This document shows positions 1 to 64,000 of a stretch of DNA of 64,000 bases, piece by piece. The notes below the pieces were generated by a model, which worked only from the letters and a program-made list of their open reading frames with translations, searched no databases and was not told the DNA's origin. The stretch lies in the NCBI GenBank assembly GCA_046314385.1, contig JBKBWZ010000004.1, positions 997-64,996 of the forward strand, read 5' to 3'. The translations under genes were made by a program, and so were the position numbers. Source of the DNA: Alphaproteobacteria bacterium (lineage in GTDB: Bacteria; Pseudomonadota; Alphaproteobacteria; Micavibrionales; UBA2020). Position 1 is the first letter of the stretch. The number at the start of each line of letters is the position of its first letter.

Positions 1-1
1 C

Positions 2-319
2 GGAGTAGGTGTGATTATTGACAGTGCTGCCACTGACTCACAAACCGATGGAGAGGACATAAGCGAAAGCGTCGCTCCCGCTTCAACGTCTCCTGTGAAT
101 AATGGAGGGGCGAAGCCGCCGTCTGCGCTGGGTCAAACAAAGCCGTCCGTCAATATAGACGGCGAAAGCGACACTATACCGGTGCGCTTAAAAGGAGGAC
201 GAAAAGCGTACTTGGTAGTGCCATATCCATTTTATGAAGCTGACCGCGATCAGATCATTCGAGCCCTGAATACCGTCGTAACTGATGACGAAAGCGAAGA
301 GATGGATGAAAAAGAATAA
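2..319 (+). CDS. 3' end of a CDS entering from the left window edge; hypothetical protein with an acidic C-terminus
   Basis: The frame is open from base 2 to TAA at 317-319. I recognise no motif. A hairpin plus T-run follows. Confidence 0.4.
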   Translation, partial: GVGVIIDSAATDSQTDGEDISESVAPASTSPVNNGGAKPPSALGQTKPSVNIDGESDTIPVRLKGGRKAYLVVPYPFYEADRDQIIRALNTVVTDDESEEMDEKE

Positions 320-346
320 GGCCTCCACCAGGGAGACCTTAAACAT

Positions 347-371
347 AGGGCGGAAACCCACCCTGCTTTTT
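347..371 (+). terminator. Possible intrinsic terminator
   Basis: GGGCGG-AAAC-CCACCC stem with one mismatch, followed by TGCTTTTT. Confidence 0.4.
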
Positions 372-465
372 GACGATTTCAGGATAGTGGGCCCTCAATC
401 TAAAGTCAAGTACCCGACGTTTCCTTGGGAGCTTGAGCAACTATGTGCTTAGGAGGCACAACCAC

Positions 466-954
466 ATGACTGAAGTAACTTCTAAAATCAGGCTGAAAAC
501 GGGGAACTTTGAAATCGAGTATGAAGGAAACATCACCGATTTTAAGACGCACCTGACGGAGATCTTGGAGACGGTTTCGGGCTACTTGCCCGCGGCGGCG
601 GCCTCGACACAACAAGCTCCTATCGGCACTGCAAACAATGTTGTTCCCTTTGCGAGCGGCCAGCTCGAAGCCACCACTAACACAATCGCGTCGAAGCTGG
701 GGTGCAACAATGGGGTTGACCTCATCAAGGCAGCCGCGCTGCAATTGACCCTCGTTCAGGGTAAGTCAAAGTTCACCCGCCAGGAACTTATTGATGAGAT
801 GAAGACGAGCTCTTATCACAAAAGCTCATATATCAGCAATCTGACTTCATATCTGAAGACGCTGCTGAGCAATGGGCTCTTGAACGAGAGCCAAAAAGAT
901 ACCTACTCTGTGAATCCCTCGCAGCTTCAGCAACTGCAGTTACAGGTGGCTTAA
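466..954 (+). CDS. Hypothetical protein, possible C-terminal winged-helix-like region
   Basis: ATG at 466 lies 8 nt after AGGAGG. The track start at 433 lacks an RBS. No catalytic motif was recognised. Confidence 0.55.
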   Translation: MTEVTSKIRLKTGNFEIEYEGNITDFKTHLTEILETVSGYLPAAAASTQQAPIGTANNVVPFASGQLEATTNTIASKLGCNNGVDLIKAAALQLTLVQGKSKFTRQELIDEMKTSSYHKSSYISNLTSYLKTLLSNGLLNESQKDTYSVNPSQLQQLQLQVA

Positions 955-961
955 AGAGAAT

Positions 962-983
962 GGCCACCCCTATGGGGGTGGCC
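962..983. terminator. 9-bp GC-rich hairpin between convergent genes; terminator-like but without a clean U-tract
   Basis: GGCCACCCC-TATG-GGGGTGGCC sits directly after the stop at 954. Confidence 0.35.
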
Positions 984-1143
984 ACCCTCTGGCTTAAAGA
1001 TTATAGACATGAAAAAAGATGATCTAATAAAGATAACTGAGCAATATCATTATCAACTCGTCGCATGTAAGAACACCTCGCGATCTCCATACACGCTCCA
1101 TTCGTAGAGAAAGTCGAGTGCTTTTGTCCAGATCTACGCATTA

Positions 1144-1968
1144 TCAGCCTGGGCAATCAGCTTTTTCGATTATATCTTTTTCCACCTTTTCAACCCCTTT
1201 AGGAGAAAGATACACAATCTCGTCACTCTCATTATATTCAATCAATTTTTCTCTATGTAGCGGCCTCAGTACATCACGTCGAAAGTTCGATATATGAGAA
1301 TGTTCAATCCAATCAAATAACTCCTCTGCTAATGCAGAACTCTCCGGCGATGAATATAATAGTAAGAGGACTTTCTTCTTCATACTCATATCCGGTTCAA
1401 GCACGCGATGTCTGCCATCTATCGCCCAAATAAATGGAAGAGTTTTGGCAGCAAGGGAATCTAAAAGGCTTTGCGCGTCTTCAATGGGCAAATTGTGATA
1501 GGTCCGTAAAAGTTCACACATGACCCAATCGCTAACCCTCACAATTGTAGCCATATCTATTGAATTCGCTTCAACATCACCCCCAACATGGCCAATCCCC
1601 CGCTTTCCTCTCATCGTGTATAAAAAAACGAGAGCTCTAGGAATGATGATTCGAAGGCTTTCAGGAACGCTTGGGGCATTTGCTTGGATAATAACCCTGC
1701 ATGCATCTGGGAAATTCGGAATATGCGTTCCAAAAGGTACATTATTTCCGGAGGTCACATGCTGTAAAAGACGAATTACGCTTTCACAAAACTTACCAAC
1801 GCTAATCCCAACAGAGTCCATCTCATTTGAATAAGATGCTTCAATCTGTCGTTTCTTAATTTCTTGGTAAGCGTTTATAATTTGACTGCGATACTTTGCA
1901 GGCACATTCGCTAAAGCTTGTTCAAGTAGACTATTTTGCGTCGACATACTCATACTGGCCTTTGTCAT
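1144..1968 (-). CDS. Hypothetical protein with a possible HEPN-like R-x6-H motif; downstream partner of a two-gene module
   Basis: 274-aa ORF. The motif TMRGKRGIGHVGGD fits the Rx4-6H spacing of HEPN/Abi-type domains at weak, motif-only level. It overlaps the upstream gene by up to 38 nt. Alternative Met starts are at 1953 and 1947. Confidence 0.55.
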   Translation of the reverse strand: MTKASMSMSTQNSLLEQALANVPAKYRSQIINAYQEIKKRQIEASYSNEMDSVGISVGKFCESVIRLLQHVTSGNNVPFGTHIPNFPDACRVIIQANAPSVPESLRIIIPRALVFLYTMRGKRGIGHVGGDVEANSIDMATIVRVSDWVMCELLRTYHNLPIEDAQSLLDSLAAKTLPFIWAIDGRHRVLEPDMSMKKKVLLLLYSSPESSALAEELFDWIEHSHISNFRRDVLRPLHREKLIEYNESDEIVYLSPKGVEKVEKDIIEKADCPG

Positions 1969-2773
1969 TCTGTTCCCGCTTTAATAATCTATTATGAACC
2001 GCCCGTCGAAGGGGGGTTGATAGCTCTTGCAAAATATATTTATGCGCAAGTTTTTTTTCACAGTGGTTTTGGATATCCGAAATTGAGCGTGGCTGAGAAA
2101 AAAAACCCTCCTCAGAAAGCATAGATAGCATCGCGCCCGGTCCCGGCCGCCCACTCTTCTTTTTTTGAGAGCCTTTTTTCTCGTGCGCAACAGGTGAAGA
2201 CGTAGAAGTCTTTGGAGAGGCTGGCTTATTTTTTCCAACGGGCTTTTTAAAAATTTTAGAGGGTTTATTTCTCACAGATGAGAAATTTCCTGCATCCAAA
2301 TAATCTTCCCCAGGCTGCATTAAGCGATATATAATTCCTTTTGATGTAGAACTTCTATCTACTTTATCACCCGCATCATCTAGTGCTTGCGTTACAGCTT
2401 GGCGCGTGGTCCTCACTCTAAATTTATCTGTTAACACCATCGCAATTTGACTTGCTCCAAGTCCATCCACATCGTAGTCGCTAGCAGCACGCAACAAGAA
2501 AAGAGATCGTTCCAACACCCTTGGGGCACTCATGACCTGTGGATAAGCTGTTCGATTAAGTTGTTTTAATAAAATTGCCACAGCATCTTGATTGACCTTA
2601 TCTTCTCTTGACAGAGCGTCTGATCGCCTTGCTGCTTTGCGTTCATCAGTATTTGAAGATGACCCTTTTAAAAGTGAGTCGAGCGCGCGATTAAAGGCTG
2701 CTTCGCGTAAATCCTTTGGAACCAATTCCGCAATTTCTGCCGCTTGCTTAATAGCATCTTTAATGTCAGTCAT
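1931..2773 (-). CDS. Hypothetical protein with a Lys/Ser-rich central linker and wHTH-like segments
   Basis: 280-aa ORF. The low-complexity linker KPSKIFKKPVGKNKPASPKTSTSS..KKGSQKKKSGRPGPG separates two globular parts. The gene is overlapped by the next gene. Confidence 0.55.
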   Translation of the reverse strand: MTDIKDAIKQAAEIAELVPKDLREAAFNRALDSLLKGSSSNTDERKAARRSDALSREDKVNQDAVAILLKQLNRTAYPQVMSAPRVLERSLFLLRAASDYDVDGLGASQIAMVLTDKFRVRTTRQAVTQALDDAGDKVDRSSTSKGIIYRLMQPGEDYLDAGNFSSVRNKPSKIFKKPVGKNKPASPKTSTSSPVAHEKKGSQKKKSGRPGPGAMLSMLSEEGFFSQPRSISDIQNHCEKKLAHKYILQELSTPLRRAVHNRLLKREQNDKGQYEYVDAK

Positions 2774-3071
2774 AAGCTCTCCCAGTTTTCAAATGGCAAA
2801 ATTAAATAGCATTTATGTAGGCCACGAATATAACATAAATGCCATAATATTCAAGCCGTCCATTATTTTCCACAATTTAACGTTATCAGACAGCTTCTAA
2901 TTTCCAGGCTCTACAGAACGCAGGGCATGCAAAAAACTCTTAAGCTAACTCTCAGTATTGAAACCTATCCTGCAGATCTTTTCGATTTACGCTCGACTAA
3001 GACGATTTTTTAATATCCCGCTGAACCAGCATTACATCCGCTGCCTTATTGGTTCCTGAAAAAATAAGTTA

Positions 3072-6000
3072 TTATTTATCACGAAGAAAACGGCTGGCAT
3101 ACAAAGTACACAATTCTCCGCTGTGTTTTAAAAGATATACGCGTGTGTAGTTTCGATCAAAATATTCGATGTTGTCTTTTTTTCCATCTTCACGGCGAAT
3201 CTCCACTTGAATAATAAGGTCCTGTTTGAGTCTTTGTAGGTTGTCCAACAGGCGACTGGTGTTTGCTATTAACCGCTCCCCATAATTTGCCGCTTGTTCG
3301 TGCCTATGTTCCCGGCGATCTCCCCACACTTGGGAGAACAAAACAGGAGACCCGCCCTGTCTCCAGATACGCTGATCTAGATCCAGTTTTAGCCTGAGTA
3401 AACGGCGTGTTCTTTTAGAGGGCTGTAATCCCGGCCAGGAAACCTTACCTGACAAGAGATCAAGCTTATCAAGCCCAGCCTCATTCTGCCGATCGCTAGC
3501 CCACCCATACATTTTATGCTCATTGGACCTAAATTCTTCATCATCATCAGGAACAAAGTAATCGTAGTGATTTATTGAGGTCTGCAATCTCTTTAATAAA
3601 TCAACAGACCCAGAAGGCGAAATGGCCGCAGAACTGATAGATATATTCTCGACTAAGCTTCCTTCTGACACATTCCATGAACCCCGAAGAACCATATCAT
3701 TCTCTAGGCTGCCTCCAATGAATAGTGCGTCATCAAAATCAGCCGGGATAATTTGCCACTTCCATTCCTGGTATGCTTCATTATTCATTGTTTCTTTTTG
3801 CCAGCGCCTATTCTCCAGAGGAATAGCATCCCTCCTATCTGCAAGCCAAAATCCATCTTCTCTGGTTAATAAATGCCCCCTGAGCCACTTAGCCCAGCTT
3901 TGCTGCCAAGTCTCTAGTACCGCTGTAGGCTTGGTAGCAAGAAGGCCAGCAGCTACTGAGAATATAGCGTGATAGCTGAGATAGAATGAAAGAGTGTCTA
4001 CCCCGGGATAGGCTCCACCATTGCACATGGTGTTTTCACCTTCATAATTCCCACGCAATTTACGTGGATCTTCATTCCATTTCCCCGTAGTTTTATTCTT
4101 TCCCTCTTTTATAGCCCAGTCTGATATAGGCTGCGCTATTTCTTCATATGAGAGATTGAATGCAGTAGACAAGGGCCCAATCCAATATCGATCAAAGTCG
4201 TGGGGAAAATAAAATTCAGTAGCTCGCCACGCATTCATATTCCACCCCGTTGGCTTTTTTCGTGGTTCCGGCGTGAACTGGCTAACATTAACCTCTTTTA
4301 AAAGGCTGATATCACCAGCAGAGATTATATCTGGGTATGCTTGGCCGATCGCTAAGGCTGCTTGTGCTGCAAATTCTTGGATTAGGGCATGATGAGGGGG
4401 TTTTAAAGACCATTGCAGAAACATATTGGTATGGGCCACCAAGGAATCAGGAACTTCTTTGGCGGCCCTTGCTAATGCAACCATTAAATACAGGCGGGAA
4501 TGCCAGCAGTAGAAGGGAAGTGTTTTGTCTGTAAACGCAGGCAGGACTTCTATGTCCATTAAGTTGATAAGCTCCGCAACAACACCTGAAGCCTTTAAGC
4601 GGCATAAATGAACCACACAATGTGCAGCTTGCCACCTTAGCTTTGCTCTAGGGTTAGCCAGCAGAACGTAAATAAAGGCAGCAACAGCGCTATCCATGTC
4701 TTTTGGTGGAACAAGGTCTTTATGCCATGGCCCATCAGCGTCTGTATCTCTGACCTCTATATCTACCCTTCCGAGGGCATATTCGAGGGCGTCGACTGCA
4801 TCTTGAGGCGTTAGTATTCGTGAAATTTTATGGGCAGCAACAAATAAATTTGAAGCATTCAGTTTTTCTACGTTATTTGCTAACCCCTTAAGCAATGAGG
4901 CCATTAACGCCTCATTACCAATTGAACCCAGAGTGCCCATCTTTTCCAGGTCTTTTTCCAAGCTGTATATACTTCTACAAAAAGCCTGAATCCTGCTTTC
5001 TATTAACTCAAGGCAAACAGCCCGTAGTCCATTCTGTACAGATACCCTGTTACGCCATGAAACCTTTGCGTCTTCTAGCGCACTAATAGTGTTCCAAAGC
5101 TCCAGCTCCGAAGAACTGGCAAGAGCCCTTAGGTGGAAGACCTCCTGATCTCGCGGAACCTGTGCAAGCATCCGGTTAAACAGCTCCTGAATAGGCCCGT
5201 ATGGCTTGGATTTCTTAACCTCACGAACTGCAGCATCAATCTCTGCTGTATTAGTAAAGGTCTTACTGCCAATAATCCCTCCCCAGTCAACAACCGGAGG
5301 TTCTTTATCCGCAGACAGATAATCATCGTTGCTGTGGCGCTCTCTAGAACCCTTTTCTTTATGGAGGCCTATAATCTCCTGAAGAGTTTTATGTGAGAGG
5401 ACATATTTATCCGCTATGACTTGTAGCTCTGAGGCCTCCTCCCATTTTCCATGAATACTTATATCCCTAACCAGATGCTGAAACATATATTCTTTCTGTT
5501 TTGCCTTGTGTAACAAGGCATCAGAAAACTCCCCTATGCCCCATCTTCCCTTAAAGGACAATAAAGAGAATGCAGCCTCTGGCGAAATCAAATCATTTTT
5601 TAACAAGAACGAGGTAAGAGATGGCAGCATTTCTCTTATCCAGCCTTTGTCCCGATCAAGCCAACGGCTTAATACCGCAAAACCTGATACAGGACAAATC
5701 TTTGCAATATTGCAGATCACCGTGTCCCAAGGAAAGTGATCAGGAACATGCTCACTCACTACCTCGGCTGCCCTAGCATATTTATACGCAAGTTCAGGAT
5801 TCGACCCCGATACCTCCCCTGCAATTACAGCCAGGTTTGTAATACTCTCCCATCGGTTTATAAGCTCATCTCCAAAGCGATTAACTATCTCCAAGGCATC
5901 ACCGAAATATGCAGCAGCCTCATTTCTGCTCAAGGCCAGCATGGCCCTTGCCAAATCTGTATAGCATTCAGCTCTTTGTGTCGCATCCCCCCTATATTCA

Positions 6001-9000
6001 TCGCTGTCATCTTTTACGCACTTTGCAAAATCATAGGCCTTCTCATGTGCGGGGGTATAGCGTGCCATTGTTCTGGTCATGGCTGTTTTTCGTGGAATAA
6101 AAATAAAAACCTTTGTTTCCCTGAGCCATACCTCCAGCTGATTTATAGTGCCTGTATTCGCCGTTTGGGAGCGAACCAGGATATCCAGCCACAAAGGAGC
6201 GATTTCATTCACTACGCGTGTTTCCGGGTGACCATATCCACGATAATTTTTTGTAAGGGCGAGTATCCTGTCGACTTCATCCTGTACGGGCACATTGTCT
6301 TGCGTGATTATTCTTGCTCTTAGTATGTACCAATGAAGCAGTGTTCCGATGACCTCTTTAAACTCCCTGAAATCTGAATTATGCCCCCTCTGATTTTCAG
6401 GGATTTCCTTTATTTTGTCCGGGGCAATATCAAGTAGCTGTATCTCCTTCCCTTCAAGGGCCGCCTTAAGGCAGTTAAATCTGAGGATGGCATCCCGATC
6501 CCTACTGTGATCAGATGAATAACCGTACTGGGGAATTTCTGGCATATACCTGTCAAGGAGACTTAACAGGGGTTTCTTGAAGGTCTTTATTTGTGCTCCA
6601 GCCTCTATGAGCGCTATAATTCCGTCCAGAATATTATCTGGATGGAAAGAATCTTTTTCCCGCTCGATTTTCTTTGTCTTGAAGAGCAAGGATAGGGCTT
6701 CCTGTATGGCTGTCTCAGGCGGGATACGGGATATTTTTCCGACTTCATTGGCAAGCGCGAGGGAGAGATAAAGGCTTTTCTTAGACGCCAAAGCGGCAAT
6801 TTGGTCTACCAAATCAAAATGGCCGGCGTCTATCAGGCGAGATATTACAGGCGAGCCCACTTGAAAAGAGACCGGCTTGTAAGTCCAGCGCAGCAGATAC
6901 GCCATCATCTCTTTCGGGCCATGCAACATAAGATGGGCAAGTGCCATTGCAGACCTGTCGTGCGTGTCAATCGGCTGTGCTTTTTTCTCTTCCTGAGAAA
7001 GGTCAGCCCAGTGATTAAGCCATTCCTCGGCACAACGAAGCATGTTGCGGGCCTCTCCCTGACATGTCTCATCTCCCGCCAAAATGGGTGCTCCATAGGC
7101 AAATCCTGACCCCATCCATTCGCCAGCGTGATGCCTGAAAACTATTTCCTGAGCTCTCTTGGCACCAAAAAGGGTCGCAACCAAATCATGATTATCAAGA
7201 AGAATATCTATCTCACGGCTATTCCCTGCGGCCTCTTCCCCAGCTCTTATTGCAAGTTTTACCGCGTCTAGATATAGGTTTTCCTTTACTGCTGCTTTTA
7301 ATGCAAAGTGGACTCGTCGCATTACAATGCGCCGTTTTTCTATCGGATTATCTGTAGGCAATGCCTCATCTCCCGAGGCAAGTGACATCAGCTTTCCAAT
7401 CTGTCCTGCCTGCCAGAGTAGTTCGGGCAAGGCCATGGCTACATATGGATCTGATTTTTGTGGCTCTAGCGCATTAACCAGCTGGAGATATTGTGCTGGC
7501 TTTGCAAAATTGTCACGGAACCACGTGTCTACCGGCTCATCCCGGAAATGAAGGGCGCCATCCAGCTCCATTAAGTAGCGGCCTATGTCCGAGATAAAGC
7601 TGCGAACTAGCGCTTCTGATACATTAGCTGCTTGGGCCAGCGTTTTTATTGGAACCAAGGGAGGCAAGGCAGCGAGCGCAATGCATAAAGTATCTATTTG
7701 CGTTGGTAATGCAGAATCGCCTTTAACTTTCGCGATGGTTTTCTGTAGCTGGTGCGATATTGTGTCTTCCACGCCTAATGGTTTTGGCCCGAAGCTGGAC
7801 ATCATATCCTGCAAAGAGCCTTCTGAAGATAAAGCATTGGCCTGCACCCTCGGGTTGGCACTGGACATACGATGAAACTCCCTAACCGTCTGGTCTGAGG
7901 CTTCAGGATAATGACTTCTCAAAAGCTGCGCGGTTTCCGATAACTCGAAGGGGTGTAATGGTAGCTGTTCAATAAAAGGGGCAGGGTTCAAATGAGAGGT
8001 GACGCGCTCAGTTCTGGAGACAAATACCAAGCGACAATAGGCGGGCACCTGCACATTCAGCAGGTTCTGTGTGAAAGACTGTGAATTAGGGGCCTCTAAC
8101 TCAGCCCCCATTTGAGAGTTATCTGCTGCATCCAGCACTACCAGTACCAAGGCATCTGGCTTAAATTGCCTGATAGTAGCAGCAACTTGTGTCAGACGAT
8201 TCAAGAAAGCGGCAATATACTGTCCCCTATCCGCACTAGCAGAAGGAATCAGGGGATCACACAGCCCCCTGGACGAAAACTCGTTAACTATCTGGACCAA
8301 GCCACGATCATATTTATGCCTTGGATTGCTGGGATCCCTGTATAAACCGCCCGCAAAACCGTCGAAAACAACACTCTCAGATCCATCCGGCATAAGGGCG
8401 GGCAGGCGTAATGCCAAGGTAGATTTCCCCACCCCGCCAGAAGCGTGTATAATTAGTGCAGACTTAGCTTCAATTATTTTTTCCGCAATTTCCCCTTCTT
8501 GAGCACGTGGTATATATTTCTCAGGAAGCTTATATTCCTCTGAAGGCGGGGCAGGACGCAATTGACCTTCGGATACATTGAAAGCTGTAAGGACATCATG
8601 TCGACGCACAGGTTTTTTGTTATCTGTTAGAAGTCCCTTATCTCGAACAAGTTTTTCTAGGTTGAGAGGGGCAATAGTATCATATCCTGGTAGATATTTA
8701 CTGATCTCGCCTTTGAGGGTCCATTCTTGGTCTGGTCGACTGGCCTCGTTTGATTGAAACCTAAATAGACTAGAAAACAGCCTAAATCTGCTATCTGATA
8801 ATTTTGCAGCGGCCTTTAGACTATTTAGGGCGTTTTTCGCATGTCCTGTTTCCTGTCGCCCTTCACAAGCCGCTACCAAAGCTTTTTTGACGTTCTCAGA
8901 AATTGGCCGATTGGTTACAAAGAGATACTCCAGCTTCCCTTGAGTGACAGTTTCGCCATACTTGGTGCATTTTTCCTCAAAGTCTTGCGCAAAAGCCCCA

Positions 9001-9323
9001 AAGGTTTCTGCAATGCCGCTTGCGGGCCAAGGAGTGTGGTAATCGCTGGGAGAATACTTTAGCTGTGCGCGCACAATTTTACGCGCGCCCTCAAAGTCCT
9101 CTCCCCCATAGTATTCCGTGGTATCTGATTTAAGCGTTGCATCTTCCGCCGTGGCAGTATCATGCGGGCTAATCGATTCGACGCCCACAGCCTTCAGATC
9201 CGAAAGAGGGTTCAATAAGATTAAGCATCTTCTTGCCGCCCAAACTACGTGAAAAGCATGGCCTTCGTTGCTTGCTCGAACTTTATCTATGTCACCCTCG
9301 GGTAACGCCATTTTCAAACACAC
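3072..9323 (-). CDS. Giant 2083-aa protein: N-terminal PD-(D/E)xK (Cap4/DUF4297-like) nuclease-type head, P-loop STAND-type NTPase, and a ~1500-aa uncharacterised C-terminal region
   Basis: 6.25-kb uninterrupted ORF in AT-rich DNA. N-terminal pattern is GHAFHVVWAARR..VGVES..D..AQLKYS. Walker A is ASGGVGKST (nt ~8418-8444) and Walker B is LVLVVLDAADN (nt ~8127-8162). An alternative start is MALPEG at 9311. Confidence 0.85.
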   Translation of the reverse strand: MCLKMALPEGDIDKVRASNEGHAFHVVWAARRCLILLNPLSDLKAVGVESISPHDTATAEDATLKSDTTEYYGGEDFEGARKIVRAQLKYSPSDYHTPWPASGIAETFGAFAQDFEEKCTKYGETVTQGKLEYLFVTNRPISENVKKALVAACEGRQETGHAKNALNSLKAAAKLSDSRFRLFSSLFRFQSNEASRPDQEWTLKGEISKYLPGYDTIAPLNLEKLVRDKGLLTDNKKPVRRHDVLTAFNVSEGQLRPAPPSEEYKLPEKYIPRAQEGEIAEKIIEAKSALIIHASGGVGKSTLALRLPALMPDGSESVVFDGFAGGLYRDPSNPRHKYDRGLVQIVNEFSSRGLCDPLIPSASADRGQYIAAFLNRLTQVAATIRQFKPDALVLVVLDAADNSQMGAELEAPNSQSFTQNLLNVQVPAYCRLVFVSRTERVTSHLNPAPFIEQLPLHPFELSETAQLLRSHYPEASDQTVREFHRMSSANPRVQANALSSEGSLQDMMSSFGPKPLGVEDTISHQLQKTIAKVKGDSALPTQIDTLCIALAALPPLVPIKTLAQAANVSEALVRSFISDIGRYLMELDGALHFRDEPVDTWFRDNFAKPAQYLQLVNALEPQKSDPYVAMALPELLWQAGQIGKLMSLASGDEALPTDNPIEKRRIVMRRVHFALKAAVKENLYLDAVKLAIRAGEEAAGNSREIDILLDNHDLVATLFGAKRAQEIVFRHHAGEWMGSGFAYGAPILAGDETCQGEARNMLRCAEEWLNHWADLSQEEKKAQPIDTHDRSAMALAHLMLHGPKEMMAYLLRWTYKPVSFQVGSPVISRLIDAGHFDLVDQIAALASKKSLYLSLALANEVGKISRIPPETAIQEALSLLFKTKKIEREKDSFHPDNILDGIIALIEAGAQIKTFKKPLLSLLDRYMPEIPQYGYSSDHSRDRDAILRFNCLKAALEGKEIQLLDIAPDKIKEIPENQRGHNSDFREFKEVIGTLLHWYILRARIITQDNVPVQDEVDRILALTKNYRGYGHPETRVVNEIAPLWLDILVRSQTANTGTINQLEVWLRETKVFIFIPRKTAMTRTMARYTPAHEKAYDFAKCVKDDSDEYRGDATQRAECYTDLARAMLALSRNEAAAYFGDALEIVNRFGDELINRWESITNLAVIAGEVSGSNPELAYKYARAAEVVSEHVPDHFPWDTVICNIAKICPVSGFAVLSRWLDRDKGWIREMLPSLTSFLLKNDLISPEAAFSLLSFKGRWGIGEFSDALLHKAKQKEYMFQHLVRDISIHGKWEEASELQVIADKYVLSHKTLQEIIGLHKEKGSRERHSNDDYLSADKEPPVVDWGGIIGSKTFTNTAEIDAAVREVKKSKPYGPIQELFNRMLAQVPRDQEVFHLRALASSSELELWNTISALEDAKVSWRNRVSVQNGLRAVCLELIESRIQAFCRSIYSLEKDLEKMGTLGSIGNEALMASLLKGLANNVEKLNASNLFVAAHKISRILTPQDAVDALEYALGRVDIEVRDTDADGPWHKDLVPPKDMDSAVAAFIYVLLANPRAKLRWQAAHCVVHLCRLKASGVVAELINLMDIEVLPAFTDKTLPFYCWHSRLYLMVALARAAKEVPDSLVAHTNMFLQWSLKPPHHALIQEFAAQAALAIGQAYPDIISAGDISLLKEVNVSQFTPEPRKKPTGWNMNAWRATEFYFPHDFDRYWIGPLSTAFNLSYEEIAQPISDWAIKEGKNKTTGKWNEDPRKLRGNYEGENTMCNGGAYPGVDTLSFYLSYHAIFSVAAGLLATKPTAVLETWQQSWAKWLRGHLLTREDGFWLADRRDAIPLENRRWQKETMNNEAYQEWKWQIIPADFDDALFIGGSLENDMVLRGSWNVSEGSLVENISISSAAISPSGSVDLLKRLQTSINHYDYFVPDDDEEFRSNEHKMYGWASDRQNEAGLDKLDLLSGKVSWPGLQPSKRTRRLLRLKLDLDQRIWRQGGSPVLFSQVWGDRREHRHEQAANYGERLIANTSRLLDNLQRLKQDLIIQVEIRREDGKKDNIEYFDRNYTRVYLLKHSGELCTLYASRFLRDK

Positions 9324-9563
9324 TTTTTTGTAAAAAATCCTGGAGAGGATAACATTTTTCGTTTTACCAGTAACTTCACCATTGCAACTTTTAAGTACGC
9401 AATTGGGCTTACGGGCACCACTGCAAAATATCTAAATGACCGCGCCATATTATGAAATAAATGACCTCTATTTTGCACTGCCTGAGTGATAACATACGAT
9501 GTAGAAAGGATCAGATAGAACGCCTTCGGTGTTATGGCTACAGGGCTTCGGAAACATCTGATG

Positions 9564-11714
9564 CTAGCAATCTCTGCCTGAAGTTTCCTGCCTTCTCCAT
9601 GCATCTAGAAATGTCTTAATGACCTCAGGGCAAGCATCTCCGTCTCTGGTTTCGATTTCTTCCAGCCTCTGACGAAACCGCGTACGATCAATAATATCAT
9701 CTAAGCCTGAAACAGCAGCGCGAACAGTACGGCGTGTTACAGTATCGCTCATGGTGTGGGTCCATGAGTGAGAGGTGAAAATCTTCGCAAAGTGGGCAAC
9801 CATCTCATCATTATCCAGTTTTGAAGATGTCCAGACCCTTGCCTCTGCACCCCCATCATTGGCGAACTCGCGCCAACGGAACAAAATGCTATGAAGGCCT
9901 CGGCACTGAAGGAGGCTATCATCAGCGGCGGATGTCCTGATTTTCTCTAGAGCCATAGGCACCAATTCATCCAAGTCCGCACGGGTAACAAGGCAGTTTT
10001 CTTCTGTTTCAGGCTCCCTTCCTTCCCTGGGGTGGTACCCCGAGTACGCGGAGGAAGTGAAATCAACGATCCACCCCAAGGACGCCTGTCGACAGGCCGC
10101 CATGAATATAGCTGATCTCTGAGGCAAGGAAGTCCTGTCCAAGGTCAGCTTCCTGAGTAACCAGTGAATTCTTAGCTCGTTACTCCCGACTGAAAATGCC
10201 CCGGCTAGATCGGCATCTGTATGTAGTTCATCCGCCAAGGCAAATACAGTCTCCAGAAGGGGCCGTGCTTTTTCTAAAGGGATATCCTGAGCATGCAAAG
10301 TCATGCCCTCCAGAAGAAGAGCTGATTTTGTGCCACCGGATTTCCTCTTTACTTGAAGCGCGGCCTGCAGCTTTGATCGAATGAATGGCCTATCTTCTGC
10401 TCTTCGTATGAGTTCATCTATCTCCTGCTGCGGCACGGCATCTGGACTAATTGAAAAGCGGAAGTATGAATCAAAATGTGATTTTGAGCATACTCTGCGC
10501 TGACGTTCCCATTCATCAGTAGACGAATAGTGGACATTGCTCCAGATGCTTTCTAAGTGGGGGAATAACCGGTAGAGGCCTCTCTTGTAGCGGGCGCGCG
10601 CCGCTTCCGGAATGGAAGTCAAGAAGACCTCATCGTATTTAGCCGCCTGATCCCTGCTTGACGCGTAATAATTAACCCCCTTTTCACAGAGAAGAAGCTT
10701 ATTCTGGCGTAATGCGCGGTAAAGCTGGGGCTGGAACAAGCGTAATGCCTCCAAGGCCACGAAATCACCGATATCCACTTGCCCTGCTATAGATGGCCAA
10801 GTCACGGTAAGGGTGTAGCCTAGCCTTGTGGCATCCCTTGGCGCCTTGATCTCATGCGCAACGATATCATTAAACAAATTCATAAATCTGACTATATTGC
10901 TATCCCCGGGATGGCCACATACTGCCTCAATATGAGACAGCAGCTGCCGATGCAAATCCTCCTGCTGTGGCTCGGGTATTTCAAACGACGCCTGGACTAT
11001 CTTCTCCAGATAATGCGGGCCCTCGGAAGGAAAACGCTCGGAAACAATCTTTTCCGCGAGCGGGCGGTCATACACGAGCAGATACATGACATTCGGAAGC
11101 CTGCCCACGGACTTGACAAGGCGGAAGATCAGCAAGGCTTCTTCCGGGGACAGGCGATCTATATCGTCAATAATGACAAGGAACCTTTTCTTCTGTTCGG
11201 CCAGCATCCTCGAAAGTTCAGCATGCAGTCCCTCGACGCTTTCATCCTGACTAATCAAGCTACCTAGCCATCCCATGGACCCCGAAGCGATTTTTCCCAA
11301 ACCACCAGCCCCCATGGTTTCAGCGGCAGCCTCTATTATTGAGCCTGTACGGAGGAGCTGTGCACCGAGCTTGGGCATGAGCTTCTTAAATCTTTTAGAG
11401 AGGCTCGGGCCGATCCCGGCATATAAGTCGCGAAAAAATGCTAATGCCAGTGCTTCTTCCCCCCTGAACCACCAACAGTTAAAACGAATGATCTTCAGAT
11501 CCCCTTTGTCAACCGCTTCCTGCAGGTGATGCAAGACAAGGTTAACAACACTGCTTTTTCCTGAACCCCACGGGCCATTCAGTGCAATAACAGACCCTAC
11601 TGGAGAAGACATTTTTAGCACGCTCCGGGCCAGCGCCTGGGCAAACGGGTCTATACCAAAAAGATCTTCCTTGGGCTCCTGGATAGGCTGATCGTTATAA
11701 TGTGCGGCGCTCAT
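9564..11714 (-). CDS. KAP-family P-loop NTPase
   Basis: N-terminus DLFGIDPFAQALARSV..VIALNGPWGSGKSS (Walker A, nt ~11550-11576). A long insert precedes the Walker B FLVIIDDIDRLSPEEALLIFRLVKSV. This is the typical KAP layout. Confidence 0.9.
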   Translation of the reverse strand: MSAAHYNDQPIQEPKEDLFGIDPFAQALARSVLKMSSPVGSVIALNGPWGSGKSSVVNLVLHHLQEAVDKGDLKIIRFNCWWFRGEEALALAFFRDLYAGIGPSLSKRFKKLMPKLGAQLLRTGSIIEAAAETMGAGGLGKIASGSMGWLGSLISQDESVEGLHAELSRMLAEQKKRFLVIIDDIDRLSPEEALLIFRLVKSVGRLPNVMYLLVYDRPLAEKIVSERFPSEGPHYLEKIVQASFEIPEPQQEDLHRQLLSHIEAVCGHPGDSNIVRFMNLFNDIVAHEIKAPRDATRLGYTLTVTWPSIAGQVDIGDFVALEALRLFQPQLYRALRQNKLLLCEKGVNYYASSRDQAAKYDEVFLTSIPEAARARYKRGLYRLFPHLESIWSNVHYSSTDEWERQRRVCSKSHFDSYFRFSISPDAVPQQEIDELIRRAEDRPFIRSKLQAALQVKRKSGGTKSALLLEGMTLHAQDIPLEKARPLLETVFALADELHTDADLAGAFSVGSNELRIHWLLRKLTLDRTSLPQRSAIFMAACRQASLGWIVDFTSSAYSGYHPREGREPETEENCLVTRADLDELVPMALEKIRTSAADDSLLQCRGLHSILFRWREFANDGGAEARVWTSSKLDNDEMVAHFAKIFTSHSWTHTMSDTVTRRTVRAAVSGLDDIIDRTRFRQRLEEIETRDGDACPEVIKTFLDAWRRQETSGRDC

Positions 11715-11739
11715 GAGAAAACCTCTATGTTATGGCTGT

Positions 11740-12648
11740 TTATGCTGCTGCTCCTTCCAGCTCTTTTAGTTCTTCCTTAGCTGCATCAATCAGGTCAATA
11801 AGGGGCATCTCTATTGCCGCAAGGTTGGCTTGTGGATAGTAACTCTCAAAATCGCCGCCTTCCGCGTGTATGGCGACAATTTTAGACAGGCATTCCATCT
11901 CGATTTCAAAAATTACATTGCTCAGCCTTTGTGCATTTGCCCAATAAGACTTGGATATGCCATCAACCGTGTAGACCGTGGAATGATGAAGGAAGGCAAG
12001 AGTGTCTTCCTCATCCATGCCCCTTTCCTTGACGAATTCTTCTATAACCTCACGATAAGCGGCAGAAGAAGTTTCTTCCCAATCCTCGTCATGGGATGCC
12101 CAGGCATCAAGTCCCCTATAAAACTCAAGCGGCTGTCCATTGTAGTCAACTTTAGCCTCATCGTTCCACGCGTTGCACATATCACTTGCATCATCCAGCA
12201 AATATATATGACGCAGTTTATTCGGATTAAATGCCAGCATTCTATTATTTAATGTTGATATGCAGAGCCATTCTTCGTCTTTCGCTATTTTTGCAAGAGC
12301 GCTTGATACTTCATTGGCCGTTTGTAATGTAATCGGGAACCATTTGACTTTCTCCTGCCCTGGAAGAAGAAGTCCGATGTGTCCCCAGAATCCATCCGTA
12401 ATATTTTCCCGGCCGGCAAGTGAGAAGCATAGATGGTTAGTCGCTACTTTGTCAGAGAATGGGTTGACATCGAGCAGATCGTCCACACTTGTCGAAAAGA
12501 TCATCGCAAGATCCCGCAGATCGCTCATGCTGGGCTCTGCCTTGCCGCTTTCCCAGCGCGCAATTGTCTGCTGCGTCGTTTTAAGCTTTTCAGCCAATTG
12601 CTGCTGCGTGTAGTTACCGGACTGCCGAAGGGCTTTCAGACGTTTCAT
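11740..12648 (-). CDS. XRE-family HTH domain fused to a ~230-aa uncharacterised C-terminal domain
   Basis: LRQSGNYTQQQLAEKLKTTQQTIARWESGKAEPSMSDLRDLAMIFSTSVDDLL is a classic Cro/C1 HTH. The gene ends 25 nt upstream of the KAP gene start, which suggests an operon. Confidence 0.85.
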   Translation of the reverse strand: MKRLKALRQSGNYTQQQLAEKLKTTQQTIARWESGKAEPSMSDLRDLAMIFSTSVDDLLDVNPFSDKVATNHLCFSLAGRENITDGFWGHIGLLLPGQEKVKWFPITLQTANEVSSALAKIAKDEEWLCISTLNNRMLAFNPNKLRHIYLLDDASDMCNAWNDEAKVDYNGQPLEFYRGLDAWASHDEDWEETSSAAYREVIEEFVKERGMDEEDTLAFLHHSTVYTVDGISKSYWANAQRLSNVIFEIEMECLSKIVAIHAEGGDFESYYPQANLAAIEMPLIDLIDAAKEELKELEGAAA

Positions 12649-12697
12649 TTTGATCTCCTTATGGAGACATAATTATCACCCGAAATTCGTGTTGACA

Positions 12698-12712
12698 ACA
12701 CATATAATGTGT
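12698..12712. promoter_or_regulatory. Perfect palindrome ACACAT-ATA-ATGTGT in the divergent promoter region; candidate operator for the adjacent XRE protein
   Basis: It lies 50 nt upstream of the XRE gene start, in the AT-rich 175-bp spacer between divergent genes. Confidence 0.35.
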
Positions 12713-12823
12713 ATTTTTAATCTGGCTGGGCCTAAAAATGCAACTATAGACACTATACGCTCTAAAATGCTCTTTTTTTGTACTTATATATCAAGAGAGA
12801 ATCTGTTCAACTTAAACCACTAG

Positions 12824-13111
12824 ATGTACACGATAACTTCAGTAAGGAGAAAAGGCGCAGTGGCACGGGAAATATTCGGCCTGATTCCCATGGAAAAGAT
12901 AAGGGCTAATGTCCTCGTAAACTGCCTGAACTCACAAACCGGCCGCATGGAAGATCAGGTCATTGTTTCCGCACTTATTGTCAGATCCACTATGAGCGGC
13001 CTGAACTTCAGGGGTATTGACCCGTCAGATTATCTCAGGAATTTTATACACAATATGAAGTTCACGAAAACACGTGGCTTTGAAGCTGTGGAAAAAATGG
13101 AGGCCTTATAA
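12824..13111 (+). CDS. Hypothetical small protein (95 aa)
   Basis: The ORF is divergent from the XRE gene. Its stop TAA at 13109-13111 abuts the next ATG at 13113. No motif was recognised. Confidence 0.4.
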   Translation: MYTITSVRRKGAVAREIFGLIPMEKIRANVLVNCLNSQTGRMEDQVIVSALIVRSTMSGLNFRGIDPSDYLRNFIHNMKFTKTRGFEAVEKMEAL

Positions 13112-13112
13112 A

Positions 13113-13649
13113 ATGCCCTTATCTCAGCTCACTTGGCCAGAATGGGCCGGCATTATAGGAGCGGTTTCCGGTGTACCTGCACTATTTATCCAGCTCATCC
13201 AATACCTGCACTCCAAGCCGCGTCTGCGGGTAGATGTCTCACCCGAGTGCATCATCATCAGAGACGAGTTTAAGGTTAAGAATGACTGTAATCCGGATGA
13301 AGAAGGGTACAGGTATGCGACCCATGTCGTCATTACAAATGTTGGACAAATGACGGCATCTATACTTAAAATCGAGATACGCGCTAAAAACTATGGATGG
13401 ATAGACACCCTGCTCAGCAAGTTGCCTGTACTCAAGAAAACAAGAAGGGGAATTATATCACATGACAAGGCGATTATTGACCAAACATACAAAACACCCT
13501 TTACGCTAGATGCAGGCCATGTCTGGATTGGAATTGTAGATGCTCTGCCATACCGTGAAAACCTGCATCATTTTCCACATGTATATCTTGAAATAAAGAC
13601 ATCACATAAAAAGAAGCCGCAAGTCAAAAAAATCAAACTGGCGGCCTAA
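13113..13649 (+). CDS. Hypothetical membrane-anchored protein (178 aa)
   Basis: ATG at 13113 lies 9 nt after GGAGG. There is an N-terminal hydrophobic helix, WAGIIGAVSGVPALFIQLIQYL. Confidence 0.5.
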   Translation: MPLSQLTWPEWAGIIGAVSGVPALFIQLIQYLHSKPRLRVDVSPECIIIRDEFKVKNDCNPDEEGYRYATHVVITNVGQMTASILKIEIRAKNYGWIDTLLSKLPVLKKTRRGIISHDKAIIDQTYKTPFTLDAGHVWIGIVDALPYRENLHHFPHVYLEIKTSHKKKPQVKKIKLAA

Positions 13650-13749
13650 GGTTGCTTGCGTATGTAACAGGTATAACCAAGCACTCCGCTACGGATTGGA
13701 AACGAAAGCTTAAAATTGGGAAACGAGCTAAAGCGGTAACTTAATCTTT

Positions 13750-14232
13750 ATGAGCATAGATTTCAATTTCAGTAAATGGGTCATCTGGCAAGCACGTAAT
13801 GAGCTATCCAGCCTTAACGCACCTGGCGTGTATGCCTTGGCAAAATCGAAAGTGGATCTTAACGGAACGCCTTTTGATTGGTCGCACGACATTATCTATT
13901 TTGGCGTATCCGGCGCACTTAAAAAACGGCTTCGACAATTCGACGATACCGTCGCCCAACGCAGAAAACAGCATGGTGGAGCAGATCGCGTATTATTTAA
14001 ATATCCAGAATATAATTCGCTCATATCGCAACTTTACGTGAGCGTCATCGCCATTGGCAATACCGCAGCAAGCACTACGCCTGATTGTCTAAGGAGGATC
14101 GGAGAGGCCCACCGTTTGGAATATTACTGCATGGCCAAGTACCTTGAACTGCATTCGCAGTTACCGGAATTCAACCGCAAGGACGCACCCAAGTTTAGCA
14201 GACAACAGGCTAAAACTCCCTCATCCGTATAA
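13750..14232 (+). CDS. Small GIY-YIG-like nuclease-domain protein
   Basis: GVYAL..(~30 aa)..IIYFGVSGALKKRLRQF matches the GIY / YIG / conserved Arg spacing. Confidence 0.5.
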   Translation: MSIDFNFSKWVIWQARNELSSLNAPGVYALAKSKVDLNGTPFDWSHDIIYFGVSGALKKRLRQFDDTVAQRRKQHGGADRVLFKYPEYNSLISQLYVSVIAIGNTAASTTPDCLRRIGEAHRLEYYCMAKYLELHSQLPEFNRKDAPKFSRQQAKTPSSV

Positions 14233-14261
14233 AGCTGATAAGGGCGCATATTTTTGACCCA

Positions 14262-14405
14262 TCATTTCAATGCTGCCTTGTCATTTAAGCGATATTCATC
14301 CGCCTTTCTTTCCCATTCTTCCTCCGATAGCGGAACATCGCAATAGAGCGGGTCCAGAACGATGCCACCACGCTGGGAGCTGGCCTTTATCGTATCGGCA
14401 ACCAT
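14262..14405 (-). pseudogene. Remnant of a DNA methyltransferase gene (47 codons) with an internal deletion removing the SAM-binding FGGSGTT motif
   Basis: My translation is MVADTIKASSQRGGIVLDPLYCDVPLSEEEW... This parallels ..VADALKDASARGDIVLDP[FGGSGTT...IE LDP]LYCDV of the intact methylase at 14909-16174. Nucleotide similarity is also visible: aacatcgcaatagagcgggtc vs gacgtcgcaatagagcgggtc. Confidence 0.55.
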
Positions 14406-14411
14406 ACCCGC

Positions 14412-14912
14412 TCAGTAAATATCCTCCCCTGCTTCCCAGCGGCGCATCGCTTCGGCCTGATCTCGCAGCATGATCTGGCGCTGCTCTTCGGCCTCTATTC
14501 TGAACTTTTCCAGAGTCTGCGTGCCAGAAACGACTAGCACGCCACCCCCTTTTCTCGCCTTCTCTTTGGCCAGCGCCTCCTCCAGCTCCGCAATCTTGTT
14601 TGCATGCGGTCCCGTGACGTTCTGAGTGTAAATTTCGGGGAAAAAGCGCGCGTCCATCTCGATCAGTTTTATCAGGACACGCGGGTCTTTCTCTACCAGC
14701 GCCTGATGTCTCAGTGTCATCCAGAGCGCCTGGCGCGTAGAGAGATTCTTGTTGCCGGACAGCTTGTCGCGCATAAAAATACCGAATTCGGTTTTTGTAT
14801 TTTTGCTCCCCTTCGGACGGCCGCCACGGTTTATCGGGTTTCCGTCAGGCGCTCCGAACTGGCGACGCTTGGGCAAATTTCCATCGTTTTTGTCCTTTCC
14901 TTTATCGCTCAT
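14412..14912 (-). CDS. Phage-type DUF5681-like protein (GRPKGSKN motif)
   Basis: The motif GNPINRGGRPKGSKN is present. The start MSDKGKDK overlaps the methylase stop in an ATGA arrangement at 14909-14912. The track start at 14981 is probably too long. Confidence 0.65.
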   Translation of the reverse strand: MSDKGKDKNDGNLPKRRQFGAPDGNPINRGGRPKGSKNTKTEFGIFMRDKLSGNKNLSTRQALWMTLRHQALVEKDPRVLIKLIEMDARFFPEIYTQNVTGPHANKIAELEEALAKEKARKGGGVLVVSGTQTLEKFRIEAEEQRQIMLRDQAEAMRRWEAGEDIY

Positions 14913-16174
14913 GCTTTTGCTCCCGCAGCCAATGCACGGCCGCCTGTAAACTTCTCCCAGCGGCGGATGATGACGTCGCAATAGAGCGGGTCGAGCTCGA
15001 TCAGGCGGGCTTTGCGGCCGGTTTTTTCGGCGGCGATCAGGGTGGTGCCGGAGCCGCCGAAGGGGTCAAGCACGATATCGCCGCGGGCGGAGGCGTCCTT
15101 GAGCGCATCGGCAACGAGGGCGAGGGGTTTGACCGTCGGATGCATGGCAAGCTCCTGCATACGCCCGCCCGCGAAGGAGTTGACGCCGGGGTATTCCCAG
15201 ACGTTGGTGCGGTAGCGGCCGTGTTTGCCGAGCTGGATGTTGTTGATATGCGGCGCCGTGCCCTTTTTGAACACAAAGACCAGCTCGTGGCGGCTGCGGT
15301 AAAAGCTGCCCATCCCGCCGTTATCTTTCACCCAGACGCAGAGATTCTGAAGGCCGAGGCCTGCCATGTCGCCCGCTGCGGAAAGCTCGTCAATATGGCG
15401 CCAGTCCATGCAGCTATAGATAATCGCGCCGTCTTCGGCATAATCGGCCATCAGCTTGTGCGATTGATAGAGGAACTGGGTAAAGGCCTGCGTATCCATC
15501 TCTCCCGAGGCCATGGCGAATTCGCGGTGCTGGATCTTGCCCGAATTCCCGACATGGCCTGCGATTTTGACGTTATAGGGGGCATCTGTAAAACAGAGGC
15601 GGGCTTTGGCCGTTCCCATCAGGGCGGCATAGCTCTCCGGCTGCGTCGCATCGCCGCAGTAAAGCAGGTGCTCGCCGAGCTGCCAGAGGTCGCCCGGACG
15701 CACGACGGCCGGTCCTGTCGCCGGCGCCGGAATATCTTCATCTGCGCCAGGCACGAGCGGCTCCAGTATGATATCCAGCTCCGGCACCTCGAAGCCCGAC
15801 AGCGTCAGGTCGATATCCGGCAGCTTGATCATGATTTCCTGAAACTCCGCCGCAAGCAGGGCGTGGTCCCAGCTAGCTTCTTCGGCGATACGGTCGTGGG
15901 CGATACGCAGCAGACGCAGCTGCTCTTCGGCCAGATGGCCGGCGCGAATGACCGGGATTTCTTCCATCTGCAAACGGGGCGCGGCCGCCACCAGATGGGC
16001 GCCGATCACTGTATTGCAATCTGCGTCGATCACCACGGGGGGCATAAAGCCACATTCGCGGATCATACGCTCGGTTTTGAGGATTTGTTTCTTGCCCGGA
16101 ATACGGAACTGGCGGGCGTAATCTTTGACCAGCTCGAGGCGCAGGTATTCCACCTGCAGATGATTATGAATCAT
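14909..16174 (-). CDS. ParB-like N-terminal domain fused to an N6/N4 DNA methyltransferase (phage-type orphan MTase)
   Basis: CFTDAPYNV is a DPPY-type catalytic motif. VLDPFGGSGTTLIAAEKTGRKARLIELDPLYCDV is the SAM-binding motif. The N-terminus LRLELVKDYARQ..PPVVID..VIGAHLVAAA is ParB-like. The start is placed at MIHNH (16174). Confidence 0.9.
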   Translation of the reverse strand: MIHNHLQVEYLRLELVKDYARQFRIPGKKQILKTERMIRECGFMPPVVIDADCNTVIGAHLVAAAPRLQMEEIPVIRAGHLAEEQLRLLRIAHDRIAEEASWDHALLAAEFQEIMIKLPDIDLTLSGFEVPELDIILEPLVPGADEDIPAPATGPAVVRPGDLWQLGEHLLYCGDATQPESYAALMGTAKARLCFTDAPYNVKIAGHVGNSGKIQHREFAMASGEMDTQAFTQFLYQSHKLMADYAEDGAIIYSCMDWRHIDELSAAGDMAGLGLQNLCVWVKDNGGMGSFYRSRHELVFVFKKGTAPHINNIQLGKHGRYRTNVWEYPGVNSFAGGRMQELAMHPTVKPLALVADALKDASARGDIVLDPFGGSGTTLIAAEKTGRKARLIELDPLYCDVIIRRWEKFTGGRALAAGAKA

Positions 16175-16439
16175 AGCGGTTTCCACATAGATGGCGTTAA
16201 ACGTGCGGAAACCGGGCAATAAAAAAAGGCATGGTTTCCGGAAAAAAACTTCAACCAGAACCATGTCTGTGTTGAAACCCATCCGGACCATGCCGCGATA
16301 CAGGAGCTTGAGGCTGGTTCAGGAGCTTATAGACCGGGCCACGCCATGTTGACCTCTCTCCAGAACACGGCGACCATGCGCCACCCTCAAACCGGGATGA
16401 CTCAATGATGTCAAATTTCGCTCCCGAAATCAAGAATTT

Positions 16440-17249
16440 TCAGTTGGCATTCAGGCCGTGCACACGCACGCCGAGTTTTCGTTTATAGAGCGCTTCGATT
16501 TCAATACTTTCGCGCGCGCTGACATTGCTCGGCAGAGTCTGCAAAATCGAATACACGAAGTGCCGGCGATGATAGGCCGGGTCTTCGGCGAGGAGTTTTT
16601 TGAGCTCCTTGTTGTGCCCGTGGCCGGTCGCCGCATAGCTCTTCCAGCGGCCCCAGATGCCCTCGTCGCCATAGGCCGAGCCGACATACTGTTTGCCGGT
16701 CTTGCGGTCGAGGATCAGGTAGACGCCATTGACCGCCGAGAGGTGATGCTTCCAGTCATGGTTCGCCTCCGGATTGCGGATCAGCGTCTCCAGCTCGTCG
16801 AATTCGAGCACGAAGTCGAGCAGGCCGGGGAAGTTGCCGATATATCCCTCCGGCAGGATTTCGATGACCGTTTTCGGCTGCCGGTGATACCACTGCAGCC
16901 ATGCCCGCGCGCTTGCGCCCCAGTCAATCACCAGCCGGTCGACAAGGGGGTTGAAATCCGGCACCTGCTCGAGATCATACACATAATGGCCGCGCACGAA
17001 CCGCCCGCCCAGCACCTTGAACACTCCGAAGAAAAGAGACCGTCCACGCTCGAGCCCGATAAATGACACGATATAGTCACAGTCCGCAAAAACATCTCGG
17101 CCCTGTTCTTTCTGGTACGCGAGGAGTTTTTTACGGTCTTTTACAACCTCGCGGTATTGCGCACGATTGTCTTTGTGGCGGACAAGCTTGACCCGCTTCC
17201 CCTCCAGCACAGTTGATCGGGTGTCCAGCAATTGTTTCAGAGTGAGCAT
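16440..17249 (-). CDS. GIY-YIG nuclease family protein with an N-terminal extension
   Basis: NGVYLILDRKTGKQYVGSAYGDEGIWGRWKSY. The start MLTLKQ at 17249 lies 8 nt after AGGAG. Confidence 0.8.
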   Translation of the reverse strand: MLTLKQLLDTRSTVLEGKRVKLVRHKDNRAQYREVVKDRKKLLAYQKEQGRDVFADCDYIVSFIGLERGRSLFFGVFKVLGGRFVRGHYVYDLEQVPDFNPLVDRLVIDWGASARAWLQWYHRQPKTVIEILPEGYIGNFPGLLDFVLEFDELETLIRNPEANHDWKHHLSAVNGVYLILDRKTGKQYVGSAYGDEGIWGRWKSYAATGHGHNKELKKLLAEDPAYHRRHFVYSILQTLPSNVSARESIEIEALYKRKLGVRVHGLNAN

Positions 17250-17254
17250 GATAA

Positions 17255-17677
17255 TTATCTCCTGCATACATCAAGAATGGCGCCGTTCAGGTAATAGGCC
17301 TCCTGCATGTCGGCCGGTTTGCCGACCACCGTCTGGGCAATCGCCCCATCGCGGAACAGCGTCACAAAAGGCACGGCGCCATTATAGCCGCCCATCCTGT
17401 TTTTGCTGTTCACGGTTCCGCAGACCTTCCAGCCGAACATCTGCTGCGTGCCGTACATCGAAGACTCCTTGAAATAGCCCTTGGCGGGTTTTTCGAAGGT
17501 ATAAAGCGGGGATGTGGGGTCGATTAGCAAGGTTGCGAATTCCTGCCGGATCATCGACTGGTGATGCGCCGGTGGCGGCGGCCCGTAATCGGCATTGGCG
17601 ATTTCTTCGGGTGATATGGGCGTTGCGCAGCCAGTCAGGAACAACAGCCCCGCAAGTATGATTTTATATCTGAACAT
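17255..17677 (-). CDS. Lipoprotein of unknown function
   Basis: Signal peptide plus lipobox: MFRYKIILAGLLFLTGC. Confidence 0.7.
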   Translation of the reverse strand: MFRYKIILAGLLFLTGCATPISPEEIANADYGPPPPAHHQSMIRQEFATLLIDPTSPLYTFEKPAKGYFKESSMYGTQQMFGWKVCGTVNSKNRMGGYNGAVPFVTLFRDGAIAQTVVGKPADMQEAYYLNGAILDVCRR

Positions 17678-17780
17678 CGGCTTCTCTTTCTCCGTTAAAA
17701 CAATCGGCCGCCAGATTTCTCTGGGATGACAGAGTCATCCTATCTTTCTGTTTTTATTTACTATTTTATTACATAATGGT

Positions 17781-17848
17781 CTGCACATAGTATGCACAGC
17801 CACGACAGATCAAGGACTTACGGCTGAAAGCTGCACGGAATCTGCACA
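17781..17848 (+). repeat. Two copies of a (C)TGCACA-N5-TGCACA 11-bp-phased direct-repeat pair upstream of the integrase gene
   Basis: CTGCACAtagtaTGCACA (17781-17798) and CTGCACGgaatCTGCACA (17831-17848). A third copy, CTGCACAagttCTGCACA, is at 32592-32609. Confidence 0.5.
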
Positions 17849-17863
17849 AAAAGGACAAGGGTT

Positions 17864-19153
17864 ATGGCCTTTATCATCGACAAAGAAGAACTGAAACCCG
17901 GCCTGATTATCTTCCGCCGGGGCGATGTGGAGCATAAGAATTTCTATTGCCGCATCAAACTTCCCAAGGCAGACCGCTATAAAACTATTTCCCTCAAGAC
18001 TTCCAATATCAACGAAGCCCGCGACCGCGCCTATGATTACGATGCAGATGTCAGGTTTCGGATAAAGCACGAAGTTCCGATATTCGATAAGCCCTTTAGT
18101 GATGTGTCCAAGGAATACATTGAATCCCAGAATTTACGCGCAAAGATGGGCGAGATTGGGCATGAGCGCGTCAGAAAGCTAAAATCTTCTGTCAACAACC
18201 ATTTAGACCCCTATGTAGGAAACATTCAAATCAGCATGATCGGTCAAGACCGATGGGCCAATTATCCCGCATGGCGGCGTGAACACGGGAAGGGCCAGTT
18301 TCGTGAGCAGGTCAGCGATGCCACGGTCAAATTTGAAATGATGATTTTCCGGGCCATCATGGATTTTGCCATCAAAAAACGCTACATCACCGCCGATAAG
18401 CGGTTTGAAGGAAGGCCGCAATTCAAGCTGATGCGCCGGGATGCGTTTTCTATTGAAGAATACCGCGCCTTGCACACGCGGGGCCGCGCATGGGTCAAGG
18501 CAGCGACCAAGGACTCAAGCATCTGGTATCGCACCATGACCTATAATTTCGTCCTTATCATGTGCAATACAGGGATGCGCCCGCCGGAAGCCAAAAATTT
18601 GCGCTGGCGGGATATTTCCAAAGGGAAAGACAAGGACGGACGCGATCTTATTATTCTGTCTGTCCGAGGCAAGGGAAAATCAAGGCAGCTTGTCGCCCCG
18701 CCGAGTGTCGGGGAATATCTCGACCGGGTTAAAGCCATGTCCAAATCCACCGGGCCGGACGACCCGGTATTTACGACCAAGGTAGGAAAAGCCACAAAAT
18801 CCCTTTATGCGGAGCTTGTAACCCAACTTTTAATAGAAGCGAAATTGCGCGAAGGCCCATCAGGGATTCCGCGCTCGACTTATTGTTTCCGTCATACTTA
18901 TGCAACATTCCGTTTAGGCGAAGGTGTTGACGTTTATTTTCTGGCGCAGCAAATGGGAACATCAGTTGAAATGATTGAACAGCATTACGGCCATGTAAAC
19001 ACCGTCAAACACGCCGACCGCGTGTTGCATGGCATGGGAAGCTGGGAATCCTTACCCGAAGACGACAACAAACCGGATAATAGCCAGAGCGGAAAAGCTG
19101 GGGCGGCCCGCCCCGGTCCCGAACGGCGCAAGAATCCAAAGGGCAAGAAATAA
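17864..19153 (+). CDS. int: Tyrosine-type site-specific integrase
   Basis: C-terminal catalytic region: NTGMRPPEAKNLRW..YCFRHTYATFRL..LAQQMGTSVEMIEQHYGH (R...HxxR...Y). Confidence 0.9.
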   Translation: MAFIIDKEELKPGLIIFRRGDVEHKNFYCRIKLPKADRYKTISLKTSNINEARDRAYDYDADVRFRIKHEVPIFDKPFSDVSKEYIESQNLRAKMGEIGHERVRKLKSSVNNHLDPYVGNIQISMIGQDRWANYPAWRREHGKGQFREQVSDATVKFEMMIFRAIMDFAIKKRYITADKRFEGRPQFKLMRRDAFSIEEYRALHTRGRAWVKAATKDSSIWYRTMTYNFVLIMCNTGMRPPEAKNLRWRDISKGKDKDGRDLIILSVRGKGKSRQLVAPPSVGEYLDRVKAMSKSTGPDDPVFTTKVGKATKSLYAELVTQLLIEAKLREGPSGIPRSTYCFRHTYATFRLGEGVDVYFLAQQMGTSVEMIEQHYGHVNTVKHADRVLHGMGSWESLPEDDNKPDNSQSGKAGAARPGPERRKNPKGKK

Positions 19154-19184
19154 TCATTCTTCAAGGGCGGTTGAAACAGGGCTG

Positions 19185-19308
19185 CGAGTTCGCTGCACCA
19201 GCCGTCCTATATTTTCCGCCACCCATCCGATGCGCCGCTGGCGCGACTTCAATCGGAGGGATAAGCCACGCCATCAACCGGAAACGGGGGGATCGAGTTC
19301 GATGCACC
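19185..19308 (+). repeat. Two copies of the 15-mer CGAGTTCG(C/A)TGCACC, 109 bp apart, each preceded by GAAAC(A/G)GGG
   Basis: 19185-19199 and 19294-19308 match at 14/15 positions, immediately downstream of int. Confidence 0.5.
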
Positions 19309-19537
19309 CCGGTTTGTGGCATCATATAGAGGCAAGTTTGCCTGTTTAAGGCTTGTATGAGATTCGTACAATACCCTTGATTCTTTTAAACCCTCAACAC
19401 GACATAGCCGGATTTTAAGAAAAATCAGCGTGTTATATGTGGAAAGGCACATTTATGTATTTTTTATTGAATTCACTTTTGTAAAACCGTGAGATAGGTA
19501 ATTGCTAGTTTAATGCTGCGGTGATATATAAACGGCT

Positions 19538-19894
19538 ATGCGTGTATTCCTTATGCTCTTGATCTTTGCAATTGGATTCGGTGGTTATTCAGCCGCCGCA
19601 CATGCTTTTGCCGATGTTTCCTGCAACTCCGTTACTATGGGTCACGACACGGCAGGCATGACGGATTGCCCGGAAGGTCAGGCCGAAACAAGCAAGGCAG
19701 ATAATTCTAACGGTACAGCGTCAAAAGGCGCGTGTCTGGATTGTACCCATTGTTGCGCGTCCCATGCGCTCGGCCTTTCCGCTTACTTTCACAGCTTTCC
19801 CCCACAGGCTTCAGTCCTTAATCCCCTGACAGAAGCCGTACATCATAGCGACCTTTTATTCTCGCTTCTGCGCCCTCCCAAAAACCTCGTCTGA
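19538..19894 (+). CDS. Small secreted Cys/His-containing protein, CzcI-like (tentative)
   Basis: It has a signal peptide, MRVFLMLLIFAIGFGGYSAAAHA. It sits directly upstream of czcCBA-type genes. It contains CLDCTHCCASH. Confidence 0.5.
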   Translation: MRVFLMLLIFAIGFGGYSAAAHAFADVSCNSVTMGHDTAGMTDCPEGQAETSKADNSNGTASKGACLDCTHCCASHALGLSAYFHSFPPQASVLNPLTEAVHHSDLLFSLLRPPKNLV

Positions 19895-19992
19895 TTAAAG
19901 GGATTCTGGCCCGATTAGGCCTGTCCCTTCATGCCGCCCTGTAAAGGCGGCATTGCTCTTGATGCAATTTAATCACGACAAGGGACTTCAAA

Positions 19993-21306
19993 ATGACTAT
20001 TTCCGCAAAACGCCTGATGCTGGCGGGGTTTCTGGCGACTGCTTATTTAATATCTTCCCCCGCTTTGGCGCAAACAGCGACAGAGCCGCCCGCTATAGAG
20101 AAGCCCACCGCGCCCGCAACACTTGTTCTCGATCAGGCCATAGCGTGGGCCTTGGAACATTCGCCGGTGCTAGGCGCGTCCGCAAGCCGCGCTGACGCCG
20201 CCAATGCCAGCCGGTCACAGGCGGGCGCGTTGCCAAACCCTGAAATCTCTATTGAGGCTGAAAACATATACGGCGACGGCCCCTATGATGGAATGGACGG
20301 CGCAGAAATTACCTATGGTGTTTCGCAGCTTGTCGAACTGCCGGGCAAGCGTGGTAGCCGCGTCCGGGTGGCCGAAGCCGAAAAAACAAAGATTCATTAT
20401 GCCCACGACGGTGCGCGGCTTGATCTGATACGGGACGTAACAATCGCCTATGCGGAATTGGTCGCCGCGCAGCGTGATCTTGCCGTGATCGAGGAAGAAC
20501 GCAACCTTGCGGCGGAAGTGCGGAACAGCGTCGCCGCCAGAGTGGACGCCGGAAAAGAGCCGCCTATCCAAAGAAACAAGGCCGAGATTGAGCTTTCTTC
20601 AAGCGATATCGCGCTTGAACGCGCGCGCCGCGTCGTAAATACAAAAAGGAAGGTACTGGAAAGCTTGATGGGCGGTAACTTGGGCGACTTTATCGTTGAT
20701 GCGCAAACCCTTCCCACGTTAGCAGAACCGGAGCCGTTCATGTATTACAGGGAACAGCTTGTTAGAACCCCCGACGTTAAAAGCTTTGAGGCCGATGTCA
20801 CACAAGCACAATCCGCGCTATCCTTGGAAAAAGCCAATGCCTTCCCCGACCCGACATTAGGCTTTGGCGTAAAGCAATTTCGCGAAGATGATCGTCAGGC
20901 TTTCGTGGCGGGTATTTCCTTGCCGCTTCCGGTCTTCAATATCAATCGCGCGGGCATACAACGCGCCGGGCATGAATTGAATGCCGCGAAACTGGAACAG
21001 CGCAGCGGGCAATTATCGCTGGAATTCTCATTAACGGAAGCATACGAAAATTTTGTAAGCGCATACCGCGAAGCAAGCGCGCTGAATGATTCCGTTTTGC
21101 CGGGAGCCGAGGAAGCCTTTTCATTTTCCCGCCAAGGATATGACGCGGGCAAATTCGGCTATCTGGAAGTCTTGGACGCGCAGCGCACCTTGTTTGACGC
21201 CCGCAGGCAATATAACGAGGCCATTTTCGATTACTACAAACAGCGCGCCATTATCGAACGCATGACCGCAATCCACGCGCATGAAAACACTTCTCACAAG
21301 GAATAA
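19993..21306 (+). CDS. czcC: TolC-family outer membrane factor of the metal RND efflux system
   Basis: It has a signal peptide, two OEP-type repeats and the right length, and it is first in the CBA order. Confidence 0.85.
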   Translation: MTISAKRLMLAGFLATAYLISSPALAQTATEPPAIEKPTAPATLVLDQAIAWALEHSPVLGASASRADAANASRSQAGALPNPEISIEAENIYGDGPYDGMDGAEITYGVSQLVELPGKRGSRVRVAEAEKTKIHYAHDGARLDLIRDVTIAYAELVAAQRDLAVIEEERNLAAEVRNSVAARVDAGKEPPIQRNKAEIELSSSDIALERARRVVNTKRKVLESLMGGNLGDFIVDAQTLPTLAEPEPFMYYREQLVRTPDVKSFEADVTQAQSALSLEKANAFPDPTLGFGVKQFREDDRQAFVAGISLPLPVFNINRAGIQRAGHELNAAKLEQRSGQLSLEFSLTEAYENFVSAYREASALNDSVLPGAEEAFSFSRQGYDAGKFGYLEVLDAQRTLFDARRQYNEAIFDYYKQRAIIERMTAIHAHENTSHKE

Positions 21307-21310
21307 GACC

Positions 21311-22588
21311 ATGAAAAAAACAAAGCTAAAAACATTCTTGATTGCGTCGGTGGCGGTTGCCGCGCTGCTCGGCGGGTTCGCCTATAAGGAATTCACGCCA
21401 CCGAGTTATGCCGCTGAAGAACATGGCGACGCGCACGGCCATGAGGAAGGCGAGGAAAGCCATGATGAAGGCACGGAAAAGCACGGCCACGCGCATGAGG
21501 ACGGCCACGGTCATGGCGGCGAAGGCGGCCATGCGGAGGAAGGTCAGGTTTCTTTAAGCGCAGCGCAAATCACGGCTGCCGGTATCAAGGTGGCCGCCGT
21601 CGGCCCCGGCAGACTGGCGCGCGAGGTTTCCGTTCCGGGTAAGATCGTCGCGTCCGCCGACCGCATGGCGCAGATTGTTCCGAAAGTAAGCGGCACTGTG
21701 ACAGAGGCCAGAAAAAATTTAGGCGATACGGTCGAGAAAGGCGAAATACTGGCCTTGATTGAAAGCCGGGAAATGGCGGAATCGGTCGCAGATTATCTGG
21801 CTGCAAAACGCGGCGAGGAACTGGCACGCACGAATTTCAATCGTGAAAAAGGATTGTGGGATAAGAAAATCACCGCGGAACAGGATTTCTTGAGCGCAAA
21901 AAACGCGCATCAGGAGGCAAGAATTCGCCTTGATCTGACCCGCCAGAAGTTACAGGCATTAGGCCACGACGCAGAAACGCTCAAAGCCTATGAAAGCACC
22001 AATGCCGACAGATTGCGGTTTCATGAATTGCGTTCCCCTTTGCCGGGGCGCGTGATCGCGCGTGAATTGACGCTGGGGGAATATGTGGATTCCACGCATT
22101 CCGCTTATACGGTCGCGGATTTAAGCATGGTTTGGGTGGAAACGGCGATTGCGCCGGGCGACCTGCCTTTCGTCAAGGAAGGGCAAAGCGCAAACGTCAC
22201 CGGCAGTGGTAACAGGGCTGAGGGAAAGCTGATTTTCATCAGCCCCGCCATTGACACAGAAACGCGTTCCGCCAAGGCGATTATTGAACTGGACAATGCA
22301 GACGGCGCATGGCGGCCAGGCGAATTTGCAAACGCCGCGATTGCGACCTCCGCGCAGGAAACGGATTTGATTATTCCGAAAGAGGCGGTGCAGACCATTG
22401 AAGGAAAGCCTGCCGTTTTTGTACGGACAGGCAAGGGCTTTGAAAAGCGCGACGTAACGATAGGCCGGGAAGACAGCCGCCATGTAGAAATTATTTCCGG
22501 CGTCGAATTTGGTGAACCCATTGCCGTTTCCAATACATTCACGCTCAAGGCCGAGCTTGGAAAATCCGAAGCCGAACACGCCCACTAA
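21311..22588 (+). CDS. czcB: RND periplasmic adaptor (membrane fusion protein) with a His-rich N-terminal segment
   Basis: The start MKKTKLKTFLIAS is at 21311. The His-rich stretch is EEHGDAHGHEEGEESHDEGTEKHGHAHEDGHGHGGEGGHAEEG. HlyD-like motifs follow. Confidence 0.85.
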   Translation: MKKTKLKTFLIASVAVAALLGGFAYKEFTPPSYAAEEHGDAHGHEEGEESHDEGTEKHGHAHEDGHGHGGEGGHAEEGQVSLSAAQITAAGIKVAAVGPGRLAREVSVPGKIVASADRMAQIVPKVSGTVTEARKNLGDTVEKGEILALIESREMAESVADYLAAKRGEELARTNFNREKGLWDKKITAEQDFLSAKNAHQEARIRLDLTRQKLQALGHDAETLKAYESTNADRLRFHELRSPLPGRVIARELTLGEYVDSTHSAYTVADLSMVWVETAIAPGDLPFVKEGQSANVTGSGNRAEGKLIFISPAIDTETRSAKAIIELDNADGAWRPGEFANAAIATSAQETDLIIPKEAVQTIEGKPAVFVRTGKGFEKRDVTIGREDSRHVEIISGVEFGEPIAVSNTFTLKAELGKSEAEHAH

Positions 22589-22605
22589 GAAAGCTGGAAA
22601 TTATC

Positions 22606-25600
22606 ATGATTGAACGTATCCTTAAATTCTCTATCGCGCACCGGCTGTTAATCGTCATGATGACCGCCGTTCTGACGGCGTATGGCCTGTATTCCCTGAG
22701 CAAGCTTCCTATCGACGCCGTGCCGGATATCACAAACAATCAGGTGGCAATCAATATTGAAGTGCCGTCTTTGTCCCCGTTCGAGGTCGAAAAGCAAGTT
22801 ACCTATCCTATCGAAACGGCAATGGCGGGCATTCCCGGTCTTGTCTATACGCGGTCGATCTCGCGTAACGGTTTCGCGCAGATCACGGTTATTTTCGAGG
22901 ATAAGGTCGATCTTTATTTTGCGCGCGCGCAAGTCAATGAACGTCTGACCACAGCCAAGGAATCTTTGCCGGAAGGCGCAGAGCCGCGCATGGGCGCGAT
23001 TTCAACCGGCCTTGGTGAAATCTATATGTGGACGGTCGAATATGAAGACCCGAACGCGCCCTATACCACGCCGGAAGGCCGGGTGCTGGCAAATGAATTT
23101 GAAAAAGCCATGTATCTGCGAACAGTGCAGGACTGGATTATCCGCCCGCAGCTTAAAACCGTTCCGGGCGTTGCGGAAGTTGACGCTATCGGCGGATACG
23201 CGCAACAATATCATGTGCAGCCCGACCCGCAAAAACTGGCCGCGCTTGGCCTGTCCTTTTCCGATGTGATCGAAGCGCTTGAACGAAACAACGCCAGCAC
23301 CGGCGCGGGATTTCTTGAACAAAAGGGAGAGTCTTATGTTGTGCGCGCAGACGGGCGGCTGGAAACGATTGAACAAATCGGCAATGTCGTTTTATCAACC
23401 CGCGGCGGCATTCCTTTATATGTGAAAGATGTGGCAAATGTTGCGCTTGGCAAGGAATTACGGACAGGAAGCGCCAGCGAAAATGGGCATGAGGTCGTCG
23501 TAGGGACAGCCATGATGCTGAAAGGCGAAAACAGCCGGATTGTTTCCAAGGCCGTTGACGCAAAACTGGCGGAAATCAATAGAACCCTTCCCGAAGGCGT
23601 CAAAGCAAAGACTGTTCTGAACCGCACCAAGCTGGTGGATGCCACCATTCACACGGTACAAAAAAACCTTGGTGAAGGCGCATTACTGGTCGTTGTCGTT
23701 CTGTTTTTGCTGCTTGGCAATTTCCGCGCGGCCCTGATTACGGCGCTTGTTATTCCTATCGCCATGATGATGACTGCCACCGGCATGTTAAAAATGGGTA
23801 TCAGTGCGAATCTTATGAGCCTTGGCGCTCTGGATTTTGGCCTGATTGTGGACGGCGCGGTGATCGTGACCGAAAACTGCCTGCGCCGCCTTTCCGAACG
23901 GCAACACCATGAGGGCCGCCTTTTAACCTTGTCGGAACGCATGGAAGAAGTAATGGAAGCCAGCCGCCAGATGATTCAGCCCGCCGTTTTCGGACAGGCT
24001 ATTATTATCACGGTTTATTTGCCGTTGCTGACCTTCTCCGGCGTTGAAGGCAAAATGTTTGAACCTATGGCCATGACGGTCATTATCGCGCTGGTCGCCG
24101 CCTTCATTCTGTCCATCACTTTTATCCCGGCTATGATTGCCATGTTTATCCGCGGCAAGGTTGAAGAAAAAGAAAACCGTATCATTGCGAAAGCGAAATC
24201 CGGCTATGCGCCTATGCTGAATTGGAGCCTGCAAAGACCAAAAACGGTTATTCTCGCCGCGCTTGCGTTTTTTGTGTTTTCAATGCTGGTGGGAACACGG
24301 CTAGGACAGGAATTTATCCCGACGCTCGATGAAAAAGATATCGCCATGCACGCTATGCGTATTCCTAGCACCGGCATATCCGAATCCACCGCCATGCAGT
24401 TGCAGGTGGAAAAGGCTATCAGCGCATTACCGGAAGTCGCGTTTGTCTATTCCAAGACCGGCACGGCTGAAATGGCCGCCGACCCCATGCCGCCCAACGT
24501 ATCGGATACATTCGTCATTTTAAAATCCAAAGATGAGTGGCCGGATAAATCCATGACCAAGGCAAAGTTTATTGAAAAACTTTCTGCCGCCGTCGAACAG
24601 GTGCCGGGCAATAACTATGAATATACGCAACCTATTCAAATGCGCTTTAACGAGTTGATAGCGGGCGTTCGCAGCGACGTAGCAATAAAGGTTTATGGCG
24701 ACGATTTTGACGTTATGGGCGCGACCGCGAATAGAATTGCCTCTGCCCTTCGCGGGGTAGCGGGCGCGGCGGACGTAAAGGTTGAACAGGTAACGGGTTT
24801 GCCCATGCTGGATATCGACCTGAATAAAGGGGCGATTGCCCGCTATGGCCTCAATATCGGGGATATCCTTGATCTGATTGCGGTGGCGATAGGTGGACAG
24901 GAAGCGGGCCTCATCTTTGAAGGCGACAGGCGTTTTCCCATTGTGGTGCGCTTGCCCGAAGAAATCAGGCAGGATATCCCCGCGCTTGAAAACCTGCCCG
25001 TTCCCGTACCGCATGAAAACGGCGGACGCGGCGCGTTCGTGCCTTTGAAGGAATTGGCCAGCTTCCGCCTTTCCGAAGGGCCAAACCAGATCAGCCGCGA
25101 AAACGGCAAACGGCGCGTGGTCGTACAGGCCAACGTCCGGGGCCGGGATATCGGTTCTTTCGTGGCGGAAGCGCAAGACGTACTCAGTGAACAGGTTGCA
25201 ATCCCTTCCGGCTATTGGCTGGACTGGGGCGGGCAGTTTGAAAATCTTGAGGCGGCGCGCGCCCGCTTGATGATCGTCGTCCCGGCGTGTTTCTTCCTGA
25301 TTTTCATGATGCTGTTTACGGCCCTTGGCTCGGCCAAACAAGCATTGCTTGTTTTCAGCGGCGTTCCATTGGCGATATCGGGCGGCATTTTAACGCTGTA
25401 TCTGCGCGACATGCCGTTTTCAATTCCGGCGGCGGTGGGCTTTATCGCCCTGTCCGGTATTGCCGTCCTGAATGGCTTGGTGATGATTACCTATATCAAT
25501 CATCTTGTCGCAAAAGGCATTGCGACCGGCGAGGCGATTGTGCAAGGGGCTTTAACGCGGCTGCGGCCTGTCCTTATGACCGCACTTGTAGCTTCGCTTG

Positions 25601-25791
25601 GTTTCGTGCCTATGGCTTTGGCGACCGGCACCGGGGCCGAAGTGCAGAAACCGCTGGCAACCGTCGTGATCGGCGGGCTAGTCACGGCCACGCTGCTGAC
25701 TTTGATTGTTCTGCCCGCGCTTTACAAACTGTTCTCAAAGAAAGACCAGGCCGTCGGGGATGAAGAATTTTTAGAAAGCATAACACACTGA
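22606..25791 (+). CDS. czcA: CzcA/CusA-family heavy-metal RND efflux pump
   Basis: 1061 aa with the N-terminus MIERILKFSIAHRLLIVMMT..LPIDAVPDITNNQV typical of the HME-RND family. Confidence 0.95.
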   Translation: MIERILKFSIAHRLLIVMMTAVLTAYGLYSLSKLPIDAVPDITNNQVAINIEVPSLSPFEVEKQVTYPIETAMAGIPGLVYTRSISRNGFAQITVIFEDKVDLYFARAQVNERLTTAKESLPEGAEPRMGAISTGLGEIYMWTVEYEDPNAPYTTPEGRVLANEFEKAMYLRTVQDWIIRPQLKTVPGVAEVDAIGGYAQQYHVQPDPQKLAALGLSFSDVIEALERNNASTGAGFLEQKGESYVVRADGRLETIEQIGNVVLSTRGGIPLYVKDVANVALGKELRTGSASENGHEVVVGTAMMLKGENSRIVSKAVDAKLAEINRTLPEGVKAKTVLNRTKLVDATIHTVQKNLGEGALLVVVVLFLLLGNFRAALITALVIPIAMMMTATGMLKMGISANLMSLGALDFGLIVDGAVIVTENCLRRLSERQHHEGRLLTLSERMEEVMEASRQMIQPAVFGQAIIITVYLPLLTFSGVEGKMFEPMAMTVIIALVAAFILSITFIPAMIAMFIRGKVEEKENRIIAKAKSGYAPMLNWSLQRPKTVILAALAFFVFSMLVGTRLGQEFIPTLDEKDIAMHAMRIPSTGISESTAMQLQVEKAISALPEVAFVYSKTGTAEMAADPMPPNVSDTFVILKSKDEWPDKSMTKAKFIEKLSAAVEQVPGNNYEYTQPIQMRFNELIAGVRSDVAIKVYGDDFDVMGATANRIASALRGVAGAADVKVEQVTGLPMLDIDLNKGAIARYGLNIGDILDLIAVAIGGQEAGLIFEGDRRFPIVVRLPEEIRQDIPALENLPVPVPHENGGRGAFVPLKELASFRLSEGPNQISRENGKRRVVVQANVRGRDIGSFVAEAQDVLSEQVAIPSGYWLDWGGQFENLEAARARLMIVVPACFFLIFMMLFTALGSAKQALLVFSGVPLAISGGILTLYLRDMPFSIPAAVGFIALSGIAVLNGLVMITYINHLVAKGIATGEAIVQGALTRLRPVLMTALVASLGFVPMALATGTGAEVQKPLATVVIGGLVTATLLTLIVLPALYKLFSKKDQAVGDEEFLESITH

Positions 25792-25829
25792 TTATAGATT
25801 TAACCCCAACCCTAACAGGAGTGAATAGA

Positions 25830-26309
25830 ATGAAACAAAGACTGCTTTTAACAACGCTAAGCGTTCTGGCTTTATCATTTCCGGCATACGCGGAAGATGG
25901 ACACGGCCATGCAGACGATAAGGTACATGCTCATGAATCTTTCGAAGCGCATGGCGACGGGCATGGTCATGATGACGGAAAGCCTCATTTTTCCGTCGCC
26001 AAGCCGGACAGCGCGGCGGCGGCATGGGCTTTAATAGATGAAACCATTGTTGCTGCTGAAAAGGCTATTGAAGCGGGTAACGCGGACGCTTTACATGAAT
26101 CCGGCGAAAAATTTGAGGCCGCCGTTAAAGCCCTGCAAGATTTTTCCGATAAAGGTAATGAACGGTTGGGGCAAGCCCTTGGACAGCTTTCAAAGACGGT
26201 TGATCGTTTCCACCATGCGGCGGAAGATAACGACAAGGCGGGTGCCTCCGAGTCGCTTTCTCTTTTGGCTTCACAAAAGGATTTAGTGAAAACACTGTAT
26301 CAGCCGTAA
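25830..26309 (+). CDS. Periplasmic His-rich protein (putative metal-binding accessory)
   Basis: Signal peptide MKQRLLLTTLSVLALSFPAYA, followed by EDGHGHADDKVHAHESFEAHGDGHGHDDGKPH. Confidence 0.6.
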   Translation: MKQRLLLTTLSVLALSFPAYAEDGHGHADDKVHAHESFEAHGDGHGHDDGKPHFSVAKPDSAAAAWALIDETIVAAEKAIEAGNADALHESGEKFEAAVKALQDFSDKGNERLGQALGQLSKTVDRFHHAAEDNDKAGASESLSLLASQKDLVKTLYQP

Positions 26310-26397
26310 CGGCGCAATTCCCTGAATAAATAATAGAGAGGGTGCGGCCTGAAAAACCGCACCCTCCTGTAACCAGACTATAGAAAGTTTTTAAGAT

Positions 26398-28350
26398 ATG
26401 CACGAACACCACCAGACTTCTAAAATGTCATCCTGTTGCAGCGGGAAGAACATAAAGCCGCAAGAAAAAAGCTGGTTGGGAAATCCTCAAATGCGAATGA
26501 CGATATTATGCGGCTCTGCGCTAGGGCTTGCCTATATTATTGGCTTCCTGATTCCTTCTTTAGAGGATATTGCGTTTCTGGCCGCGCTTGCCGTAGGACT
26601 GATTCCTATTATGCGCCGCGCTTATGACGGGGCCAGACAAGGAAACCCCTTCACTATTGAAATGCTTATGACGATTGCGGCGACGGGGGCGTTCTTTATC
26701 GGTGCCACGCAGGAAGCCGCAATGGTCGTATTGCTGTTTCTTATTGGCGAATTGCTGGAAGGTATAGCGGCGCGCAAGGCGAATGCCAGCATTCAAGCCC
26801 TTGCCGCGCTTATTCCTAAAACGGCTCTTTTGGAACAAGCCGGAACGACAAGCGAGGTTCTGGCCGAAACCTTATCTATTGGTTCCGTTATTCTGGTGCG
26901 GCCCGGTGATAGGGTCGCGGCGGACGGTGAGATCATCGAGGGCCAGAGCGCAATAGATGAAGCCCCCGTCACAGGTGAAAGCGTGCCAAAGCAAAAGAAA
27001 ACGGGCGATGCGGTTTTCGCGGGTACAATCAACGGCGACGGTGTTCTGCGTATCCGGGTCACGGCCTCGGCCAGCGACAATACTATCGCCCGGATTATCA
27101 AACTTGTCGAGGAAGCGCAGGAAAGCAAGTCGCCCACGGAACGATTTATTACCCGGTTTTCGCGCTATTACACGCCCGCCGTGTTGCTGCTCGGTTTTTC
27201 GGTGGCGGTTATCCCGCCCCTGTTCATGGGTGAATCATGGTATGAATGGATTTATAAGGGGCTGGCAATCCTTTTGATAGGTTGCCCCTGCGCCCTTGTT
27301 ATATCCACGCCCGCCGCTATTGCCGCCGGACTGGCGGCAGGTGCACGCCGTGGCCTTCTCATGAAAGGCGGCGCGGTACTAGAGAATTTACGATCTGTCA
27401 CGCATGTTGCTTTAGACAAGACCGGAACCATCACGGAAGGCAAGCCGGTCGTTACAGATATAATAGCTTTGAAGCGTTCCGAGCCTGACATCCTGTCACT
27501 TGCCGCCGCCATAGAAACGGGTTCCTCCCATCCCCTTGCACTTGCCATTGTCGCGCGGGCAAAAGCTGCACAGGTGAGCATTCCAATGGCCGCGGATTCC
27601 AAAGCCATTGCGGGCAAGGGCGTTTCAGGGGTCGTGGCCGACCAGACCGTTTATTTATGTTCCCCATCGGCAGCGCAGAACATGGCACCGCTAAGTTTAG
27701 ATCAGATATCTATGATTGAAGCCCTTAACGATGAAGGAAAAACAGTATCCGCTTTGCTTGTGGACGGAGAGATTGCGGGATTATTGGCGATACGCGACGA
27801 GCCGCGCGCAGATGCACTTGAGGGGCTTAAAGCATTGAGGGACGCCGGAATCGTTACGCTGATGCTGACAGGCGATAATCAGCGGACGGCGGACGCTATT
27901 GGCAGGAGCATGGGAATTTCAGAGATTCACGCGCACATGATGCCGAAAGATAAACAGGCCATTATTCAAAAACTGCAATCTGGCGGCTCCATCGTCGCAA
28001 AGATAGGTGATGGCATTAATGACGCGCCCGCTTTGGCCGCCGCGGATATCGGCATTGCCATGGGCGGCGGCACGGATGTTGCCTTGGAAACGGCGGATGC
28101 CGCCATCCTTCATGGTAGGGTTCTTGATATCGTCAACATGATTTCCCTGTCTGAAAAGGTAATGGGGAATATCCGCCAGAATATTGTGATTTCCTTGGGC
28201 CTGAAAGTCGTATTCTTGATAACCACCATTGCGGGCATTACAGGATTGTGGCCCGCTATTCTTGCCGATACAGGCGCGACCGTGCTGGTAACGGCCAATG
28301 CCATGCGCCTTTTACGCTGGCGGGGAAGATTGCAAGATGCAGTCAAATAA
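26398..28350 (+). CDS. P1B-type heavy-metal translocating ATPase (CPC type, Zn/Cd/Pb-like)
   Basis: LIGCPCALVISTP, DKTGTITEG, MLTGDN and GDGINDAPAL are all present. The N-terminus is MHEHHQTSKMSSCCSG. I recognise no classical CxxC HMA domain. Confidence 0.9.
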   Translation: MHEHHQTSKMSSCCSGKNIKPQEKSWLGNPQMRMTILCGSALGLAYIIGFLIPSLEDIAFLAALAVGLIPIMRRAYDGARQGNPFTIEMLMTIAATGAFFIGATQEAAMVVLLFLIGELLEGIAARKANASIQALAALIPKTALLEQAGTTSEVLAETLSIGSVILVRPGDRVAADGEIIEGQSAIDEAPVTGESVPKQKKTGDAVFAGTINGDGVLRIRVTASASDNTIARIIKLVEEAQESKSPTERFITRFSRYYTPAVLLLGFSVAVIPPLFMGESWYEWIYKGLAILLIGCPCALVISTPAAIAAGLAAGARRGLLMKGGAVLENLRSVTHVALDKTGTITEGKPVVTDIIALKRSEPDILSLAAAIETGSSHPLALAIVARAKAAQVSIPMAADSKAIAGKGVSGVVADQTVYLCSPSAAQNMAPLSLDQISMIEALNDEGKTVSALLVDGEIAGLLAIRDEPRADALEGLKALRDAGIVTLMLTGDNQRTADAIGRSMGISEIHAHMMPKDKQAIIQKLQSGGSIVAKIGDGINDAPALAAADIGIAMGGGTDVALETADAAILHGRVLDIVNMISLSEKVMGNIRQNIVISLGLKVVFLITTIAGITGLWPAILADTGATVLVTANAMRLLRWRGRLQDAVK

Positions 28351-28410
28351 TGCGCAATATAACCGGCTTTGGCGGGAGTATGCTAAAAAGTAGATGAACA
28401 AAGACAACCT

Positions 28411-29331
28411 TCACATAAGGCGATCTTCAAGGGCTTTTAGCTGTTCCGCGTGTTTATCGGGGTTTTGCTTTATCAGCTTTTGAATATTCAGCAGTTTCCA
28501 TTGTACGGCGGGCATACGCGACAAGTTTTCTAAGGGGAATAACGACCAATCTGGCTTACCTTGTTTAAAGCCGAGCAGGAATGCGCGGTCGTTATCCGTC
28601 CAATCTTGATTTATTTCCTTTACCAAACGTTCCCTTGTCGCCTCAAAATCCACGTAGCTGAACGGCGTAAAGGCCATGCCCGCGAATTGAGTTTCAAAAA
28701 CCTTTTTCTGATCTTGAAAATTGGGCCGTATCATTTCATGGATGGGACGGGAATGGCCCAAAAGCAAAGCCATGAAGCCCATGCGAATATCATCCGTCAG
28801 CCCTTCATTGTTCAGCATATGATAAACGTCAAACAAATCGCGGGGGTGCTGGCGGTCGAGCGCGGCGCATATCTTCCCGCCGAATAATTCCGCATGGGAC
28901 ACGACATTGACCGACATAAACCGCCCAAATTCGGACTCCACCGTATCGGCAACGTCCATCATGCGCGGCGGTAAAAGGTTGCCCCGGATAGTGGTATTCA
29001 CTTCCACCTTGATTTGCGCGTTTTGGGTCTGACAGGTTAGTTTAGCTTCCTGCCCGTCACTCTGCGGAACCAAGGCGACCTTACAAGACGGAATAGCCGT
29101 TTCCACCCGCGCCTTGACGCGCCGCAGGGCATTCGTAATACCTGCAAGCGCGGTGGCGCGATCATCGAACGGCAGCCAGGACAAATCAATATCCACCGAC
29201 AGGCGGGGCATATCGCGGACAAAAAGGTTTATGGCCGTGCCGCCCTTAAGAGCAAAAGACTCTTCTTTTGCCACATGGGGCAAGACCTGTAACAGCAGAT
29301 CGACTTGGGCGCGGTAGGTTTCCGAGATCAT
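28411..29331 (-). CDS. abiEii: AbiEii/AbiGii-family nucleotidyltransferase toxin (type IV TA / abortive infection)
   Basis: FALKGGTAINLF..LSVDIDLSW is an NTase motif of the DUF1814 type. The gene is coupled (ATGA-type overlap) to the upstream AbiEi-like gene. Confidence 0.85.
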   Translation of the reverse strand: MISETYRAQVDLLLQVLPHVAKEESFALKGGTAINLFVRDMPRLSVDIDLSWLPFDDRATALAGITNALRRVKARVETAIPSCKVALVPQSDGQEAKLTCQTQNAQIKVEVNTTIRGNLLPPRMMDVADTVESEFGRFMSVNVVSHAELFGGKICAALDRQHPRDLFDVYHMLNNEGLTDDIRMGFMALLLGHSRPIHEMIRPNFQDQKKVFETQFAGMAFTPFSYVDFEATRERLVKEINQDWTDNDRAFLLGFKQGKPDWSLFPLENLSRMPAVQWKLLNIQKLIKQNPDKHAEQLKALEDRLM

Positions 29332-30095
29332 AATTTAACTAACTCCTCTGGCACGGTCAGGCCGTAGCGGGAAACGTAAACCCCGCCCTTGGTGACGGTT
29401 CTGGCCCCCGCGCCCAAATCGAATTTAGCGGCATCCAACCGCTTGAACCAGTCATGCCCGGCCTTTTCCGCCATGTAGAGAAACAGCCGCTTGACCTTGA
29501 TCGAGCCGCATTGTTCCAGAAGCGGTTGCAGCAGCTTGGGCCGCAAGGTCGTCAGACCTTCCATCACCTGATAGCACTCGACCAAATCGACCGTATCGGG
29601 CGACAGGTACAGACATTCTAAAATGGCGCGTTCCGGCGCGGATATTTTGATGGAGAACGCCCCCACCTGATAATCCGCCAGCGCAAGGCCGGACGGCAGA
29701 ACGGAGGTTTTGCAATGATGGATTTTCTGCCCCCAATCGCGGTTTTTGAACCATGCGGGCAGACTGGTTTTCGGGGGCGAAAACAGAAAGACGGTTTCCG
29801 CGCCAAGGCGGACGTAATGGGCGAAGCCCTGCAACGCCAGCGCGGTCAGTGCCCCGGCATGAACGGGAAGGCCGCTTTGCGCTTGCAAGGCGTACAGGCC
29901 GCCCTGCCATGACACTTGTTCGCTAGGGCGCTTGAAAGCCCCTGTGCCGACCGTTTCCAGCCAGCCGCTTTTGCGGTAGTATGCTTGGAGGTTGCGGGAT
30001 ATGCCGCGCCCTTCCAGCCACGAAGCGACATAGACTGTTCCCGGTAAATGGGAATCCAGCAGTTTCTTTAATTTTTCCTCATTATCTTTAGTCAT
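29328..30095 (-). CDS. abiEi: AbiEi-family antitoxin/transcriptional regulator
   Basis: Its size and position are right, and it overlaps the abiEii start by 4 nt. The N-terminal wHTH-like segment is GTVYVASWLEGRGISRNLQAYYRKSGWL. Confidence 0.8.
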   Translation of the reverse strand: MTKDNEEKLKKLLDSHLPGTVYVASWLEGRGISRNLQAYYRKSGWLETVGTGAFKRPSEQVSWQGGLYALQAQSGLPVHAGALTALALQGFAHYVRLGAETVFLFSPPKTSLPAWFKNRDWGQKIHHCKTSVLPSGLALADYQVGAFSIKISAPERAILECLYLSPDTVDLVECYQVMEGLTTLRPKLLQPLLEQCGSIKVKRLFLYMAEKAGHDWFKRLDAAKFDLGAGARTVTKGGVYVSRYGLTVPEELVKL

Positions 30096-30270
30096 GCTAC
30101 ATAAAATACGGTATTTTTAATGAAATCGCCAGCCTTTTCTTCATTGTGGCGGCGGATTTGTCATCCTATTGCCATCCTCAAGAATCGCTTTATAGTCCGC
30201 AAAAGTAAGGGGTTGGCGGCCCTGATATTTCCGTAAAACAATCCTTAATTTCCTCCTGCTATCCTGAAAG

Positions 30271-30310
30271 TAAGGGCTTAAGAGCGCACTTACGCAAACT
30301 GCGTTTGCCC
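30271..30310 (-). promoter_or_regulatory. MobQ-type origin of transfer (oriT): an inverted repeat followed by an RSF1010-like nick core
   Basis: The minus strand reads GCAAAC-GCA-GTTTGC-GTAAGTGCGCTCTTAAG. As I recall it, RSF1010 oriT is an inverted repeat followed by GGTAAGTGCGCCCT. The site lies 160 bp upstream of the relaxase gene. Confidence 0.55.
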
Positions 30311-30468
30311 CGCTTCGCGGGAGTGCTTTTGCGGCCCTGCCGGGCCTTGGGGCCAGCTTGCCGCTGTCCCCGTGTTGTTATTCCGCCCGGTAATTTTTGG
30401 AAGCCGGGCGAAACAACAACACTTTTGAACAATAATAAATCGCCCATAGAGGGAAAGGCTTTGCAGCC

Positions 30469-32535
30469 TTGGCGATTTATCATTGTTCATTGCGGGTGTT
30501 TTCACGGTCTGACGGCCACTCCGCCGTGGCCGCCGCCGCGTACCGCGCCGGGGCGGTGCTGCATGATGAACGGCGGGGCTTTACGCACCGCTACCACAAC
30601 CGCAAGGGCGTTGTGGCCTCGTTCATCATCACACCACCGCAAGCCCCTGAAACCACCCACGACCGCCTTCTGTTGTGGAACGCGGTCGAAGCGGCGGAAA
30701 CCCGCAAAAACTCCCGCGTGGCGCGGGAAATTATTCTGGCCCTGCCGCATGAATTGCCAGCCACGGCCCGCGCAGCCTTGGCCCGCGATATGGCCCTGTG
30801 GCTGGTGGAACGCTACAGCGTGGCCGTTGATACGTCCCTACATAGTCCCGTTGAGGGTGATGGTCACGACCCGCGCAACCATCACGCCCATCTTTTATTC
30901 ACCACCCGCGTCATCACAAAAGACGGGCTTGGCAAGAAAACCCGCGTCCTTGATGACCGGGAGCAAGGCCCGCAGGAGGTCGAGTTAATCCGCACCATTT
31001 GGGAAACGCTTGCTAACCATGCCTTAGAGCAAGCGGGACTGTCCCATGCCAAAATTGACCGCCGGACGCTGGACGATCAGGGCATAGACCGGATACCGAC
31101 AATCCATATCGGGCCGGAAGGCAAAGCCGCCAAGGACAAGACCGAAAACAAGGAGGATGAAGAAGACGAAGGCGACAAGGACGGGGACGAGGAAGAAGGA
31201 AAGTCCGGCGACAGCAGCGGCAAGCAAGGCGGCGGTTCCGGCGATAAAGGGCCAGCCCCCGCGCCAACCAAGAACAAGGAACAGGCCAACCAGAAAAGTC
31301 ATGAGGTCGATTATAAGGCCATCGACCAAGGCCGCAGCCGTAGCGACCTTGTGGAAGAAATCAAGCGGGTGAATGCCGAGCGCGGCAAATGGCCCGCCTT
31401 GCCGTTAGCCGAACAAATCAAAACCATCGAGCAGGAAATGACACGACTGGACAAACGAGTCCGGCAGTTTGAAAACATCTATGCAAAGACCAGCCTTCCC
31501 AACGTCATTAAAAAATCCATTGTCGAGATTGTCCGGTTTTCAAAAGAGCTTTTATTTAACCGCATCCTGAATCGAGAATCCTTGCGCCTGTCTGAACAGG
31601 AATCACAAGCACGTATCGTGCGGCAGAATTTTCGCTATGGGCGATCTTACAGAACAGGGATTCATGAACAAATCCAAACCATGAAAACCCGTCTTTCCAT
31701 GCTGGAGGAAACCCAAACCAGCTATAGAAAATATAAATCATTCGTGGACACGATAGAAAGGACACTGGCAGAGAATCCAGCCGTTAAATTCACGGAAAGC
31801 GCAAAGAACAACACGATCACTGATTTAGAACTTTCTACAAAACTCAAGCTGAAAGCTGAATTGCTGCGCGAAGGCATACCGGAGATATTCAGACCACCGA
31901 AAGAAACGCCGCGCATAACGGAACCCATCAACAAGAAAGGCGCTATCCCGCAACCAAAAGCCGATGCAGAGAAACCCGCACCGCTAAGCACAGAACGCAA
32001 AGACTGGCTTATTCCCGCGTCAGAAAAAACACGCGGTTTGCAGCAGCATATAGAAAAGGAACTGGCAAATAGGGGGCAACAGACTCCCGCGCCGCAACTA
32101 GATAAAGAGCCTTCGCCCATGCGGAGCGCGTTCAACAGCGTAAGCCAGAACAAACCACCGGAGAAATTTACAACAACCGAATATGTCTGCGAAAGAGTTA
32201 GAGAGGAAGCGGCAACAATCCGGGAAAAGATGCCCCCGGAATATAAAGCGGAACCTTACCCAGACAACACGCCCAAAAGTGCTACAATGTCCGGCGCGTT
32301 CAATCGCGCCAGTCAGCGTGGCCAACCAGCGAAGCACACGACAAGCGAATATGTGCGTGAGAAAGTCAAAGAAGAAGCGGCCACAATCAGAGAGAAGATG
32401 CCGCCAGAATTTAAAGCAGAGCCTTATCCCGAAGACGCGCCGAAAAGCGCGAAAATGTCTGGTGCATTTAATCGAGCCGCCGCCAGCAACACAAACAAAC
32501 CATCATCGAATCACGAGCCGGATTATCAGCCGTAA
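30469..32535 (+). CDS. mobA: MobA/MobL (MOBQ) relaxase with a long repetitive C-terminal extension
   Basis: [28 protein letters not shown] carries the catalytic-Tyr motif. ILALPHELP and [14 protein letters not shown] form the His triad. Confidence 0.9.
32119..32490 (+). repeat. In-frame 168-nt (56-aa) tandem repeat, 2.2 copies, inside the relaxase C-terminus
   Basis: Units start at 32119, 32287 and 32455: M(R/S)(S/G)AFN..TTxEYV.E(R/K)V(R/K)[13 protein letters not shown](Y/F)KAEPYP(D/E)..PKSA. Confidence 0.85.
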
Positions 32536-32586
32536 TAGCCTGTTTTATCCGCGCTATCGGGGCCGTTTTTGCGCCCCCATATAAAA

Positions 32587-32615
32587 ATATCCTGCACAAG
32601 TTCTGCACAGGATAT
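32587..32615 (+). terminator. Hairpin downstream of mobA that also contains the CTGCACA repeat pair
   Basis: ATATCCTG...CAGGATAT is an 8-bp stem, followed by TTTAGGCCATTTTTT. Confidence 0.4.
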
Positions 32616-32684
32616 TTTAGGCCATTTTTTAGGTTTATTTTCAATTAGTTATAATTGCCAATAGACCTCTCTGGCGACCGGGAG

Positions 32685-32845
32685 TTGATAAGCCGTACTG
32701 AAACGACCGCGACGATCTTTAGCCGCGAGGCTTGGACATACATCGCCGCCTCCCGGCCATAAAGGTCGGAGAAGCGGCGTGATGACGGACACGCCACCGT
32801 TCAGTACGGGATTATCAAGCCCCGACGGGCAGCACTGTGCCCGTG
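32685..32845. ncRNA. Candidate structured RNA or ssDNA element of unknown class
   Basis: A long-range 7+10-bp helix pairs 32685-32702 (TTGATAAGCCGTACTGAA) with 32800-32818 (TTCAGTACGGGATTATCAA). It encloses a 14-bp GC-rich hairpin at 32744-32779. A second hairpin, ACGGGCA-GCACTG-TGCCCGT, is at 32826-32845. No ORF of 60 aa or more occurs in any frame. Confidence 0.3.
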
Positions 32846-32962
32846 TTCAAACGGTAGCTTGCGGTGGTATAAAAATCAAGATAAACAATGCGTTAGATGG
32901 GAAGCCCTGCATTTGATCCCCTTAATCGTATGCGCTAACTGGCCACTACCTGGCAGGACGTG

Positions 32963-32998
32963 CCTGTTACTGCTCCTGTTATGCTTCCAGTTATTTTT
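32963..32998 (+). repeat. Three degenerate tandem 12-mers (iteron-like) followed by an AT-rich stretch
   Basis: CCTGTTACTGCT / CCTGTTATGCTT / CCAGTTATTTTT. Confidence 0.4.
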
Positions 32999-33262
32999 AC
33001 AGTATGCGATACCCGAGAAACCGATTTAAGGCGACATTACAGTCGTATAGCGCGTATCCCGACTGGCGTGGATGTTGAAAAACCAGAAAATCTCCAGTAT
33101 TTTACCAGTTAATCTAGGGAGTTTAGGGCAAGAGCTTTTATCGGTAGACTGCATCCACCGCCATTTTACCCTATAGTCTGCTATAATCCCCCCAGAGAAC
33201 GGCTATACCCTTTAGCCCGCACTCACCGCTATCACCTCACAAAAACCGAAGGAAACCGCCGC

Positions 33263-33361
33263 ATGTCAAAATCGCAGGACGCAAAAAAGAATACAAAGAA
33301 GCCGCCTTTGAAAACGGCCGATGAAAAAAGAAAAGAAAAACGCGCGAAAAAGAACAAATAA
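33263..33361 (+). CDS. Possible 32-aa lysine-rich peptide
   Basis: MSKSQDAKKNTKKPPLKTADEKRKEKRAKKNK. GAAGGAAA lies 9 nt upstream of the ATG. It is below the ORF-track cutoff. A terminator follows about 100 nt downstream. Confidence 0.3.
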   Translation: MSKSQDAKKNTKKPPLKTADEKRKEKRAKKNK

Positions 33362-33459
33362 ATACGATACAAATTCAGCCTGTCGCTAACGCTGACAAAA
33401 AAGCGCGGGCATAGACTGGATCCACCCACCGTTTCCTTCATGAACATGCCCGTATAGGC

Positions 33460-33500
33460 AAAAAAACAGCCCCGCTATCCGGTGGGGCTGTTTTGCTTTG
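33460..33500. terminator. Bidirectional intrinsic terminator
   Basis: AAAAAAA-CAGCCCC-gctatccggt-GGGGCTG-TTTTGCTTT lies between the small + strand ORF and the convergent gene ending at 33518. Confidence 0.6.
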
Positions 33501-33517
33501 TGCGGCCTGTCTCGAAG

Positions 33518-34120
33518 CTATCGCACCAAATTGACTGTGTTGTCTGTCTGCAGCATAAAACTTGCAAAGGGGCCCGTTTTTAAAGTTAGAGGAAATAAAT
33601 CATCCCTTTGCGCCGCGCCGAATGTTTTTTCTGTGACAAAAACAATATGCTCTCCGCTAAGGTTTTTATTTCCGACCGGGACGCTGTCAAACCGGAGATG
33701 CAGGCGGTAGACATGAAAAGATCCGCCCCCGCGCGGCGTACGCAATTGGCGGGATTTGTCTTTGATAGGCAAAGAAACTTCATATGTTTGCACAGGCGCC
33801 AGCATCAAATTAATTTGGTGCGGTAAAGCCGCTATAAAAATAGGGACGATCATCGCCGCCAACATTCGGACAGACAAGCTGCGGTTGGTTTTTGCGCACC
33901 ACATGCGATGCAGCAGATAGAACATGACGGGCAGATTCCACAAAAGACAGACAGCAAAAATTGCATATAGCTCGCCCGCAGGCGCGTATTTAACGCCGGA
34001 GATCTTTTCCTGCACAAGCGGCGTAAAAAAACAAGCACCGATCGCCATCGCGGCCGCTAGCGCGGCAACCATATACTTCTCGCCCCTCTTGGGTGGTGCG
34101 TCGGGATTATACTTTTTCAT
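33518..34120 (-). CDS. Hypothetical membrane protein (about 3 TM helices plus a soluble C-terminal domain)
   Basis: 200-aa ORF with hydrophobic segments VAALAAAMAIGACFF, YAIFAVCLLWNLPVMFYLL and LAAMIVPIFIAAL. Confidence 0.55.
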   Translation of the reverse strand: MKKYNPDAPPKRGEKYMVAALAAAMAIGACFFTPLVQEKISGVKYAPAGELYAIFAVCLLWNLPVMFYLLHRMWCAKTNRSLSVRMLAAMIVPIFIAALPHQINLMLAPVQTYEVSLPIKDKSRQLRTPRGGGSFHVYRLHLRFDSVPVGNKNLSGEHIVFVTEKTFGAAQRDDLFPLTLKTGPFASFMLQTDNTVNLVR

Positions 34121-34140
34121 TCACGCGGCTTCAGGTTTTA

Positions 34141-34166
34141 TTTGGAATATATTTTTATATTCAAAT
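34141..34166. repeat. AT-rich near-perfect palindrome in the spacer between two minus-strand genes
   Basis: TTTGGAATATA-TTTT-TATATTCAAA. Its function is unknown; it could be an operator or a terminator stem. Confidence 0.25.
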
Positions 34167-34227
34167 ATAACCGCCTAAAAAGCAACGCCCTCTGTGCAAT
34201 CTTGCGGCATCAAGGAATATCGTCGCT

Positions 34228-35346
34228 TTACATCTTGTTTTGAGGCGTTTTTTTGTCTGCCGCTGCTTGATTGGGCTGGTTTTGCTTCGGCTGCGCATCG
34301 TTGGCGGGCGGCTTGGATGATGCTGTTTTGTTAAAAAACTGTTTGATGCTGAGCGCCGTATAAGACAAGCCCTTGCCAATTTTCTGCTGCATATGGCCGG
34401 TATGTGCCGCGAGCTTTTGTTTGACGGCCGCCGCTTTTTTTTGTTTATCCGGCATCACCTTTTGCAGCAGCGTCTTGACGCCGGTTTCAGCCGCATGGAA
34501 GGACAGCCCGACACCCAGCCCCGTAAGAAAGCCAATGCCCAGCTTCGCGGCGCTTTGCACATAAGGCGATGAGATCACGCCCGCCAAAGCTTCGCTGACG
34601 CCCGCGCCAAAGGCGGGAATACCATGGAACATCAGCCCGCCGCCCACCATAAAAATCGCCGCCGTGCCGGCAGCCGAGATACCGTTCATCACGCGCGGCT
34701 TTGCATCCAATATCAATTTCCCTGCCGCACGTTTTAACTGACCGGCTTTCGAAGGATCGGATGAATTTGCCATCCAGCCGCCTAGATCTTCCATCTTGAT
34801 GATGCCGGTGATAACCGTATAGGCACCGACTGTGGCCCCCACCGCCACACCCGACATAATCGCAGCCTGCATCGCAAAAGGCATCGCGGCGACAAAAGCC
34901 AAGGTGATGGCGACGATTTCCGCGGATAAAACCATATCTGTGCGCAGCGCTTCCTTGATTTTACGTGCGCGTGCCGCCGGCGTTGGAACGGTATCATGCT
35001 GATCACGCGCATGGGCTTCTGTTTCGCCTTTAAATGTCTTACGCAGTTTTTGAATGCCGGTGCGGCTGAAATAAACACCGCCCGCCGCAACAAGCGGTAG
35101 AACCGCCCAGGGCGCCAGAAAATTCAGCGCGAGCGCAGCAGGAACCAAAAGCGCCTTGTTCTTTAAAGACCCTTTGGCAATATCCAAAATCAAACCCGTG
35201 TCATGCTTGAAATAGACGCTGTTCTGTTTGTTGCTCTCTCCGCCTGCGCCGACAGGTTTTGTGATCGTTACCGTCTTTTCGGCGGTCACTTTGACCATCG
35301 TGGCGATTTCATCAATAAGGAGCACGAGTGCGCTGCCGCCGGCCAT
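34228..35346 (-). CDS. DUF808 (YedI-like) membrane protein with a Lys/Gln-rich C-terminal tail
   Basis: The N-terminus LVLLIDEIATMVKVTAEKT.. and the multi-TM body are typical of DUF808. Confidence 0.75.
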   Translation of the reverse strand: MAGGSALVLLIDEIATMVKVTAEKTVTITKPVGAGGESNKQNSVYFKHDTGLILDIAKGSLKNKALLVPAALALNFLAPWAVLPLVAAGGVYFSRTGIQKLRKTFKGETEAHARDQHDTVPTPAARARKIKEALRTDMVLSAEIVAITLAFVAAMPFAMQAAIMSGVAVGATVGAYTVITGIIKMEDLGGWMANSSDPSKAGQLKRAAGKLILDAKPRVMNGISAAGTAAIFMVGGGLMFHGIPAFGAGVSEALAGVISSPYVQSAAKLGIGFLTGLGVGLSFHAAETGVKTLLQKVMPDKQKKAAAVKQKLAAHTGHMQQKIGKGLSYTALSIKQFFNKTASSKPPANDAQPKQNQPNQAAADKKTPQNKM

Positions 35347-35470
35347 GTTGGGAGACTCCAGAAAATAAGGATATTTGAATAGGGGAACGATCCGCAGAAA
35401 GATGTATCACGGAAAACGGCAGCGATAGATTTAAATTTTTTTAACTTTTCCGGCGCGCTGTGGGGTATCC

Positions 35471-36394
35471 TTATCCGCTGGCGGCCTTTTCGCCGGCTTC
35501 TTTGCGCGCCTGAACGGATTTACGCTGTTTATACACATGCGCAAGAAAATCCGCCGTGATGTCGCTGCGCACCGCCGCCGCGGCCTGCGTCGGCAAAAAG
35601 AGGCGCACGCCAAAATAATAATGCCCCATATCGCTGGTGGAAACATCATAGGACGGCTCTGCGGGCCCAATCGCAATACCGGCGCGGCGGCGGATTTTGC
35701 GGTTAAAGGTCTGCGCTTCGGTGCGGAAGGGGGCAAAATATTTTTCAGTAATCTTTGCAAGTGCCGCGCTGGCCGCCTGCGGATCGATATCGGAAAATTG
35801 TACTGAAATTTTGACGTCTTCAAAAATGAAGGTTTTAAAGAAATTTGCGTTCTCGACATTCGATGAGAAAATCTTGCCGTTCGGTATGACAATTGTACGG
35901 CCGGTGAATTGATAGCTGCGGCTTTTCATGTCCACTTCCTGCAAGCGAAAGGAAAAGGCGTCGAGATCGACCACTTCGCCGGTTACCCCGTCAATGGTGA
36001 CCCAGTCACCGGCTTTGAACGGCTGGCTTGTCACGCGCATGATCGCCCCCATAAGACAGAGGATCATCTCTTTGGTCGCCACCACCACCGCCACGGCAAA
36101 GGCCGCGATAGAAAGCGCAAAAGTATGCAGCTGCGGCGCCCAGATCAGAATAAGTCCAATGACGATGGCAATCGCACTGCCGTTCTTGATAATAATAATC
36201 CAGCTGCGCTGCTCTTTGGCCAGCACTTCGCTGTCGCGCCAGATACGGCGGACCAGCAAACGGCGCACAAAGAAAACGACCGCAATCAGCACAACCGATG
36301 TAAACAGGCTGCTCGCGCTAAAAATAGCGCCGAAGTCGATACCGCTGAGATCGACCGCCGGCAGTTTTGCCAAAAGAATATCAAGATTGTCCAT
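35471..36394 (-). CDS. MscS-family mechanosensitive channel
   Basis: TSQPFKAGDWVTIDGVTGEVVDLDAFSFRLQ is the MscS beta-domain motif. The start MDNLDILL at 36394 lies 6 nt after GGAGGTG. The track start is 36484. Confidence 0.8.
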   Translation of the reverse strand: MDNLDILLAKLPAVDLSGIDFGAIFSASSLFTSVVLIAVVFFVRRLLVRRIWRDSEVLAKEQRSWIIIIKNGSAIAIVIGLILIWAPQLHTFALSIAAFAVAVVVATKEMILCLMGAIMRVTSQPFKAGDWVTIDGVTGEVVDLDAFSFRLQEVDMKSRSYQFTGRTIVIPNGKIFSSNVENANFFKTFIFEDVKISVQFSDIDPQAASAALAKITEKYFAPFRTEAQTFNRKIRRRAGIAIGPAEPSYDVSTSDMGHYYFGVRLFLPTQAAAAVRSDITADFLAHVYKQRKSVQARKEAGEKAASG

Positions 36395-36586
36395 GTCCGG
36401 CACCTCCCGTGCCTTTGCCGCTTCAGGGACGGGAATATACATATATTCTGACGTTTTGTCAGGAAAAACCACAGGCGCAGGCAAAAATCACCCCGGCAAA
36501 AGCGGCGCGGCCAGTTGAAACGCGGCACTTTTACGGCTAGATTATGCCGCCATACAGCCATCCTCCGCAGAAAGAGACAAAGACAT

Positions 36587-37033
36587 ATGCCCCGCACCGC
36601 CGCCAAACCCCGCCTTCTTGACCGCAAAGAAGGGCTTTACCTGAAACATACGGGCAGCATCAAGGGACGCGGCGTTTTCTGCACCCGCCCGATCAAAAAA
36701 GGCGAAGCTATCGAGGTGACGCCGTCTTTGCTGCTGAACGAGAACGAAACCCTGACCGTCGACCAAACCCATATGGTCAATTACACCTTTGTTACTGGTG
36801 ATATTTCAGCCAAGCTGCGCAAAAAGACCGGCATCAAAGACCCCGAACATGCAAGCAGCGTGCTGTTCGGCGTGATGACTTTTTGCAACCATGACGAAAA
36901 ACCGAACGCCATCATCGAATGGGAAGAAGACGACGGCACGGTCTATTTCACCCTGCGCGCCACCCGCGCCATCCCGAAAAACACCGAAATCTGCACAACC
37001 TATGGCGAAGGCTGGTTCGACGACCGCGCCTAG
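36587..37033 (+). CDS. SET-domain protein (putative lysine methyltransferase)
   Basis: GSIKGRGVFCTRPIKKGEAI...FCNHDEKPNA...EICTTYGEGWF. The start is placed at MPRTAAKP. Confidence 0.75.
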   Translation: MPRTAAKPRLLDRKEGLYLKHTGSIKGRGVFCTRPIKKGEAIEVTPSLLLNENETLTVDQTHMVNYTFVTGDISAKLRKKTGIKDPEHASSVLFGVMTFCNHDEKPNAIIEWEEDDGTVYFTLRATRAIPKNTEICTTYGEGWFDDRA

Positions 37034-37154
37034 AAAAGCAGGCCCCGCTGGATTGTTGAACGGCATCATTGGGCATGATATGCTTGGCCCTATGGTTCAG
37101 CCGCCTTGATACATTGCGCTGTCCCCAGCAACCTGCGGACACACAGGATTATGT

Positions 37155-38054
37155 ATGAGCAACCGGCATCTTCCGCTTTACGAATTTTTTTGGCATCTGG
37201 CGGAGGCGCAAAAAGCCGGCCTGCCGCTCCGGACAACACTTGACGATATTGCCGCCACCGCGCCCAGCCGCCGCCTGCGCATGGCTTATAACGATATAGC
37301 ACTCTTCTTGCAAAACGGCCGCACGCTGTCGGACGCGCTTGACGCGCACCCGCGCCTTTTTGATGCGACGCTGCGCGCACTGGTGCGTAGCGGCGAAGGC
37401 GCAGGGCGCATGGTCGAAGCCTTCCGCCGCTGCGCAGAGATTGTGCGCCTGCGCGCCACCCGTGCACGCGAAATGCGCCGCGCCACGCGGGAGCCGAAAA
37501 TCACCGCCTTTATCGTCGTTGCCCTGGGCGCCATCAGCGGTGCGCAGACGCTTGTTGACGGCGCGCTGTTGCTGCTGTTTTTTACCGTGGTGACGGTTGC
37601 GGGCTGGCGCCTGTCTCCGGCATTTCGCACCTTTATCTTATCCGGCCTGCTGCATATACCCGTAGTTGGTGCCATCTTGCGGCGCGATGCATGGGCACGC
37701 TTTGCCGAAAGCCTTGTCTTTTTGTATCAAAGTGGCGTACCCCTGCGCGAGGCCGCTGCGACCGCCGCCTCCGTACAACCGGCCGCAGGTATGAAATCTG
37801 TCTTTATGCGCATCGCCGGGCGGCTTGGCGAAAAATCGGGCCTTGAACAGGCTTTCGCCGCCGAAGCCGATGCTGACCGTCTGGTGCTCAGCATGGTGCG
37901 GGCGGGTGAGCGCAGCGGCAATATCGGCGCCAGTCTGAACGAAGCCGTTTTGCGGCTGGACGAAGAAAACGACCGCAGCATCACAGCCTTGCGCCAATAT
38001 ACGGGGCCGATGCTGGCGATTGTGCTGGGGATTGTGATTTACCGGTTTTTATAA
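37155..38054 (+). CDS. Orphan GspF/PilC-like (T2SS F domain) membrane protein
   Basis: LSDALDAHPRLFDATLRALVRSGEGAGRMVEAF and a second copy, GLEQAFAAEADADRLVLSMVRAGERSGNIGASL, are separated by TM segments. Confidence 0.65.
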   Translation: MSNRHLPLYEFFWHLAEAQKAGLPLRTTLDDIAATAPSRRLRMAYNDIALFLQNGRTLSDALDAHPRLFDATLRALVRSGEGAGRMVEAFRRCAEIVRLRATRAREMRRATREPKITAFIVVALGAISGAQTLVDGALLLLFFTVVTVAGWRLSPAFRTFILSGLLHIPVVGAILRRDAWARFAESLVFLYQSGVPLREAAATAASVQPAAGMKSVFMRIAGRLGEKSGLEQAFAAEADADRLVLSMVRAGERSGNIGASLNEAVLRLDEENDRSITALRQYTGPMLAIVLGIVIYRFL

Positions 38055-38062
38055 ACAGCGCG

Positions 38063-38872
38063 CTATTTGCGCTGCGCGACGACAAACATGACATCTTCGG
38101 TAAACAGCATGCCTTCTGGATTTTTTTCGGACGGAAAGGCGCGGTTCATCATCCAGATCAGATCCGAATGCGCCCATGACGACAGCTCCACCAGATGCCG
38201 CCCATACAAAAATTTCGCGGTCGATGCGGTAAACCAATGCTCCAGATATTTCTGCGTATCCGGCACTTCATGGCCGACGGTATAGGCTTTGACGCCAGAG
38301 ATGTGCCAGCCGAATTCAGCCAGCAGTGCGCGCCATTCGTTCAAATCCAGATAATAAAACGGGCTTTGCGCGCCATCGATGCGAAACTCTCCACGAACAT
38401 AGGCATCCACCATCTGCAAAAGCGCAGGCAGTCTTTCGCAGGTGCTGAACACAAAATAACTACCGCTCTGCGTCAGGGCATTGATATCCTGCATCAGCTT
38501 TTTCTTGTCCGGCACCCAGTGCAGCGCCCAATTCGACATCACGGCCCCCAGCGGGACACCGCCGATGCTGAGCCTGTCTATCTCTTCGGCGGCGGACTGG
38601 ATATAGGTCACGCGCGGATCGGCGTATTTTTCCCGCGCAACGGTCATCATATCGCGGTCCGGCTCGATAGCCGTCATGCGCTGCGTGCTTTGAAAAACGC
38701 CAAAAGACTGCACTGTGCGCCCGCCGGTACCTGCGCCGATGTCGAGCATGCTGCGAATGGCGGCCAGATCGCGGTCTGGTATGGCCTCGCGCACAAGCGC
38801 CATCAGGACATTGAACTGTTCCTGCTGGAAATCGCTGGTCTGGTCGTAACAGATGCCAAGGTGCTGTTTCAT
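38063..38872 (-). CDS. Class I SAM-dependent methyltransferase
   Basis: MLDIGAGTGGRTV is motif I. The start MKQHLG is at 38872. The longer track start at 38974 would overlap the SDR gene. Confidence 0.8.
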   Translation of the reverse strand: MKQHLGICYDQTSDFQQEQFNVLMALVREAIPDRDLAAIRSMLDIGAGTGGRTVQSFGVFQSTQRMTAIEPDRDMMTVAREKYADPRVTYIQSAAEEIDRLSIGGVPLGAVMSNWALHWVPDKKKLMQDINALTQSGSYFVFSTCERLPALLQMVDAYVRGEFRIDGAQSPFYYLDLNEWRALLAEFGWHISGVKAYTVGHEVPDTQKYLEHWFTASTAKFLYGRHLVELSSWAHSDLIWMMNRAFPSEKNPEGMLFTEDVMFVVAQRK

Positions 38873-38918
38873 ACCCGCAAGTTTAAGCAAATGCGCCCTG
38901 CCGAAGCAAGTGCCGCTT

Positions 38919-39698
38919 TCAGGTACCGGTTTTTGCCGGCACAAAGCGGCGCACCGCCGCAAAATAAAGGGCATAGGGCAGGCTGGCCAATGCCTTCATC
39001 ACAAGGGTAAAGCGGCGCGGGAAATGGATTTCAAATGACCGTCCCGCCAGACCGTCTGCCAAACGCCGCGCAGCCTCTTGCGGGGTGATCATCGCCGGCA
39101 TCGCAAAATCGTTTTTATCCGTCAGGGGCGTTTTGACGAAACCCGGGCTGATAAGCCGCACATCTATACCGTGCGCCGCTTCTTCGGCGCGCAAGCTTTG
39201 CGCCAAATTCATAATTGCCGCCTTGGTTGCACTGTAAGGCTGGCCGTTGGGTAAACCGACATAACCGGCGACGCTGCCGCACAGGGCGATCTGCCCTGAC
39301 CGCCGCGCACGCATTGCCGGCAGCACAGTATCAATAACATAAAAAGCAGCCGTCAAATTCGTAGAGATCATCTCCGATACCTTCGGCATATCCAGCGCCC
39401 GCAGTGCCATCGGCGTATAGGATGCGGAAAGCAGGATGACATGATCTATAGCACCCAGACGCTGCTCGGCCGCAGCAAAGCCTTCTTTGACAGCGGCAGC
39501 ATCTGTCACATCCAGCGGCAAAGAAAGATGATCGCTGCGCCCTGTCTCTGCTGCCAAAGCCTCCAGCGCCAAGGCGCCGCGCGCGCTGAGCGCCAGCCGT
39601 GCGCCGCGGCGCGACAACTCCAGCGCCAGCGCGCGGCCGATACCGGTCGAAGCACCGATCAACCAGACGTTTTTGCCGGCAAAGACGTTTTTGGTCAT
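38919..39698 (-). CDS. Short-chain dehydrogenase/reductase (SDR)
   Basis: GKNVWLIGASTGIGRALALEL, plus YSATKAA (the YxxxK motif). Confidence 0.9.
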   Translation of the reverse strand: MTKNVFAGKNVWLIGASTGIGRALALELSRRGARLALSARGALALEALAAETGRSDHLSLPLDVTDAAAVKEGFAAAEQRLGAIDHVILLSASYTPMALRALDMPKVSEMISTNLTAAFYVIDTVLPAMRARRSGQIALCGSVAGYVGLPNGQPYSATKAAIMNLAQSLRAEEAAHGIDVRLISPGFVKTPLTDKNDFAMPAMITPQEAARRLADGLAGRSFEIHFPRRFTLVMKALASLPYALYFAAVRRFVPAKTGT

Positions 39699-40234
39699 TG
39701 GGGTTCCTGCTTCTGCATAAAGAGCGTTAATTCCGCCACGGTCACGCCGAATTTTTTAAGGTATGACCTGTTTATAACGATACCGTCATTCATGCGGAAC
39801 ATCCAGTCGTCGAAGGCGATTTTATATGTCGTATTTCCGACGGGCAAATCCATGCTGTATTTCCAGCGCGCCGCGCTGCCGGAGGTTTCGCCTGTGGCTT
39901 TGCCGAGAATATCATCGGCGCGGCCTTCGTATCTGCCATCGGCAAGTTTTTTGATATGCCAGACACGTTTCTGCGTTTCGCCATCGTAATAAGTAAAGAC
40001 TTCTTCGAGCGTTCCGGTATCGCCACTCCATGTCCCTTTCATGACGACATCAAAACGGCGGATAACTTTGCCGCTACGATTTTGCACCAAGCCCCAGGCT
40101 TTGATATCGCCGCTAAAAAATTCCTCGAAGGCAATGTCAGGCGTTGTGCCCTTATACTCCTTCATCGGCGATGAACTACACCCCCCGAGCGCCATGACCA
40201 CCCCCAATACGATCGATGCCAACAGTTTTTTCAT
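39695..40234 (-). CDS. DUF3833-family lipoprotein
   Basis: The lipobox is LGGCSS. FFSGDIKAWGLVQNRSGKVIRRF is typical of DUF3833. Confidence 0.75.
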   Translation of the reverse strand: MKKLLASIVLGVVMALGGCSSSPMKEYKGTTPDIAFEEFFSGDIKAWGLVQNRSGKVIRRFDVVMKGTWSGDTGTLEEVFTYYDGETQKRVWHIKKLADGRYEGRADDILGKATGETSGSAARWKYSMDLPVGNTTYKIAFDDWMFRMNDGIVINRSYLKKFGVTVAELTLFMQKQEPQ

Positions 40235-41522
40235 GATCCTCTTCCTTGCGTGATTTGAAAAGATAAAACATCATCAGCCCCCCGGCCCCGACTTTGAGCA
40301 CGGCGGGCAAGAACGCATATAAAAACGACAGCCATGCCAATGCCGCCGGCCCGTTATCGGCGCGCGGCAGAAACCCTGCAAGGTCGAGCGCATAAAGACC
40401 GCCCGCCCCCGCCAGCGCCAGCGCCAGCTTCATCAAAAACGACATCAGCGCAAAACATGCCGCCGTCTGCGCACCGGCCCCGCGGCGGTCGATAACGGAC
40501 GATAAAAAAGCCGGCGGTAATGACAGCTCCGCACCAAGGGCAAGACCTGACGTCAGGCAGACAATCGCGTACAAGCCCATCGCCCCGGCAGGCGGTATGG
40601 CCACGGCAGCAGCAAAAACAACCCCCGCAAATAGCATGGAAGCGGCCCAGACCGGCCCCGCCCCCCATCGCGCCGCTGCGGCGCGCCAGAGCGGCATGCC
40701 GGCAAGCCCCGCAAGAAAATACAGCAATAAAAACCCGCCCAGATAGGCTTCGGCCACCAGATAGTCGCGGATATAAAACACTACCAGCACCGCCGGCAGC
40801 GCCGAGGCCAGCATGCTCAGGAAATAAACAATATAAAAAACCCCGTCGCGGGTTTTGACAACTTTGTGCGGCCATCTGTCGCTACTGCGGGTTTCTTCAG
40901 ATGTCGTATCCAGCGCCGCATGCGCCAACCAGCGCCGGAAAACCACGCCGCAGCCAATCGCCGCGGCAAGAAAGATCAGGGCATAAACGGAAAAGGACTC
41001 CTTGATCGTCAGGTTCATCTGCAAAAGACCGGGCAGCGTGATCGCCAGCACAAGACCGCAGAGACCGATGGCTTCGCGCATCGCGGTAATGCGCGCTTTT
41101 TCTGCAGGGGCGCGGCGCCACAGGCTGCCCAGCGCGCCCAGATTGATTGCCAGCACGCTAAAGCCCGTTGCCGCCACAACCATACAAAACGCAAACCACG
41201 CAAGCGGCGCTGCCGCCCAAGGATGAAACAGCAGCGCAAATCCCAGCACGAACATCACAAACCCGGCGGCAATAATCTTGCCGCGCTGCGCGGCATAGCG
41301 GTCACTGAAAAAGCCGATTAAAGGGTCTTGTACCGCATCAAACAGGCGGATGAGCAGCAGAACCCCCGCCAGTGCCGCCAGCGACACCGCGTATTCCGCC
41401 GCATAGAAATCAGGCGCCAGCACATAAAGCGGAATACCCGCAAAAGCGAGCGGAAAAGCCAAACTGCCGTAAGCTGCTAAATCACGATGTGAAAGCTGCG
41501 GCCTGTCTGGGCTGCTTGTCAT
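40176..41522 (-). CDS. MFS/GPH-type transporter
   Basis: 448 aa with about 12 hydrophobic segments. The motif DAVQDPLIGFFSDR is GPH-like. Confidence 0.8.
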   Translation of the reverse strand: MTSSPDRPQLSHRDLAAYGSLAFPLAFAGIPLYVLAPDFYAAEYAVSLAALAGVLLLIRLFDAVQDPLIGFFSDRYAAQRGKIIAAGFVMFVLGFALLFHPWAAAPLAWFAFCMVVAATGFSVLAINLGALGSLWRRAPAEKARITAMREAIGLCGLVLAITLPGLLQMNLTIKESFSVYALIFLAAAIGCGVVFRRWLAHAALDTTSEETRSSDRWPHKVVKTRDGVFYIVYFLSMLASALPAVLVVFYIRDYLVAEAYLGGFLLLYFLAGLAGMPLWRAAAARWGAGPVWAASMLFAGVVFAAAVAIPPAGAMGLYAIVCLTSGLALGAELSLPPAFLSSVIDRRGAGAQTAACFALMSFLMKLALALAGAGGLYALDLAGFLPRADNGPAALAWLSFLYAFLPAVLKVGAGGLMMFYLFKSRKEEDHEKTVGIDRIGGGHGARGV

Positions 41523-42067
41523 TTCCGCCCCGTCAGCGCCTGACGCAGCGCGGGCGCAGAAGTATCAGCCGCCAGCCATATCCCAAAAAAGTGCGGCGCA
41601 AAATCCGGATCATCAATCACACCCGCTATTTTTCCGTCGTGGTAAAAAGCAACACTGCCGTCTTTGCGCCGAATGCCTGTCAGGCTGGTGCCTTTGTCGA
41701 CATCGGGAAAAATACTGCGCATCTGGCGGTGCCAGATGGCAAGCCGGATTTCATCTTTAAAGCCCTGCCGGCGGATTTCCTCGCTCGATTTATCGGCGAT
41801 CTTACGGCCCTGAAGTTTGCGCAGATAGCTGAGACGCAGGGCAAAGGGCTTTTCTTCGCTGTAAACACCGCCGGGTGCAAAAAGCGCTGCATCATACACA
41901 TCCCAGACCATAACAGTAAGACGTCCGCCGCCGACATGGGCCGCATCGGTAATTTCATCTTTCACATAGGCGGGCGGCGCGGCGTCAGACGGGCGCTTTG
42001 CTTCCGCTTCGGGAACCGGCAAAAGCAGACAGGCAATCGCCAGTGAAAAAACAATCGCATTAAGCAT
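41519..42067 (-). CDS. Chalcone isomerase-like family protein (secreted)
   Basis: The start MLNAIVFSLAIACLLLPVPEAEA at 42067 follows GGAG and overlaps the upstream gene's stop. The cluster context is conserved. Confidence 0.75.
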   Translation of the reverse strand: MLNAIVFSLAIACLLLPVPEAEAKRPSDAAPPAYVKDEITDAAHVGGGRLTVMVWDVYDAALFAPGGVYSEEKPFALRLSYLRKLQGRKIADKSSEEIRRQGFKDEIRLAIWHRQMRSIFPDVDKGTSLTGIRRKDGSVAFYHDGKIAGVIDDPDFAPHFFGIWLAADTSAPALRQALTGRK

Positions 42068-43232
42068 GTTGAAGCTCCACCTGCATGACATCGGTGCGTC
42101 CGGTGCGGAAACCGGCGATACAGGCGGCCAGATAAAACCGCCACATACGCATAAAACCGTCGTCATAGCCAAGCGCGGCTATATCGGCGCGGCGTGCGTC
42201 AAATGTTTCCAGCCAGCGCTCCAGAGTGACGGCGTAATCTTTGCCGAAATCAAAACGGTCCGTCATGATAAATCCCGCCTTTTCCGCCTCGGCACGGAAG
42301 CGCGAAGGGCTGGGCAACATGCCGCCGGGGAAAATATAGCTGCGGATGAAATCACCGCTTTGCCGGTATTTTTCAAAGCGGTTATCATCAATTGTGATTG
42401 TCTGGATGACGGCTTTACCGCCGCGGCGCAAGAGTGAAGACACCTTGCTGAAGTACGTCGGCCAATATCTTTCGCCGACCGCTTCGAACATCTCGATTGA
42501 CACGATATGGTCGTAGCGGCCCTGCTGGTGGCGGTAATCTTCAAGCGCTATGTCCGCCTTGCCGCCCAGCCGCGCGGCAGCATAGCTGCGCTGCTTTTCG
42601 GAAAGGGTGACGCCTTTTACGTGGGTGTCGGAGCGCTCTGCGGCACGCGCGGCAAAGCCGCCCCAGCCGCAGCCGATTTCAAGAATACGGCCCGATGACG
42701 GCGCAAGACGGTCGATGATGCGGTCGTATTTACGCATTTGCGCCGATTGCAGATTTTCATCGGGATTGGCAAAAATAGCCGCCGAATAGGTCATCGACGG
42801 GTCGAGCCAGAGGCTGTAAAAATCATTGCCCAGATCATAATGCGCGCTGATGTTGCGCTTGCTGCCCGACAGCGTGTTGAGGCGCAAAAGCTGCGACAGG
42901 CGCGCCATCAGCTGCATACCGCCATTGCCAAAAATATACCCGTCGATCACATGGTCATTTTCCATGGCCAGTGACAGCAAATTGGGCAGGCAGGCGGTTT
43001 CCCAAAGCCCTGCTTTGTAGTCTTCGGCAAAGCCGATATCGCCGCGCACGGCCAAATTGGCGACAACGCGCCAGTCGTGCAGACTGAGACAGGCGGCGGG
43101 GCCCGGGCGGCGGCCTTCGAAAATGCGGGTTTGACCATCGGGCGTCACCAGCTCGAAGCGACCGCATTCAAGATTATCAAGCTTCTTCAGGAACTGGTCG
43201 GCGGCACGAAGAGCGAACACGGGAAACCTCAT
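42060..43232 (-). CDS. Cyclopropane-fatty-acyl-phospholipid synthase family methyltransferase
   Basis: AHYDLGNDFYSLWLD..ILEIGCGWGGFA..SIEMFEAVG. Confidence 0.9.
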   Translation of the reverse strand: MRFPVFALRAADQFLKKLDNLECGRFELVTPDGQTRIFEGRRPGPAACLSLHDWRVVANLAVRGDIGFAEDYKAGLWETACLPNLLSLAMENDHVIDGYIFGNGGMQLMARLSQLLRLNTLSGSKRNISAHYDLGNDFYSLWLDPSMTYSAAIFANPDENLQSAQMRKYDRIIDRLAPSSGRILEIGCGWGGFAARAAERSDTHVKGVTLSEKQRSYAAARLGGKADIALEDYRHQQGRYDHIVSIEMFEAVGERYWPTYFSKVSSLLRRGGKAVIQTITIDDNRFEKYRQSGDFIRSYIFPGGMLPSPSRFRAEAEKAGFIMTDRFDFGKDYAVTLERWLETFDARRADIAALGYDDGFMRMWRFYLAACIAGFRTGRTDVMQVELQHA

Positions 43233-43314
43233 CGATATGTACGGATAAAAAATTTCAGGATTGTTGCACCTTAAACAATAGCAAAGCCGGACTGAAATGC
43301 GCCTTACCGCAAGA

Positions 43315-44112
43315 TTACTTTTTTGTAAGATTGTCGACGGCTGTTATTTTTTCTTTGTTTTGAAGAGGCTTGGGTATGTATTTGATGCCCTTGGCCACCA
43401 GCTTCAGTGCCTGCCAGTGTATGCGCCAGAGCGCGACGAGTGCCACGGCCGGATGCCGCCAGAAGGCGCGCTGCCGTGCGGGACGGTTATAGTCGCAAAG
43501 CGTGCCCACGAGCGATGTCAGAAGCTGGCGGCGGCCATCGGGTTCGTAAAAATCAATCCATGCGCCGAATTTTTCCGGCTGCAACGCGAAGCGGAATTTA
43601 TAGCTGCCGTGCCGCTCCAGAAACGGGGAAACATGAAAGACTTTGCGCGCTTCAAGCCAGTCATCAGAGACGATTTCCCGTCCATCCGCATGGGCGCAAA
43701 GGTAACTGTGCATTTCACCAAATGTATTGTGCACTTCGCACAAAATCGCACGCACAGCGCCCGCGACATCACAGCACAGCCAAAAACTGACCGGATTAAA
43801 GACATGGCCGAAGCTGCGCGGCATTGTGACCAGAATAATCTCCCCGTCTGCCGTCGTCACACCCCAGTCTTGTAGATGCGCGCGGATCCATGGCTGCAGG
43901 GCGCTGCCGTCACGCGGGCCGTGATCTTTGTTGTAAAAAGACAAAAGCCCCCGCGCATTGACGCCAAAACGCCAGCCGTCCGAAAACCGCTCCAGCTGCG
44001 AAAGCGGCATCCACAGATAGTAAATACCATAGGTAAAAGCGTTCACCTTGGGGTAGGTGCGTTTATGCATGACGGTCGCAGTCAGAATTTGCGGCGCGGT
44101 TTTTACAGCCAT
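43315..44112 (-). CDS. DUF1365 family protein
   Basis: TATVMHKRTYPKVNAFTYGIYYLWMPL. It is the typical partner of the flanking FAD oxidoreductase and CFA synthase genes. Confidence 0.8.
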   Translation of the reverse strand: MAVKTAPQILTATVMHKRTYPKVNAFTYGIYYLWMPLSQLERFSDGWRFGVNARGLLSFYNKDHGPRDGSALQPWIRAHLQDWGVTTADGEIILVTMPRSFGHVFNPVSFWLCCDVAGAVRAILCEVHNTFGEMHSYLCAHADGREIVSDDWLEARKVFHVSPFLERHGSYKFRFALQPEKFGAWIDFYEPDGRRQLLTSLVGTLCDYNRPARQRAFWRHPAVALVALWRIHWQALKLVAKGIKYIPKPLQNKEKITAVDNLTKK

Positions 44113-45353
44113 GGCGGATTGACCCCGAAGACGTCACGGCAGAGATCAACAGCGCTGAGAAGCCCGTCTTCGTGGAAGCCGTAGCGCATATAGGCGCCAC
44201 AAAAACAGACGTCGCGGCGGCCTTGTAATTCGTGCATACGCTTCTGCGCGCGGATTGCAGCAAGCGTAAAGACGGGGTGGCTGAAAACATGTTCATTCAA
44301 AACACTGCCTGCCGCCGGCGCGCGGCCGGGGTTAAGCGTGATGATCACCGGCTTTTCTGTTGGCAGATTTTGTAGGTTATTCATCCAGTAGCTGAGCGAC
44401 ACGACAGGCGCTTTGTCCTGCGCTTCTTCGGATAAATATACCCAGCTGGCCCAGGCACCGCGGCGGCGCGGCATAAAACTGACATCGTCATGCACCACAA
44501 CACGGTTTTCGTTATAGCGAAACGCACTGAGAATATCGTTTTCAAGCGGATCGGCATCGGCAAGCAGGGCCAGCGCTTCGTCGGCATGGCAGGCAAAAAC
44601 GGCGCGGTCAAAAATTTCGGTATGGCCCTGCGCATCGGTGACTTCTACCCCCCCGGCAATGCGGCGCACACGGGTGGCTCCTGTGCCGGTTTTAATTTTA
44701 TCTGCAAAACCGGCACTTAATTTGCGCACATATTCACGGCTGCCGCCCGTGACCGTATACCACTGCGGATGGTCGTTAACCGTCAAAAGCCCGTGATTTT
44801 TGAAAAAACGGATAAAGCTATGCGCCGGAAATTCCAAAATCGTCTCAACCGAGCAGCTCCAGATCGCTGCACCCATTGCCTGCAGGTAATAGCGGCGGAA
44901 CCAATCCCCCATACCCAGCTTGTCGAGACATTCGGCCAACGTCATTTCAGCCGGATGATCCAACATTTTTTCGGCAGCGCGGTTGAAGCGCAAGATGTCA
45001 AAAATCATCCGCCAAAAAGCGGGACGCAGCAGATTTTTTTTCTGGCTGAACATGCCCTTACTGCCATATTCCAGATCACCGCCGCGAATGCTGACACCAA
45101 AAGACATATCGCTTTTTTGCGTTTCAACACCCAGGTGGCGAAACATCGCTGTCAGATGCGGATAATTCCGTTCGTTGAAAACAATGAATCCCGTATCGAC
45201 GGGTATCTGACGGGCATCGATTTCTATGTTGATCGTGCGGCTATGGCCGCCGGTCCGCGTTTCTTTCTCATAGACCGTGATGTCGTGATGCGGCGCGAGC
45301 AGGTAAGCCGCGCCAAGTCCGGAAATGCCGGTGCCGATGATTGCGATACGCAT
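44103..45353 (-). CDS. FAD-dependent (amine oxidase-like) oxidoreductase
   Basis: MRIAIIGTGISGLGAAYLL..VYEKETRTGGHS is a dinucleotide-binding fold. Confidence 0.9.
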   Translation of the reverse strand: MRIAIIGTGISGLGAAYLLAPHHDITVYEKETRTGGHSRTINIEIDARQIPVDTGFIVFNERNYPHLTAMFRHLGVETQKSDMSFGVSIRGGDLEYGSKGMFSQKKNLLRPAFWRMIFDILRFNRAAEKMLDHPAEMTLAECLDKLGMGDWFRRYYLQAMGAAIWSCSVETILEFPAHSFIRFFKNHGLLTVNDHPQWYTVTGGSREYVRKLSAGFADKIKTGTGATRVRRIAGGVEVTDAQGHTEIFDRAVFACHADEALALLADADPLENDILSAFRYNENRVVVHDDVSFMPRRRGAWASWVYLSEEAQDKAPVVSLSYWMNNLQNLPTEKPVIITLNPGRAPAAGSVLNEHVFSHPVFTLAAIRAQKRMHELQGRRDVCFCGAYMRYGFHEDGLLSAVDLCRDVFGVNPPWL

Positions 45354-45445
45354 GTTTGAAGCCTATGTTGGCGGGGATGTATATTCTGTTGAATAAACTT
45401 AACGTATTTACAGTTACTTTTCTCTCTCCGCATTATTACAAAAAT

Positions 45446-46807
45446 TTAATCCGCGGGCGGATGGGGCGGAAAATCAATACGCACGCGCAAGCCCGGCGCC
45501 GCATCACCAAGCGTGATCTGTCCGCCGTGCTGCACGGCGATCGCCCCGACCAGACTGAGGCCGAGGCCATTTCCCGCCGTGTGGCGGCTGGCTTCGCCAC
45601 GGTAAAACCGCTGGAATACTTTTTCACGCTCCGGCGCCGGAATGCCGGGGCCGCCATCGGAAACTTCCAGCACCGCGCCGCCCGCTGCACTGCGCGCTGT
45701 ATGCACGTGTATCTTGCTACCCGGCGGGCTGAACTTTATCGCGTTATCGAGCAAATTGGCCAGCGCCTGAAACAAAAGATCACGGTCGCCATACATTTCC
45801 GCGGGGGTGATATCGGCGGTAATACGTATGTCTTTCTCTTCGGCCAGCGGTTCGTAAAGCTCGATCACATCAAAGGCCAGCCGGTGCAGGGGCAGACTGT
45901 CAAAGCTGCCGCGTTGGCGTCCCGTTTCGATACGGGCAATACGCAAGAGCGCATTAAACGTGCCCAGCAGGTGATCCGCCTCTGCCAGAAGCCCGTCACA
46001 AGCAGCGCCCAGATCTGCATCATTTTTAACCTGTGCCCGTTTGCGCAGGGCCTCAAGACTATTGCGCATACGCGTCAGCGGCGTGCGCAGGTCATGCGCG
46101 ATATTGTCCGATACGCGCTGCACGCCGCCCAGCAAGTCTTCCAGCCGCGCCAGAAACGCGTTCAACACCCGCGACATATTACTGAGATCGTCCCAGCGCG
46201 AGTCAATCACGATGCGCTGTGACAGATTACCGGTGTCCATGATCTGTTTGGCGGTGCGGGCGATGCGATTGGTGCGGCTGACAACAAAGGTACTGATCAT
46301 AAAACTAGTCAGGATCACAAGCATCATCAGAAAGATGCCCACAGCGCTGAGCCATTGCATACGCGAAAGGCTGGCGGCGGTCGCAGTAATATCGACGGCC
46401 ACCAGCAAATAACGGCCATCGGGCAGGGTGTGAATTTTGGCGGCATAGCGTGCGCCGCTGTCTGTGGCAAAGACAACAGTTCCTTCGGCCAGAAGCGAGA
46501 CACTGTCCGGCAGCACAGGCATATTGCCCGCAATGCGCGCGCCCTGCCTGTCTGTGAGGAGATAAAGCCGCGCGCCGCGCGCAGGTGCGGCATTGATGCG
46601 CGCGGCAAGATCCGGCATCTCGCCGAGATAGCGGATTTCGGTATCAATCATCTCTTCGGTGCCATGAATAAGATAGCCGCGGCTGAAGTAATAGCCGAAA
46701 TAGCCCATAACCAGCACGCCCAGCCCCAGCAGCACGGTAAACAGCAGCGCCATTTTGAAGCTGGAGCTATGATAATAGCGTCTATTCGATGATATATCCT
46801 GCGCCAC
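45446..46807 (-). CDS. Sensor histidine kinase (HAMP-HisKA-HATPase)
   Basis: The H-box is SDNIAHDLRTPLT. The N and G boxes are LLDNAIKFS and DGGPGIP..GNGLGLS. The start is uncertain: GTG 46807, ATG 46753 or ATG 46876. Confidence 0.85.
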   Translation of the reverse strand: MAQDISSNRRYYHSSSFKMALLFTVLLGLGVLVMGYFGYYFSRGYLIHGTEEMIDTEIRYLGEMPDLAARINAAPARGARLYLLTDRQGARIAGNMPVLPDSVSLLAEGTVVFATDSGARYAAKIHTLPDGRYLLVAVDITATAASLSRMQWLSAVGIFLMMLVILTSFMISTFVVSRTNRIARTAKQIMDTGNLSQRIVIDSRWDDLSNMSRVLNAFLARLEDLLGGVQRVSDNIAHDLRTPLTRMRNSLEALRKRAQVKNDADLGAACDGLLAEADHLLGTFNALLRIARIETGRQRGSFDSLPLHRLAFDVIELYEPLAEEKDIRITADITPAEMYGDRDLLFQALANLLDNAIKFSPPGSKIHVHTARSAAGGAVLEVSDGGPGIPAPEREKVFQRFYRGEASRHTAGNGLGLSLVGAIAVQHGGQITLGDAAPGLRVRIDFPPHPPAD

Positions 46808-47453
46808 GCACTGTCCTGATAAGCTGTTTCTTTGAATCGCGGCTGATCTTGCCGCGCAGGCGGCTGATATGCACATCGATCACGTTGGTCTGGGGGTCAA
46901 AATGGTAATCCCATACATTCTCAAGCAGCATGGTCCGCGTCACCACCTGTCCTTTGTGACGCAGCAGATATTCCAGCAAGCGGAATTCACGCGCCTGAAT
47001 ATCGACAACCTGCCCCGCATAAACAACCTTACGCGCCAAAAGATCCATTTCAAGATCACCCGCGCGCAAAACCGTTTCTTGCAAGGCGTCACCCTGTGCG
47101 CGGCGCTGCAAAACCTCCAGCCGCGCCAAAAGTTCGGCAAAGGCAAACGGCTTGACCAGATAATCATCGCCGCCCGCCCGCAACCCTTTGACACGGTCAT
47201 CGACTTCGCCAAGCGCGCTGAGGATAAGCACAGGTACGGTATTGCCCGCACCGCGCAGGGTTTTGATGATGGTCAGCCCCTCCAGCTCCGGCAGCATCCG
47301 GTCAACAACCAAGACATCGTATTTTTCGGTGGTGGCCAGAAACAAGCCGTCTTTTCCGTTCGCGGCCGTATCGACGGTATGTCCGTTTTCTTCAAGCCCG
47401 CCGCGAATATAGGCGGCGACATCTTTGTCGTCTTCGATCACAAGTATGCGCAT
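46782..47453 (-). CDS. OmpR-family response regulator
   Basis: MRILVIEDD..DVLVVDRMLP..LVKPF, plus the C-terminal wHTH RTVRGAGYII. Confidence 0.9.
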   Translation of the reverse strand: MRILVIEDDKDVAAYIRGGLEENGHTVDTAANGKDGLFLATTEKYDVLVVDRMLPELEGLTIIKTLRGAGNTVPVLILSALGEVDDRVKGLRAGGDDYLVKPFAFAELLARLEVLQRRAQGDALQETVLRAGDLEMDLLARKVVYAGQVVDIQAREFRLLEYLLRHKGQVVTRTMLLENVWDYHFDPQTNVIDVHISRLRGKISRDSKKQLIRTVRGAGYIIE

Positions 47454-47489
47454 GGAGGATATGCTTCCGACGTTTAAACCTGCCCCATC

Positions 47490-48497
47490 CTAGGCGCAGG
47501 GCAGGCTTTTGTCAAAAGCGCGGCGAAAAACGCCTTGCTGGAAAAACGTCTCGCCCAGATAGGGGTGGCGTATCGACAGGCGAAAGGTAAAACTGCCGTC
47601 GCCGTGGTCCAGATGCGCCACATGCGTCACGCCCGGCGTCAACAGATGCGGCAGCGGTACCCGTGCCCCCAAAAGACTGAAAAAATAACGATAGCTTTGG
47701 AAATAAAGCTGGCCGTCTGCGGTAAAGACACGCAATTTCATGCCAAAGCCGCCACCGACAACTTCCAGCATCTCGCCTTCGGCGCTTTCGCGCTTGACGG
47801 ACGAAACCACGACCGGCGCGCGGCCGGGATATTGGTACAGTCTTTCCCAGCAAACGCCCTCGTCTTTGGCGTAAAGACGCACCTGCATCGGTACGTCTTC
47901 GCCGGCGTAAGGGGTCAGCGGGTTGCCGATCACCCGTGTCAGCTGCGCAAAAAGCCAGCCCATGCGGCTGCGGCGAATGGTTTGCATGATACCGTCATAG
48001 ACAAATACCTCGCCTGTCTGCGGCTCGCGCCCGAAACGCTGCTGGATACCGGGGCGCAGCCGCGCCCATGCCGCCCCCAGCTGATGCTTGAGCGCGTTTT
48101 CAGGCTTCAGGTTATTGATACGCGGAATGTGCAGAAGACGCAGAATGGCGCAGCGAATGGCTTTTCCAAGCGGATACATCGCCCTTGCGATGCGGCGGGT
48201 CGGGAAGAAAATGCGGTCAATCCACCCTGTTACCCCGGCGCGGCGGGTATAGGCGGTCAGACGCCAGGCGGCTTCGCTGCCGTAGAAAACATCATCGCCG
48301 ACTTTCAACACCATGCCTTCGTCGATATCGAGACCGCGGTCGGTCAGCTCCGGCATCAGACAATCATCGGTGCGGGCATTGACGAGAGCGATCTCCGTCC
48401 TATCATCACGTGGAGAGAGGCGGGTGCAATATCCGCGGCAAACAGGGCAATCATGGTCGTATACCAGAAAAACCTTTTGTTTTTGAACTGCTTGCAT
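47490..48497 (-). CDS. DCC-type thiol-disulfide oxidoreductase domain fused to DUF4166
   Basis: The N-terminus VFLVYDHDCPVCRGY is the DCC/DUF393 motif. The C-terminal ~200 aa is DUF4166-like. Confidence 0.7.
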   Translation of the reverse strand: MQAVQKQKVFLVYDHDCPVCRGYCTRLSPRDDRTEIALVNARTDDCLMPELTDRGLDIDEGMVLKVGDDVFYGSEAAWRLTAYTRRAGVTGWIDRIFFPTRRIARAMYPLGKAIRCAILRLLHIPRINNLKPENALKHQLGAAWARLRPGIQQRFGREPQTGEVFVYDGIMQTIRRSRMGWLFAQLTRVIGNPLTPYAGEDVPMQVRLYAKDEGVCWERLYQYPGRAPVVVSSVKRESAEGEMLEVVGGGFGMKLRVFTADGQLYFQSYRYFFSLLGARVPLPHLLTPGVTHVAHLDHGDGSFTFRLSIRHPYLGETFFQQGVFRRAFDKSLPCA

Positions 48498-48638
48498 GTC
48501 GCCCCCTTGCCGTGGACGGCTTTGGGTGATATATTTAACTAAGTAGCTAAATAAAGTTTCTCATATCTCGGCCGCCGCCGTCAATTGCAAAGCATTGCCA
48601 CCGGCGCGCCGACGAAAAAAGGACAGAAAAGAACCGCC

Positions 48639-48977
48639 ATGCTGACCGGAAAGATATTTGACGCCCTCTCCTCCCCCGTCAGACGCAAGATTCTGGCCTA
48701 TCTTTCTGCGGCCACGCTGACCGCGGGGGAGATTGCAGAGAGATTCGACATTTCCAAGCCGGCCCTGTCCAAACATCTCGGCGTCCTCGAAAACGCAGGG
48801 CTGGTGCGCGCGGAAAAGAAAGGCCAGTTTGTCCATTATTCTTTGGTGCGCGACAATCTGGTCAATACACTGAACGGCTTTGTGCAGGAAGTCTGCCCCG
48901 TTGCCCGCCCCTTGAAAAACGAAAGCCGTGCCCTAGCTGACAAAAAGAAAGGGGCCAGAAAAAAAAGCCCCGCCTAA
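48639..48977 (+). CDS. ArsR/SmtB-family transcriptional regulator
   Basis: FDALSSPVRRKILAYLS...TAGEIAERFDISKPALSKHLGVLENAGLV. The start is placed at MLTGKIF. Confidence 0.85.
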   Translation: MLTGKIFDALSSPVRRKILAYLSAATLTAGEIAERFDISKPALSKHLGVLENAGLVRAEKKGQFVHYSLVRDNLVNTLNGFVQEVCPVARPLKNESRALADKKKGARKKSPA

Positions 48978-49010
48978 ATCCGCGCCTGAAATAAAAGTGA
49001 GATCAAAACA

Positions 49011-49616
49011 ATGTCACGCTTTATCGCCCTTGGCCTTGCCGCCGCGCTTTTTGCTGCCGTCCCCCTCTCCGCCCATGCCGAACAAACAGCGGCGCCCGCC
49101 GCAGCGGCCCCTGCCGCGCCCGGCGCCTTTGGCTTTGACTTCTTTGCGATTGACGGCACCGAAATGCCGCTGTCGGCCTATCAGGGCAAAGTGCTGCTGA
49201 TCGTCAATACCGCGACGGGATGCGGATTTGCGGGGCATTTCCGTGATCTGCAAAAACTACACGATACCTATGGCGCAGACGGTCTTGTCGTGATCGGCGT
49301 GCCGTCGAATGATTTTGGCGGGCAGGAACCGCTGGACGGCGATGCGCTCAAAAAAGCCGTCACCGACAGCTATGGCGTCACCTTTCCCCTGACACAAAAA
49401 ATTGCTGTCAGCGGCGGTGCGGCGCATCCGTTTTATGTCTGGGCGGGAAAACAAAATGTGGGCGGGCTGCTGTCTTCCAAACCGCGGTGGAACTTTCACA
49501 AATACCTGATCGGCCGTGATGGCCGCGTGCTGGCATCCGCAGGCCCCACCACGGGGCCGCTGGCCGGCGGCTTTGTGGAGTCTATCAAAACCGCACTGGC
49601 TCAAAAAGTCGATTAA
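49011..49616 (+). CDS. Glutathione peroxidase with a signal peptide
   Basis: LLIVNTATGCGFAG...VIGVPSNDFGGQEP...WNFHKYLIGRDG. Confidence 0.9.
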   Translation: MSRFIALGLAAALFAAVPLSAHAEQTAAPAAAAPAAPGAFGFDFFAIDGTEMPLSAYQGKVLLIVNTATGCGFAGHFRDLQKLHDTYGADGLVVIGVPSNDFGGQEPLDGDALKKAVTDSYGVTFPLTQKIAVSGGAAHPFYVWAGKQNVGGLLSSKPRWNFHKYLIGRDGRVLASAGPTTGPLAGGFVESIKTALAQKVD

Positions 49617-49637
49617 AATCAATACATTGATACCCAT

Positions 49638-49670
49638 GCGTCTTTATTGACATAAAGATGCGAGTTCTTT
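49638..49670 (+). terminator. Possible intrinsic terminator after the glutathione peroxidase gene
   Basis: GCGTCTTTAT-TGAC-ATAAAGATGC is a 10-bp stem with one G-U pair, followed by GAGTTCTTT. Confidence 0.45.
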
Positions 49671-49716
49671 ATGCTGGCGGCATTGATTCACCCTGACCGA
49701 CAGCAGAAGGACGCCG

Positions 49717-50874
49717 ATGGCCCGCCCGCCCAAACCGATGCCTGCCTATGCCGATGCGCTGACCGATAGCGTCGCGCGCGGTGATCTGGCGGGTGCACGG
49801 GCGCATTTCGACAAAGTGCTCTGGGGCGACAGCGAGCAGCGCGCGACATGGGATCAACTGCAAATCGCCGTCCAGCGCAGCGATGTGCCCATGGCACGCC
49901 TGCTGGTGACATGGGGCGCACGCGCGACCGAGGCCGATCTGGCGGCGCTCAAAAAAGTATCTCCTGCAAAATACCCCGAATATCTTCAGACCCTGCGCCG
50001 TGCCGGTCACGGCATTTCACCCAAGGCGCTGCGAGAAAGCGTCGCCGAAGCCGCCGCCCTGCCCGATAGCGCCACAAACCTGAGCCTTGAGAAAACCGTT
50101 ATCAAAGCCTTCATCGATGACGGTTTTATCGATTACCGCTCTGCCTTGCTGCCCAAAGAATGGCGTCAAATACTGCATACCATGCAACAGACGGGCGCGC
50201 CCGAAGCCCTGATCGGCGGCGGCGCGCTGCGCGACCTTTTCAACAAACGCGCCATCAAGGATGTCGATATTTTTCTGCAATCCCGCGGCAACGAAAACAA
50301 AAACCGCAAATTCATCAGACAGGCCTTCCAAAAGGCCGGCGTAAACATCGAAAAACAGGTTGTGGCCCGCGGTATGTATGGCGGCGATGTACGCGAAGAA
50401 CTGCCCGATCCTAAAAAATCTGTATTTCAGCAACATCTGGGCAGCGGGTATCGCACCATACGCGTTGCCAGCAACAGCGAAGCCTGGACGGTCATCGCGG
50501 GCAAAGAAAAAACCGAATACAATATTGTCTTCATCGATGGCCCGCTCGGCAAGATGCTGAAAGCCGCGGTGGAAAAGCCGGGCGGATCCAGCGCAGCCGT
50601 CATGATCAAGGCTTTTGATCTCGGGCTTTGCCAGATCGGCTTTGATGGCGCGCATATAGTGACCACCGAAGCCTATCAGGAAGACGTCCGCGGAAAGAAA
50701 ATCACGCTGCATGTCGATAACGGCACATCACAGCAACATATCGCGCGCGTGGTCAAAAAATATCCTGACTGGGCCTTATCGCCGGAAGCCCAAAAGGCCC
50801 TGACCCCGCCGCCCGCACCAAAGCCAAAACCCCGCCGCAGCTATAGCGGTTATGGCGGCTGGTCGTCTTATTAA
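49717..50874 (+). CDS. Hypothetical protein: ankyrin-like N-terminus plus a Pol-beta/CCA-adding-type nucleotidyltransferase-like core
   Basis: LIGGGALRDLFNKRAIKDVDIFL resembles the GGxVRDxLLG..DxD head motif of poly(A) polymerase/CCA-adding enzymes. There is a Pro/Lys-rich tail. Confidence 0.55.
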   Translation: MARPPKPMPAYADALTDSVARGDLAGARAHFDKVLWGDSEQRATWDQLQIAVQRSDVPMARLLVTWGARATEADLAALKKVSPAKYPEYLQTLRRAGHGISPKALRESVAEAAALPDSATNLSLEKTVIKAFIDDGFIDYRSALLPKEWRQILHTMQQTGAPEALIGGGALRDLFNKRAIKDVDIFLQSRGNENKNRKFIRQAFQKAGVNIEKQVVARGMYGGDVREELPDPKKSVFQQHLGSGYRTIRVASNSEAWTVIAGKEKTEYNIVFIDGPLGKMLKAAVEKPGGSSAAVMIKAFDLGLCQIGFDGAHIVTTEAYQEDVRGKKITLHVDNGTSQQHIARVVKKYPDWALSPEAQKALTPPPAPKPKPRRSYSGYGGWSSY

Positions 50875-50879
50875 GACCC

Positions 50880-51377
50880 TCAATAATCAATTGTGATGTT
50901 TTCGGCGTCGAGAAAAATCTCGTCGCAGTTCTTTTCGCTGCCGCCGCGGTCGATGACCAGAAAATCGGATGGCGCTTCAAGCGCGAGAGAAAAATGGTGC
51001 CAGACCCCCGCGTGATAATTAACCCCCTGACGGGGTGCGGCGACAAAGGCACGCAGGTTTTCGACTTTGAAATCCCCTCTCTCTGCCACCACCACCAGAT
51101 ACGGCCTGTCATCAAGCGGGAAAAACGCCTGTGACGACAGCGGATGACGCTCCATCACCTTCACGCTTATGGGCCGCGGTAGCGGCGCGGAGCGAAAGAG
51201 GCTGACCAGCGGCACGCCGCCCGCCGCCGCCAGATCGAGGCGGGCGAGGTCGTGAAACCGCTCGGTATAGCCGTAGTTGATATTGCGCAGCTCCCGCGCC
51301 GAAGCATCGGCCATCACATCGCCATAAGGCGCAAAGGCCGCGGCCGTCAAAGGCACAGGTTTCAGAACAACCGTCAT
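50880..51377 (-). CDS. allA: Ureidoglycolate lyase
   Basis: LTAAAFAPYGDV..NYGYTERFHDLA. The size is ~165 aa and the context is the purine-catabolism operon. Confidence 0.85.
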   Translation of the reverse strand: MTVVLKPVPLTAAAFAPYGDVMADASARELRNINYGYTERFHDLARLDLAAAGGVPLVSLFRSAPLPRPISVKVMERHPLSSQAFFPLDDRPYLVVVAERGDFKVENLRAFVAAPRQGVNYHAGVWHHFSLALEAPSDFLVIDRGGSEKNCDEIFLDAENITIDY

Positions 51378-52378
51378 CCGCCGAGCGTACCGAAAAGCCG
51401 CAGGCGGCTGATGCCGCCATCGGGGATCATATTCACGCGCACATGGGTCACCACACCGATTTTTTCAATCTCTTTGGTATATTTATGCACGTGATGCGCC
51501 TGCATCTTGTTTTCTTTGAGCAGATACGGCCAATAAATTGCCTGCGCCGCAATCGTGTCTTCGTGAAAGGCGGTCAGATTAAAGGCCTGTATTGAACACG
51601 CATCCGGATAATTGCCCTTGTGAAAGGCGGTATCAATATGAATTTCCTTGATGATGCCGGCGTGCCCCAGTTCGAAAATCGCCCAGTCAAAACCGGGTTC
51701 GCGGCGGCGGCGCGTTTCCCAGGCATCGCCCATGTTGATACCCTTGCCCGGTTTGGTGACATTGACGGGTGACCCGTAATGCGCATCGGTCATCGACAGG
51801 CAGCGCCCGCCGTTTTCCATCGCCAGCAAATCGACGGTATCGTTTTTTTTGACTTTCGACCAATCTTTGAACACGCGGCCAAAGACGCGCAGCCGTGCCA
51901 CACCGCCGTCAGGATAAATATTCAGGCGCAGATGCGTCCATGCGCCCGTATCGCAGACGGGCAAAAAATTCGGGCTGTGGCCGACAAGCTTTGTCACAGG
52001 CAAAATTGTGTACCATTTTGCATTTTTATCCGGCATGGCCTTGTCCGATACGCAGGCATCGATGGATGCAGCCGGTGCGTAATTTCCGGTGAAATGCCGC
52101 GTATCGATATTCACGCCCGAAATAACGCCTTTTGCACCCAGCTTGACGATACAGTGATCATAGCCGGAGCCGCGTTTGCGGCGGCTTTCCCAGCCGTCCA
52201 TCCATTTGCCATGATCGTCATACAGATCGGGGATAAAGACCGGTTCTTCCGGCTTGATCAGGCGGGATTTATCGGCAAAAAAATCGTCGGTTGCAAAAAC
52301 AACCTCGGCACCGAGAGCAGGATGGGCAAGATCGATGCCGCTGCGGGCAAAATCGGGAAGAGCCACGGATTGTGACAT
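51374..52378 (-). CDS. alc: Allantoicase
   Basis: Two internal allantoicase repeats are present: FFADK..WMDGWESRRKR and GDAWETRRRREPG. Confidence 0.9.
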   Translation of the reverse strand: MSQSVALPDFARSGIDLAHPALGAEVVFATDDFFADKSRLIKPEEPVFIPDLYDDHGKWMDGWESRRKRGSGYDHCIVKLGAKGVISGVNIDTRHFTGNYAPAASIDACVSDKAMPDKNAKWYTILPVTKLVGHSPNFLPVCDTGAWTHLRLNIYPDGGVARLRVFGRVFKDWSKVKKNDTVDLLAMENGGRCLSMTDAHYGSPVNVTKPGKGINMGDAWETRRRREPGFDWAIFELGHAGIIKEIHIDTAFHKGNYPDACSIQAFNLTAFHEDTIAAQAIYWPYLLKENKMQAHHVHKYTKEIEKIGVVTHVRVNMIPDGGISRLRLFGTLGG

Positions 52379-52405
52379 GATGGGCTATTGCTCCTTAAAG
52401 ATAGG

Positions 52406-52918
52406 TCAGGTGAGTTTTTCGAGGCGGAAACGCGCAATTTTGTGAATCTGCTGAAGCGCGTTCTGGAATTCCGTTTCAGGGTCGTTTTGCAGCCGCTGTT
52501 TAAAGACATTCAGAATCTCTCCGCGTGTCATGCCTTTGACGGCAACGATAAAGGGAAAGCCGAATTTTTCGCGGTATTCATGGTTAAGCCGCGTGAAAGC
52601 GGCCAGCTCTTCGGTGCTGCACTGGTCAAGACCGGCGGCAGATTGCTCCGCTATCGATGAAGATGCCATATCCGGTGTTTTGGCCGCCAGTTCGGGGTGG
52701 GCGCGTATCAACGACAGCTGCATGCCACGGTCAGCCATATCGACGGCCATCCGCATCGCGGCATAGAGCGTCCAGACCGTGTCAATATTGCCGGTGTCCT
52801 TGTCGTCATAGACAGCTTCGGCCACCCAGCGCGAATGTTCGTATACACTGGCATAGACTCTTAGGAAATTTTCACGTGACATCGAACTTGGTTTTTCAGC
52901 CAGCATTTTGTCTTCCAT
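52406..52918 (-). CDS. uraD: OHCU decarboxylase
   Basis: VYEHSRWVAE...LIRAHPELA...EYREKFGFPFIVAVKG. Confidence 0.85.
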   Translation of the reverse strand: MEDKMLAEKPSSMSRENFLRVYASVYEHSRWVAEAVYDDKDTGNIDTVWTLYAAMRMAVDMADRGMQLSLIRAHPELAAKTPDMASSSIAEQSAAGLDQCSTEELAAFTRLNHEYREKFGFPFIVAVKGMTRGEILNVFKQRLQNDPETEFQNALQQIHKIARFRLEKLT

Positions 52919-53853
52919 CAGACGCCTCCCTTATACGGATGGTGCGCGTGCCAATGCCGCGCGATATCGATGCGGCGGCAGATCCATACATCTTTATGGC
53001 CGCGCACATATTCAAAAAACTTTCTCAGCCCCGAAATACGGCCCGGCCGGCCGATCAAACGGCAATGCAGGCCCACCGACATCATTTTAGGCGCTGTCGC
53101 GCCTTCGGCATAAAGCGTGTCAAAGGCGTCCTTTAAATACGAAAAAAACTGCTCGCCGGTGTGAAACCCTTGTGCGGTGGCAAAGCGCATATCATTGGCA
53201 TCGAGCGTATAGGGAATAACCAGCTGCGGCCGTCCGCCCAGCACCGACCAGAAGGGCAGGTCATCGCTATAGTCATCCGCATCATATAAAAAACCGCCTT
53301 CTTCGGCGACCAGCTGCCGCGTGTTGGGGCTGGTGCGTCCGGTATACCAGCCGAGCGGACGGCTGCCCGAAAGCTTTTCAATCACATCGATCGCGCGTTT
53401 CATATGCGCGCGCTCGGTATCGATATCGACGTTTTGATAGTTGATCCATCTATAGCCGTGCGAACAGATTTCGTGCCCCGCATCGACAAAGACTTTTGCC
53501 ATTTCAGGATACTTTTCAAGCGCGGCAGCAACCGCGAAGACCGTGACCGGAACATCGAATTCTTTGAACAGCGAGAGCAAGCGCCACACGCCCGCACGGC
53601 TGCCGTATTCGTAAATCGATTCCATGCTCATATGCCGCGCCGAAGGCACCGCGGGGGCATTGATAATTTCGGAGAGGAAGGTTTCCGCACCGGCATCGCC
53701 GTTGAGCACGCAGTTCTCGCCGCCCTCTTCGTAGTTCAGCACCACCTGCAGCGCGACGCGCGCATTGTCCGGCCAGTGCGGATGCGGCGGCGTGGCGCCA
53801 TATCCTTTGTAGTCGCGTGTATCTTTGAATGTCGCGTCCGGCGGCGTGGTCAT
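52918..53853 (-). CDS. puuE: Allantoinase PuuE (polysaccharide deacetylase family)
   Basis: YGSRAGVWRLLSLFKEFDVPVTVFAVAAALE..ICSHGYRW. Confidence 0.9.
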   Translation of the reverse strand: MTTPPDATFKDTRDYKGYGATPPHPHWPDNARVALQVVLNYEEGGENCVLNGDAGAETFLSEIINAPAVPSARHMSMESIYEYGSRAGVWRLLSLFKEFDVPVTVFAVAAALEKYPEMAKVFVDAGHEICSHGYRWINYQNVDIDTERAHMKRAIDVIEKLSGSRPLGWYTGRTSPNTRQLVAEEGGFLYDADDYSDDLPFWSVLGGRPQLVIPYTLDANDMRFATAQGFHTGEQFFSYLKDAFDTLYAEGATAPKMMSVGLHCRLIGRPGRISGLRKFFEYVRGHKDVWICRRIDIARHWHAHHPYKGGV

Positions 53854-53975
53854 GGGCCGATCCCTTTATAATCCCGCCTTAAATAAGGGCATATTTCGGG
53901 GCTTTTTTCTATGCGAATATCAGCCATAATGGTATTGAACCATTATATCACAGACGCATTTTACATAGGTGAATC

Positions 53976-54329
53976 ATGTCCGGCAAACTTACGACCCATG
54001 TCCTCGATACCACCCACGGCCGTCCGGCGGCGGGCATGGTTTTGCGCCTGTACCGCATGGGCGAAACGCCGGAGCCGATCTGTACAAAAACAACCGACAG
54101 CGACGGGCGCACCGGCGGGCCGATCCTTGACGAAGACAACTTCACCCCCGGGCGGTACCGCCTCACCTTCGATGTCGCTGCCTATTTCCGCACGCAAGGT
54201 ATTGATTTGCCGGAGCCGCCCTTCCTCGATGTCGTCACCATCGATTTCGGCATCACCGATGCGGCAGCACATTACCATGTGCCGCTGCTGGTCTCGCCTT
54301 ACGGCTATTCCACCTATCGCGGCAGCTGA
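53976..54329 (+). CDS. uraH: 5-hydroxyisourate hydrolase (transthyretin-like)
   Basis: LTTHVLDTTHGRPAAGM...HYHVPLLVSPYGYSTYRGS. Confidence 0.9.
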   Translation: MSGKLTTHVLDTTHGRPAAGMVLRLYRMGETPEPICTKTTDSDGRTGGPILDEDNFTPGRYRLTFDVAAYFRTQGIDLPEPPFLDVVTIDFGITDAAAHYHVPLLVSPYGYSTYRGS

Positions 54330-54330
54330 T

Positions 54331-55533
54331 TTATTTTTTCTGCTGTTCCAGCCAGGCCCCCAGCAATGCCCGCTCTTCCGCCGTCATGCCGGTTTCATTG
54401 CCCAGCGGCATGGTATCGGCATCCACGGTCTGTGCCTTGACGCGCACGGCATGCTGGCGCAGATCCTTAAGCGTTTCCAGCGCAACATCCAGCGGTGCCG
54501 CATCAACAGATTCATGTGTGGGAGTTTTTGCATGACAGGCCGTGCAGTGTGTTTTGACGATATCCATCACCACCGCATCATCGACCTTGCCGACATTGGC
54601 CAGACGCTCCAGCCGCGCCTGTGTTTGCAGCCATGATGCCGCCAGCATCACCAGCACAAACCCCGCCGCCCCCGCCGCCAGATAGCGGTGGTCGGTATTG
54701 CCTTTATGCTTCTGGTTAAAAAATTCACGTATCGGCCATGCCGCCGCGCAGAGCCCTGCCAAAATTGCCCAGTTGGCAGGCACGGCATAAAGCATCGGAT
54801 AATGGTTGCTGATCATAATCAGCAAGACCGGCAGCGTCATATAGTTATTATGCAGCGATCTTTGCTTGGCGGTTTTGCCGAGCGCGGGGTCGGGCTTCTC
54901 CCCCTTCAGCAGTGCCACCACGGTTTTTTTCTGGTTGGGGATAATCACCATAAAAACATTCGCGGCCATCACCGTGCCGATCATCGCACCCGCATGGATA
55001 AACGCGCCGCGTCCGCTGAAAATCTGGCACAGCACATACGTCGCGGCGGTCATCAGCGCGAACCAGACAAAACCAAAAATACGGTTGTCTTTGCCCAGTG
55101 GCGATTTGCACAAAAGGTTATAGGCAACCCAGCTGCCGACAATAAAACCAAGGCCGATCAGCGTGGCATCGACCGGATGCAAATCCAGTTTGGCGCGGTC
55201 AATCAGATAAAGCCCTGCGCCGTAATAATAAACAAGGCAGAGCAGCAAAAAACCGCTGATCCATGTCGCATAGGCTTCCCATTTAAACCAGTGCAGGTCG
55301 TCCGGCATATGGTCCGGCGCGACCTGATATTTCTTTTTGTGATAAAATCCGCCGCCATGCACGGCCCAGAGCTCGCCGCCAACGCCGTCTTTTTTATCCT
55401 TGGGGTCTGCGGGCGGCTTGAGGCTGTTGTCGAGCCAGATGAAATAAAAAGACGAGCCGATCCACGCAATCCCCGTAATCAAATGAACCCAGCGCAGCGC
55501 AAGCCCGAGCCAAGACGAAAAGTCGATATCCAT
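54331..55533 (-). CDS. puuD: Membrane urate hydroxylase PuuD with a C-terminal cytochrome c domain
   Basis: A multi-TM N-terminal body is followed by the CTACHA heme motif, in the operon context. Confidence 0.8.
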   Translation of the reverse strand: MDIDFSSWLGLALRWVHLITGIAWIGSSFYFIWLDNSLKPPADPKDKKDGVGGELWAVHGGGFYHKKKYQVAPDHMPDDLHWFKWEAYATWISGFLLLCLVYYYGAGLYLIDRAKLDLHPVDATLIGLGFIVGSWVAYNLLCKSPLGKDNRIFGFVWFALMTAATYVLCQIFSGRGAFIHAGAMIGTVMAANVFMVIIPNQKKTVVALLKGEKPDPALGKTAKQRSLHNNYMTLPVLLIMISNHYPMLYAVPANWAILAGLCAAAWPIREFFNQKHKGNTDHRYLAAGAAGFVLVMLAASWLQTQARLERLANVGKVDDAVVMDIVKTHCTACHAKTPTHESVDAAPLDVALETLKDLRQHAVRVKAQTVDADTMPLGNETGMTAEERALLGAWLEQQKK

Positions 55534-55534
55534 C

Positions 55535-57121
55535 TTACGCCGCCTGCTCGTAGGAAAGGATCATGTCATAGGCCGGCGTGGTCAGAAAATCTTCTAGCGT
55601 ATCGTTCATGACCAATGTATCGAACAGCCGAATGGCGTCTTCCAGATAGGCGTCTCCGCCTGCTGCGCGCAGCTTGTCCGATTCCTGCGTTAGCATCTCG
55701 GCCATCAGCGTATCGTCGATCACGCGGCCATCGGCCAGTTTTGCGCCGTGCACGCGCCATTGCCACAGCTGGGTGCGTGAAATTTCCGCCGTTGCCGCAT
55801 CTTCCATCAAATGATGGATCGGCACGCAGCCATTGCCCGACAGCCACGCGCGCATATATTGCAAACCGACATGAATATTGGCACGCAAGCCCGCCTCGGT
55901 AATATCACCCGCCGGAATGGCGAGCAGATCACTTGCTGTCACCTGCACATCTTCGCGCATCAGCCCCGTCTGGTTCGGCTGCGGCATGATGCGGTCGAAA
56001 ATCTCGCGCCCCTTGGCGACCAGTCCGGGATGGGCGACCCAGGTGCCGTCGTGTCCATCCGTCGCTTCGCGTTCTTTATCGGCGATGAATTTTTCAAGTG
56101 CTTTGTTGTTGGCATCCTCGTCGTTCTTGATCGGAATTTGCGCCGCCATGCCGCCCATGGCATGCGCGCCGCGCCGGTGGCAGGTTTTGATCAGTAGCTG
56201 GCTATAGGCGCGCAGAAAATGGCAGGTCATCGTCACACTGCTGCGGTCTGGCAAAACAAAGGCCGGATCGCGCGAGAATTTTTTGATAAAGCTGAAAATA
56301 TAATCCCAGCGCCCGCAGTTCAGGCCTGCGATATGGTCTTTCAGGCTATGCAATATTTCATCCATCTGAAACGCCGCAGTAATCGTCTCGATCAATACGG
56401 TCACCCGCACCGTACCGCGCGCAAGGCCAAGGGTATCTTCGGCATGGCAGATTACATCGCTCCACAGCGCGGCTTCCTGCCAGTTTTCCAGCTTGGGCAG
56501 ATAAAAATACGGGCCGGATTTTTTGGCCGCCAGTGCGGCATGATTGTGAAACAGATAAATTCCGAAATCAAAAAACGACGCCGAAACGGCCGCCCCGTCC
56601 AACAGCACATGTTTTTCATCCATATGCAGCCCGCGCGGACGTACCAGCAGCACAGCGGTTTTGTCGTTCAGTTTATAATCTTTGCCATTTTTGGCATCGG
56701 TAAAGGAAATTGTGCCGGCGTTTGCATCGCGCAGGTTGATTTGGCCCGCAATCTGGTTTGCCCATGTGGGGGTGTTTGAATCCTCAAAATCCGCCATAAA
56801 GCAATTCGCGCCCGAATTAAGCGCATTGATCACCATCTTGCGATCGACAGGGCCGGTGATTTCAACACGCCTGTCCTGTAAATCCGCTGGCACGGGGCGG
56901 ACTTGCCATTCAGCGGTGCGGATTTTTGCCGTTTCGGGCAAAAAATCAGGGCGATAGCCAAGGTCGAAAGCCCTTTGCAAGACCTTGCGGTCTTCCATGA
57001 GCCCGCGGCGGCGGTCAGCGAATTTTTTTTCGATATCCGCGATGAACGTCAGGGCGGCTGGCGTCAGGATTTGATCCTGTCCCGAAGCGGCAGGAGCTTG
57101 AATGGTCAGGTTTTGCGTCAT
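55535..57121 (-). CDS. aceB: Malate synthase A
   Basis: LNCGRWDYIFS, GGMAAQIP and DGTWVAHPGL are present. The start MTQNLTIQ at 57121 gives 528 aa. The track start at 57289 is too long. Confidence 0.9.
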   Translation of the reverse strand: MTQNLTIQAPAASGQDQILTPAALTFIADIEKKFADRRRGLMEDRKVLQRAFDLGYRPDFLPETAKIRTAEWQVRPVPADLQDRRVEITGPVDRKMVINALNSGANCFMADFEDSNTPTWANQIAGQINLRDANAGTISFTDAKNGKDYKLNDKTAVLLVRPRGLHMDEKHVLLDGAAVSASFFDFGIYLFHNHAALAAKKSGPYFYLPKLENWQEAALWSDVICHAEDTLGLARGTVRVTVLIETITAAFQMDEILHSLKDHIAGLNCGRWDYIFSFIKKFSRDPAFVLPDRSSVTMTCHFLRAYSQLLIKTCHRRGAHAMGGMAAQIPIKNDEDANNKALEKFIADKEREATDGHDGTWVAHPGLVAKGREIFDRIMPQPNQTGLMREDVQVTASDLLAIPAGDITEAGLRANIHVGLQYMRAWLSGNGCVPIHHLMEDAATAEISRTQLWQWRVHGAKLADGRVIDDTLMAEMLTQESDKLRAAGGDAYLEDAIRLFDTLVMNDTLEDFLTTPAYDMILSYEQAA

Positions 57122-57294
57122 GCGGAAATTCCTTGCGCTGCGTATCGTCAGAAACCGCCACAGTCTACCATGCCCGCCGCGCCGGAACACCCCCGATGAG
57201 GGCACGTTTTTACGGAACACGCCCGTTGTGCATGGCAACATCCGGCATTTCGCGCTAAACTGCCCTGCCGCTCCCTTTTTCTGATGCAAAAAAC

Positions 57295-58539
57295 ATGTCC
57301 ACCTTTCAATTTATCCGTCAAAATCTGCGTTTCTTGGCCTTCGGGTTTACCCTGACGTTTGTCTGTAATTTCGGACAGACGTTTTTTATCGGCTTTTACA
57401 ACCAGCCGCTGCGCGATGCCTATGGCCTGACCGGCGGCGACTTTGGCGCGCTTTATGGCTTGGCCACGCTTTGCGGCGCGGGCGTCCTTGTCTGGGTCGG
57501 GCGGCTGATTGACCATATCGATCTGCGTTACTATACCGTCGCGGTCATTCTTTTTATGGCGCTGGCCTGCGTGCTTATGTCGCTGGATGCCGGCATTGGC
57601 GCGCTGGCCGCCGCACTCTTCCTGCTGCGCCTGACCGGCCAAGGATTAATGCCGCATATTTCCAGCACCAGCATGGGCCGCTATTTCGAAGCCGGACGCG
57701 GCCGCGCGCTGAGCATCTCGGCACTTGGCGTCAATCTGGGGCTGGTGGTTTTGCCTGCGGTCTGTGTTTTTTTGATCGCCAAGGCCGGCTGGCGCGAAAG
57801 CTGGGGGATTTACGCGCTGTTTCTGGTCTGCGCCGTTCTGCCCGCCGTTCTGTTCATGCTCAAAGGGCACAAGGCGCGGCACAGCAAATGGCAGGCGGAA
57901 ATGACCGTGGCCGACAGCCAGACCGGCGCGCATAGCCGCATGAAACCTGCCGAAAAAGGATTCATCCTCGGCGATCCGCGGTTTTATCTGATCATGTCGG
58001 GCTTTCTGGCGATCCCGCTTTTTGCGACGGCTCTTTTCTTTTTTCAAGGTGATCTTTTACAGGCCAAAGGCTGGGATGCCGGTCTTTTTGCCTTCAGCAT
58101 GCCTTTTTTCGCGCTCAGCACCACCGTCTGTGGACTTTTTGGCGGCTGGCTGGTCGATAAAATCGGCGGCAGTCTGAAGCTGCTGCCTTTCGTCAATCTG
58201 CCGTTCGGTGTTGCGCTGGTCGTGTTGGCTTTTGCAGACCATGCCGCCGCGCTGCCCGCCATGCTGGCGCTGATGGGGGTCAGCAACGGTATTATCAGCA
58301 TCGTCGGCGGCACGCTCTGGCCGGAGCTTTACGGGACGCGCCGCTTGGGTGCGGTGCGGTCTGTGACGACATCGATCATGATTTTCGGCACGGCCGGTAT
58401 CCCCGCCGCGCTCGGCTATCTGTACGATGGCGGGCTCCGCATTGAAACGTCGTATCTGTGGTTTGCGGGGTATATCCTGCTGTGCTGCGTGATCCAGCTG
58501 CCGCTGGCCTTCAGGGGCGCGAAGAGCGCTGCGGCTTAA
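57295..58539 (+). CDS. MFS transporter
   Basis: 414 aa with about 12 TM segments. Confidence 0.8.
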   Translation: MSTFQFIRQNLRFLAFGFTLTFVCNFGQTFFIGFYNQPLRDAYGLTGGDFGALYGLATLCGAGVLVWVGRLIDHIDLRYYTVAVILFMALACVLMSLDAGIGALAAALFLLRLTGQGLMPHISSTSMGRYFEAGRGRALSISALGVNLGLVVLPAVCVFLIAKAGWRESWGIYALFLVCAVLPAVLFMLKGHKARHSKWQAEMTVADSQTGAHSRMKPAEKGFILGDPRFYLIMSGFLAIPLFATALFFFQGDLLQAKGWDAGLFAFSMPFFALSTTVCGLFGGWLVDKIGGSLKLLPFVNLPFGVALVVLAFADHAAALPAMLALMGVSNGIISIVGGTLWPELYGTRRLGAVRSVTTSIMIFGTAGIPAALGYLYDGGLRIETSYLWFAGYILLCCVIQLPLAFRGAKSAAA

Positions 58540-61237
58540 CGCTGTTCGCGGCCTGTTTTTGCCGCCAGGCCGCCGCTTTTTCAAACACAGCGGATACTGC
58601 CGTTGGCTTCAGCATGTCGCCGAAACCTTCCTGCTTCACATGGGCATAGAGCGTCGAAAGCTTCATGCTGCGCCCATCGGTCGCGCCCTTCGTCCACATT
58701 TTGGCAGAAACCGCATTGGCGAAATCGGCATCCAGCAGCGCGCGTTTTTGCAGCGCCGCCAGTGTCTGTCCGCCGCTCAGTTTTTCAAACGTGCTGCCAT
58801 CGCGCTTTGCCGCCAAGGCCAGCGCATGCAGCGCCAGCTGCGCCAGTTCCGGTTTGTGGAAAGCGGAAATATTCGGCGTGCGCAGTGACGATTGATGGTC
58901 GACGTTGCGGCCATAGGTCGCGGCAATCGGGCTGCCGTGGATTTTAAACTGTGCATGGGCCCATTTATCATACGACAGGCGAATGCGGTCGTGCAGCAGT
59001 TCGATACCATCCCCGTCAAACGCCGTATGCGCGCGGCATTTTTCAAAGACTTCAATCGGGCTGTTTTTGCGATCGCCCTGTGCCTGCGGGCGGTCATTGA
59101 GCATCAGGTTTGAAATCACATCCATCTGTACAAAACTGCGGCCCAGCTGGTCTTCGTCAAACTGCGTGACCTTGCCGTCTTTGGCTTTGGGCTGCAATTC
59201 TGCCGAAGGCCTGTTTTTCAACACCCAGAAAAACGCCTTGAGCGGCGCGATACCGTCAAGACCATGATCGAACAAAAGCTGCATATGTTCCAGCTGGCGC
59301 GCTTTGTTTTTATGCGCATTGCCGCTGATCATCCCCCCGTGCAGATCGCCGCCCCATGTCGCATAGGAATTGCGTCCTTCGTCAAGGTTCGGGTTGGAAA
59401 TGGCAATTTTGTTTTCGACGTTGGAAAACAGCATAATCAAAACCTGCCGCAGCCGCGCCTGAATATTCTCATAGGCCAGCTGGTGTTCTTCCTTGGCGAC
59501 AGTAACAACGTCATAGGCGACTTCTTCGAATTTGTTTTTCAGGTCGCTGATGCGGGCATCGATTTCTTCGCGCGTGGTATCGTCTTTGCGTGCTTTCAAA
59601 ATTTCGGCGATTTCGCGGCGAATTTCGGCATCTCGTTCATCGCTGATCTGCCCCGGATTGACGCCGGCAAAGATTTCGGCATAAACCTCGACCAGTCTTT
59701 GCACGTTGCGATATTCAAATTTACCGCCAATGCCTTTATAGGCCGTGCCGTCCGGCATAGTGCCGCCTTCGACCAGCGTGCGCGCAGCGCGCAGCGTCTC
59801 GTCAGAGCTGTTATCCGTGCCCATATAAACGCAAGTCAGCATATGGCGCATGCAGGTATCGAGCGCCGCCGCTGCGCCGCCTGCGGCATGCGCGGCCAGT
59901 ACGTCTTTTTTATAGGTCAGATGCGGCATGGCATTGAGGAATCCCTCGACGCCCAGTTCGGCAAAGCCCAGTTCTACCATCACGCGCACTTTGGCGGCGT
60001 TATAGGCGGAATCCGCGCCGCCCGACAGCGCCTGCGTGATGCCCTGTAATTTGTTTTTGCGCATATAGTCAAACAGCCACAAAAGCTCGTTGCGCATTTC
60101 TTCTTCAAAGCTGCGGCGCGGGCCTTTTTCCCACGGCGCGGGGCCGTCTTGTACCGGTTCGCTCTCTGCGCCTTTGAAATCATGCGCGACGGCCGCATGC
60201 GGGGCATGGCCTTTGTCGGCGGCTGGCGCGACGGTCACGATCTGGCTGGTATAGGCCATATCCGCAAAGCTGCTGCGGATACCTTCGGAGATGATTTCGC
60301 CATTTTGCGCCATCAACCGGCTGCCGAACTGCGCGAAGGTAGAGCCGGAAGAGCCAAGCCCGTCCGTATGCACAATCACGCCGCAATGTTTCGAGGCCAG
60401 CTTGCACAGTTCGCGGTGCTTGTCGATTTTATCTTCGACCGGCGGGCTGGCATTGGGGTTGAGCGCCACGGTAATGTCAAAACGCTTTGCCTTGTCGGCC
60501 AGCGGATTGTCGCGGTCGTAATCGCTGTTATCCGCACTGCTGTCAAAACGTGAGCCGACCCAGTATTCCTCGCAGATCACATGGGTCAGGTTGACGCGGC
60601 GCGCGCCCGATCCGATTTCCACCACCGGACTGCCGAAAGGGATGGGTTTTTCGGCAATCTCGGTACCGTCTGCCAGCGTCACGGCGGGCAGGTCGATCAT
60701 GATCGTGCCGTCGCGGCCTTTGCCGTGGTGATTGCTGTATTCATTGGCAAGGCTGTCGCTCCATTCCTCAAAGTGGCGTTTTTCGTAGCCGCGTTCGTAA
60801 TTGAACAGATAACGCTTTGCCGACATCGACACGACCTCGCCGCCCGAAATCAGCGTCTGGACGTTAAAATTGTTGTTGATGCGGTTATAGATAGGGTTTT
60901 TGCGCCGCTCCGGCTGGTCGGGCAGATTTTTATCGGCAAAATACCACGGATGCCCCACCGAAATGACAAGGTTCGGGTCAAGACTGGCCGCGTAATCGGC
61001 AATGACCTGCAACATCTCGCGTGTTTTATTGTTGTCGGAATAGTAAAAGTCATCGCCGCGCTCGTAGCCGCTGAGGCCCAGTTCTTCAAGCGCCAGAATA
61101 TCCGCGCCGTCGGCAACTGCGCGGTCTATCGCCTTGCAGATATTCGCCACGTTGCGCGGCCAGTCGCCGCCGGTCTGGTTACAGCTGGCAGAAGCGATCT
61201 TGAGCGTGATCGGCGCGGCGTTGATTTTATCGGTCAT
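58511..61237 (-). CDS. nadE: Glutamine-dependent NAD+ synthetase, unusually long form (908 aa)
   Basis: An N-terminal C-N hydrolase domain (ALEELGLSGY..HVICEEYW) is followed by the PP-loop ITQALSGGADSAYNA. Confidence 0.85.
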   Translation of the reverse strand: MTDKINAAPITLKIASASCNQTGGDWPRNVANICKAIDRAVADGADILALEELGLSGYERGDDFYYSDNNKTREMLQVIADYAASLDPNLVISVGHPWYFADKNLPDQPERRKNPIYNRINNNFNVQTLISGGEVVSMSAKRYLFNYERGYEKRHFEEWSDSLANEYSNHHGKGRDGTIMIDLPAVTLADGTEIAEKPIPFGSPVVEIGSGARRVNLTHVICEEYWVGSRFDSSADNSDYDRDNPLADKAKRFDITVALNPNASPPVEDKIDKHRELCKLASKHCGVIVHTDGLGSSGSTFAQFGSRLMAQNGEIISEGIRSSFADMAYTSQIVTVAPAADKGHAPHAAVAHDFKGAESEPVQDGPAPWEKGPRRSFEEEMRNELLWLFDYMRKNKLQGITQALSGGADSAYNAAKVRVMVELGFAELGVEGFLNAMPHLTYKKDVLAAHAAGGAAAALDTCMRHMLTCVYMGTDNSSDETLRAARTLVEGGTMPDGTAYKGIGGKFEYRNVQRLVEVYAEIFAGVNPGQISDERDAEIRREIAEILKARKDDTTREEIDARISDLKNKFEEVAYDVVTVAKEEHQLAYENIQARLRQVLIMLFSNVENKIAISNPNLDEGRNSYATWGGDLHGGMISGNAHKNKARQLEHMQLLFDHGLDGIAPLKAFFWVLKNRPSAELQPKAKDGKVTQFDEDQLGRSFVQMDVISNLMLNDRPQAQGDRKNSPIEVFEKCRAHTAFDGDGIELLHDRIRLSYDKWAHAQFKIHGSPIAATYGRNVDHQSSLRTPNISAFHKPELAQLALHALALAAKRDGSTFEKLSGGQTLAALQKRALLDADFANAVSAKMWTKGATDGRSMKLSTLYAHVKQEGFGDMLKPTAVSAVFEKAAAWRQKQAANSVKPQRSSRP

Positions 61238-61905
61238 CTGTTGAATTTCCGTGGTTTCGGTTTGGCGTTATTATTCTGTGCGGGCAGCAGTTCTGCCGAT
61301 TGCGCGATGCGGATACCGGCGGCACGCATGTCTTCTTTTGCTTCCTTGACAGCATCGGCAGAAAGGCCGCGGCTGGCATCTTCGACAAAAACGACTTTGA
61401 CGCCTGCCAGCATCGCCGCGGCATCCAGCGCGGAGAATTTGACGCAAAATTCGGTTGCAAGGCCGCAGACATGCAGTTCGGTGACGCCCTGTTTCCTGAG
61501 ATGTTCGGCAAGGCCGGTCACGGCCGCCTGATCATTATCGCGGAAGGCGGAATAACTGTCCACCGCGCGGTTTTGTCCTTTTTGCTGGATAAAGTCGACT
61601 TTATCCATTTTTAGACCGGGGTGGAATTCGGCATCTTTGGTGCCTTGTACGCAGTGATCCGGCCACATCATTTGCGGCTGGCCCGAAAGCACGCCCATCT
61701 CGAAGACGACCTTGCCCGGATGCTGGGAAGCAAAGCTGCCGTGATCGGCCGGATGCCAGTCCTGCGAAGCGACGATGTAATCATATCTACCGCCATCGAT
61801 CAGACGGTTGATAACGGGCACAACCCTGTCGCCCTCCGGCACGGCAAGATTGCCGCCGGGGCAGAAACCGTTTTGCACATCTACAATCAACAGAACCTTG
61901 GTCAT
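61234..61905 (-). CDS. pncA: Nicotinamidase/pyrazinamidase
   Basis: KVLLIVDVQNGFCPGG..DWHP..LHVCGLATEFCV. Its stop overlaps the nadE start. Confidence 0.9.
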   Translation of the reverse strand: MTKVLLIVDVQNGFCPGGNLAVPEGDRVVPVINRLIDGGRYDYIVASQDWHPADHGSFASQHPGKVVFEMGVLSGQPQMMWPDHCVQGTKDAEFHPGLKMDKVDFIQQKGQNRAVDSYSAFRDNDQAAVTGLAEHLRKQGVTELHVCGLATEFCVKFSALDAAAMLAGVKVVFVEDASRGLSADAVKEAKEDMRAAGIRIAQSAELLPAQNNNAKPKPRKFNR

Positions 61906-61925
61906 GATCTTATCCTTTATCTCTT

Positions 61926-63878
61926 TTATTTACCGCCCAGCTTGGGACGTTTTTGTTTCGCTTTGGGGGCGGCGGCGGGGGCGGCTGTATCGCCCTCAAA
62001 CCGCTCGGTATAGCTCTCCACACCCGACCTGTTACCCGCATGGCCGAGGTGCTTTTGTTCGCAGTCCATACGCTGCGCAAAAAGATTGGCATCCAGATAG
62101 ACGGGGATCCGTTTTTGCGGCGCCGGCAATTCCGCGGCGAGCGCCTTGATATCGATATTCAATGCCTCTTCACCGTTTTGCTGTGCCTTGTTAAAGAGCG
62201 CCAGCAGGCGGTCTTTGAGCACATCTTCGGGTTTGCGGCTGACGCGGCGAACATCATCGGGCAGCGTTTCCAGTTCTTGGCGCACAAAACCCGCCATAGC
62301 GGCAAGATCGGTCGTCAAAACGCCGCTGCCGGGAAAGGTTTCTTTTTGCACGGGGGCTTTGTACACATATTTGCCCTCCGCATCGAAAACCGGCACCAGC
62401 AGGTCTTTTTGCGTCAGGTTGGCGGGCGCAGCTTTCACATCCGCAAAATCACGCAGGTTGACCTGCTTGCCATCCGCGGCAAGGCCGAGGCGTTCGTCGT
62501 AAATCACCACCTGCGCCAGCTGACCGTTATCGTCATAAAAGCGGCGGGAATTGATGCGCCCGGGGTTCGATGATTTGACAGGGGCATGCGCCGCGACTTT
62601 CATTACCGGCGTCATGTCGGTACCACCTTGCGCGACTTTGCCGTCGAGCACATCCATGTAAACGGCGGCGGCTTTATAGACCAGCCCCAGCGGCGGCACG
62701 TGCGATCCTGCCGTGCCGATCCCCCAGGCCGTAAAAAATGCGCCGTCTTCGCGCATTTTCTGCGCCGTATATTCGTCAATACCATCGGCGGCGGCGCAGA
62801 AGACGCTGCATTTATCCGCATGTTTCAAAAGCTGCGCATCGGTCATTTTTTTGACCTGCGCGGCATCCAGCCCCTCGACGAAGCCTTCTTCGGCAAAGCG
62901 GCGCAGCGCAAGTTTGGAGTATTTCGCGATATCGCCGCTGTCAAAACGTACGCCGTAATAGGCGCCCAGCCCCTCGGCGCGCAGCTCCTTGATCACCGTA
63001 ATCGCATTTTCCAGCCCCTGCACCGGATCATACGTATCGACCAGCAAAATACCGCTTTCCGGATGCGCGAAAGCAAAGCTGCGGAAGGCATCGTTTTTGA
63101 GCGCGTCTTTCAATTCGGCCGTTTTGCCGGCAGCTCTCATATCCAGAAGGTCGCGGTACGTATGTTCGCCCACTTCCGCGCGGTGGGTCATTACCCAGGC
63201 ATGGTCCATCGTGCCCGCGAAAGCCTGCGCAAAAGATTTCGCCGCCGTGCCGGTCGACGTATTGGCATAGCCGCCGACCGCAAGGCTGCGCGAGGCCTCG
63301 ATAGCCGCGCCAAGACCCGGGCCGCGGCGCAAGCCCTGTACGCTGGCCGCACCTGTGGGCGAGCCGTTGTCCATCTCCCGGGTCAAGACGTCGGTCTGGC
63401 GTGCGCCCTGCGTGGCATAGGCACTATGGCCGTTCAGCAGGCAAAGCGCGACGGATTCCAGCATCTTGACCTGCGCAATCGGCCCTTCGACGCGCAGCAC
63501 CGGTTCTTGCGGGAAAAACACGCTGCCCTCTGGCGCGGCGTCGATTTTCAGCTTGAATTCCATTTTTTGCAGATAGTCGATGAAATCATCGGGAAACTGG
63601 CGTTGGCCGCTGGGCGTCTTGAGCGTGCGCAGATAATCCGTATCCTGAGGGGTCAGGCCGTGTTCCTGCCAGCGCTTGACGATATCGATAACGCCTTCGA
63701 GACCTGCGGCGACGGTATAGCCGCTGCCGCCGGCTTCTTTGCGGCCGAACATATAAAAGACGGCGGGGTTATCGGCGCGGCCTTCCAGCCAATAGGCATA
63801 GGCGGTGGTGAAATGGTATTTATCGGTCATCAGCGGGCTGGTTTGTTCGATGCCGTAGTTTTGTTCAATAAAGCCCAT
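61926..63878 (-). CDS. pncB: Nicotinate phosphoribosyltransferase, long form (650 aa)
   Basis: LMTDKYHFTTAYAYW..FGRKEAGG..GTMDHAW..VRFDSGD. There is a C-terminal extension of ~150 aa. Confidence 0.85.
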   Translation of the reverse strand: MGFIEQNYGIEQTSPLMTDKYHFTTAYAYWLEGRADNPAVFYMFGRKEAGGSGYTVAAGLEGVIDIVKRWQEHGLTPQDTDYLRTLKTPSGQRQFPDDFIDYLQKMEFKLKIDAAPEGSVFFPQEPVLRVEGPIAQVKMLESVALCLLNGHSAYATQGARQTDVLTREMDNGSPTGAASVQGLRRGPGLGAAIEASRSLAVGGYANTSTGTAAKSFAQAFAGTMDHAWVMTHRAEVGEHTYRDLLDMRAAGKTAELKDALKNDAFRSFAFAHPESGILLVDTYDPVQGLENAITVIKELRAEGLGAYYGVRFDSGDIAKYSKLALRRFAEEGFVEGLDAAQVKKMTDAQLLKHADKCSVFCAAADGIDEYTAQKMREDGAFFTAWGIGTAGSHVPPLGLVYKAAAVYMDVLDGKVAQGGTDMTPVMKVAAHAPVKSSNPGRINSRRFYDDNGQLAQVVIYDERLGLAADGKQVNLRDFADVKAAPANLTQKDLLVPVFDAEGKYVYKAPVQKETFPGSGVLTTDLAAMAGFVRQELETLPDDVRRVSRKPEDVLKDRLLALFNKAQQNGEEALNIDIKALAAELPAPQKRIPVYLDANLFAQRMDCEQKHLGHAGNRSGVESYTERFEGDTAAPAAAPKAKQKRPKLGGK

Positions 63879-64000
63879 CGCCTTGTCCTTCCGGTTTTGG
63901 CTGCGGGGAATTTCCTAGACCCCGCCGTGCCGAATCTGTATATCTTCTGTAAAAGCTTCGCAAGGGGGCTTGCCTTCGGCAAAAGATATATCTACAATCT

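Follow-up and report, generated by a model that had tools for sequence, protein, structure and literature searches.

XRE/Cro-C1 regulators that carry C-terminal sensor or oligomerization domains and govern defence or mobile-element genes are represented by CapH, ImmR, the C-proteins of R-M systems, and the BrxR-type proteins. PifA of the F plasmid is triggered by phage proteins (T7 gp1.2/gp10), and these triggers are established for F PifA alone (PMC8594841). SeAvs3, of the Avs3 or AVAST type III group, recognizes the phage large terminase and has anti-phage activity (PMC13601566).

Here, we compared these systems with a locus in a 64,000-nucleotide stretch of DNA (the window, meaning the whole stretch analyzed) from an alphaproteobacterial metagenome-assembled genome. 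The locus comprises a giant gene, a KAP NTPase gene, a helix-turn-helix gene with a long C-terminal extension (the XRE-fusion), and two small divergent open reading frames. We consider it likely that this is a defence island of composite make-up, holding two independent immune genes of already named types, Avs3a and the PifA family, rather than one multi-gene system, and that it lies in an integrase-associated island of low GC content. The features are as follows.

3072..9323, minus strand: giant gene, by sequence a divergent Avs3a, 2083 aa from a GTG start
9324..9563, minus strand: spacer between the PifA-like gene and the Avs3a gene, 240 bp
9564..11714, minus strand: KAP P-loop NTPase, by sequence of the PifA family, 716 aa
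11740..12648, minus strand: XRE-fusion (HTH gene), 302 aa
12649..12823, no strand: AT-rich divergent intergenic region, presumed promoter/operator
12824..13111, plus strand: p95, open reading frame of uncertain status, 95 aa
13113..13649, plus strand: p178, predicted single-pass membrane protein, 178 aa

The reading frames and spacings given in a preliminary description of this DNA were recovered exactly. The XRE-fusion and KAP genes are separated by 25 nt, and 240 nt lie between the KAP gene and the giant; on the minus strand of this spacer (9324–9563), neither a consensus promoter nor a terminator was detected. The GC content is 0.468 over positions 3072–13649 and 0.552 over 20–64 kb, bearing out the low-GC island that had been proposed. 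Genes for an N6/N4 methylase, a GIY-YIG protein, a tyrosine integrase, and AbiEii are found near the locus. No tRNA or Rfam feature that could mark the edge of an island was found, the search for att-like direct repeats within 1–20.5 kb gave none that was convincing, and near-identical DNA was not found in E. coli genomes.

The giant protein aligns with Avs3a along practically its entire length. It matches the PADLOC Avs3a profile (PDLC02167) with 1647 bits (protein residues 13–2074, profile positions 5–2090 of 2090) and the SeAvs3 structure (PDB entry 8DGC, chain 8dgc_A) with 1099 bits (residues 14–2077 against 6–2084). The NCBIfam model for Avs3a, NF041816, gives 1725 bits, which is under its equivalog cut-off of 2800 bits. 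All three comparisons agree with the earlier suggestion that the giant is Avs/AVAST-like. The N terminus contains a D67...Q87-x-K89 motif of the PD-(D/E)xK type, and Asp-67, Gln-87, and Lys-89 align with SeAvs3. A STAND ATPase follows, with the Walker A sequence ASGGVGKST (G296-GVGKS, Lys-300) and the Walker B sequence VLVVLDAAD (Asp-398). The nuclease D/QxK residues and the Walker A and B residues are invariant in an alignment with two other Avs3a proteins; a catalytic role for Asp-67, Gln-87, and Lys-89 is suggested by the family. The nearest relatives are 41–51% identical and form a small divergent sub-clade, and mainstream Avs3a proteins are ~33–35% identical. Judged by sequence, the 2083-aa protein is thus a divergent Avs3a (AVAST type III) with an N-terminal nuclease, a STAND ATPase, and a long C-terminal sensor. 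In the source record, the gene starts at an ATG at position 9311, giving 2079 aa, and is labeled “hypothetical protein.”

By homology to SeAvs3, the giant would recognize the large terminase of a phage through its C-terminal sensor; its STAND ATPase would then drive tetramerization, and the N-terminal nuclease would in turn degrade dsDNA, so that infection is aborted. The evidence that the giant may sense terminases is the end-to-end homology of its sensor region to SeAvs3.

Avs3a genes are usually accompanied by Avs3b, which was found directly downstream of Avs3a, overlapping or abutting its end, in 70 of 80 other loci, all metagenomic. An Avs3b profile built from 73 sequences and run with filters off gave no match in a six-frame translation of the window. 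The two genes downstream of the giant, p280 and p274, were considered as divergent forms of Avs3b and rejected, as neither matches it. A decayed copy in the 298-bp gap downstream of the giant was likewise rejected; the tblastn alignment at 3014–2961 has E = 1.5 and is unsupported by the 73-sequence HMM. Because Avs3b is absent from the window, this Avs3a may be crippled or may work differently.

The product of the KAP gene matches the Pfam family KAP_NTPase (PF07693) at residues 22–305 with E = 6.3e-41 and has a Walker A motif, GPWGSGKS, around residue 50 and a Walker B motif, VIIDDID, around residue 183. The similarity to PifA is not confined to this domain. The PADLOC PifA profile (PDLC02361) aligns with residues 6–709 over positions 6–718 of 720 (411 bits), and BLASTP against F-plasmid PifA gives 23% identity over ~700 aa (residues 8–673, E = 3e-36). 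On these alignments, the protein is a member of the PifA family, and the homology extends from end to end, with the C-terminal half included. Its homologues form more than 1500 clusters, many of them 52–57% identical. With respect to membrane association, a trait of the Pif system, hydropathy analysis revealed no strongly hydrophobic segment (maximum KD19 of 1.17), no related solved structure was found, and no relatives were found in viral contigs. The source record labels the gene “P-loop NTPase fold protein.” By analogy with F PifA, the protein would act as a single-protein abortive-infection sensor and effector with specific phage proteins as its trigger; both trigger and effector mechanism are an extrapolation from a studied protein that is 23% identical.

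The XRE-fusion carries an HTH_3 domain (PF01381, E = 5.3e-15) at residues 4–58 only. The remaining ~240 residues are conserved in a family of ~106 clusters at E < 1e-30 with the invariant residues Trp-88, Gly-89, Gly-92, Pro-105, Asn-135, Asp-152, and Glu-175. An AF2 model, with a pLDDT of 93.5 overall and 88.8 within the C-domain, predicts a two-lobed α/β fold for this part. The C-domain has no family match in Pfam, PADLOC, NCBIfam, or PHROGs. Foldseek with the whole model matched the 434 and P22 repressors, SinR, and DdrO over the HTH only and retrieved nothing beyond the HTH from the PDB and BFVD; the C-domain alone gave a best E value of 0.34, and a profile of the family found only the HTH among PDB sequences. 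A relationship to PifC was rejected (BLASTP E = 1.3). No protease partner of the CapP or ImmA type was found near the gene. The preliminary description of the three minus-strand genes as an XRE HTH with an unknown extra domain, a KAP NTPase, and a nuclease-STAND giant therefore holds at the level of domains, since HTH_3, KAP_NTPase, and the nuclease and Walker motifs were all found.

The XRE-fusion is probably co-transcribed with the PifA-like gene 25 nt downstream. We infer that it binds DNA and represses the operon to which it belongs, with its C-terminal domain as a possible receiver of a signal, and it most likely fills the role that PifC has for F pifA.

The preliminary description took the locus for an unnamed system, in which the XRE-fusion would be the switch, the KAP NTPase the sensor, and the giant the effector of one abortive-infection module. 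The co-orientation and tight spacing of the genes, with a 25-nt gap and a 240-nt spacer lacking a detected terminator, speak for such a three-gene system, as do partial recurrences elsewhere: one Methylosinus locus has an XRE-fusion preceding Avs3a/b, and on the Agrobacterium plasmid pAt1D132b, a PifA-like gene adjoins an Avs3-like giant, 193 bp apart and divergent. However, no other genome was found to hold the trio. Neither PifA nor Avs3 lies within 10 kb of the XRE-fusion in any of ~45 loci. Close PifA-like loci contain the other two genes in 0 of 7 cases, and the homologues at 52–57% identity, which come from Rhodopseudomonas, Acidovorax, Bradyrhizobium, and Chromobacterium, occur singly, without any regulator upstream. 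The metagenomic Avs3 loci have PifA in 0 of 80 and a full-length XRE-fusion in 0 of 80, and the nearest Avs3a relatives (46–51% identity) have either gene in 0 of 4. Both large proteins are, moreover, full sensor-plus-effector proteins from families known to act alone. The PifA-like protein and the Avs3a of the window each have closer relatives among stand-alone or Avs3b-linked genes than in the Agrobacterium pair, indicating that the two adjacencies arose independently. We therefore regard a single three-gene system as highly improbable. The locus is still one of defence, as had been proposed, with PADLOC matches to Avs3a and PifA, but these are two already named single-protein systems; the reading as an undescribed system fails because profiles name both large genes and the trio does not co-occur. 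Given the Agrobacterium pair and the Methylosinus locus, some functional coupling of the genes may nevertheless exist. A narrower form of coupling, in which the PifA-like NTPase substitutes for the absent Avs3b as partner of Avs3a or forms a synergistic pair with it, fits the window, where an Avs3a without Avs3b stands beside a PifA-like gene, and also the Agrobacterium plasmid, whose Avs3-like giant likewise has no Avs3b match. We judge it very unlikely nonetheless, and less likely than the portable-regulator reading discussed below. There are two cases only, one of them being the source of the hypothesis, and the genes are in tandem in the window but divergent in Agrobacterium. One further locus (L180) has an Avs3a with neither a detectable Avs3b nor PifA, and PifA is also missing from the surroundings of an Agrobacterium-type giant in Janthinobacterium; among the plasmid giants, PifA is absent nearby except in Agrobacterium. 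PifA (716 aa, a KAP NTPase) is also unrelated to Avs3b (about 240 aa).

Within the preferred reading of two independent immune genes, the part played by the XRE-fusion can be seen in two further ways. It might be a self-contained element, for example an immunity repressor of a mobile element or a sensor made of one protein, that does not regulate the PifA-like gene and came to lie upstream of it by chance. The ~45 loci elsewhere are consistent with this, as they have no conserved neighbour, the next gene is convergent in 17 of them, and genes for integrases, recombinases, and transposases abound around them; the close PifA-like homologues also do without such a partner. Against it stand the PifA-like gene on the same strand just 25 nt away, a layout that parallels pifC-pifA of F-type plasmids, and the co-oriented gene within 150 nt downstream in ~14 of the 45 loci, several of these being defence genes such as Cas9, Abi_2, and TIR. 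Taken together, a self-contained XRE-fusion is a possible but minority reading. The genes found downstream of XRE-fusions elsewhere encode Cas9, Abi_2, TIR, Fic, Avs3a/b, a resolvase, an integrase, and a transposase. The family is widespread and found with many different defence and mobile-element genes, and neither PifA nor Avs3 is its exclusive partner. The bolder proposal that its members are signal-responsive regulators of a widespread kind not yet described, a portable “defence switch” gating PifA-like, Avs3a/b, Cas9, Abi_2, TIR, and Fic genes in several phyla, is tentative, and we would sooner doubt it than adopt it.

The divergent side of the locus has no demonstrable tie to the other genes. 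The perfect palindrome previously noted in the intergenic spacer exists, in fact as two overlapping ones with 6-bp arms (12689–12701 and 12698–12712), but palindromes as good or better appeared in 250 of 500 shuffles, so they are not above chance. The small gene pair stood up in its positions and in a single hydrophobic segment in p178 (about residues 11–32); p95, on the other hand, is absent from the gene calls of the source record. This reading frame matches phrog_38135 with E = 1.4e-11 over profile positions 354–435 of 441, at the C-terminal end, and tblastn found no match to it in phages. The profile represents a phage protein family of unknown function. The 178-aa frame begins at 13113, 1 nt past the p95 stop, and is annotated as 191 aa from a GTG at 13074. 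Its family is very small, since of 1.84 billion representative clusters, 19 match at E ≤ 1e-3; p178 has no Pfam, PADLOC, NCBIfam, or PHROG match, and no relatives were found in plasmids or viral contigs.

Together, these results resolve a locus flagged as a new system into divergent members of the Avs3 and PifA groups and indicate where the source annotation can be improved. A natural Avs3a without Avs3b, set against a near-universal linkage, provides a handle on the role of Avs3b. The PifA family emerges as large and mostly stand-alone, occurring in soil Alpha- and Betaproteobacteria and far removed in sequence from its sole studied member. The conserved XRE-fusion family, with a confidently modeled but unmatched C-domain and diverse defence genes beside it, is a modest lead.

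Compared with SeAvs3 and the Avs3/AVAST type III group, the giant agrees in length and three-part architecture and is alignable end to end, but it diverges from mainstream Avs3a in sequence (~33–35% identity, and a score below the NCBIfam equivalog cut-off) and does not have the usual Avs3b partner gene. Like PifA of the F plasmid, a KAP P-loop NTPase of ~720–740 aa, the window protein is homologous throughout, and its gene is likewise preceded, after a very short gap, by a gene for a DNA-binding protein in the same orientation. In F, this upstream protein is PifC, whereas in the window, it is an XRE-fusion unrelated to PifC, and the PifA-like gene is chromosomal, in a genomic island of an alphaproteobacterium. 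The XRE-fusion in turn resembles the XRE/Cro-C1 regulators in its N-terminal HTH_3 domain, its place directly upstream of defence cargo, and its divergent promoter region; it differs from them by a ~240-aa C-domain that matches no family or PDB structure.

The ORF map in the preliminary description agreed exactly with the coordinates, strands, and spacings that we found, as follows.

11740-12648, minus strand: XRE-fusion gene, 302 aa
9564-11714, minus strand: PifA-like KAP NTPase gene, 716 aa, 25 nt downstream of the 302-aa gene
3072-9323, minus strand: giant gene, 2083 aa, after a 240-nt spacer from the 716-aa gene (start in the source record, the ATG at 9311)
12824-13111, plus strand: p95, 95 aa, divergent from the three minus-strand genes
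13113-13649, plus strand: p178, 178 aa, beginning 1 nt after p95, with one hydrophobic segment

The low-GC island was likewise borne out (GC 0.47 at the locus compared with 0.55 elsewhere in the window). The divergent spacer does hold palindromic sequence, but this amounts to two overlapping palindromes with 6-bp arms, which half of the shuffles equaled. The p95 ORF is uncalled in the source annotation and matches the C-terminal end of a phage protein family of unknown function (PHROGs), and p178 belongs to a real but tiny family (19 of 1.84 billion representative clusters).

On profile and motif evidence, the giant is an Avs3a protein, in line with the Avs/AVAST-like nuclease-STAND suggested earlier. 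The PADLOC Avs3a profile matched it over its full length (1647 bits), and it could be aligned end to end with SeAvs3 (solved chain 8dgc_A; 1099 bits). The NCBIfam model "AVAST type 3 anti-phage nuclease/ATPase Avs3a" scored 1725 bits, below the 2800-bit equivalog cut-off, which accounts for the "hypothetical" label in the source record. The N-terminal nuclease motif (D67...Q87-x-K89), Walker A (K300), and Walker B (D398) are conserved, being invariant in a comparison with two other Avs3a proteins; the nearest relatives share 41-51% identity. SeAvs3 recognises the large terminase through its sensor, forms a tetramer, and then degrades dsDNA with its nuclease (PMC13601566). By homology, the window Avs3a would most likely follow the same course from terminase binding through tetramerisation to dsDNA degradation; every motif required for such a mechanism is intact, and the protein would have to act without Avs3b.

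A Pfam KAP_NTPase match at 6e-41 confirmed the KAP NTPase call, and by its PADLOC PifA match (residues 6-709, 411 bits), the protein is a member of the PifA family. It is 23% identical to PifA of F-type plasmids across ~700 residues (E=3e-36), and its family comprises >1500 clusters, many at 52-57% identity. F PifA aborts infection in response to particular phage proteins, with a link to membrane damage (PMC8594841). The window protein may act in the same way, with the same kind of trigger and link to membrane damage, although an identity of 23% makes this an extrapolation.

The 302-aa protein is, as described previously, an XRE HTH (residues 4-58) fused to an unrecognised domain of ~240 residues. 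This C-domain had no match in Pfam, PADLOC, NCBIfam, PHROGs, or BFVD, and neither a profile match nor a fold match in the PDB (best E=0.34); the predicted model was of high confidence, with a pLDDT of 93.5 for the whole protein and 88.8 for the C-domain alone. The family (~106 clusters at E<1e-30) ranges across Alpha-, Beta-, and Gammaproteobacteria, Elusimicrobia, Spirochaetes, and Clostridia.

We examined co-occurrence three ways, taking each gene in turn as the starting point. Among ~45 full-length XRE-fusion loci in species-representative genomes, no PifA-like or Avs3-like gene was found within 10-kb flanks, and all-against-all clustering of the neighbouring ORFs gave no conserved neighbour. 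The one exception was Methylosinus sp. C49 (L008, AP022332.1), where the XRE-fusion is followed, after ~480 bp, by a canonical Avs3a-Avs3b pair without PifA. This homologue is 32% identical to the window protein and is preceded by a 508-aa protein without a family match and a TacA/acetyltransferase TA pair; the Avs3a scores 3087 bits in PADLOC. The PifA-like gene stood alone in all seven loci surveyed (from Rhodopseudomonas, Acidovorax, Bradyrhizobium, and Chromobacterium), in variable regions with toxin-antitoxin pairs, integrases, transposases, and a Gabija-like pair, and none of the seven carried XRE-fusion or Avs3. About 7 kb from PifA-like in Bradyrhizobium (L093-L095), a 277-aa weak-HTH_3 protein directly precedes a 917-aa NB-ARC STAND protein, an "HTH then STAND" layout shared with the window locus; by tblastn, the 277-aa protein is unrelated to the window XRE-fusion. 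Finally, none of 80 full-length Avs3a relatives from metagenomes had PifA-like, a full-length XRE-fusion, or one of the small window ORFs nearby, and the closest relatives (41-51% identity) lack both PifA-like and XRE-fusion. Because the trio did not co-occur in any of the three surveys, and profiles place the two large genes in the named Avs3a and PifA families, the proposal of a new, unnamed three-gene system does not hold. The region is a real defence locus in which divergent members of two named systems are juxtaposed with a promiscuous XRE-type regulator.

A functional coupling of PifA-like and Avs3a alone is possible but unsupported, with a single independent recurrence. On Agrobacterium fabrum pAt1D132b (L097, NZ_CP033025.1 14599-23719), a PifA-like gene (38% identity, PADLOC PifA 378 bits) and a 2211-aa Avs3a-like gene diverge across a 193-bp gap; no Avs3b match was found for the latter. 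Both window proteins are closer to relatives lacking this pairing than to the Agrobacterium pair, indicating that each adjacency had its own origin; a Janthinobacterium giant of the Agrobacterium type lacks a nearby PifA. The Agrobacterium locus also has a SIR2/AAA-ATPase cluster on the PifA-like side and, a few kb past the giant, a site-specific integrase.

Elsewhere, the gene immediately downstream of XRE-fusion encodes Cas9, Abi_2, a TIR protein, Fic, a resolvase, an integrase, a transposase, or a TetR regulator, and in ~17 loci the gene that follows is convergent. Such variety is consistent with a portable regulator (or a self-contained gene) belonging to variable and mobile regions, and inconsistent with a dedicated subunit. 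In the window, XRE-fusion would act at 12649-12823 to repress its own operon. Two Clostridia MAGs (L046, L048) encode distant, longer relatives (~400 aa), each preceding an uncharacterised protein of 225-260 aa and a type II Cas9 (Cas9_REC E=3e-139); this could be the layout of a CRISPR-Cas regulator.

The wider region bears the hallmarks of an integrated island that carries additional defence genes.

14909-16291, minus strand: N6_N4 DNA methylase, mobile-island marker
16440-17267, minus strand: GIY-YIG domain protein, mobile-island marker
17864-19153, plus strand: tyrosine integrase, mobile-island marker
19993-28350, plus strand: RND efflux operon (OEP, HlyD-type membrane-fusion protein, AcrB-family pump), then P-type ATPase
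28411-29331, minus strand: AbiEii nucleotidyltransferase toxin (Pfam E=1e-38)
29328-30095, minus strand: upstream ORF overlapping the AbiEii gene, which could be its AbiEi partner

The AbiEii module is a further defence/TA module ~15 kb from the locus, and the efflux operon, immediately past the integrase, resembles a metal or drug efflux cluster. An ORF at 433-954 (p173) gave weak AbiEi matches (PADLOC, E about 0.015). A 29-nt direct repeat (86% identical; 14335-14363 and 14973-15001) flanks a 189-aa ORF at 14412-14981; no tRNA, Rfam feature, or att-like repeat marking the island ends was found within the window.

Compared with known systems, the window Avs3a differs in standing without Avs3b, which directly follows Avs3a, overlapping or abutting, in 70 of the 80 metagenomic loci (most of the other 10 are cut by a contig end) and is present in its nearest relatives L178 and L182. 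An Avs3b HMM built from 73 sequences matched no frame of the 64-kb window. Two co-oriented genes lie directly downstream instead.

1931-2773, minus strand: p280
1144-1968, minus strand: p274, overlapping p280 by 38 nt

Both were rejected as Avs3b, being unrelated to it, and neither matched Pfam, PADLOC, NCBIfam, PHROGs, or the PDB; they may form a separate uncharacterised two-gene module at the usual Avs3b place. The p274 product carries RGKRGIGH, possibly an Rx4-6H HEPN-like motif. Loss of Avs3b may be recurrent in this sub-clade. The second-closest relative (L180, Logan SRR32046556_39017; 50% identity) has no detectable Avs3b at its locus; 77-aa and 259-aa ORFs follow it, and an ATPase_2/NB-ARC protein and a PIF1-type helicase precede it. 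The Avs3b-less Avs3a and the XRE-fusion family are the two parts of the locus that merit follow-up. XRE-fusion holds the same place upstream of a pifA-type gene as pifC does on F-type plasmids, although the two proteins are unrelated. Both large genes are of kinds already known, Avs3a and PifA, to which this locus adds divergent members.

Follow-up and report, generated by a model that had tools for sequence, protein, structure and literature searches.

A probable divergent Avs3 antiviral STAND NTPase encoded without a downstream Avs3b gene in an alphaproteobacterial defence island

Results

The left 19 kb of the window (the whole stretch of DNA analysed, 64,000 nucleotides) is an integrase-bounded defence island in an alphaproteobacterial MAG. 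It holds an Avs3a gene, a UzuA homologue, a PifA-like KAP NTPase, a DNA methyltransferase, a tyrosine integrase and a two-gene cassette, and its GC content is 43–50% as compared with 53–58% for the flanking core genes; in L001, the far end of the island carries a serine recombinase. The neighbours differ among all Avs3a homologue loci examined. Together with the integrase, the UzuA, PifA-like and methyltransferase genes and the low GC content, this agrees with the mobile, defence-related rather than core context that the initial annotation had proposed. The features around the giant gene are as follows.

1144-1968 and 1931-2773, same strand as the Avs3a-like gene: downstream 280/274-aa gene pair
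2774..3071, no strand: AT-rich spacer of 298 bp where relatives have avs3b
3072..9311, minus strand: Avs3a-like gene, 2079 aa from the ATG at 9311, stop codon 3072-3074
9564-11714 and 11740-12648, same strand as the Avs3a-like gene: upstream neighbours, PifA-like KAP NTPase and HTH protein
17864-19153: tyrosine integrase

As first claimed, the minus strand of 3072..9323 is a single uninterrupted ORF, stop-free over 2083 codons when counted from GTG. From the base composition of this stretch, 2079 stop-free codons would arise by chance with P ∼1e-52, and its other frames hold no ORF longer than 195 aa. The in-frame GTG at 9323 would add four residues to the ATG at 9311, and the start is probably the ATG: it is used by GenBank entry MFN7114648.1 and by the Logan gene call alike (2079 aa), and homologue alignments start only at about residue 8. 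Neither codon is preceded by a convincing Shine-Dalgarno sequence. Residues are numbered here from the ATG (the initial annotation, counting from the GTG, is four higher), and on this numbering all the motifs quoted in that annotation were found: GHAFHVVWAARR at 17-28, VGVES at 41-45, AQLKYS at 82-87, ASGGVGKST at 290-298 and LVLVVLDAADN at 388-398.

MFN7114648.1 is this protein, and GenBank labels it 'hypothetical protein ACK4PK_09870'. Its family was nevertheless recognizable over its whole length. The PADLOC Avs3a profile (PDLC02167) matched end to end (model 5-2090 of 2090, 1647 bits), as did NCBIfam Avs3a (NF041816; model 1-2083 of 2083, 1725 bits). The latter falls short of the equivalog cut-off (2800), which is why NCBI kept the protein as hypothetical. 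SeAvs3, the Avs3 of Salmonella enterica (PDB 8DGC_A), aligned at 6-2084 with residues 14-2077 of our protein (1099 bits), and its segments also aligned separately; identity is about one third (33% in the head, 31% in the C-terminal region), and the nearest known sequence is at most 52% identical. Membership in Avs1, Avs2, Avs4 or Avs5 was rejected, as Avs3a was the only family matched by PADLOC at E up to 0.1. Pfam gave a single weak match, AAA_25; its Cap4/DUF4297 model did not reach E 0.1, and no NACHT or STAND domain was recognized. The description of some 1500 C-terminal residues as lacking any recognizable motif and unassignable thus holds for Pfam only, since the Avs3a profiles and SeAvs3 match the whole length. 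Nor does its size, which the initial annotation placed above that of most described Avs proteins, stand out within its own family: at least 641 Avs3a homologues, several of them so named by NCBI, are uniform in length at ∼2080-2130 aa, and SeAvs3 has 2092 aa. The parts of the protein are listed below; the boundaries of the NTPase module and of the arm are approximate and follow from collinearity with SeAvs3.

3075..4904, minus strand: C-terminal sensor region (residues 1470-2079), in which helical repeats lead into a beta-rich end domain
4017..4019, minus strand: G1765, at the position of SeAvs3 H1770 (phmmer and MAFFT family alignments agree)
4185..4187, minus strand: Y1709, equivalent of SeAvs3 Y1714 (phmmer and MAFFT alignments)
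4905..7211, minus strand: helical (TPR-like) sensor arm, residues ∼701-1469
7212..8504, minus strand: central STAND-type NTPase module, residues ∼270-700
8118..8150, minus strand: Walker B LVLVVLDAADN, residues 388-398
8418..8444, minus strand: Walker A ASGGVGKST, residues 290-298
8622..9311, minus strand: Cap4-type PD-(D/E)xK nuclease domain, residues 1 to ∼230 (AF2 model and Foldseek)
9057..9179, minus strand: nuclease catalytic core E45, D63, E66, Q83 and K85, invariant in homologues

The AlphaFold (AF2) model of residues 1-235 was confident (pLDDT 92.3, pTM 0.89), and its top Foldseek match was the SeAvs3 Cap4 nuclease (8DGC_A; TMq 0.90, rmsd 2.1 Å), followed by Cap4 (7YIA/7YIB), LmuA, HamA, DUF4297 and MspJI. 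None of E45, D63, E66, Q83 and K85 varies among the 118 full-length homologues, and our protein has all five. The Cap4/DUF4297-type PD-(D/E)xK head read from the E..D..QxK residues is therefore borne out by the fold and by their invariance, the segment-wise prediction that the initial annotation had suggested having placed a nuclease fold at the N-terminus. A low-confidence loop in the model (about residues 46-62) lies at the place of SeAvs3 loop 41-60, which has been described as regulatory (PMC13581612). The conserved N-terminal motif DGDQFHY departs from SeAvs3 at two positions in our protein, with H in place of D18 and A in place of Q19.

In the Walker A motif, G295 and K296 are invariant and all 118 homologues have S or T at position 297, the protein here reading GKS at 295-297; in Walker B, DAADN (394-398) is at least 95% conserved, with D397 present in 118/118. 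More than half of the homologues have precomputed Pfam matches to NACHT, NPHP3_N or AAA_16. On the strength of the homology to SeAvs3 and of the NACHT matches in homologues, we assign the NTPase to the STAND class; a P-loop NTPase of that class behind the head had been proposed at the outset, and the kept Walker motifs and the collinearity with SeAvs3 agree with it.

The helical arm is the least conserved part of the protein (median identity 24% over residues 1001-1500) and is still collinear with SeAvs3 885-1454 (205.6 bits, E 1.1e-59). The sensor region matched SeAvs3 1484-2084 with a phmmer E of 6.5e-90, and the AF2 model of these last 610 residues (1470-2079; pLDDT 84.3) had 8DGC as its sole PDB match in Foldseek (E 5.5e-38, TMq 0.76). 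The C-terminal ∼1500 residues can thus be assigned after all: they run collinear with SeAvs3 through its helical arm and C-terminal sensor, and 1470-2079 fold likewise. A search with the sensor region matched 1343 cluster representatives; among the best 150 of these, all full-length entries carry the match C-terminally in proteins of Avs3a length (∼2025-2145 aa).

The initial annotation took the C-terminus for a sensor of a ligand or phage protein of unknown specificity. A phage-protein sensor it appears to be, and a specificity is suggested by SeAvs3, which recognizes the large terminase subunit of phages (PMC13601566, PMC11564622). Two positions that matter for this recognition can be compared. 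SeAvs3 Y1714 contacts the terminase-bound ATP (bioRxiv 10.64898/2026.08.25.746987); its equivalent, Y1709, is retained here, and 109 of the 118 homologues have Y in this column. The same preprint, citing the original study, reports SeAvs3 His1770 to be indispensable for the contact with terminase-bound ATP and for immunity. Our protein has Gly in its place, and its loop, TMCNGGAYPG, contains no His. Of the 118 homologues, 98 have H in this column and 20 have another residue, the latter including the closest relatives (P0001-P0006) but not P0007. Because ∼12% of otherwise typical Avs3a proteins have Q, K or Y there, His is not a strict requirement of the family. The recognition details, or the range of terminases, of the G1765-bearing sensor probably differ from those of SeAvs3.

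One could go further and suppose that the Avs3 chassis has been kept while the sensor was retargeted to a different phage protein, or to the terminase in an ATP-independent manner. The absence from this protein and from P0001-P0006 of the His that in SeAvs3 contacts the terminase-bound ATP, the helical arm only ∼24% identical to the main family, and the response of Avs2 homologues to further, unrelated phage proteins (PMC11564622, PMC13601566) all speak for it. We nevertheless consider retargeting improbable: the C-terminal sensor is homologous and has a SeAvs3-like fold, the ATP-contacting Tyr is retained, typical Avs3a proteins themselves vary at the His column, and Avs1 and Avs2, which are far more divergent, still sense terminase (PMC13601566, PMC11564622).

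The absence of the partner gene was overlooked in the initial annotation. In the PADLOC/NCBIfam model, AVAST type 3 is a two-gene system of Avs3a and Avs3b, which the present locus does not match for want of a downstream Avs3b gene. None of the frames of the spacer at 2774..3071 has coding potential for Avs3b. An HMM built from five Avs3b proteins gave no hit in the window, whichever the frame (best E 3.5), nor in L001 or L093, while the positive control, L005, scored 3e-88; among the six neighbours of the gene there was no PADLOC or NCBIfam Avs3b match. L093 is a 97% identical metagenomic copy, in which similarity ends 14 nt past the stop codon. Comparison with it gave a dN/dS of 0.23 over 326 codons (12 non-synonymous and 14 synonymous changes; binomial P 3e-4 against neutrality).

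These observations could be those of a stranded relic, which lost Avs3b and His1770 and with them immunity, and whose ORF, intact for now, is heading for decay. Avs3b lies directly downstream of Avs3a in 80 of 82 other loci (among them 75 of 75 surveyed and 5 of 6 others) and for this reason would be expected to matter; the Gly at the His1770 equivalent points the same way, as does the rarity of the protein, which turned up on a contig from Logan and on that of the GenBank MAG, while a third data set yielded a fragment 97% identical to it. Against decay stand the length of the stop-free frame, the retention of every invariant catalytic and nucleotide-binding residue, and the low dN/dS between two copies, neither of which has Avs3b right after its stop codon. 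A relative of 50% identity, P0002, is likewise without Avs3b. Moreover, the structure of 'Avs3 bound to phage PhiV-1 terminase' (PDB 8DGC) contains no Avs3b, and nuclease activation has been ascribed to terminase-induced tetramerisation of SeAvs3 itself (PMC13601566). A relic is on balance unlikely, and the protein appears to work without the small Avs3b that accompanies nearly all of its relatives, although, should Avs3b be required in vivo, the present copy may be impaired.

It is also conceivable that the gene belongs to a larger multigene system, either with the PifA-like KAP NTPase and the HTH protein or with the 280/274-aa pair in the place of Avs3b, as these genes lie close together on one strand (11740-12648, 9564-11714, 3072-9311, 1931-2773, 1144-1968). 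This we regard as very unlikely. Six other Avs3a homologues have none of these genes beside them, the single-gene PifA model matches the KAP protein over its full length, the overlapping 280/274-aa pair recurs in unrelated genomes with no Avs3 nearby, and the gaps around the Avs3 gene (∼250 and 298 bp) do not suggest translational coupling.

Discussion

We conclude that the gene is very probably an intact, divergent Avs3 (AVAST type 3, Avs3a), that is, an antiviral STAND NTPase combining a sensor for the large terminase with a nuclease. The kinds of domain and the defence context given in the initial annotation have stood, whereas its unassignable C-terminus, its open specificity and its judgement of size have not. 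Avs3 is an already known family, to which the giant gene adds a divergent member lacking the usual small partner gene.

The resemblance to SeAvs3 extends to length (2092 aa vs. 2079 aa here), to the plan of Cap4 nuclease, STAND NTPase, helical arm and C-terminal sensor, to the catalytic and Walker residues, and to the modelled folds (TM 0.90 N-terminally and 0.76 C-terminally). The two differ in the His1770 residue of SeAvs3, which is Gly here, and in their hosts, an enterobacterium and an uncultured alphaproteobacterium. SeAvs3 is described as binding the terminase, tetramerising and degrading double-stranded DNA (PMC13601566, PMC11564622, PMC13581612, bioRxiv 10.64898/2026.08.25.746987). By homology, our protein would be a latent monomer in the uninfected cell; upon infection, its helical arm and C-terminal sensor would clamp a freshly made large terminase subunit of the phage, the NTPase modules, with ATP bound, would then tetramerise, and the Cap4 domains so brought together would degrade double-stranded DNA indiscriminately, the infected cell dying or stalling ahead of phage progeny (abortive infection). 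Both the trigger and the activity are thus proposed by homology with a protein of only about one third identity.

With Cap4 (7YIB, 6VM5, 6WAM) the protein shares the nuclease fold (TMq 0.46-0.62, Foldseek probability 1.00) and the E..D..QxK arrangement at an identity of 10-13%. It has no match to SAVED in Pfam, NCBIfam or PADLOC and lacks a SAVED or CARF nucleotide-sensing domain, and whereas Cap4 is activated by a cyclic oligonucleotide, NTPase-driven oligomerisation after protein sensing would be expected here. A Cap4 CBASS effector was therefore rejected: an Avs3 NTPase, not such a sensor, follows the nuclease, and only the nuclease fold is common. The same Cap4-like fold occurs in LmuA (Lamassu) and HamA (Hachiman), which are activated through oligomerisation inside a defence complex. 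These are, however, separate small proteins with SMC-like or helicase partners and without a STAND NTPase or terminase sensor. Avs1 and Avs2 are closer in kind, being STAND NTPases whose TPR-like sensors detect the large terminase; a C-terminal sensor element is reportedly common to Avs2 and SeAvs3, and Avs1 is reported to be structurally similar to Avs3 (PMC13601566), while both have other effectors and a shorter TPR arm (PMC13601566, bioRxiv 10.64898/2026.08.25.746987).

The mechanistic descriptions of Avs3 cited here, and the solved complex, concern Avs3a alone. It is possible, and we suggest it tentatively, that the protein described here, perhaps with P0002, belongs to a naturally Avs3b-independent Avs3 lineage that has dispensed with the ATP-contacting His. 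If so, terminases or another phage protein would be recognized in a mode other than that of SeAvs3, and Avs3b would be an accessory or regulator outside the core sense-and-kill machine.

Because the family is already well understood, the gene itself is unsurprising. Its recognition allows a 2079-aa "hypothetical protein" to be annotated as an Avs3-type antiviral sensor-nuclease and the left 19 kb of the window to be interpreted as a defence island. A divergent sensor without His1770 offers a contrast for how terminase recognition tolerates change, and a natural Avs3b-less orphan that is apparently under selection provides a simple way of asking what Avs3b does.

Results

The giant gene lies in a single, uninterrupted ORF on the minus strand (window 3072–9323; 2083 codons counted from a GTG), as the initial annotation had it, and the other frames of this stretch contain no ORF longer than 195 aa. 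At the base composition of the stretch (46.6% GC), the chance of 2079 stop-free codons is ∼1e-52. Translation more likely starts at the ATG at 9311 than at the GTG at 9323; the exact 2079-aa product of the ATG is recorded twice (a Logan contig and GenBank MFN7114648.1), the GTG version is not on record, and homologue alignments begin at about residue 8 (residues are numbered from the ATG throughout). A good ribosome-binding site was found at neither start, and a promoter and terminator scan of window 1000–13000 returned sites no more numerous than in shuffled sequence, none of them informative. All of the motifs previously quoted from the protein were found, at the following residues:

17–28: GHAFHVVWAARR
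41–45: VGVES
82–87: AQLKYS
290–298: Walker A, ASGGVGKST
388–398: Walker B, LVLVVLDAADN

Because Pfam detects almost nothing in the protein beyond a weak AAA_25 match, some 1500 aa had been described as lacking a recognizable motif and left unassigned, yet the protein is assignable over its whole length, to a known family for which a structure has been solved. The PADLOC Avs3a model was covered from position 5 to 2090 of 2090 (1647 bits), with no match to other PADLOC Avs models, and NCBIfam NF041816 (“AVAST type 3 anti-phage nuclease/ATPase Avs3a”) from 1 to 2083 of 2083 (1725 bits). PDB chain 8DGC_A, the Salmonella enterica Avs3a (SeAvs3, 2092 aa), aligned over residues 6 to 2084 (1099 bits), and both the middle third (E 1.1e-59) and the C-terminal third (E 6.5e-90) matched SeAvs3 when searched alone. 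More than 641 homologues were found in a search of 5.8 billion proteins, several of them carrying the NCBI name Avs3a and nearly all being 2080–2130 aa long, so that a length previously thought outsized is the family norm. We conclude that the giant protein is a divergent member of the Avs3a family that had not been annotated as such. Its top match, P0001 from a Nitrospinota MAG, is just 51–52% identical; a small group of relatives (P0001–P0007) stands at 42–52% identity, and the bulk of the family is 33–35% identical to the query but ∼51% identical among themselves. This divergence from the family bulk accounts both for an NCBIfam score short of the 2800 equivalog cut-off and for the GenBank name “hypothetical”. 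In a species-representative genome collection the 51% identical Nitrospinota MAG was the sole match, no near-identical DNA was present in complete E. coli genomes or PLSDB plasmids, and a distant-sensitivity search of E. coli with a core gene of the window gave no match.

An AlphaFold2 model of residues 1–235 (55 sequences) had a pLDDT of 92.3 and a pTM of 0.89, with a low-confidence exception at loop ∼46–62, which occupies the same place as the flexible loop 41–60 that is said to regulate the Cap4 domain in SeAvs3 (PMC13581612). The top Foldseek match in the PDB was the SeAvs3 Cap4 domain (TMq 0.90, rmsd 2.1 Å, 33% identity), followed by Enterobacter cloacae Cap4 (7YIA/7YIB, TMq 0.61–0.62), with further matches to LmuA, HamA, other Cap4 structures, a DUF4297 structure, and MspJI. 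E45, D63, E66, Q83, and K85 are invariant across 118 full-length homologues and all are kept in the query. The first helix also retains G17, F20, and H21; it departs from the family pattern only at D18 (here H) and Q19 (here A), two positions where other divergent members vary as well. The model, its structural matches to SeAvs3 and other Cap4 proteins, and the invariant catalytic residues together bear out the PD-(D/E)xK nuclease head proposed earlier. The predicted NTPase keeps its Walker A (G295, K296, S297) and Walker B (D394-A-A-D397-N398) residues, which are 95–100% conserved in the family. Its putative STAND class rests on homology, namely collinearity with SeAvs3 and the precomputed NACHT, NPHP3_N, and AAA_16 matches of many homologues, and the module boundaries in the query are approximate.

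The least conserved part of the protein, residues ∼700–1470 (median identity 24% over 1001–1500), is still collinear with SeAvs3. The model of residues 1470–2079 (pLDDT 84.3) consists of helical repeats that give way to a beta-rich end domain, and SeAvs3 was the sole PDB match of this model (E 5.5e-38, TMq 0.76, 31% identity; runner-up, E 0.085). A phmmer search with the C-terminal region against 1.84 billion cluster representatives, a distribution check that the initial annotation had proposed, gave 1343 matches at E ≤1e-3, 590 of them at E ≤1e-30. The best 150 of the 1343 lie at ∼1455–2120 of proteins of ∼2025–2145 aa or in shorter fragment-like entries; among these 150 the sensor is confined to Avs3a-type proteins and is thus a hallmark of one family.

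One sensor residue sets the query apart from SeAvs3. According to a preprint that cites the original study, SeAvs3 contacts terminase-bound ATP through Y1714 and the loop of H1770, and H1770 is called indispensable for immunity (bioRxiv 10.64898/2026.08.25.746987). Y1714 is kept as Y1709, whereas H1770 corresponds to G1765 in a loop (TMCNGGAYPG) without any histidine. The column holds His in 98 of 118 homologues, a residue other than His in the nearest relatives of the query, P0007 excepted, and Q, K, or Y in scattered typical family members.

AVAST type 3 is modeled in PADLOC and NCBIfam as two genes, the second being Avs3b (185–255 aa; NF041817, PDLC02168). At the loci of five homologues (P0001, P0004, P0008, P0010, and P0053), a gene encoding 185–255 aa lies −74 to +34 bp from the Avs3a stop and matches Avs3b (E 1e-25 to 6e-81). 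Eighty metagenomic loci and one viral locus were then retrieved through the C-terminal alignment, and the 75 with at least 700 nt downstream were counted; an Avs3b match directly followed Avs3a on the same strand in 75 of 75, and Avs3b often overlaps the Avs3a stop codon. Outside this survey Avs3b was present in five of six loci, these being the five named above, and the exception was the locus of P0002 (50% identical to the query). The query, P0001 (with Avs3b), and P0002 (without it) form an unresolved trio in a distance tree.

Window 2774–3071, downstream of the query gene, contains no avs3b, and the nearest downstream gene, 298 bp off, is unrelated. An HMM of five Avs3b proteins had no hit in any frame, whether of the 64-kb window, of the 6.9 kb past its left end (locus L001), or of L093, a JGI metagenome contig (best E 0.9–3.5; the positive control scored 3e-88). 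In L093 the final 326 codons of the gene are present at 97.1% nucleotide identity, with 14 synonymous and 12 non-synonymous changes (dN/dS 0.23; binomial P 3e-4 against neutrality); the similarity of L093 to the window ends 14 nt past the stop codon, with no Avs3b start in the 150-nt tail. A pseudogene was rejected on three grounds, namely the uninterrupted ORF, the residues conserved from the family, and this dN/dS, and the same three observations favor selection in the absence of an adjacent Avs3b.

The query sits in a region of low GC content (43–50% at window 1–14000 versus 53–58% over most of the remainder), and the stretch from the left end of the window to about 19200 also contains these genes:

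17864–19153, plus strand: tyrosine integrase, right end of the island
16440–17267, minus strand: UzuA homologue (Uzume system), 275 aa; full-length PADLOC UzuA match (309 bits), weak GIY-YIG
14909–16291, minus strand: N6/N4 DNA methyltransferase
11740–12648, minus strand: XRE-type HTH protein, 302 aa, C-terminal part without assignment
9564–11714, minus strand: PifA-like KAP-family P-loop NTPase, 716 aa; full-length PADLOC PifA match (410.6 bits), Pfam KAP_NTPase
1931–2773 and 1144–1968, minus strand: overlapping two-gene cassette, 280 aa and 274 aa

To the right of the island a CusCBA/Czc-type efflux operon begins at 19993, and past the left end of the window (L001 20097–21913) a DUF2924 protein and a serine recombinase are encoded, followed by core genes. 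No tRNA was found in the window, and the best candidate att repeat, a 13-bp direct repeat (window 19990–20002 and L001 ∼22401–22413; E 0.3), was not above chance. The neighbors of six other Avs3a genes were all different. Island genes and varied neighbors are not the conserved core context of a housekeeping gene, which the initial annotation had named as counterevidence to its reading.

The UzuA homologue is the third defence gene of the island, and no restriction partner of the methyltransferase was seen nearby. The KAP NTPase is preceded on the same strand by the HTH gene, and the two are probably a distinct abortive-infection gene and its regulator; as a partner of the query the KAP NTPase was rejected, given its full-length PifA match and its absence beside six other Avs3a genes. 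The 280/274-aa pair had no match in Pfam, NCBIfam, PADLOC, or PHROGs. At least 132 homologues of the 280-aa protein occur in several phyla, and in two unrelated genomes (L091 and L092) such a homologue is followed by an overlapping ∼270-aa homologue (62–63% identical) with no Avs3 nearby, one pair adjoining a TIR-domain gene. The 280/274-aa pair is a conserved, autonomous two-gene cassette inside the defence island, and its occurrence elsewhere without Avs3 discounts it as a replacement for Avs3b.

Two other loci touch on mobile elements. On a 44.5-kb contig from a viral collection (IMGVR_UViG_3300031110_000340), Avs3b comes after the C-terminal region of an Avs3a (32% identical); a prophage or phage-like element may at times carry the Avs3 system. 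In Methylocystis parvus (CP092968.1; L009 11222–11749), a gene with a small-terminase domain (Sf6_terminase) lies ∼240 bp 3′ of the Avs3a–Avs3b pair on the opposite strand, and primase-like domains (AAA_30 and DUF927) occur in the genes that follow it; here a terminase-sensing system looks to be within or beside a phage-derived element.

Discussion

The overall type first proposed for this protein was right in kind: a STAND protein of the Avs type, headed by a Cap4 nuclease and ending in a sensor of phage proteins. The sensor, though taken to be of unknown specificity, belongs to a family whose trigger is known. In whole-phage-genome screens SeAvs3 is activated by the large terminase subunit only; it binds the terminase ATPase and nuclease domains along with the terminase-bound ATP, this binding yields an SeAvs3 tetramer, and the Cap4 domains then degrade dsDNA non-specifically (PMC13601566, PMC11564622, PMC13581612, bioRxiv 10.64898/2026.08.25.746987). 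With all modules and the invariant catalytic residues kept in the query, an SeAvs3-like sequence of events is, by analogy, the best-supported mechanism: the query would capture a phage terminase, its NTPase would drive tetramerization, the Cap4 domains would be activated, and DNA would be destroyed, leading to abortive infection.

No role for Avs3b was found in the papers searched, none of which names Avs3A or Avs3B, and the SeAvs3–terminase complex was, by its PDB entry title, solved without Avs3b. For the query gene, the sequence comparisons point to selection even though no Avs3b lies beside it. The missing Avs3b and the missing ATP-contacting histidine are genuine but modest peculiarities, and they make this protein handy as a natural test case, not a new system type.
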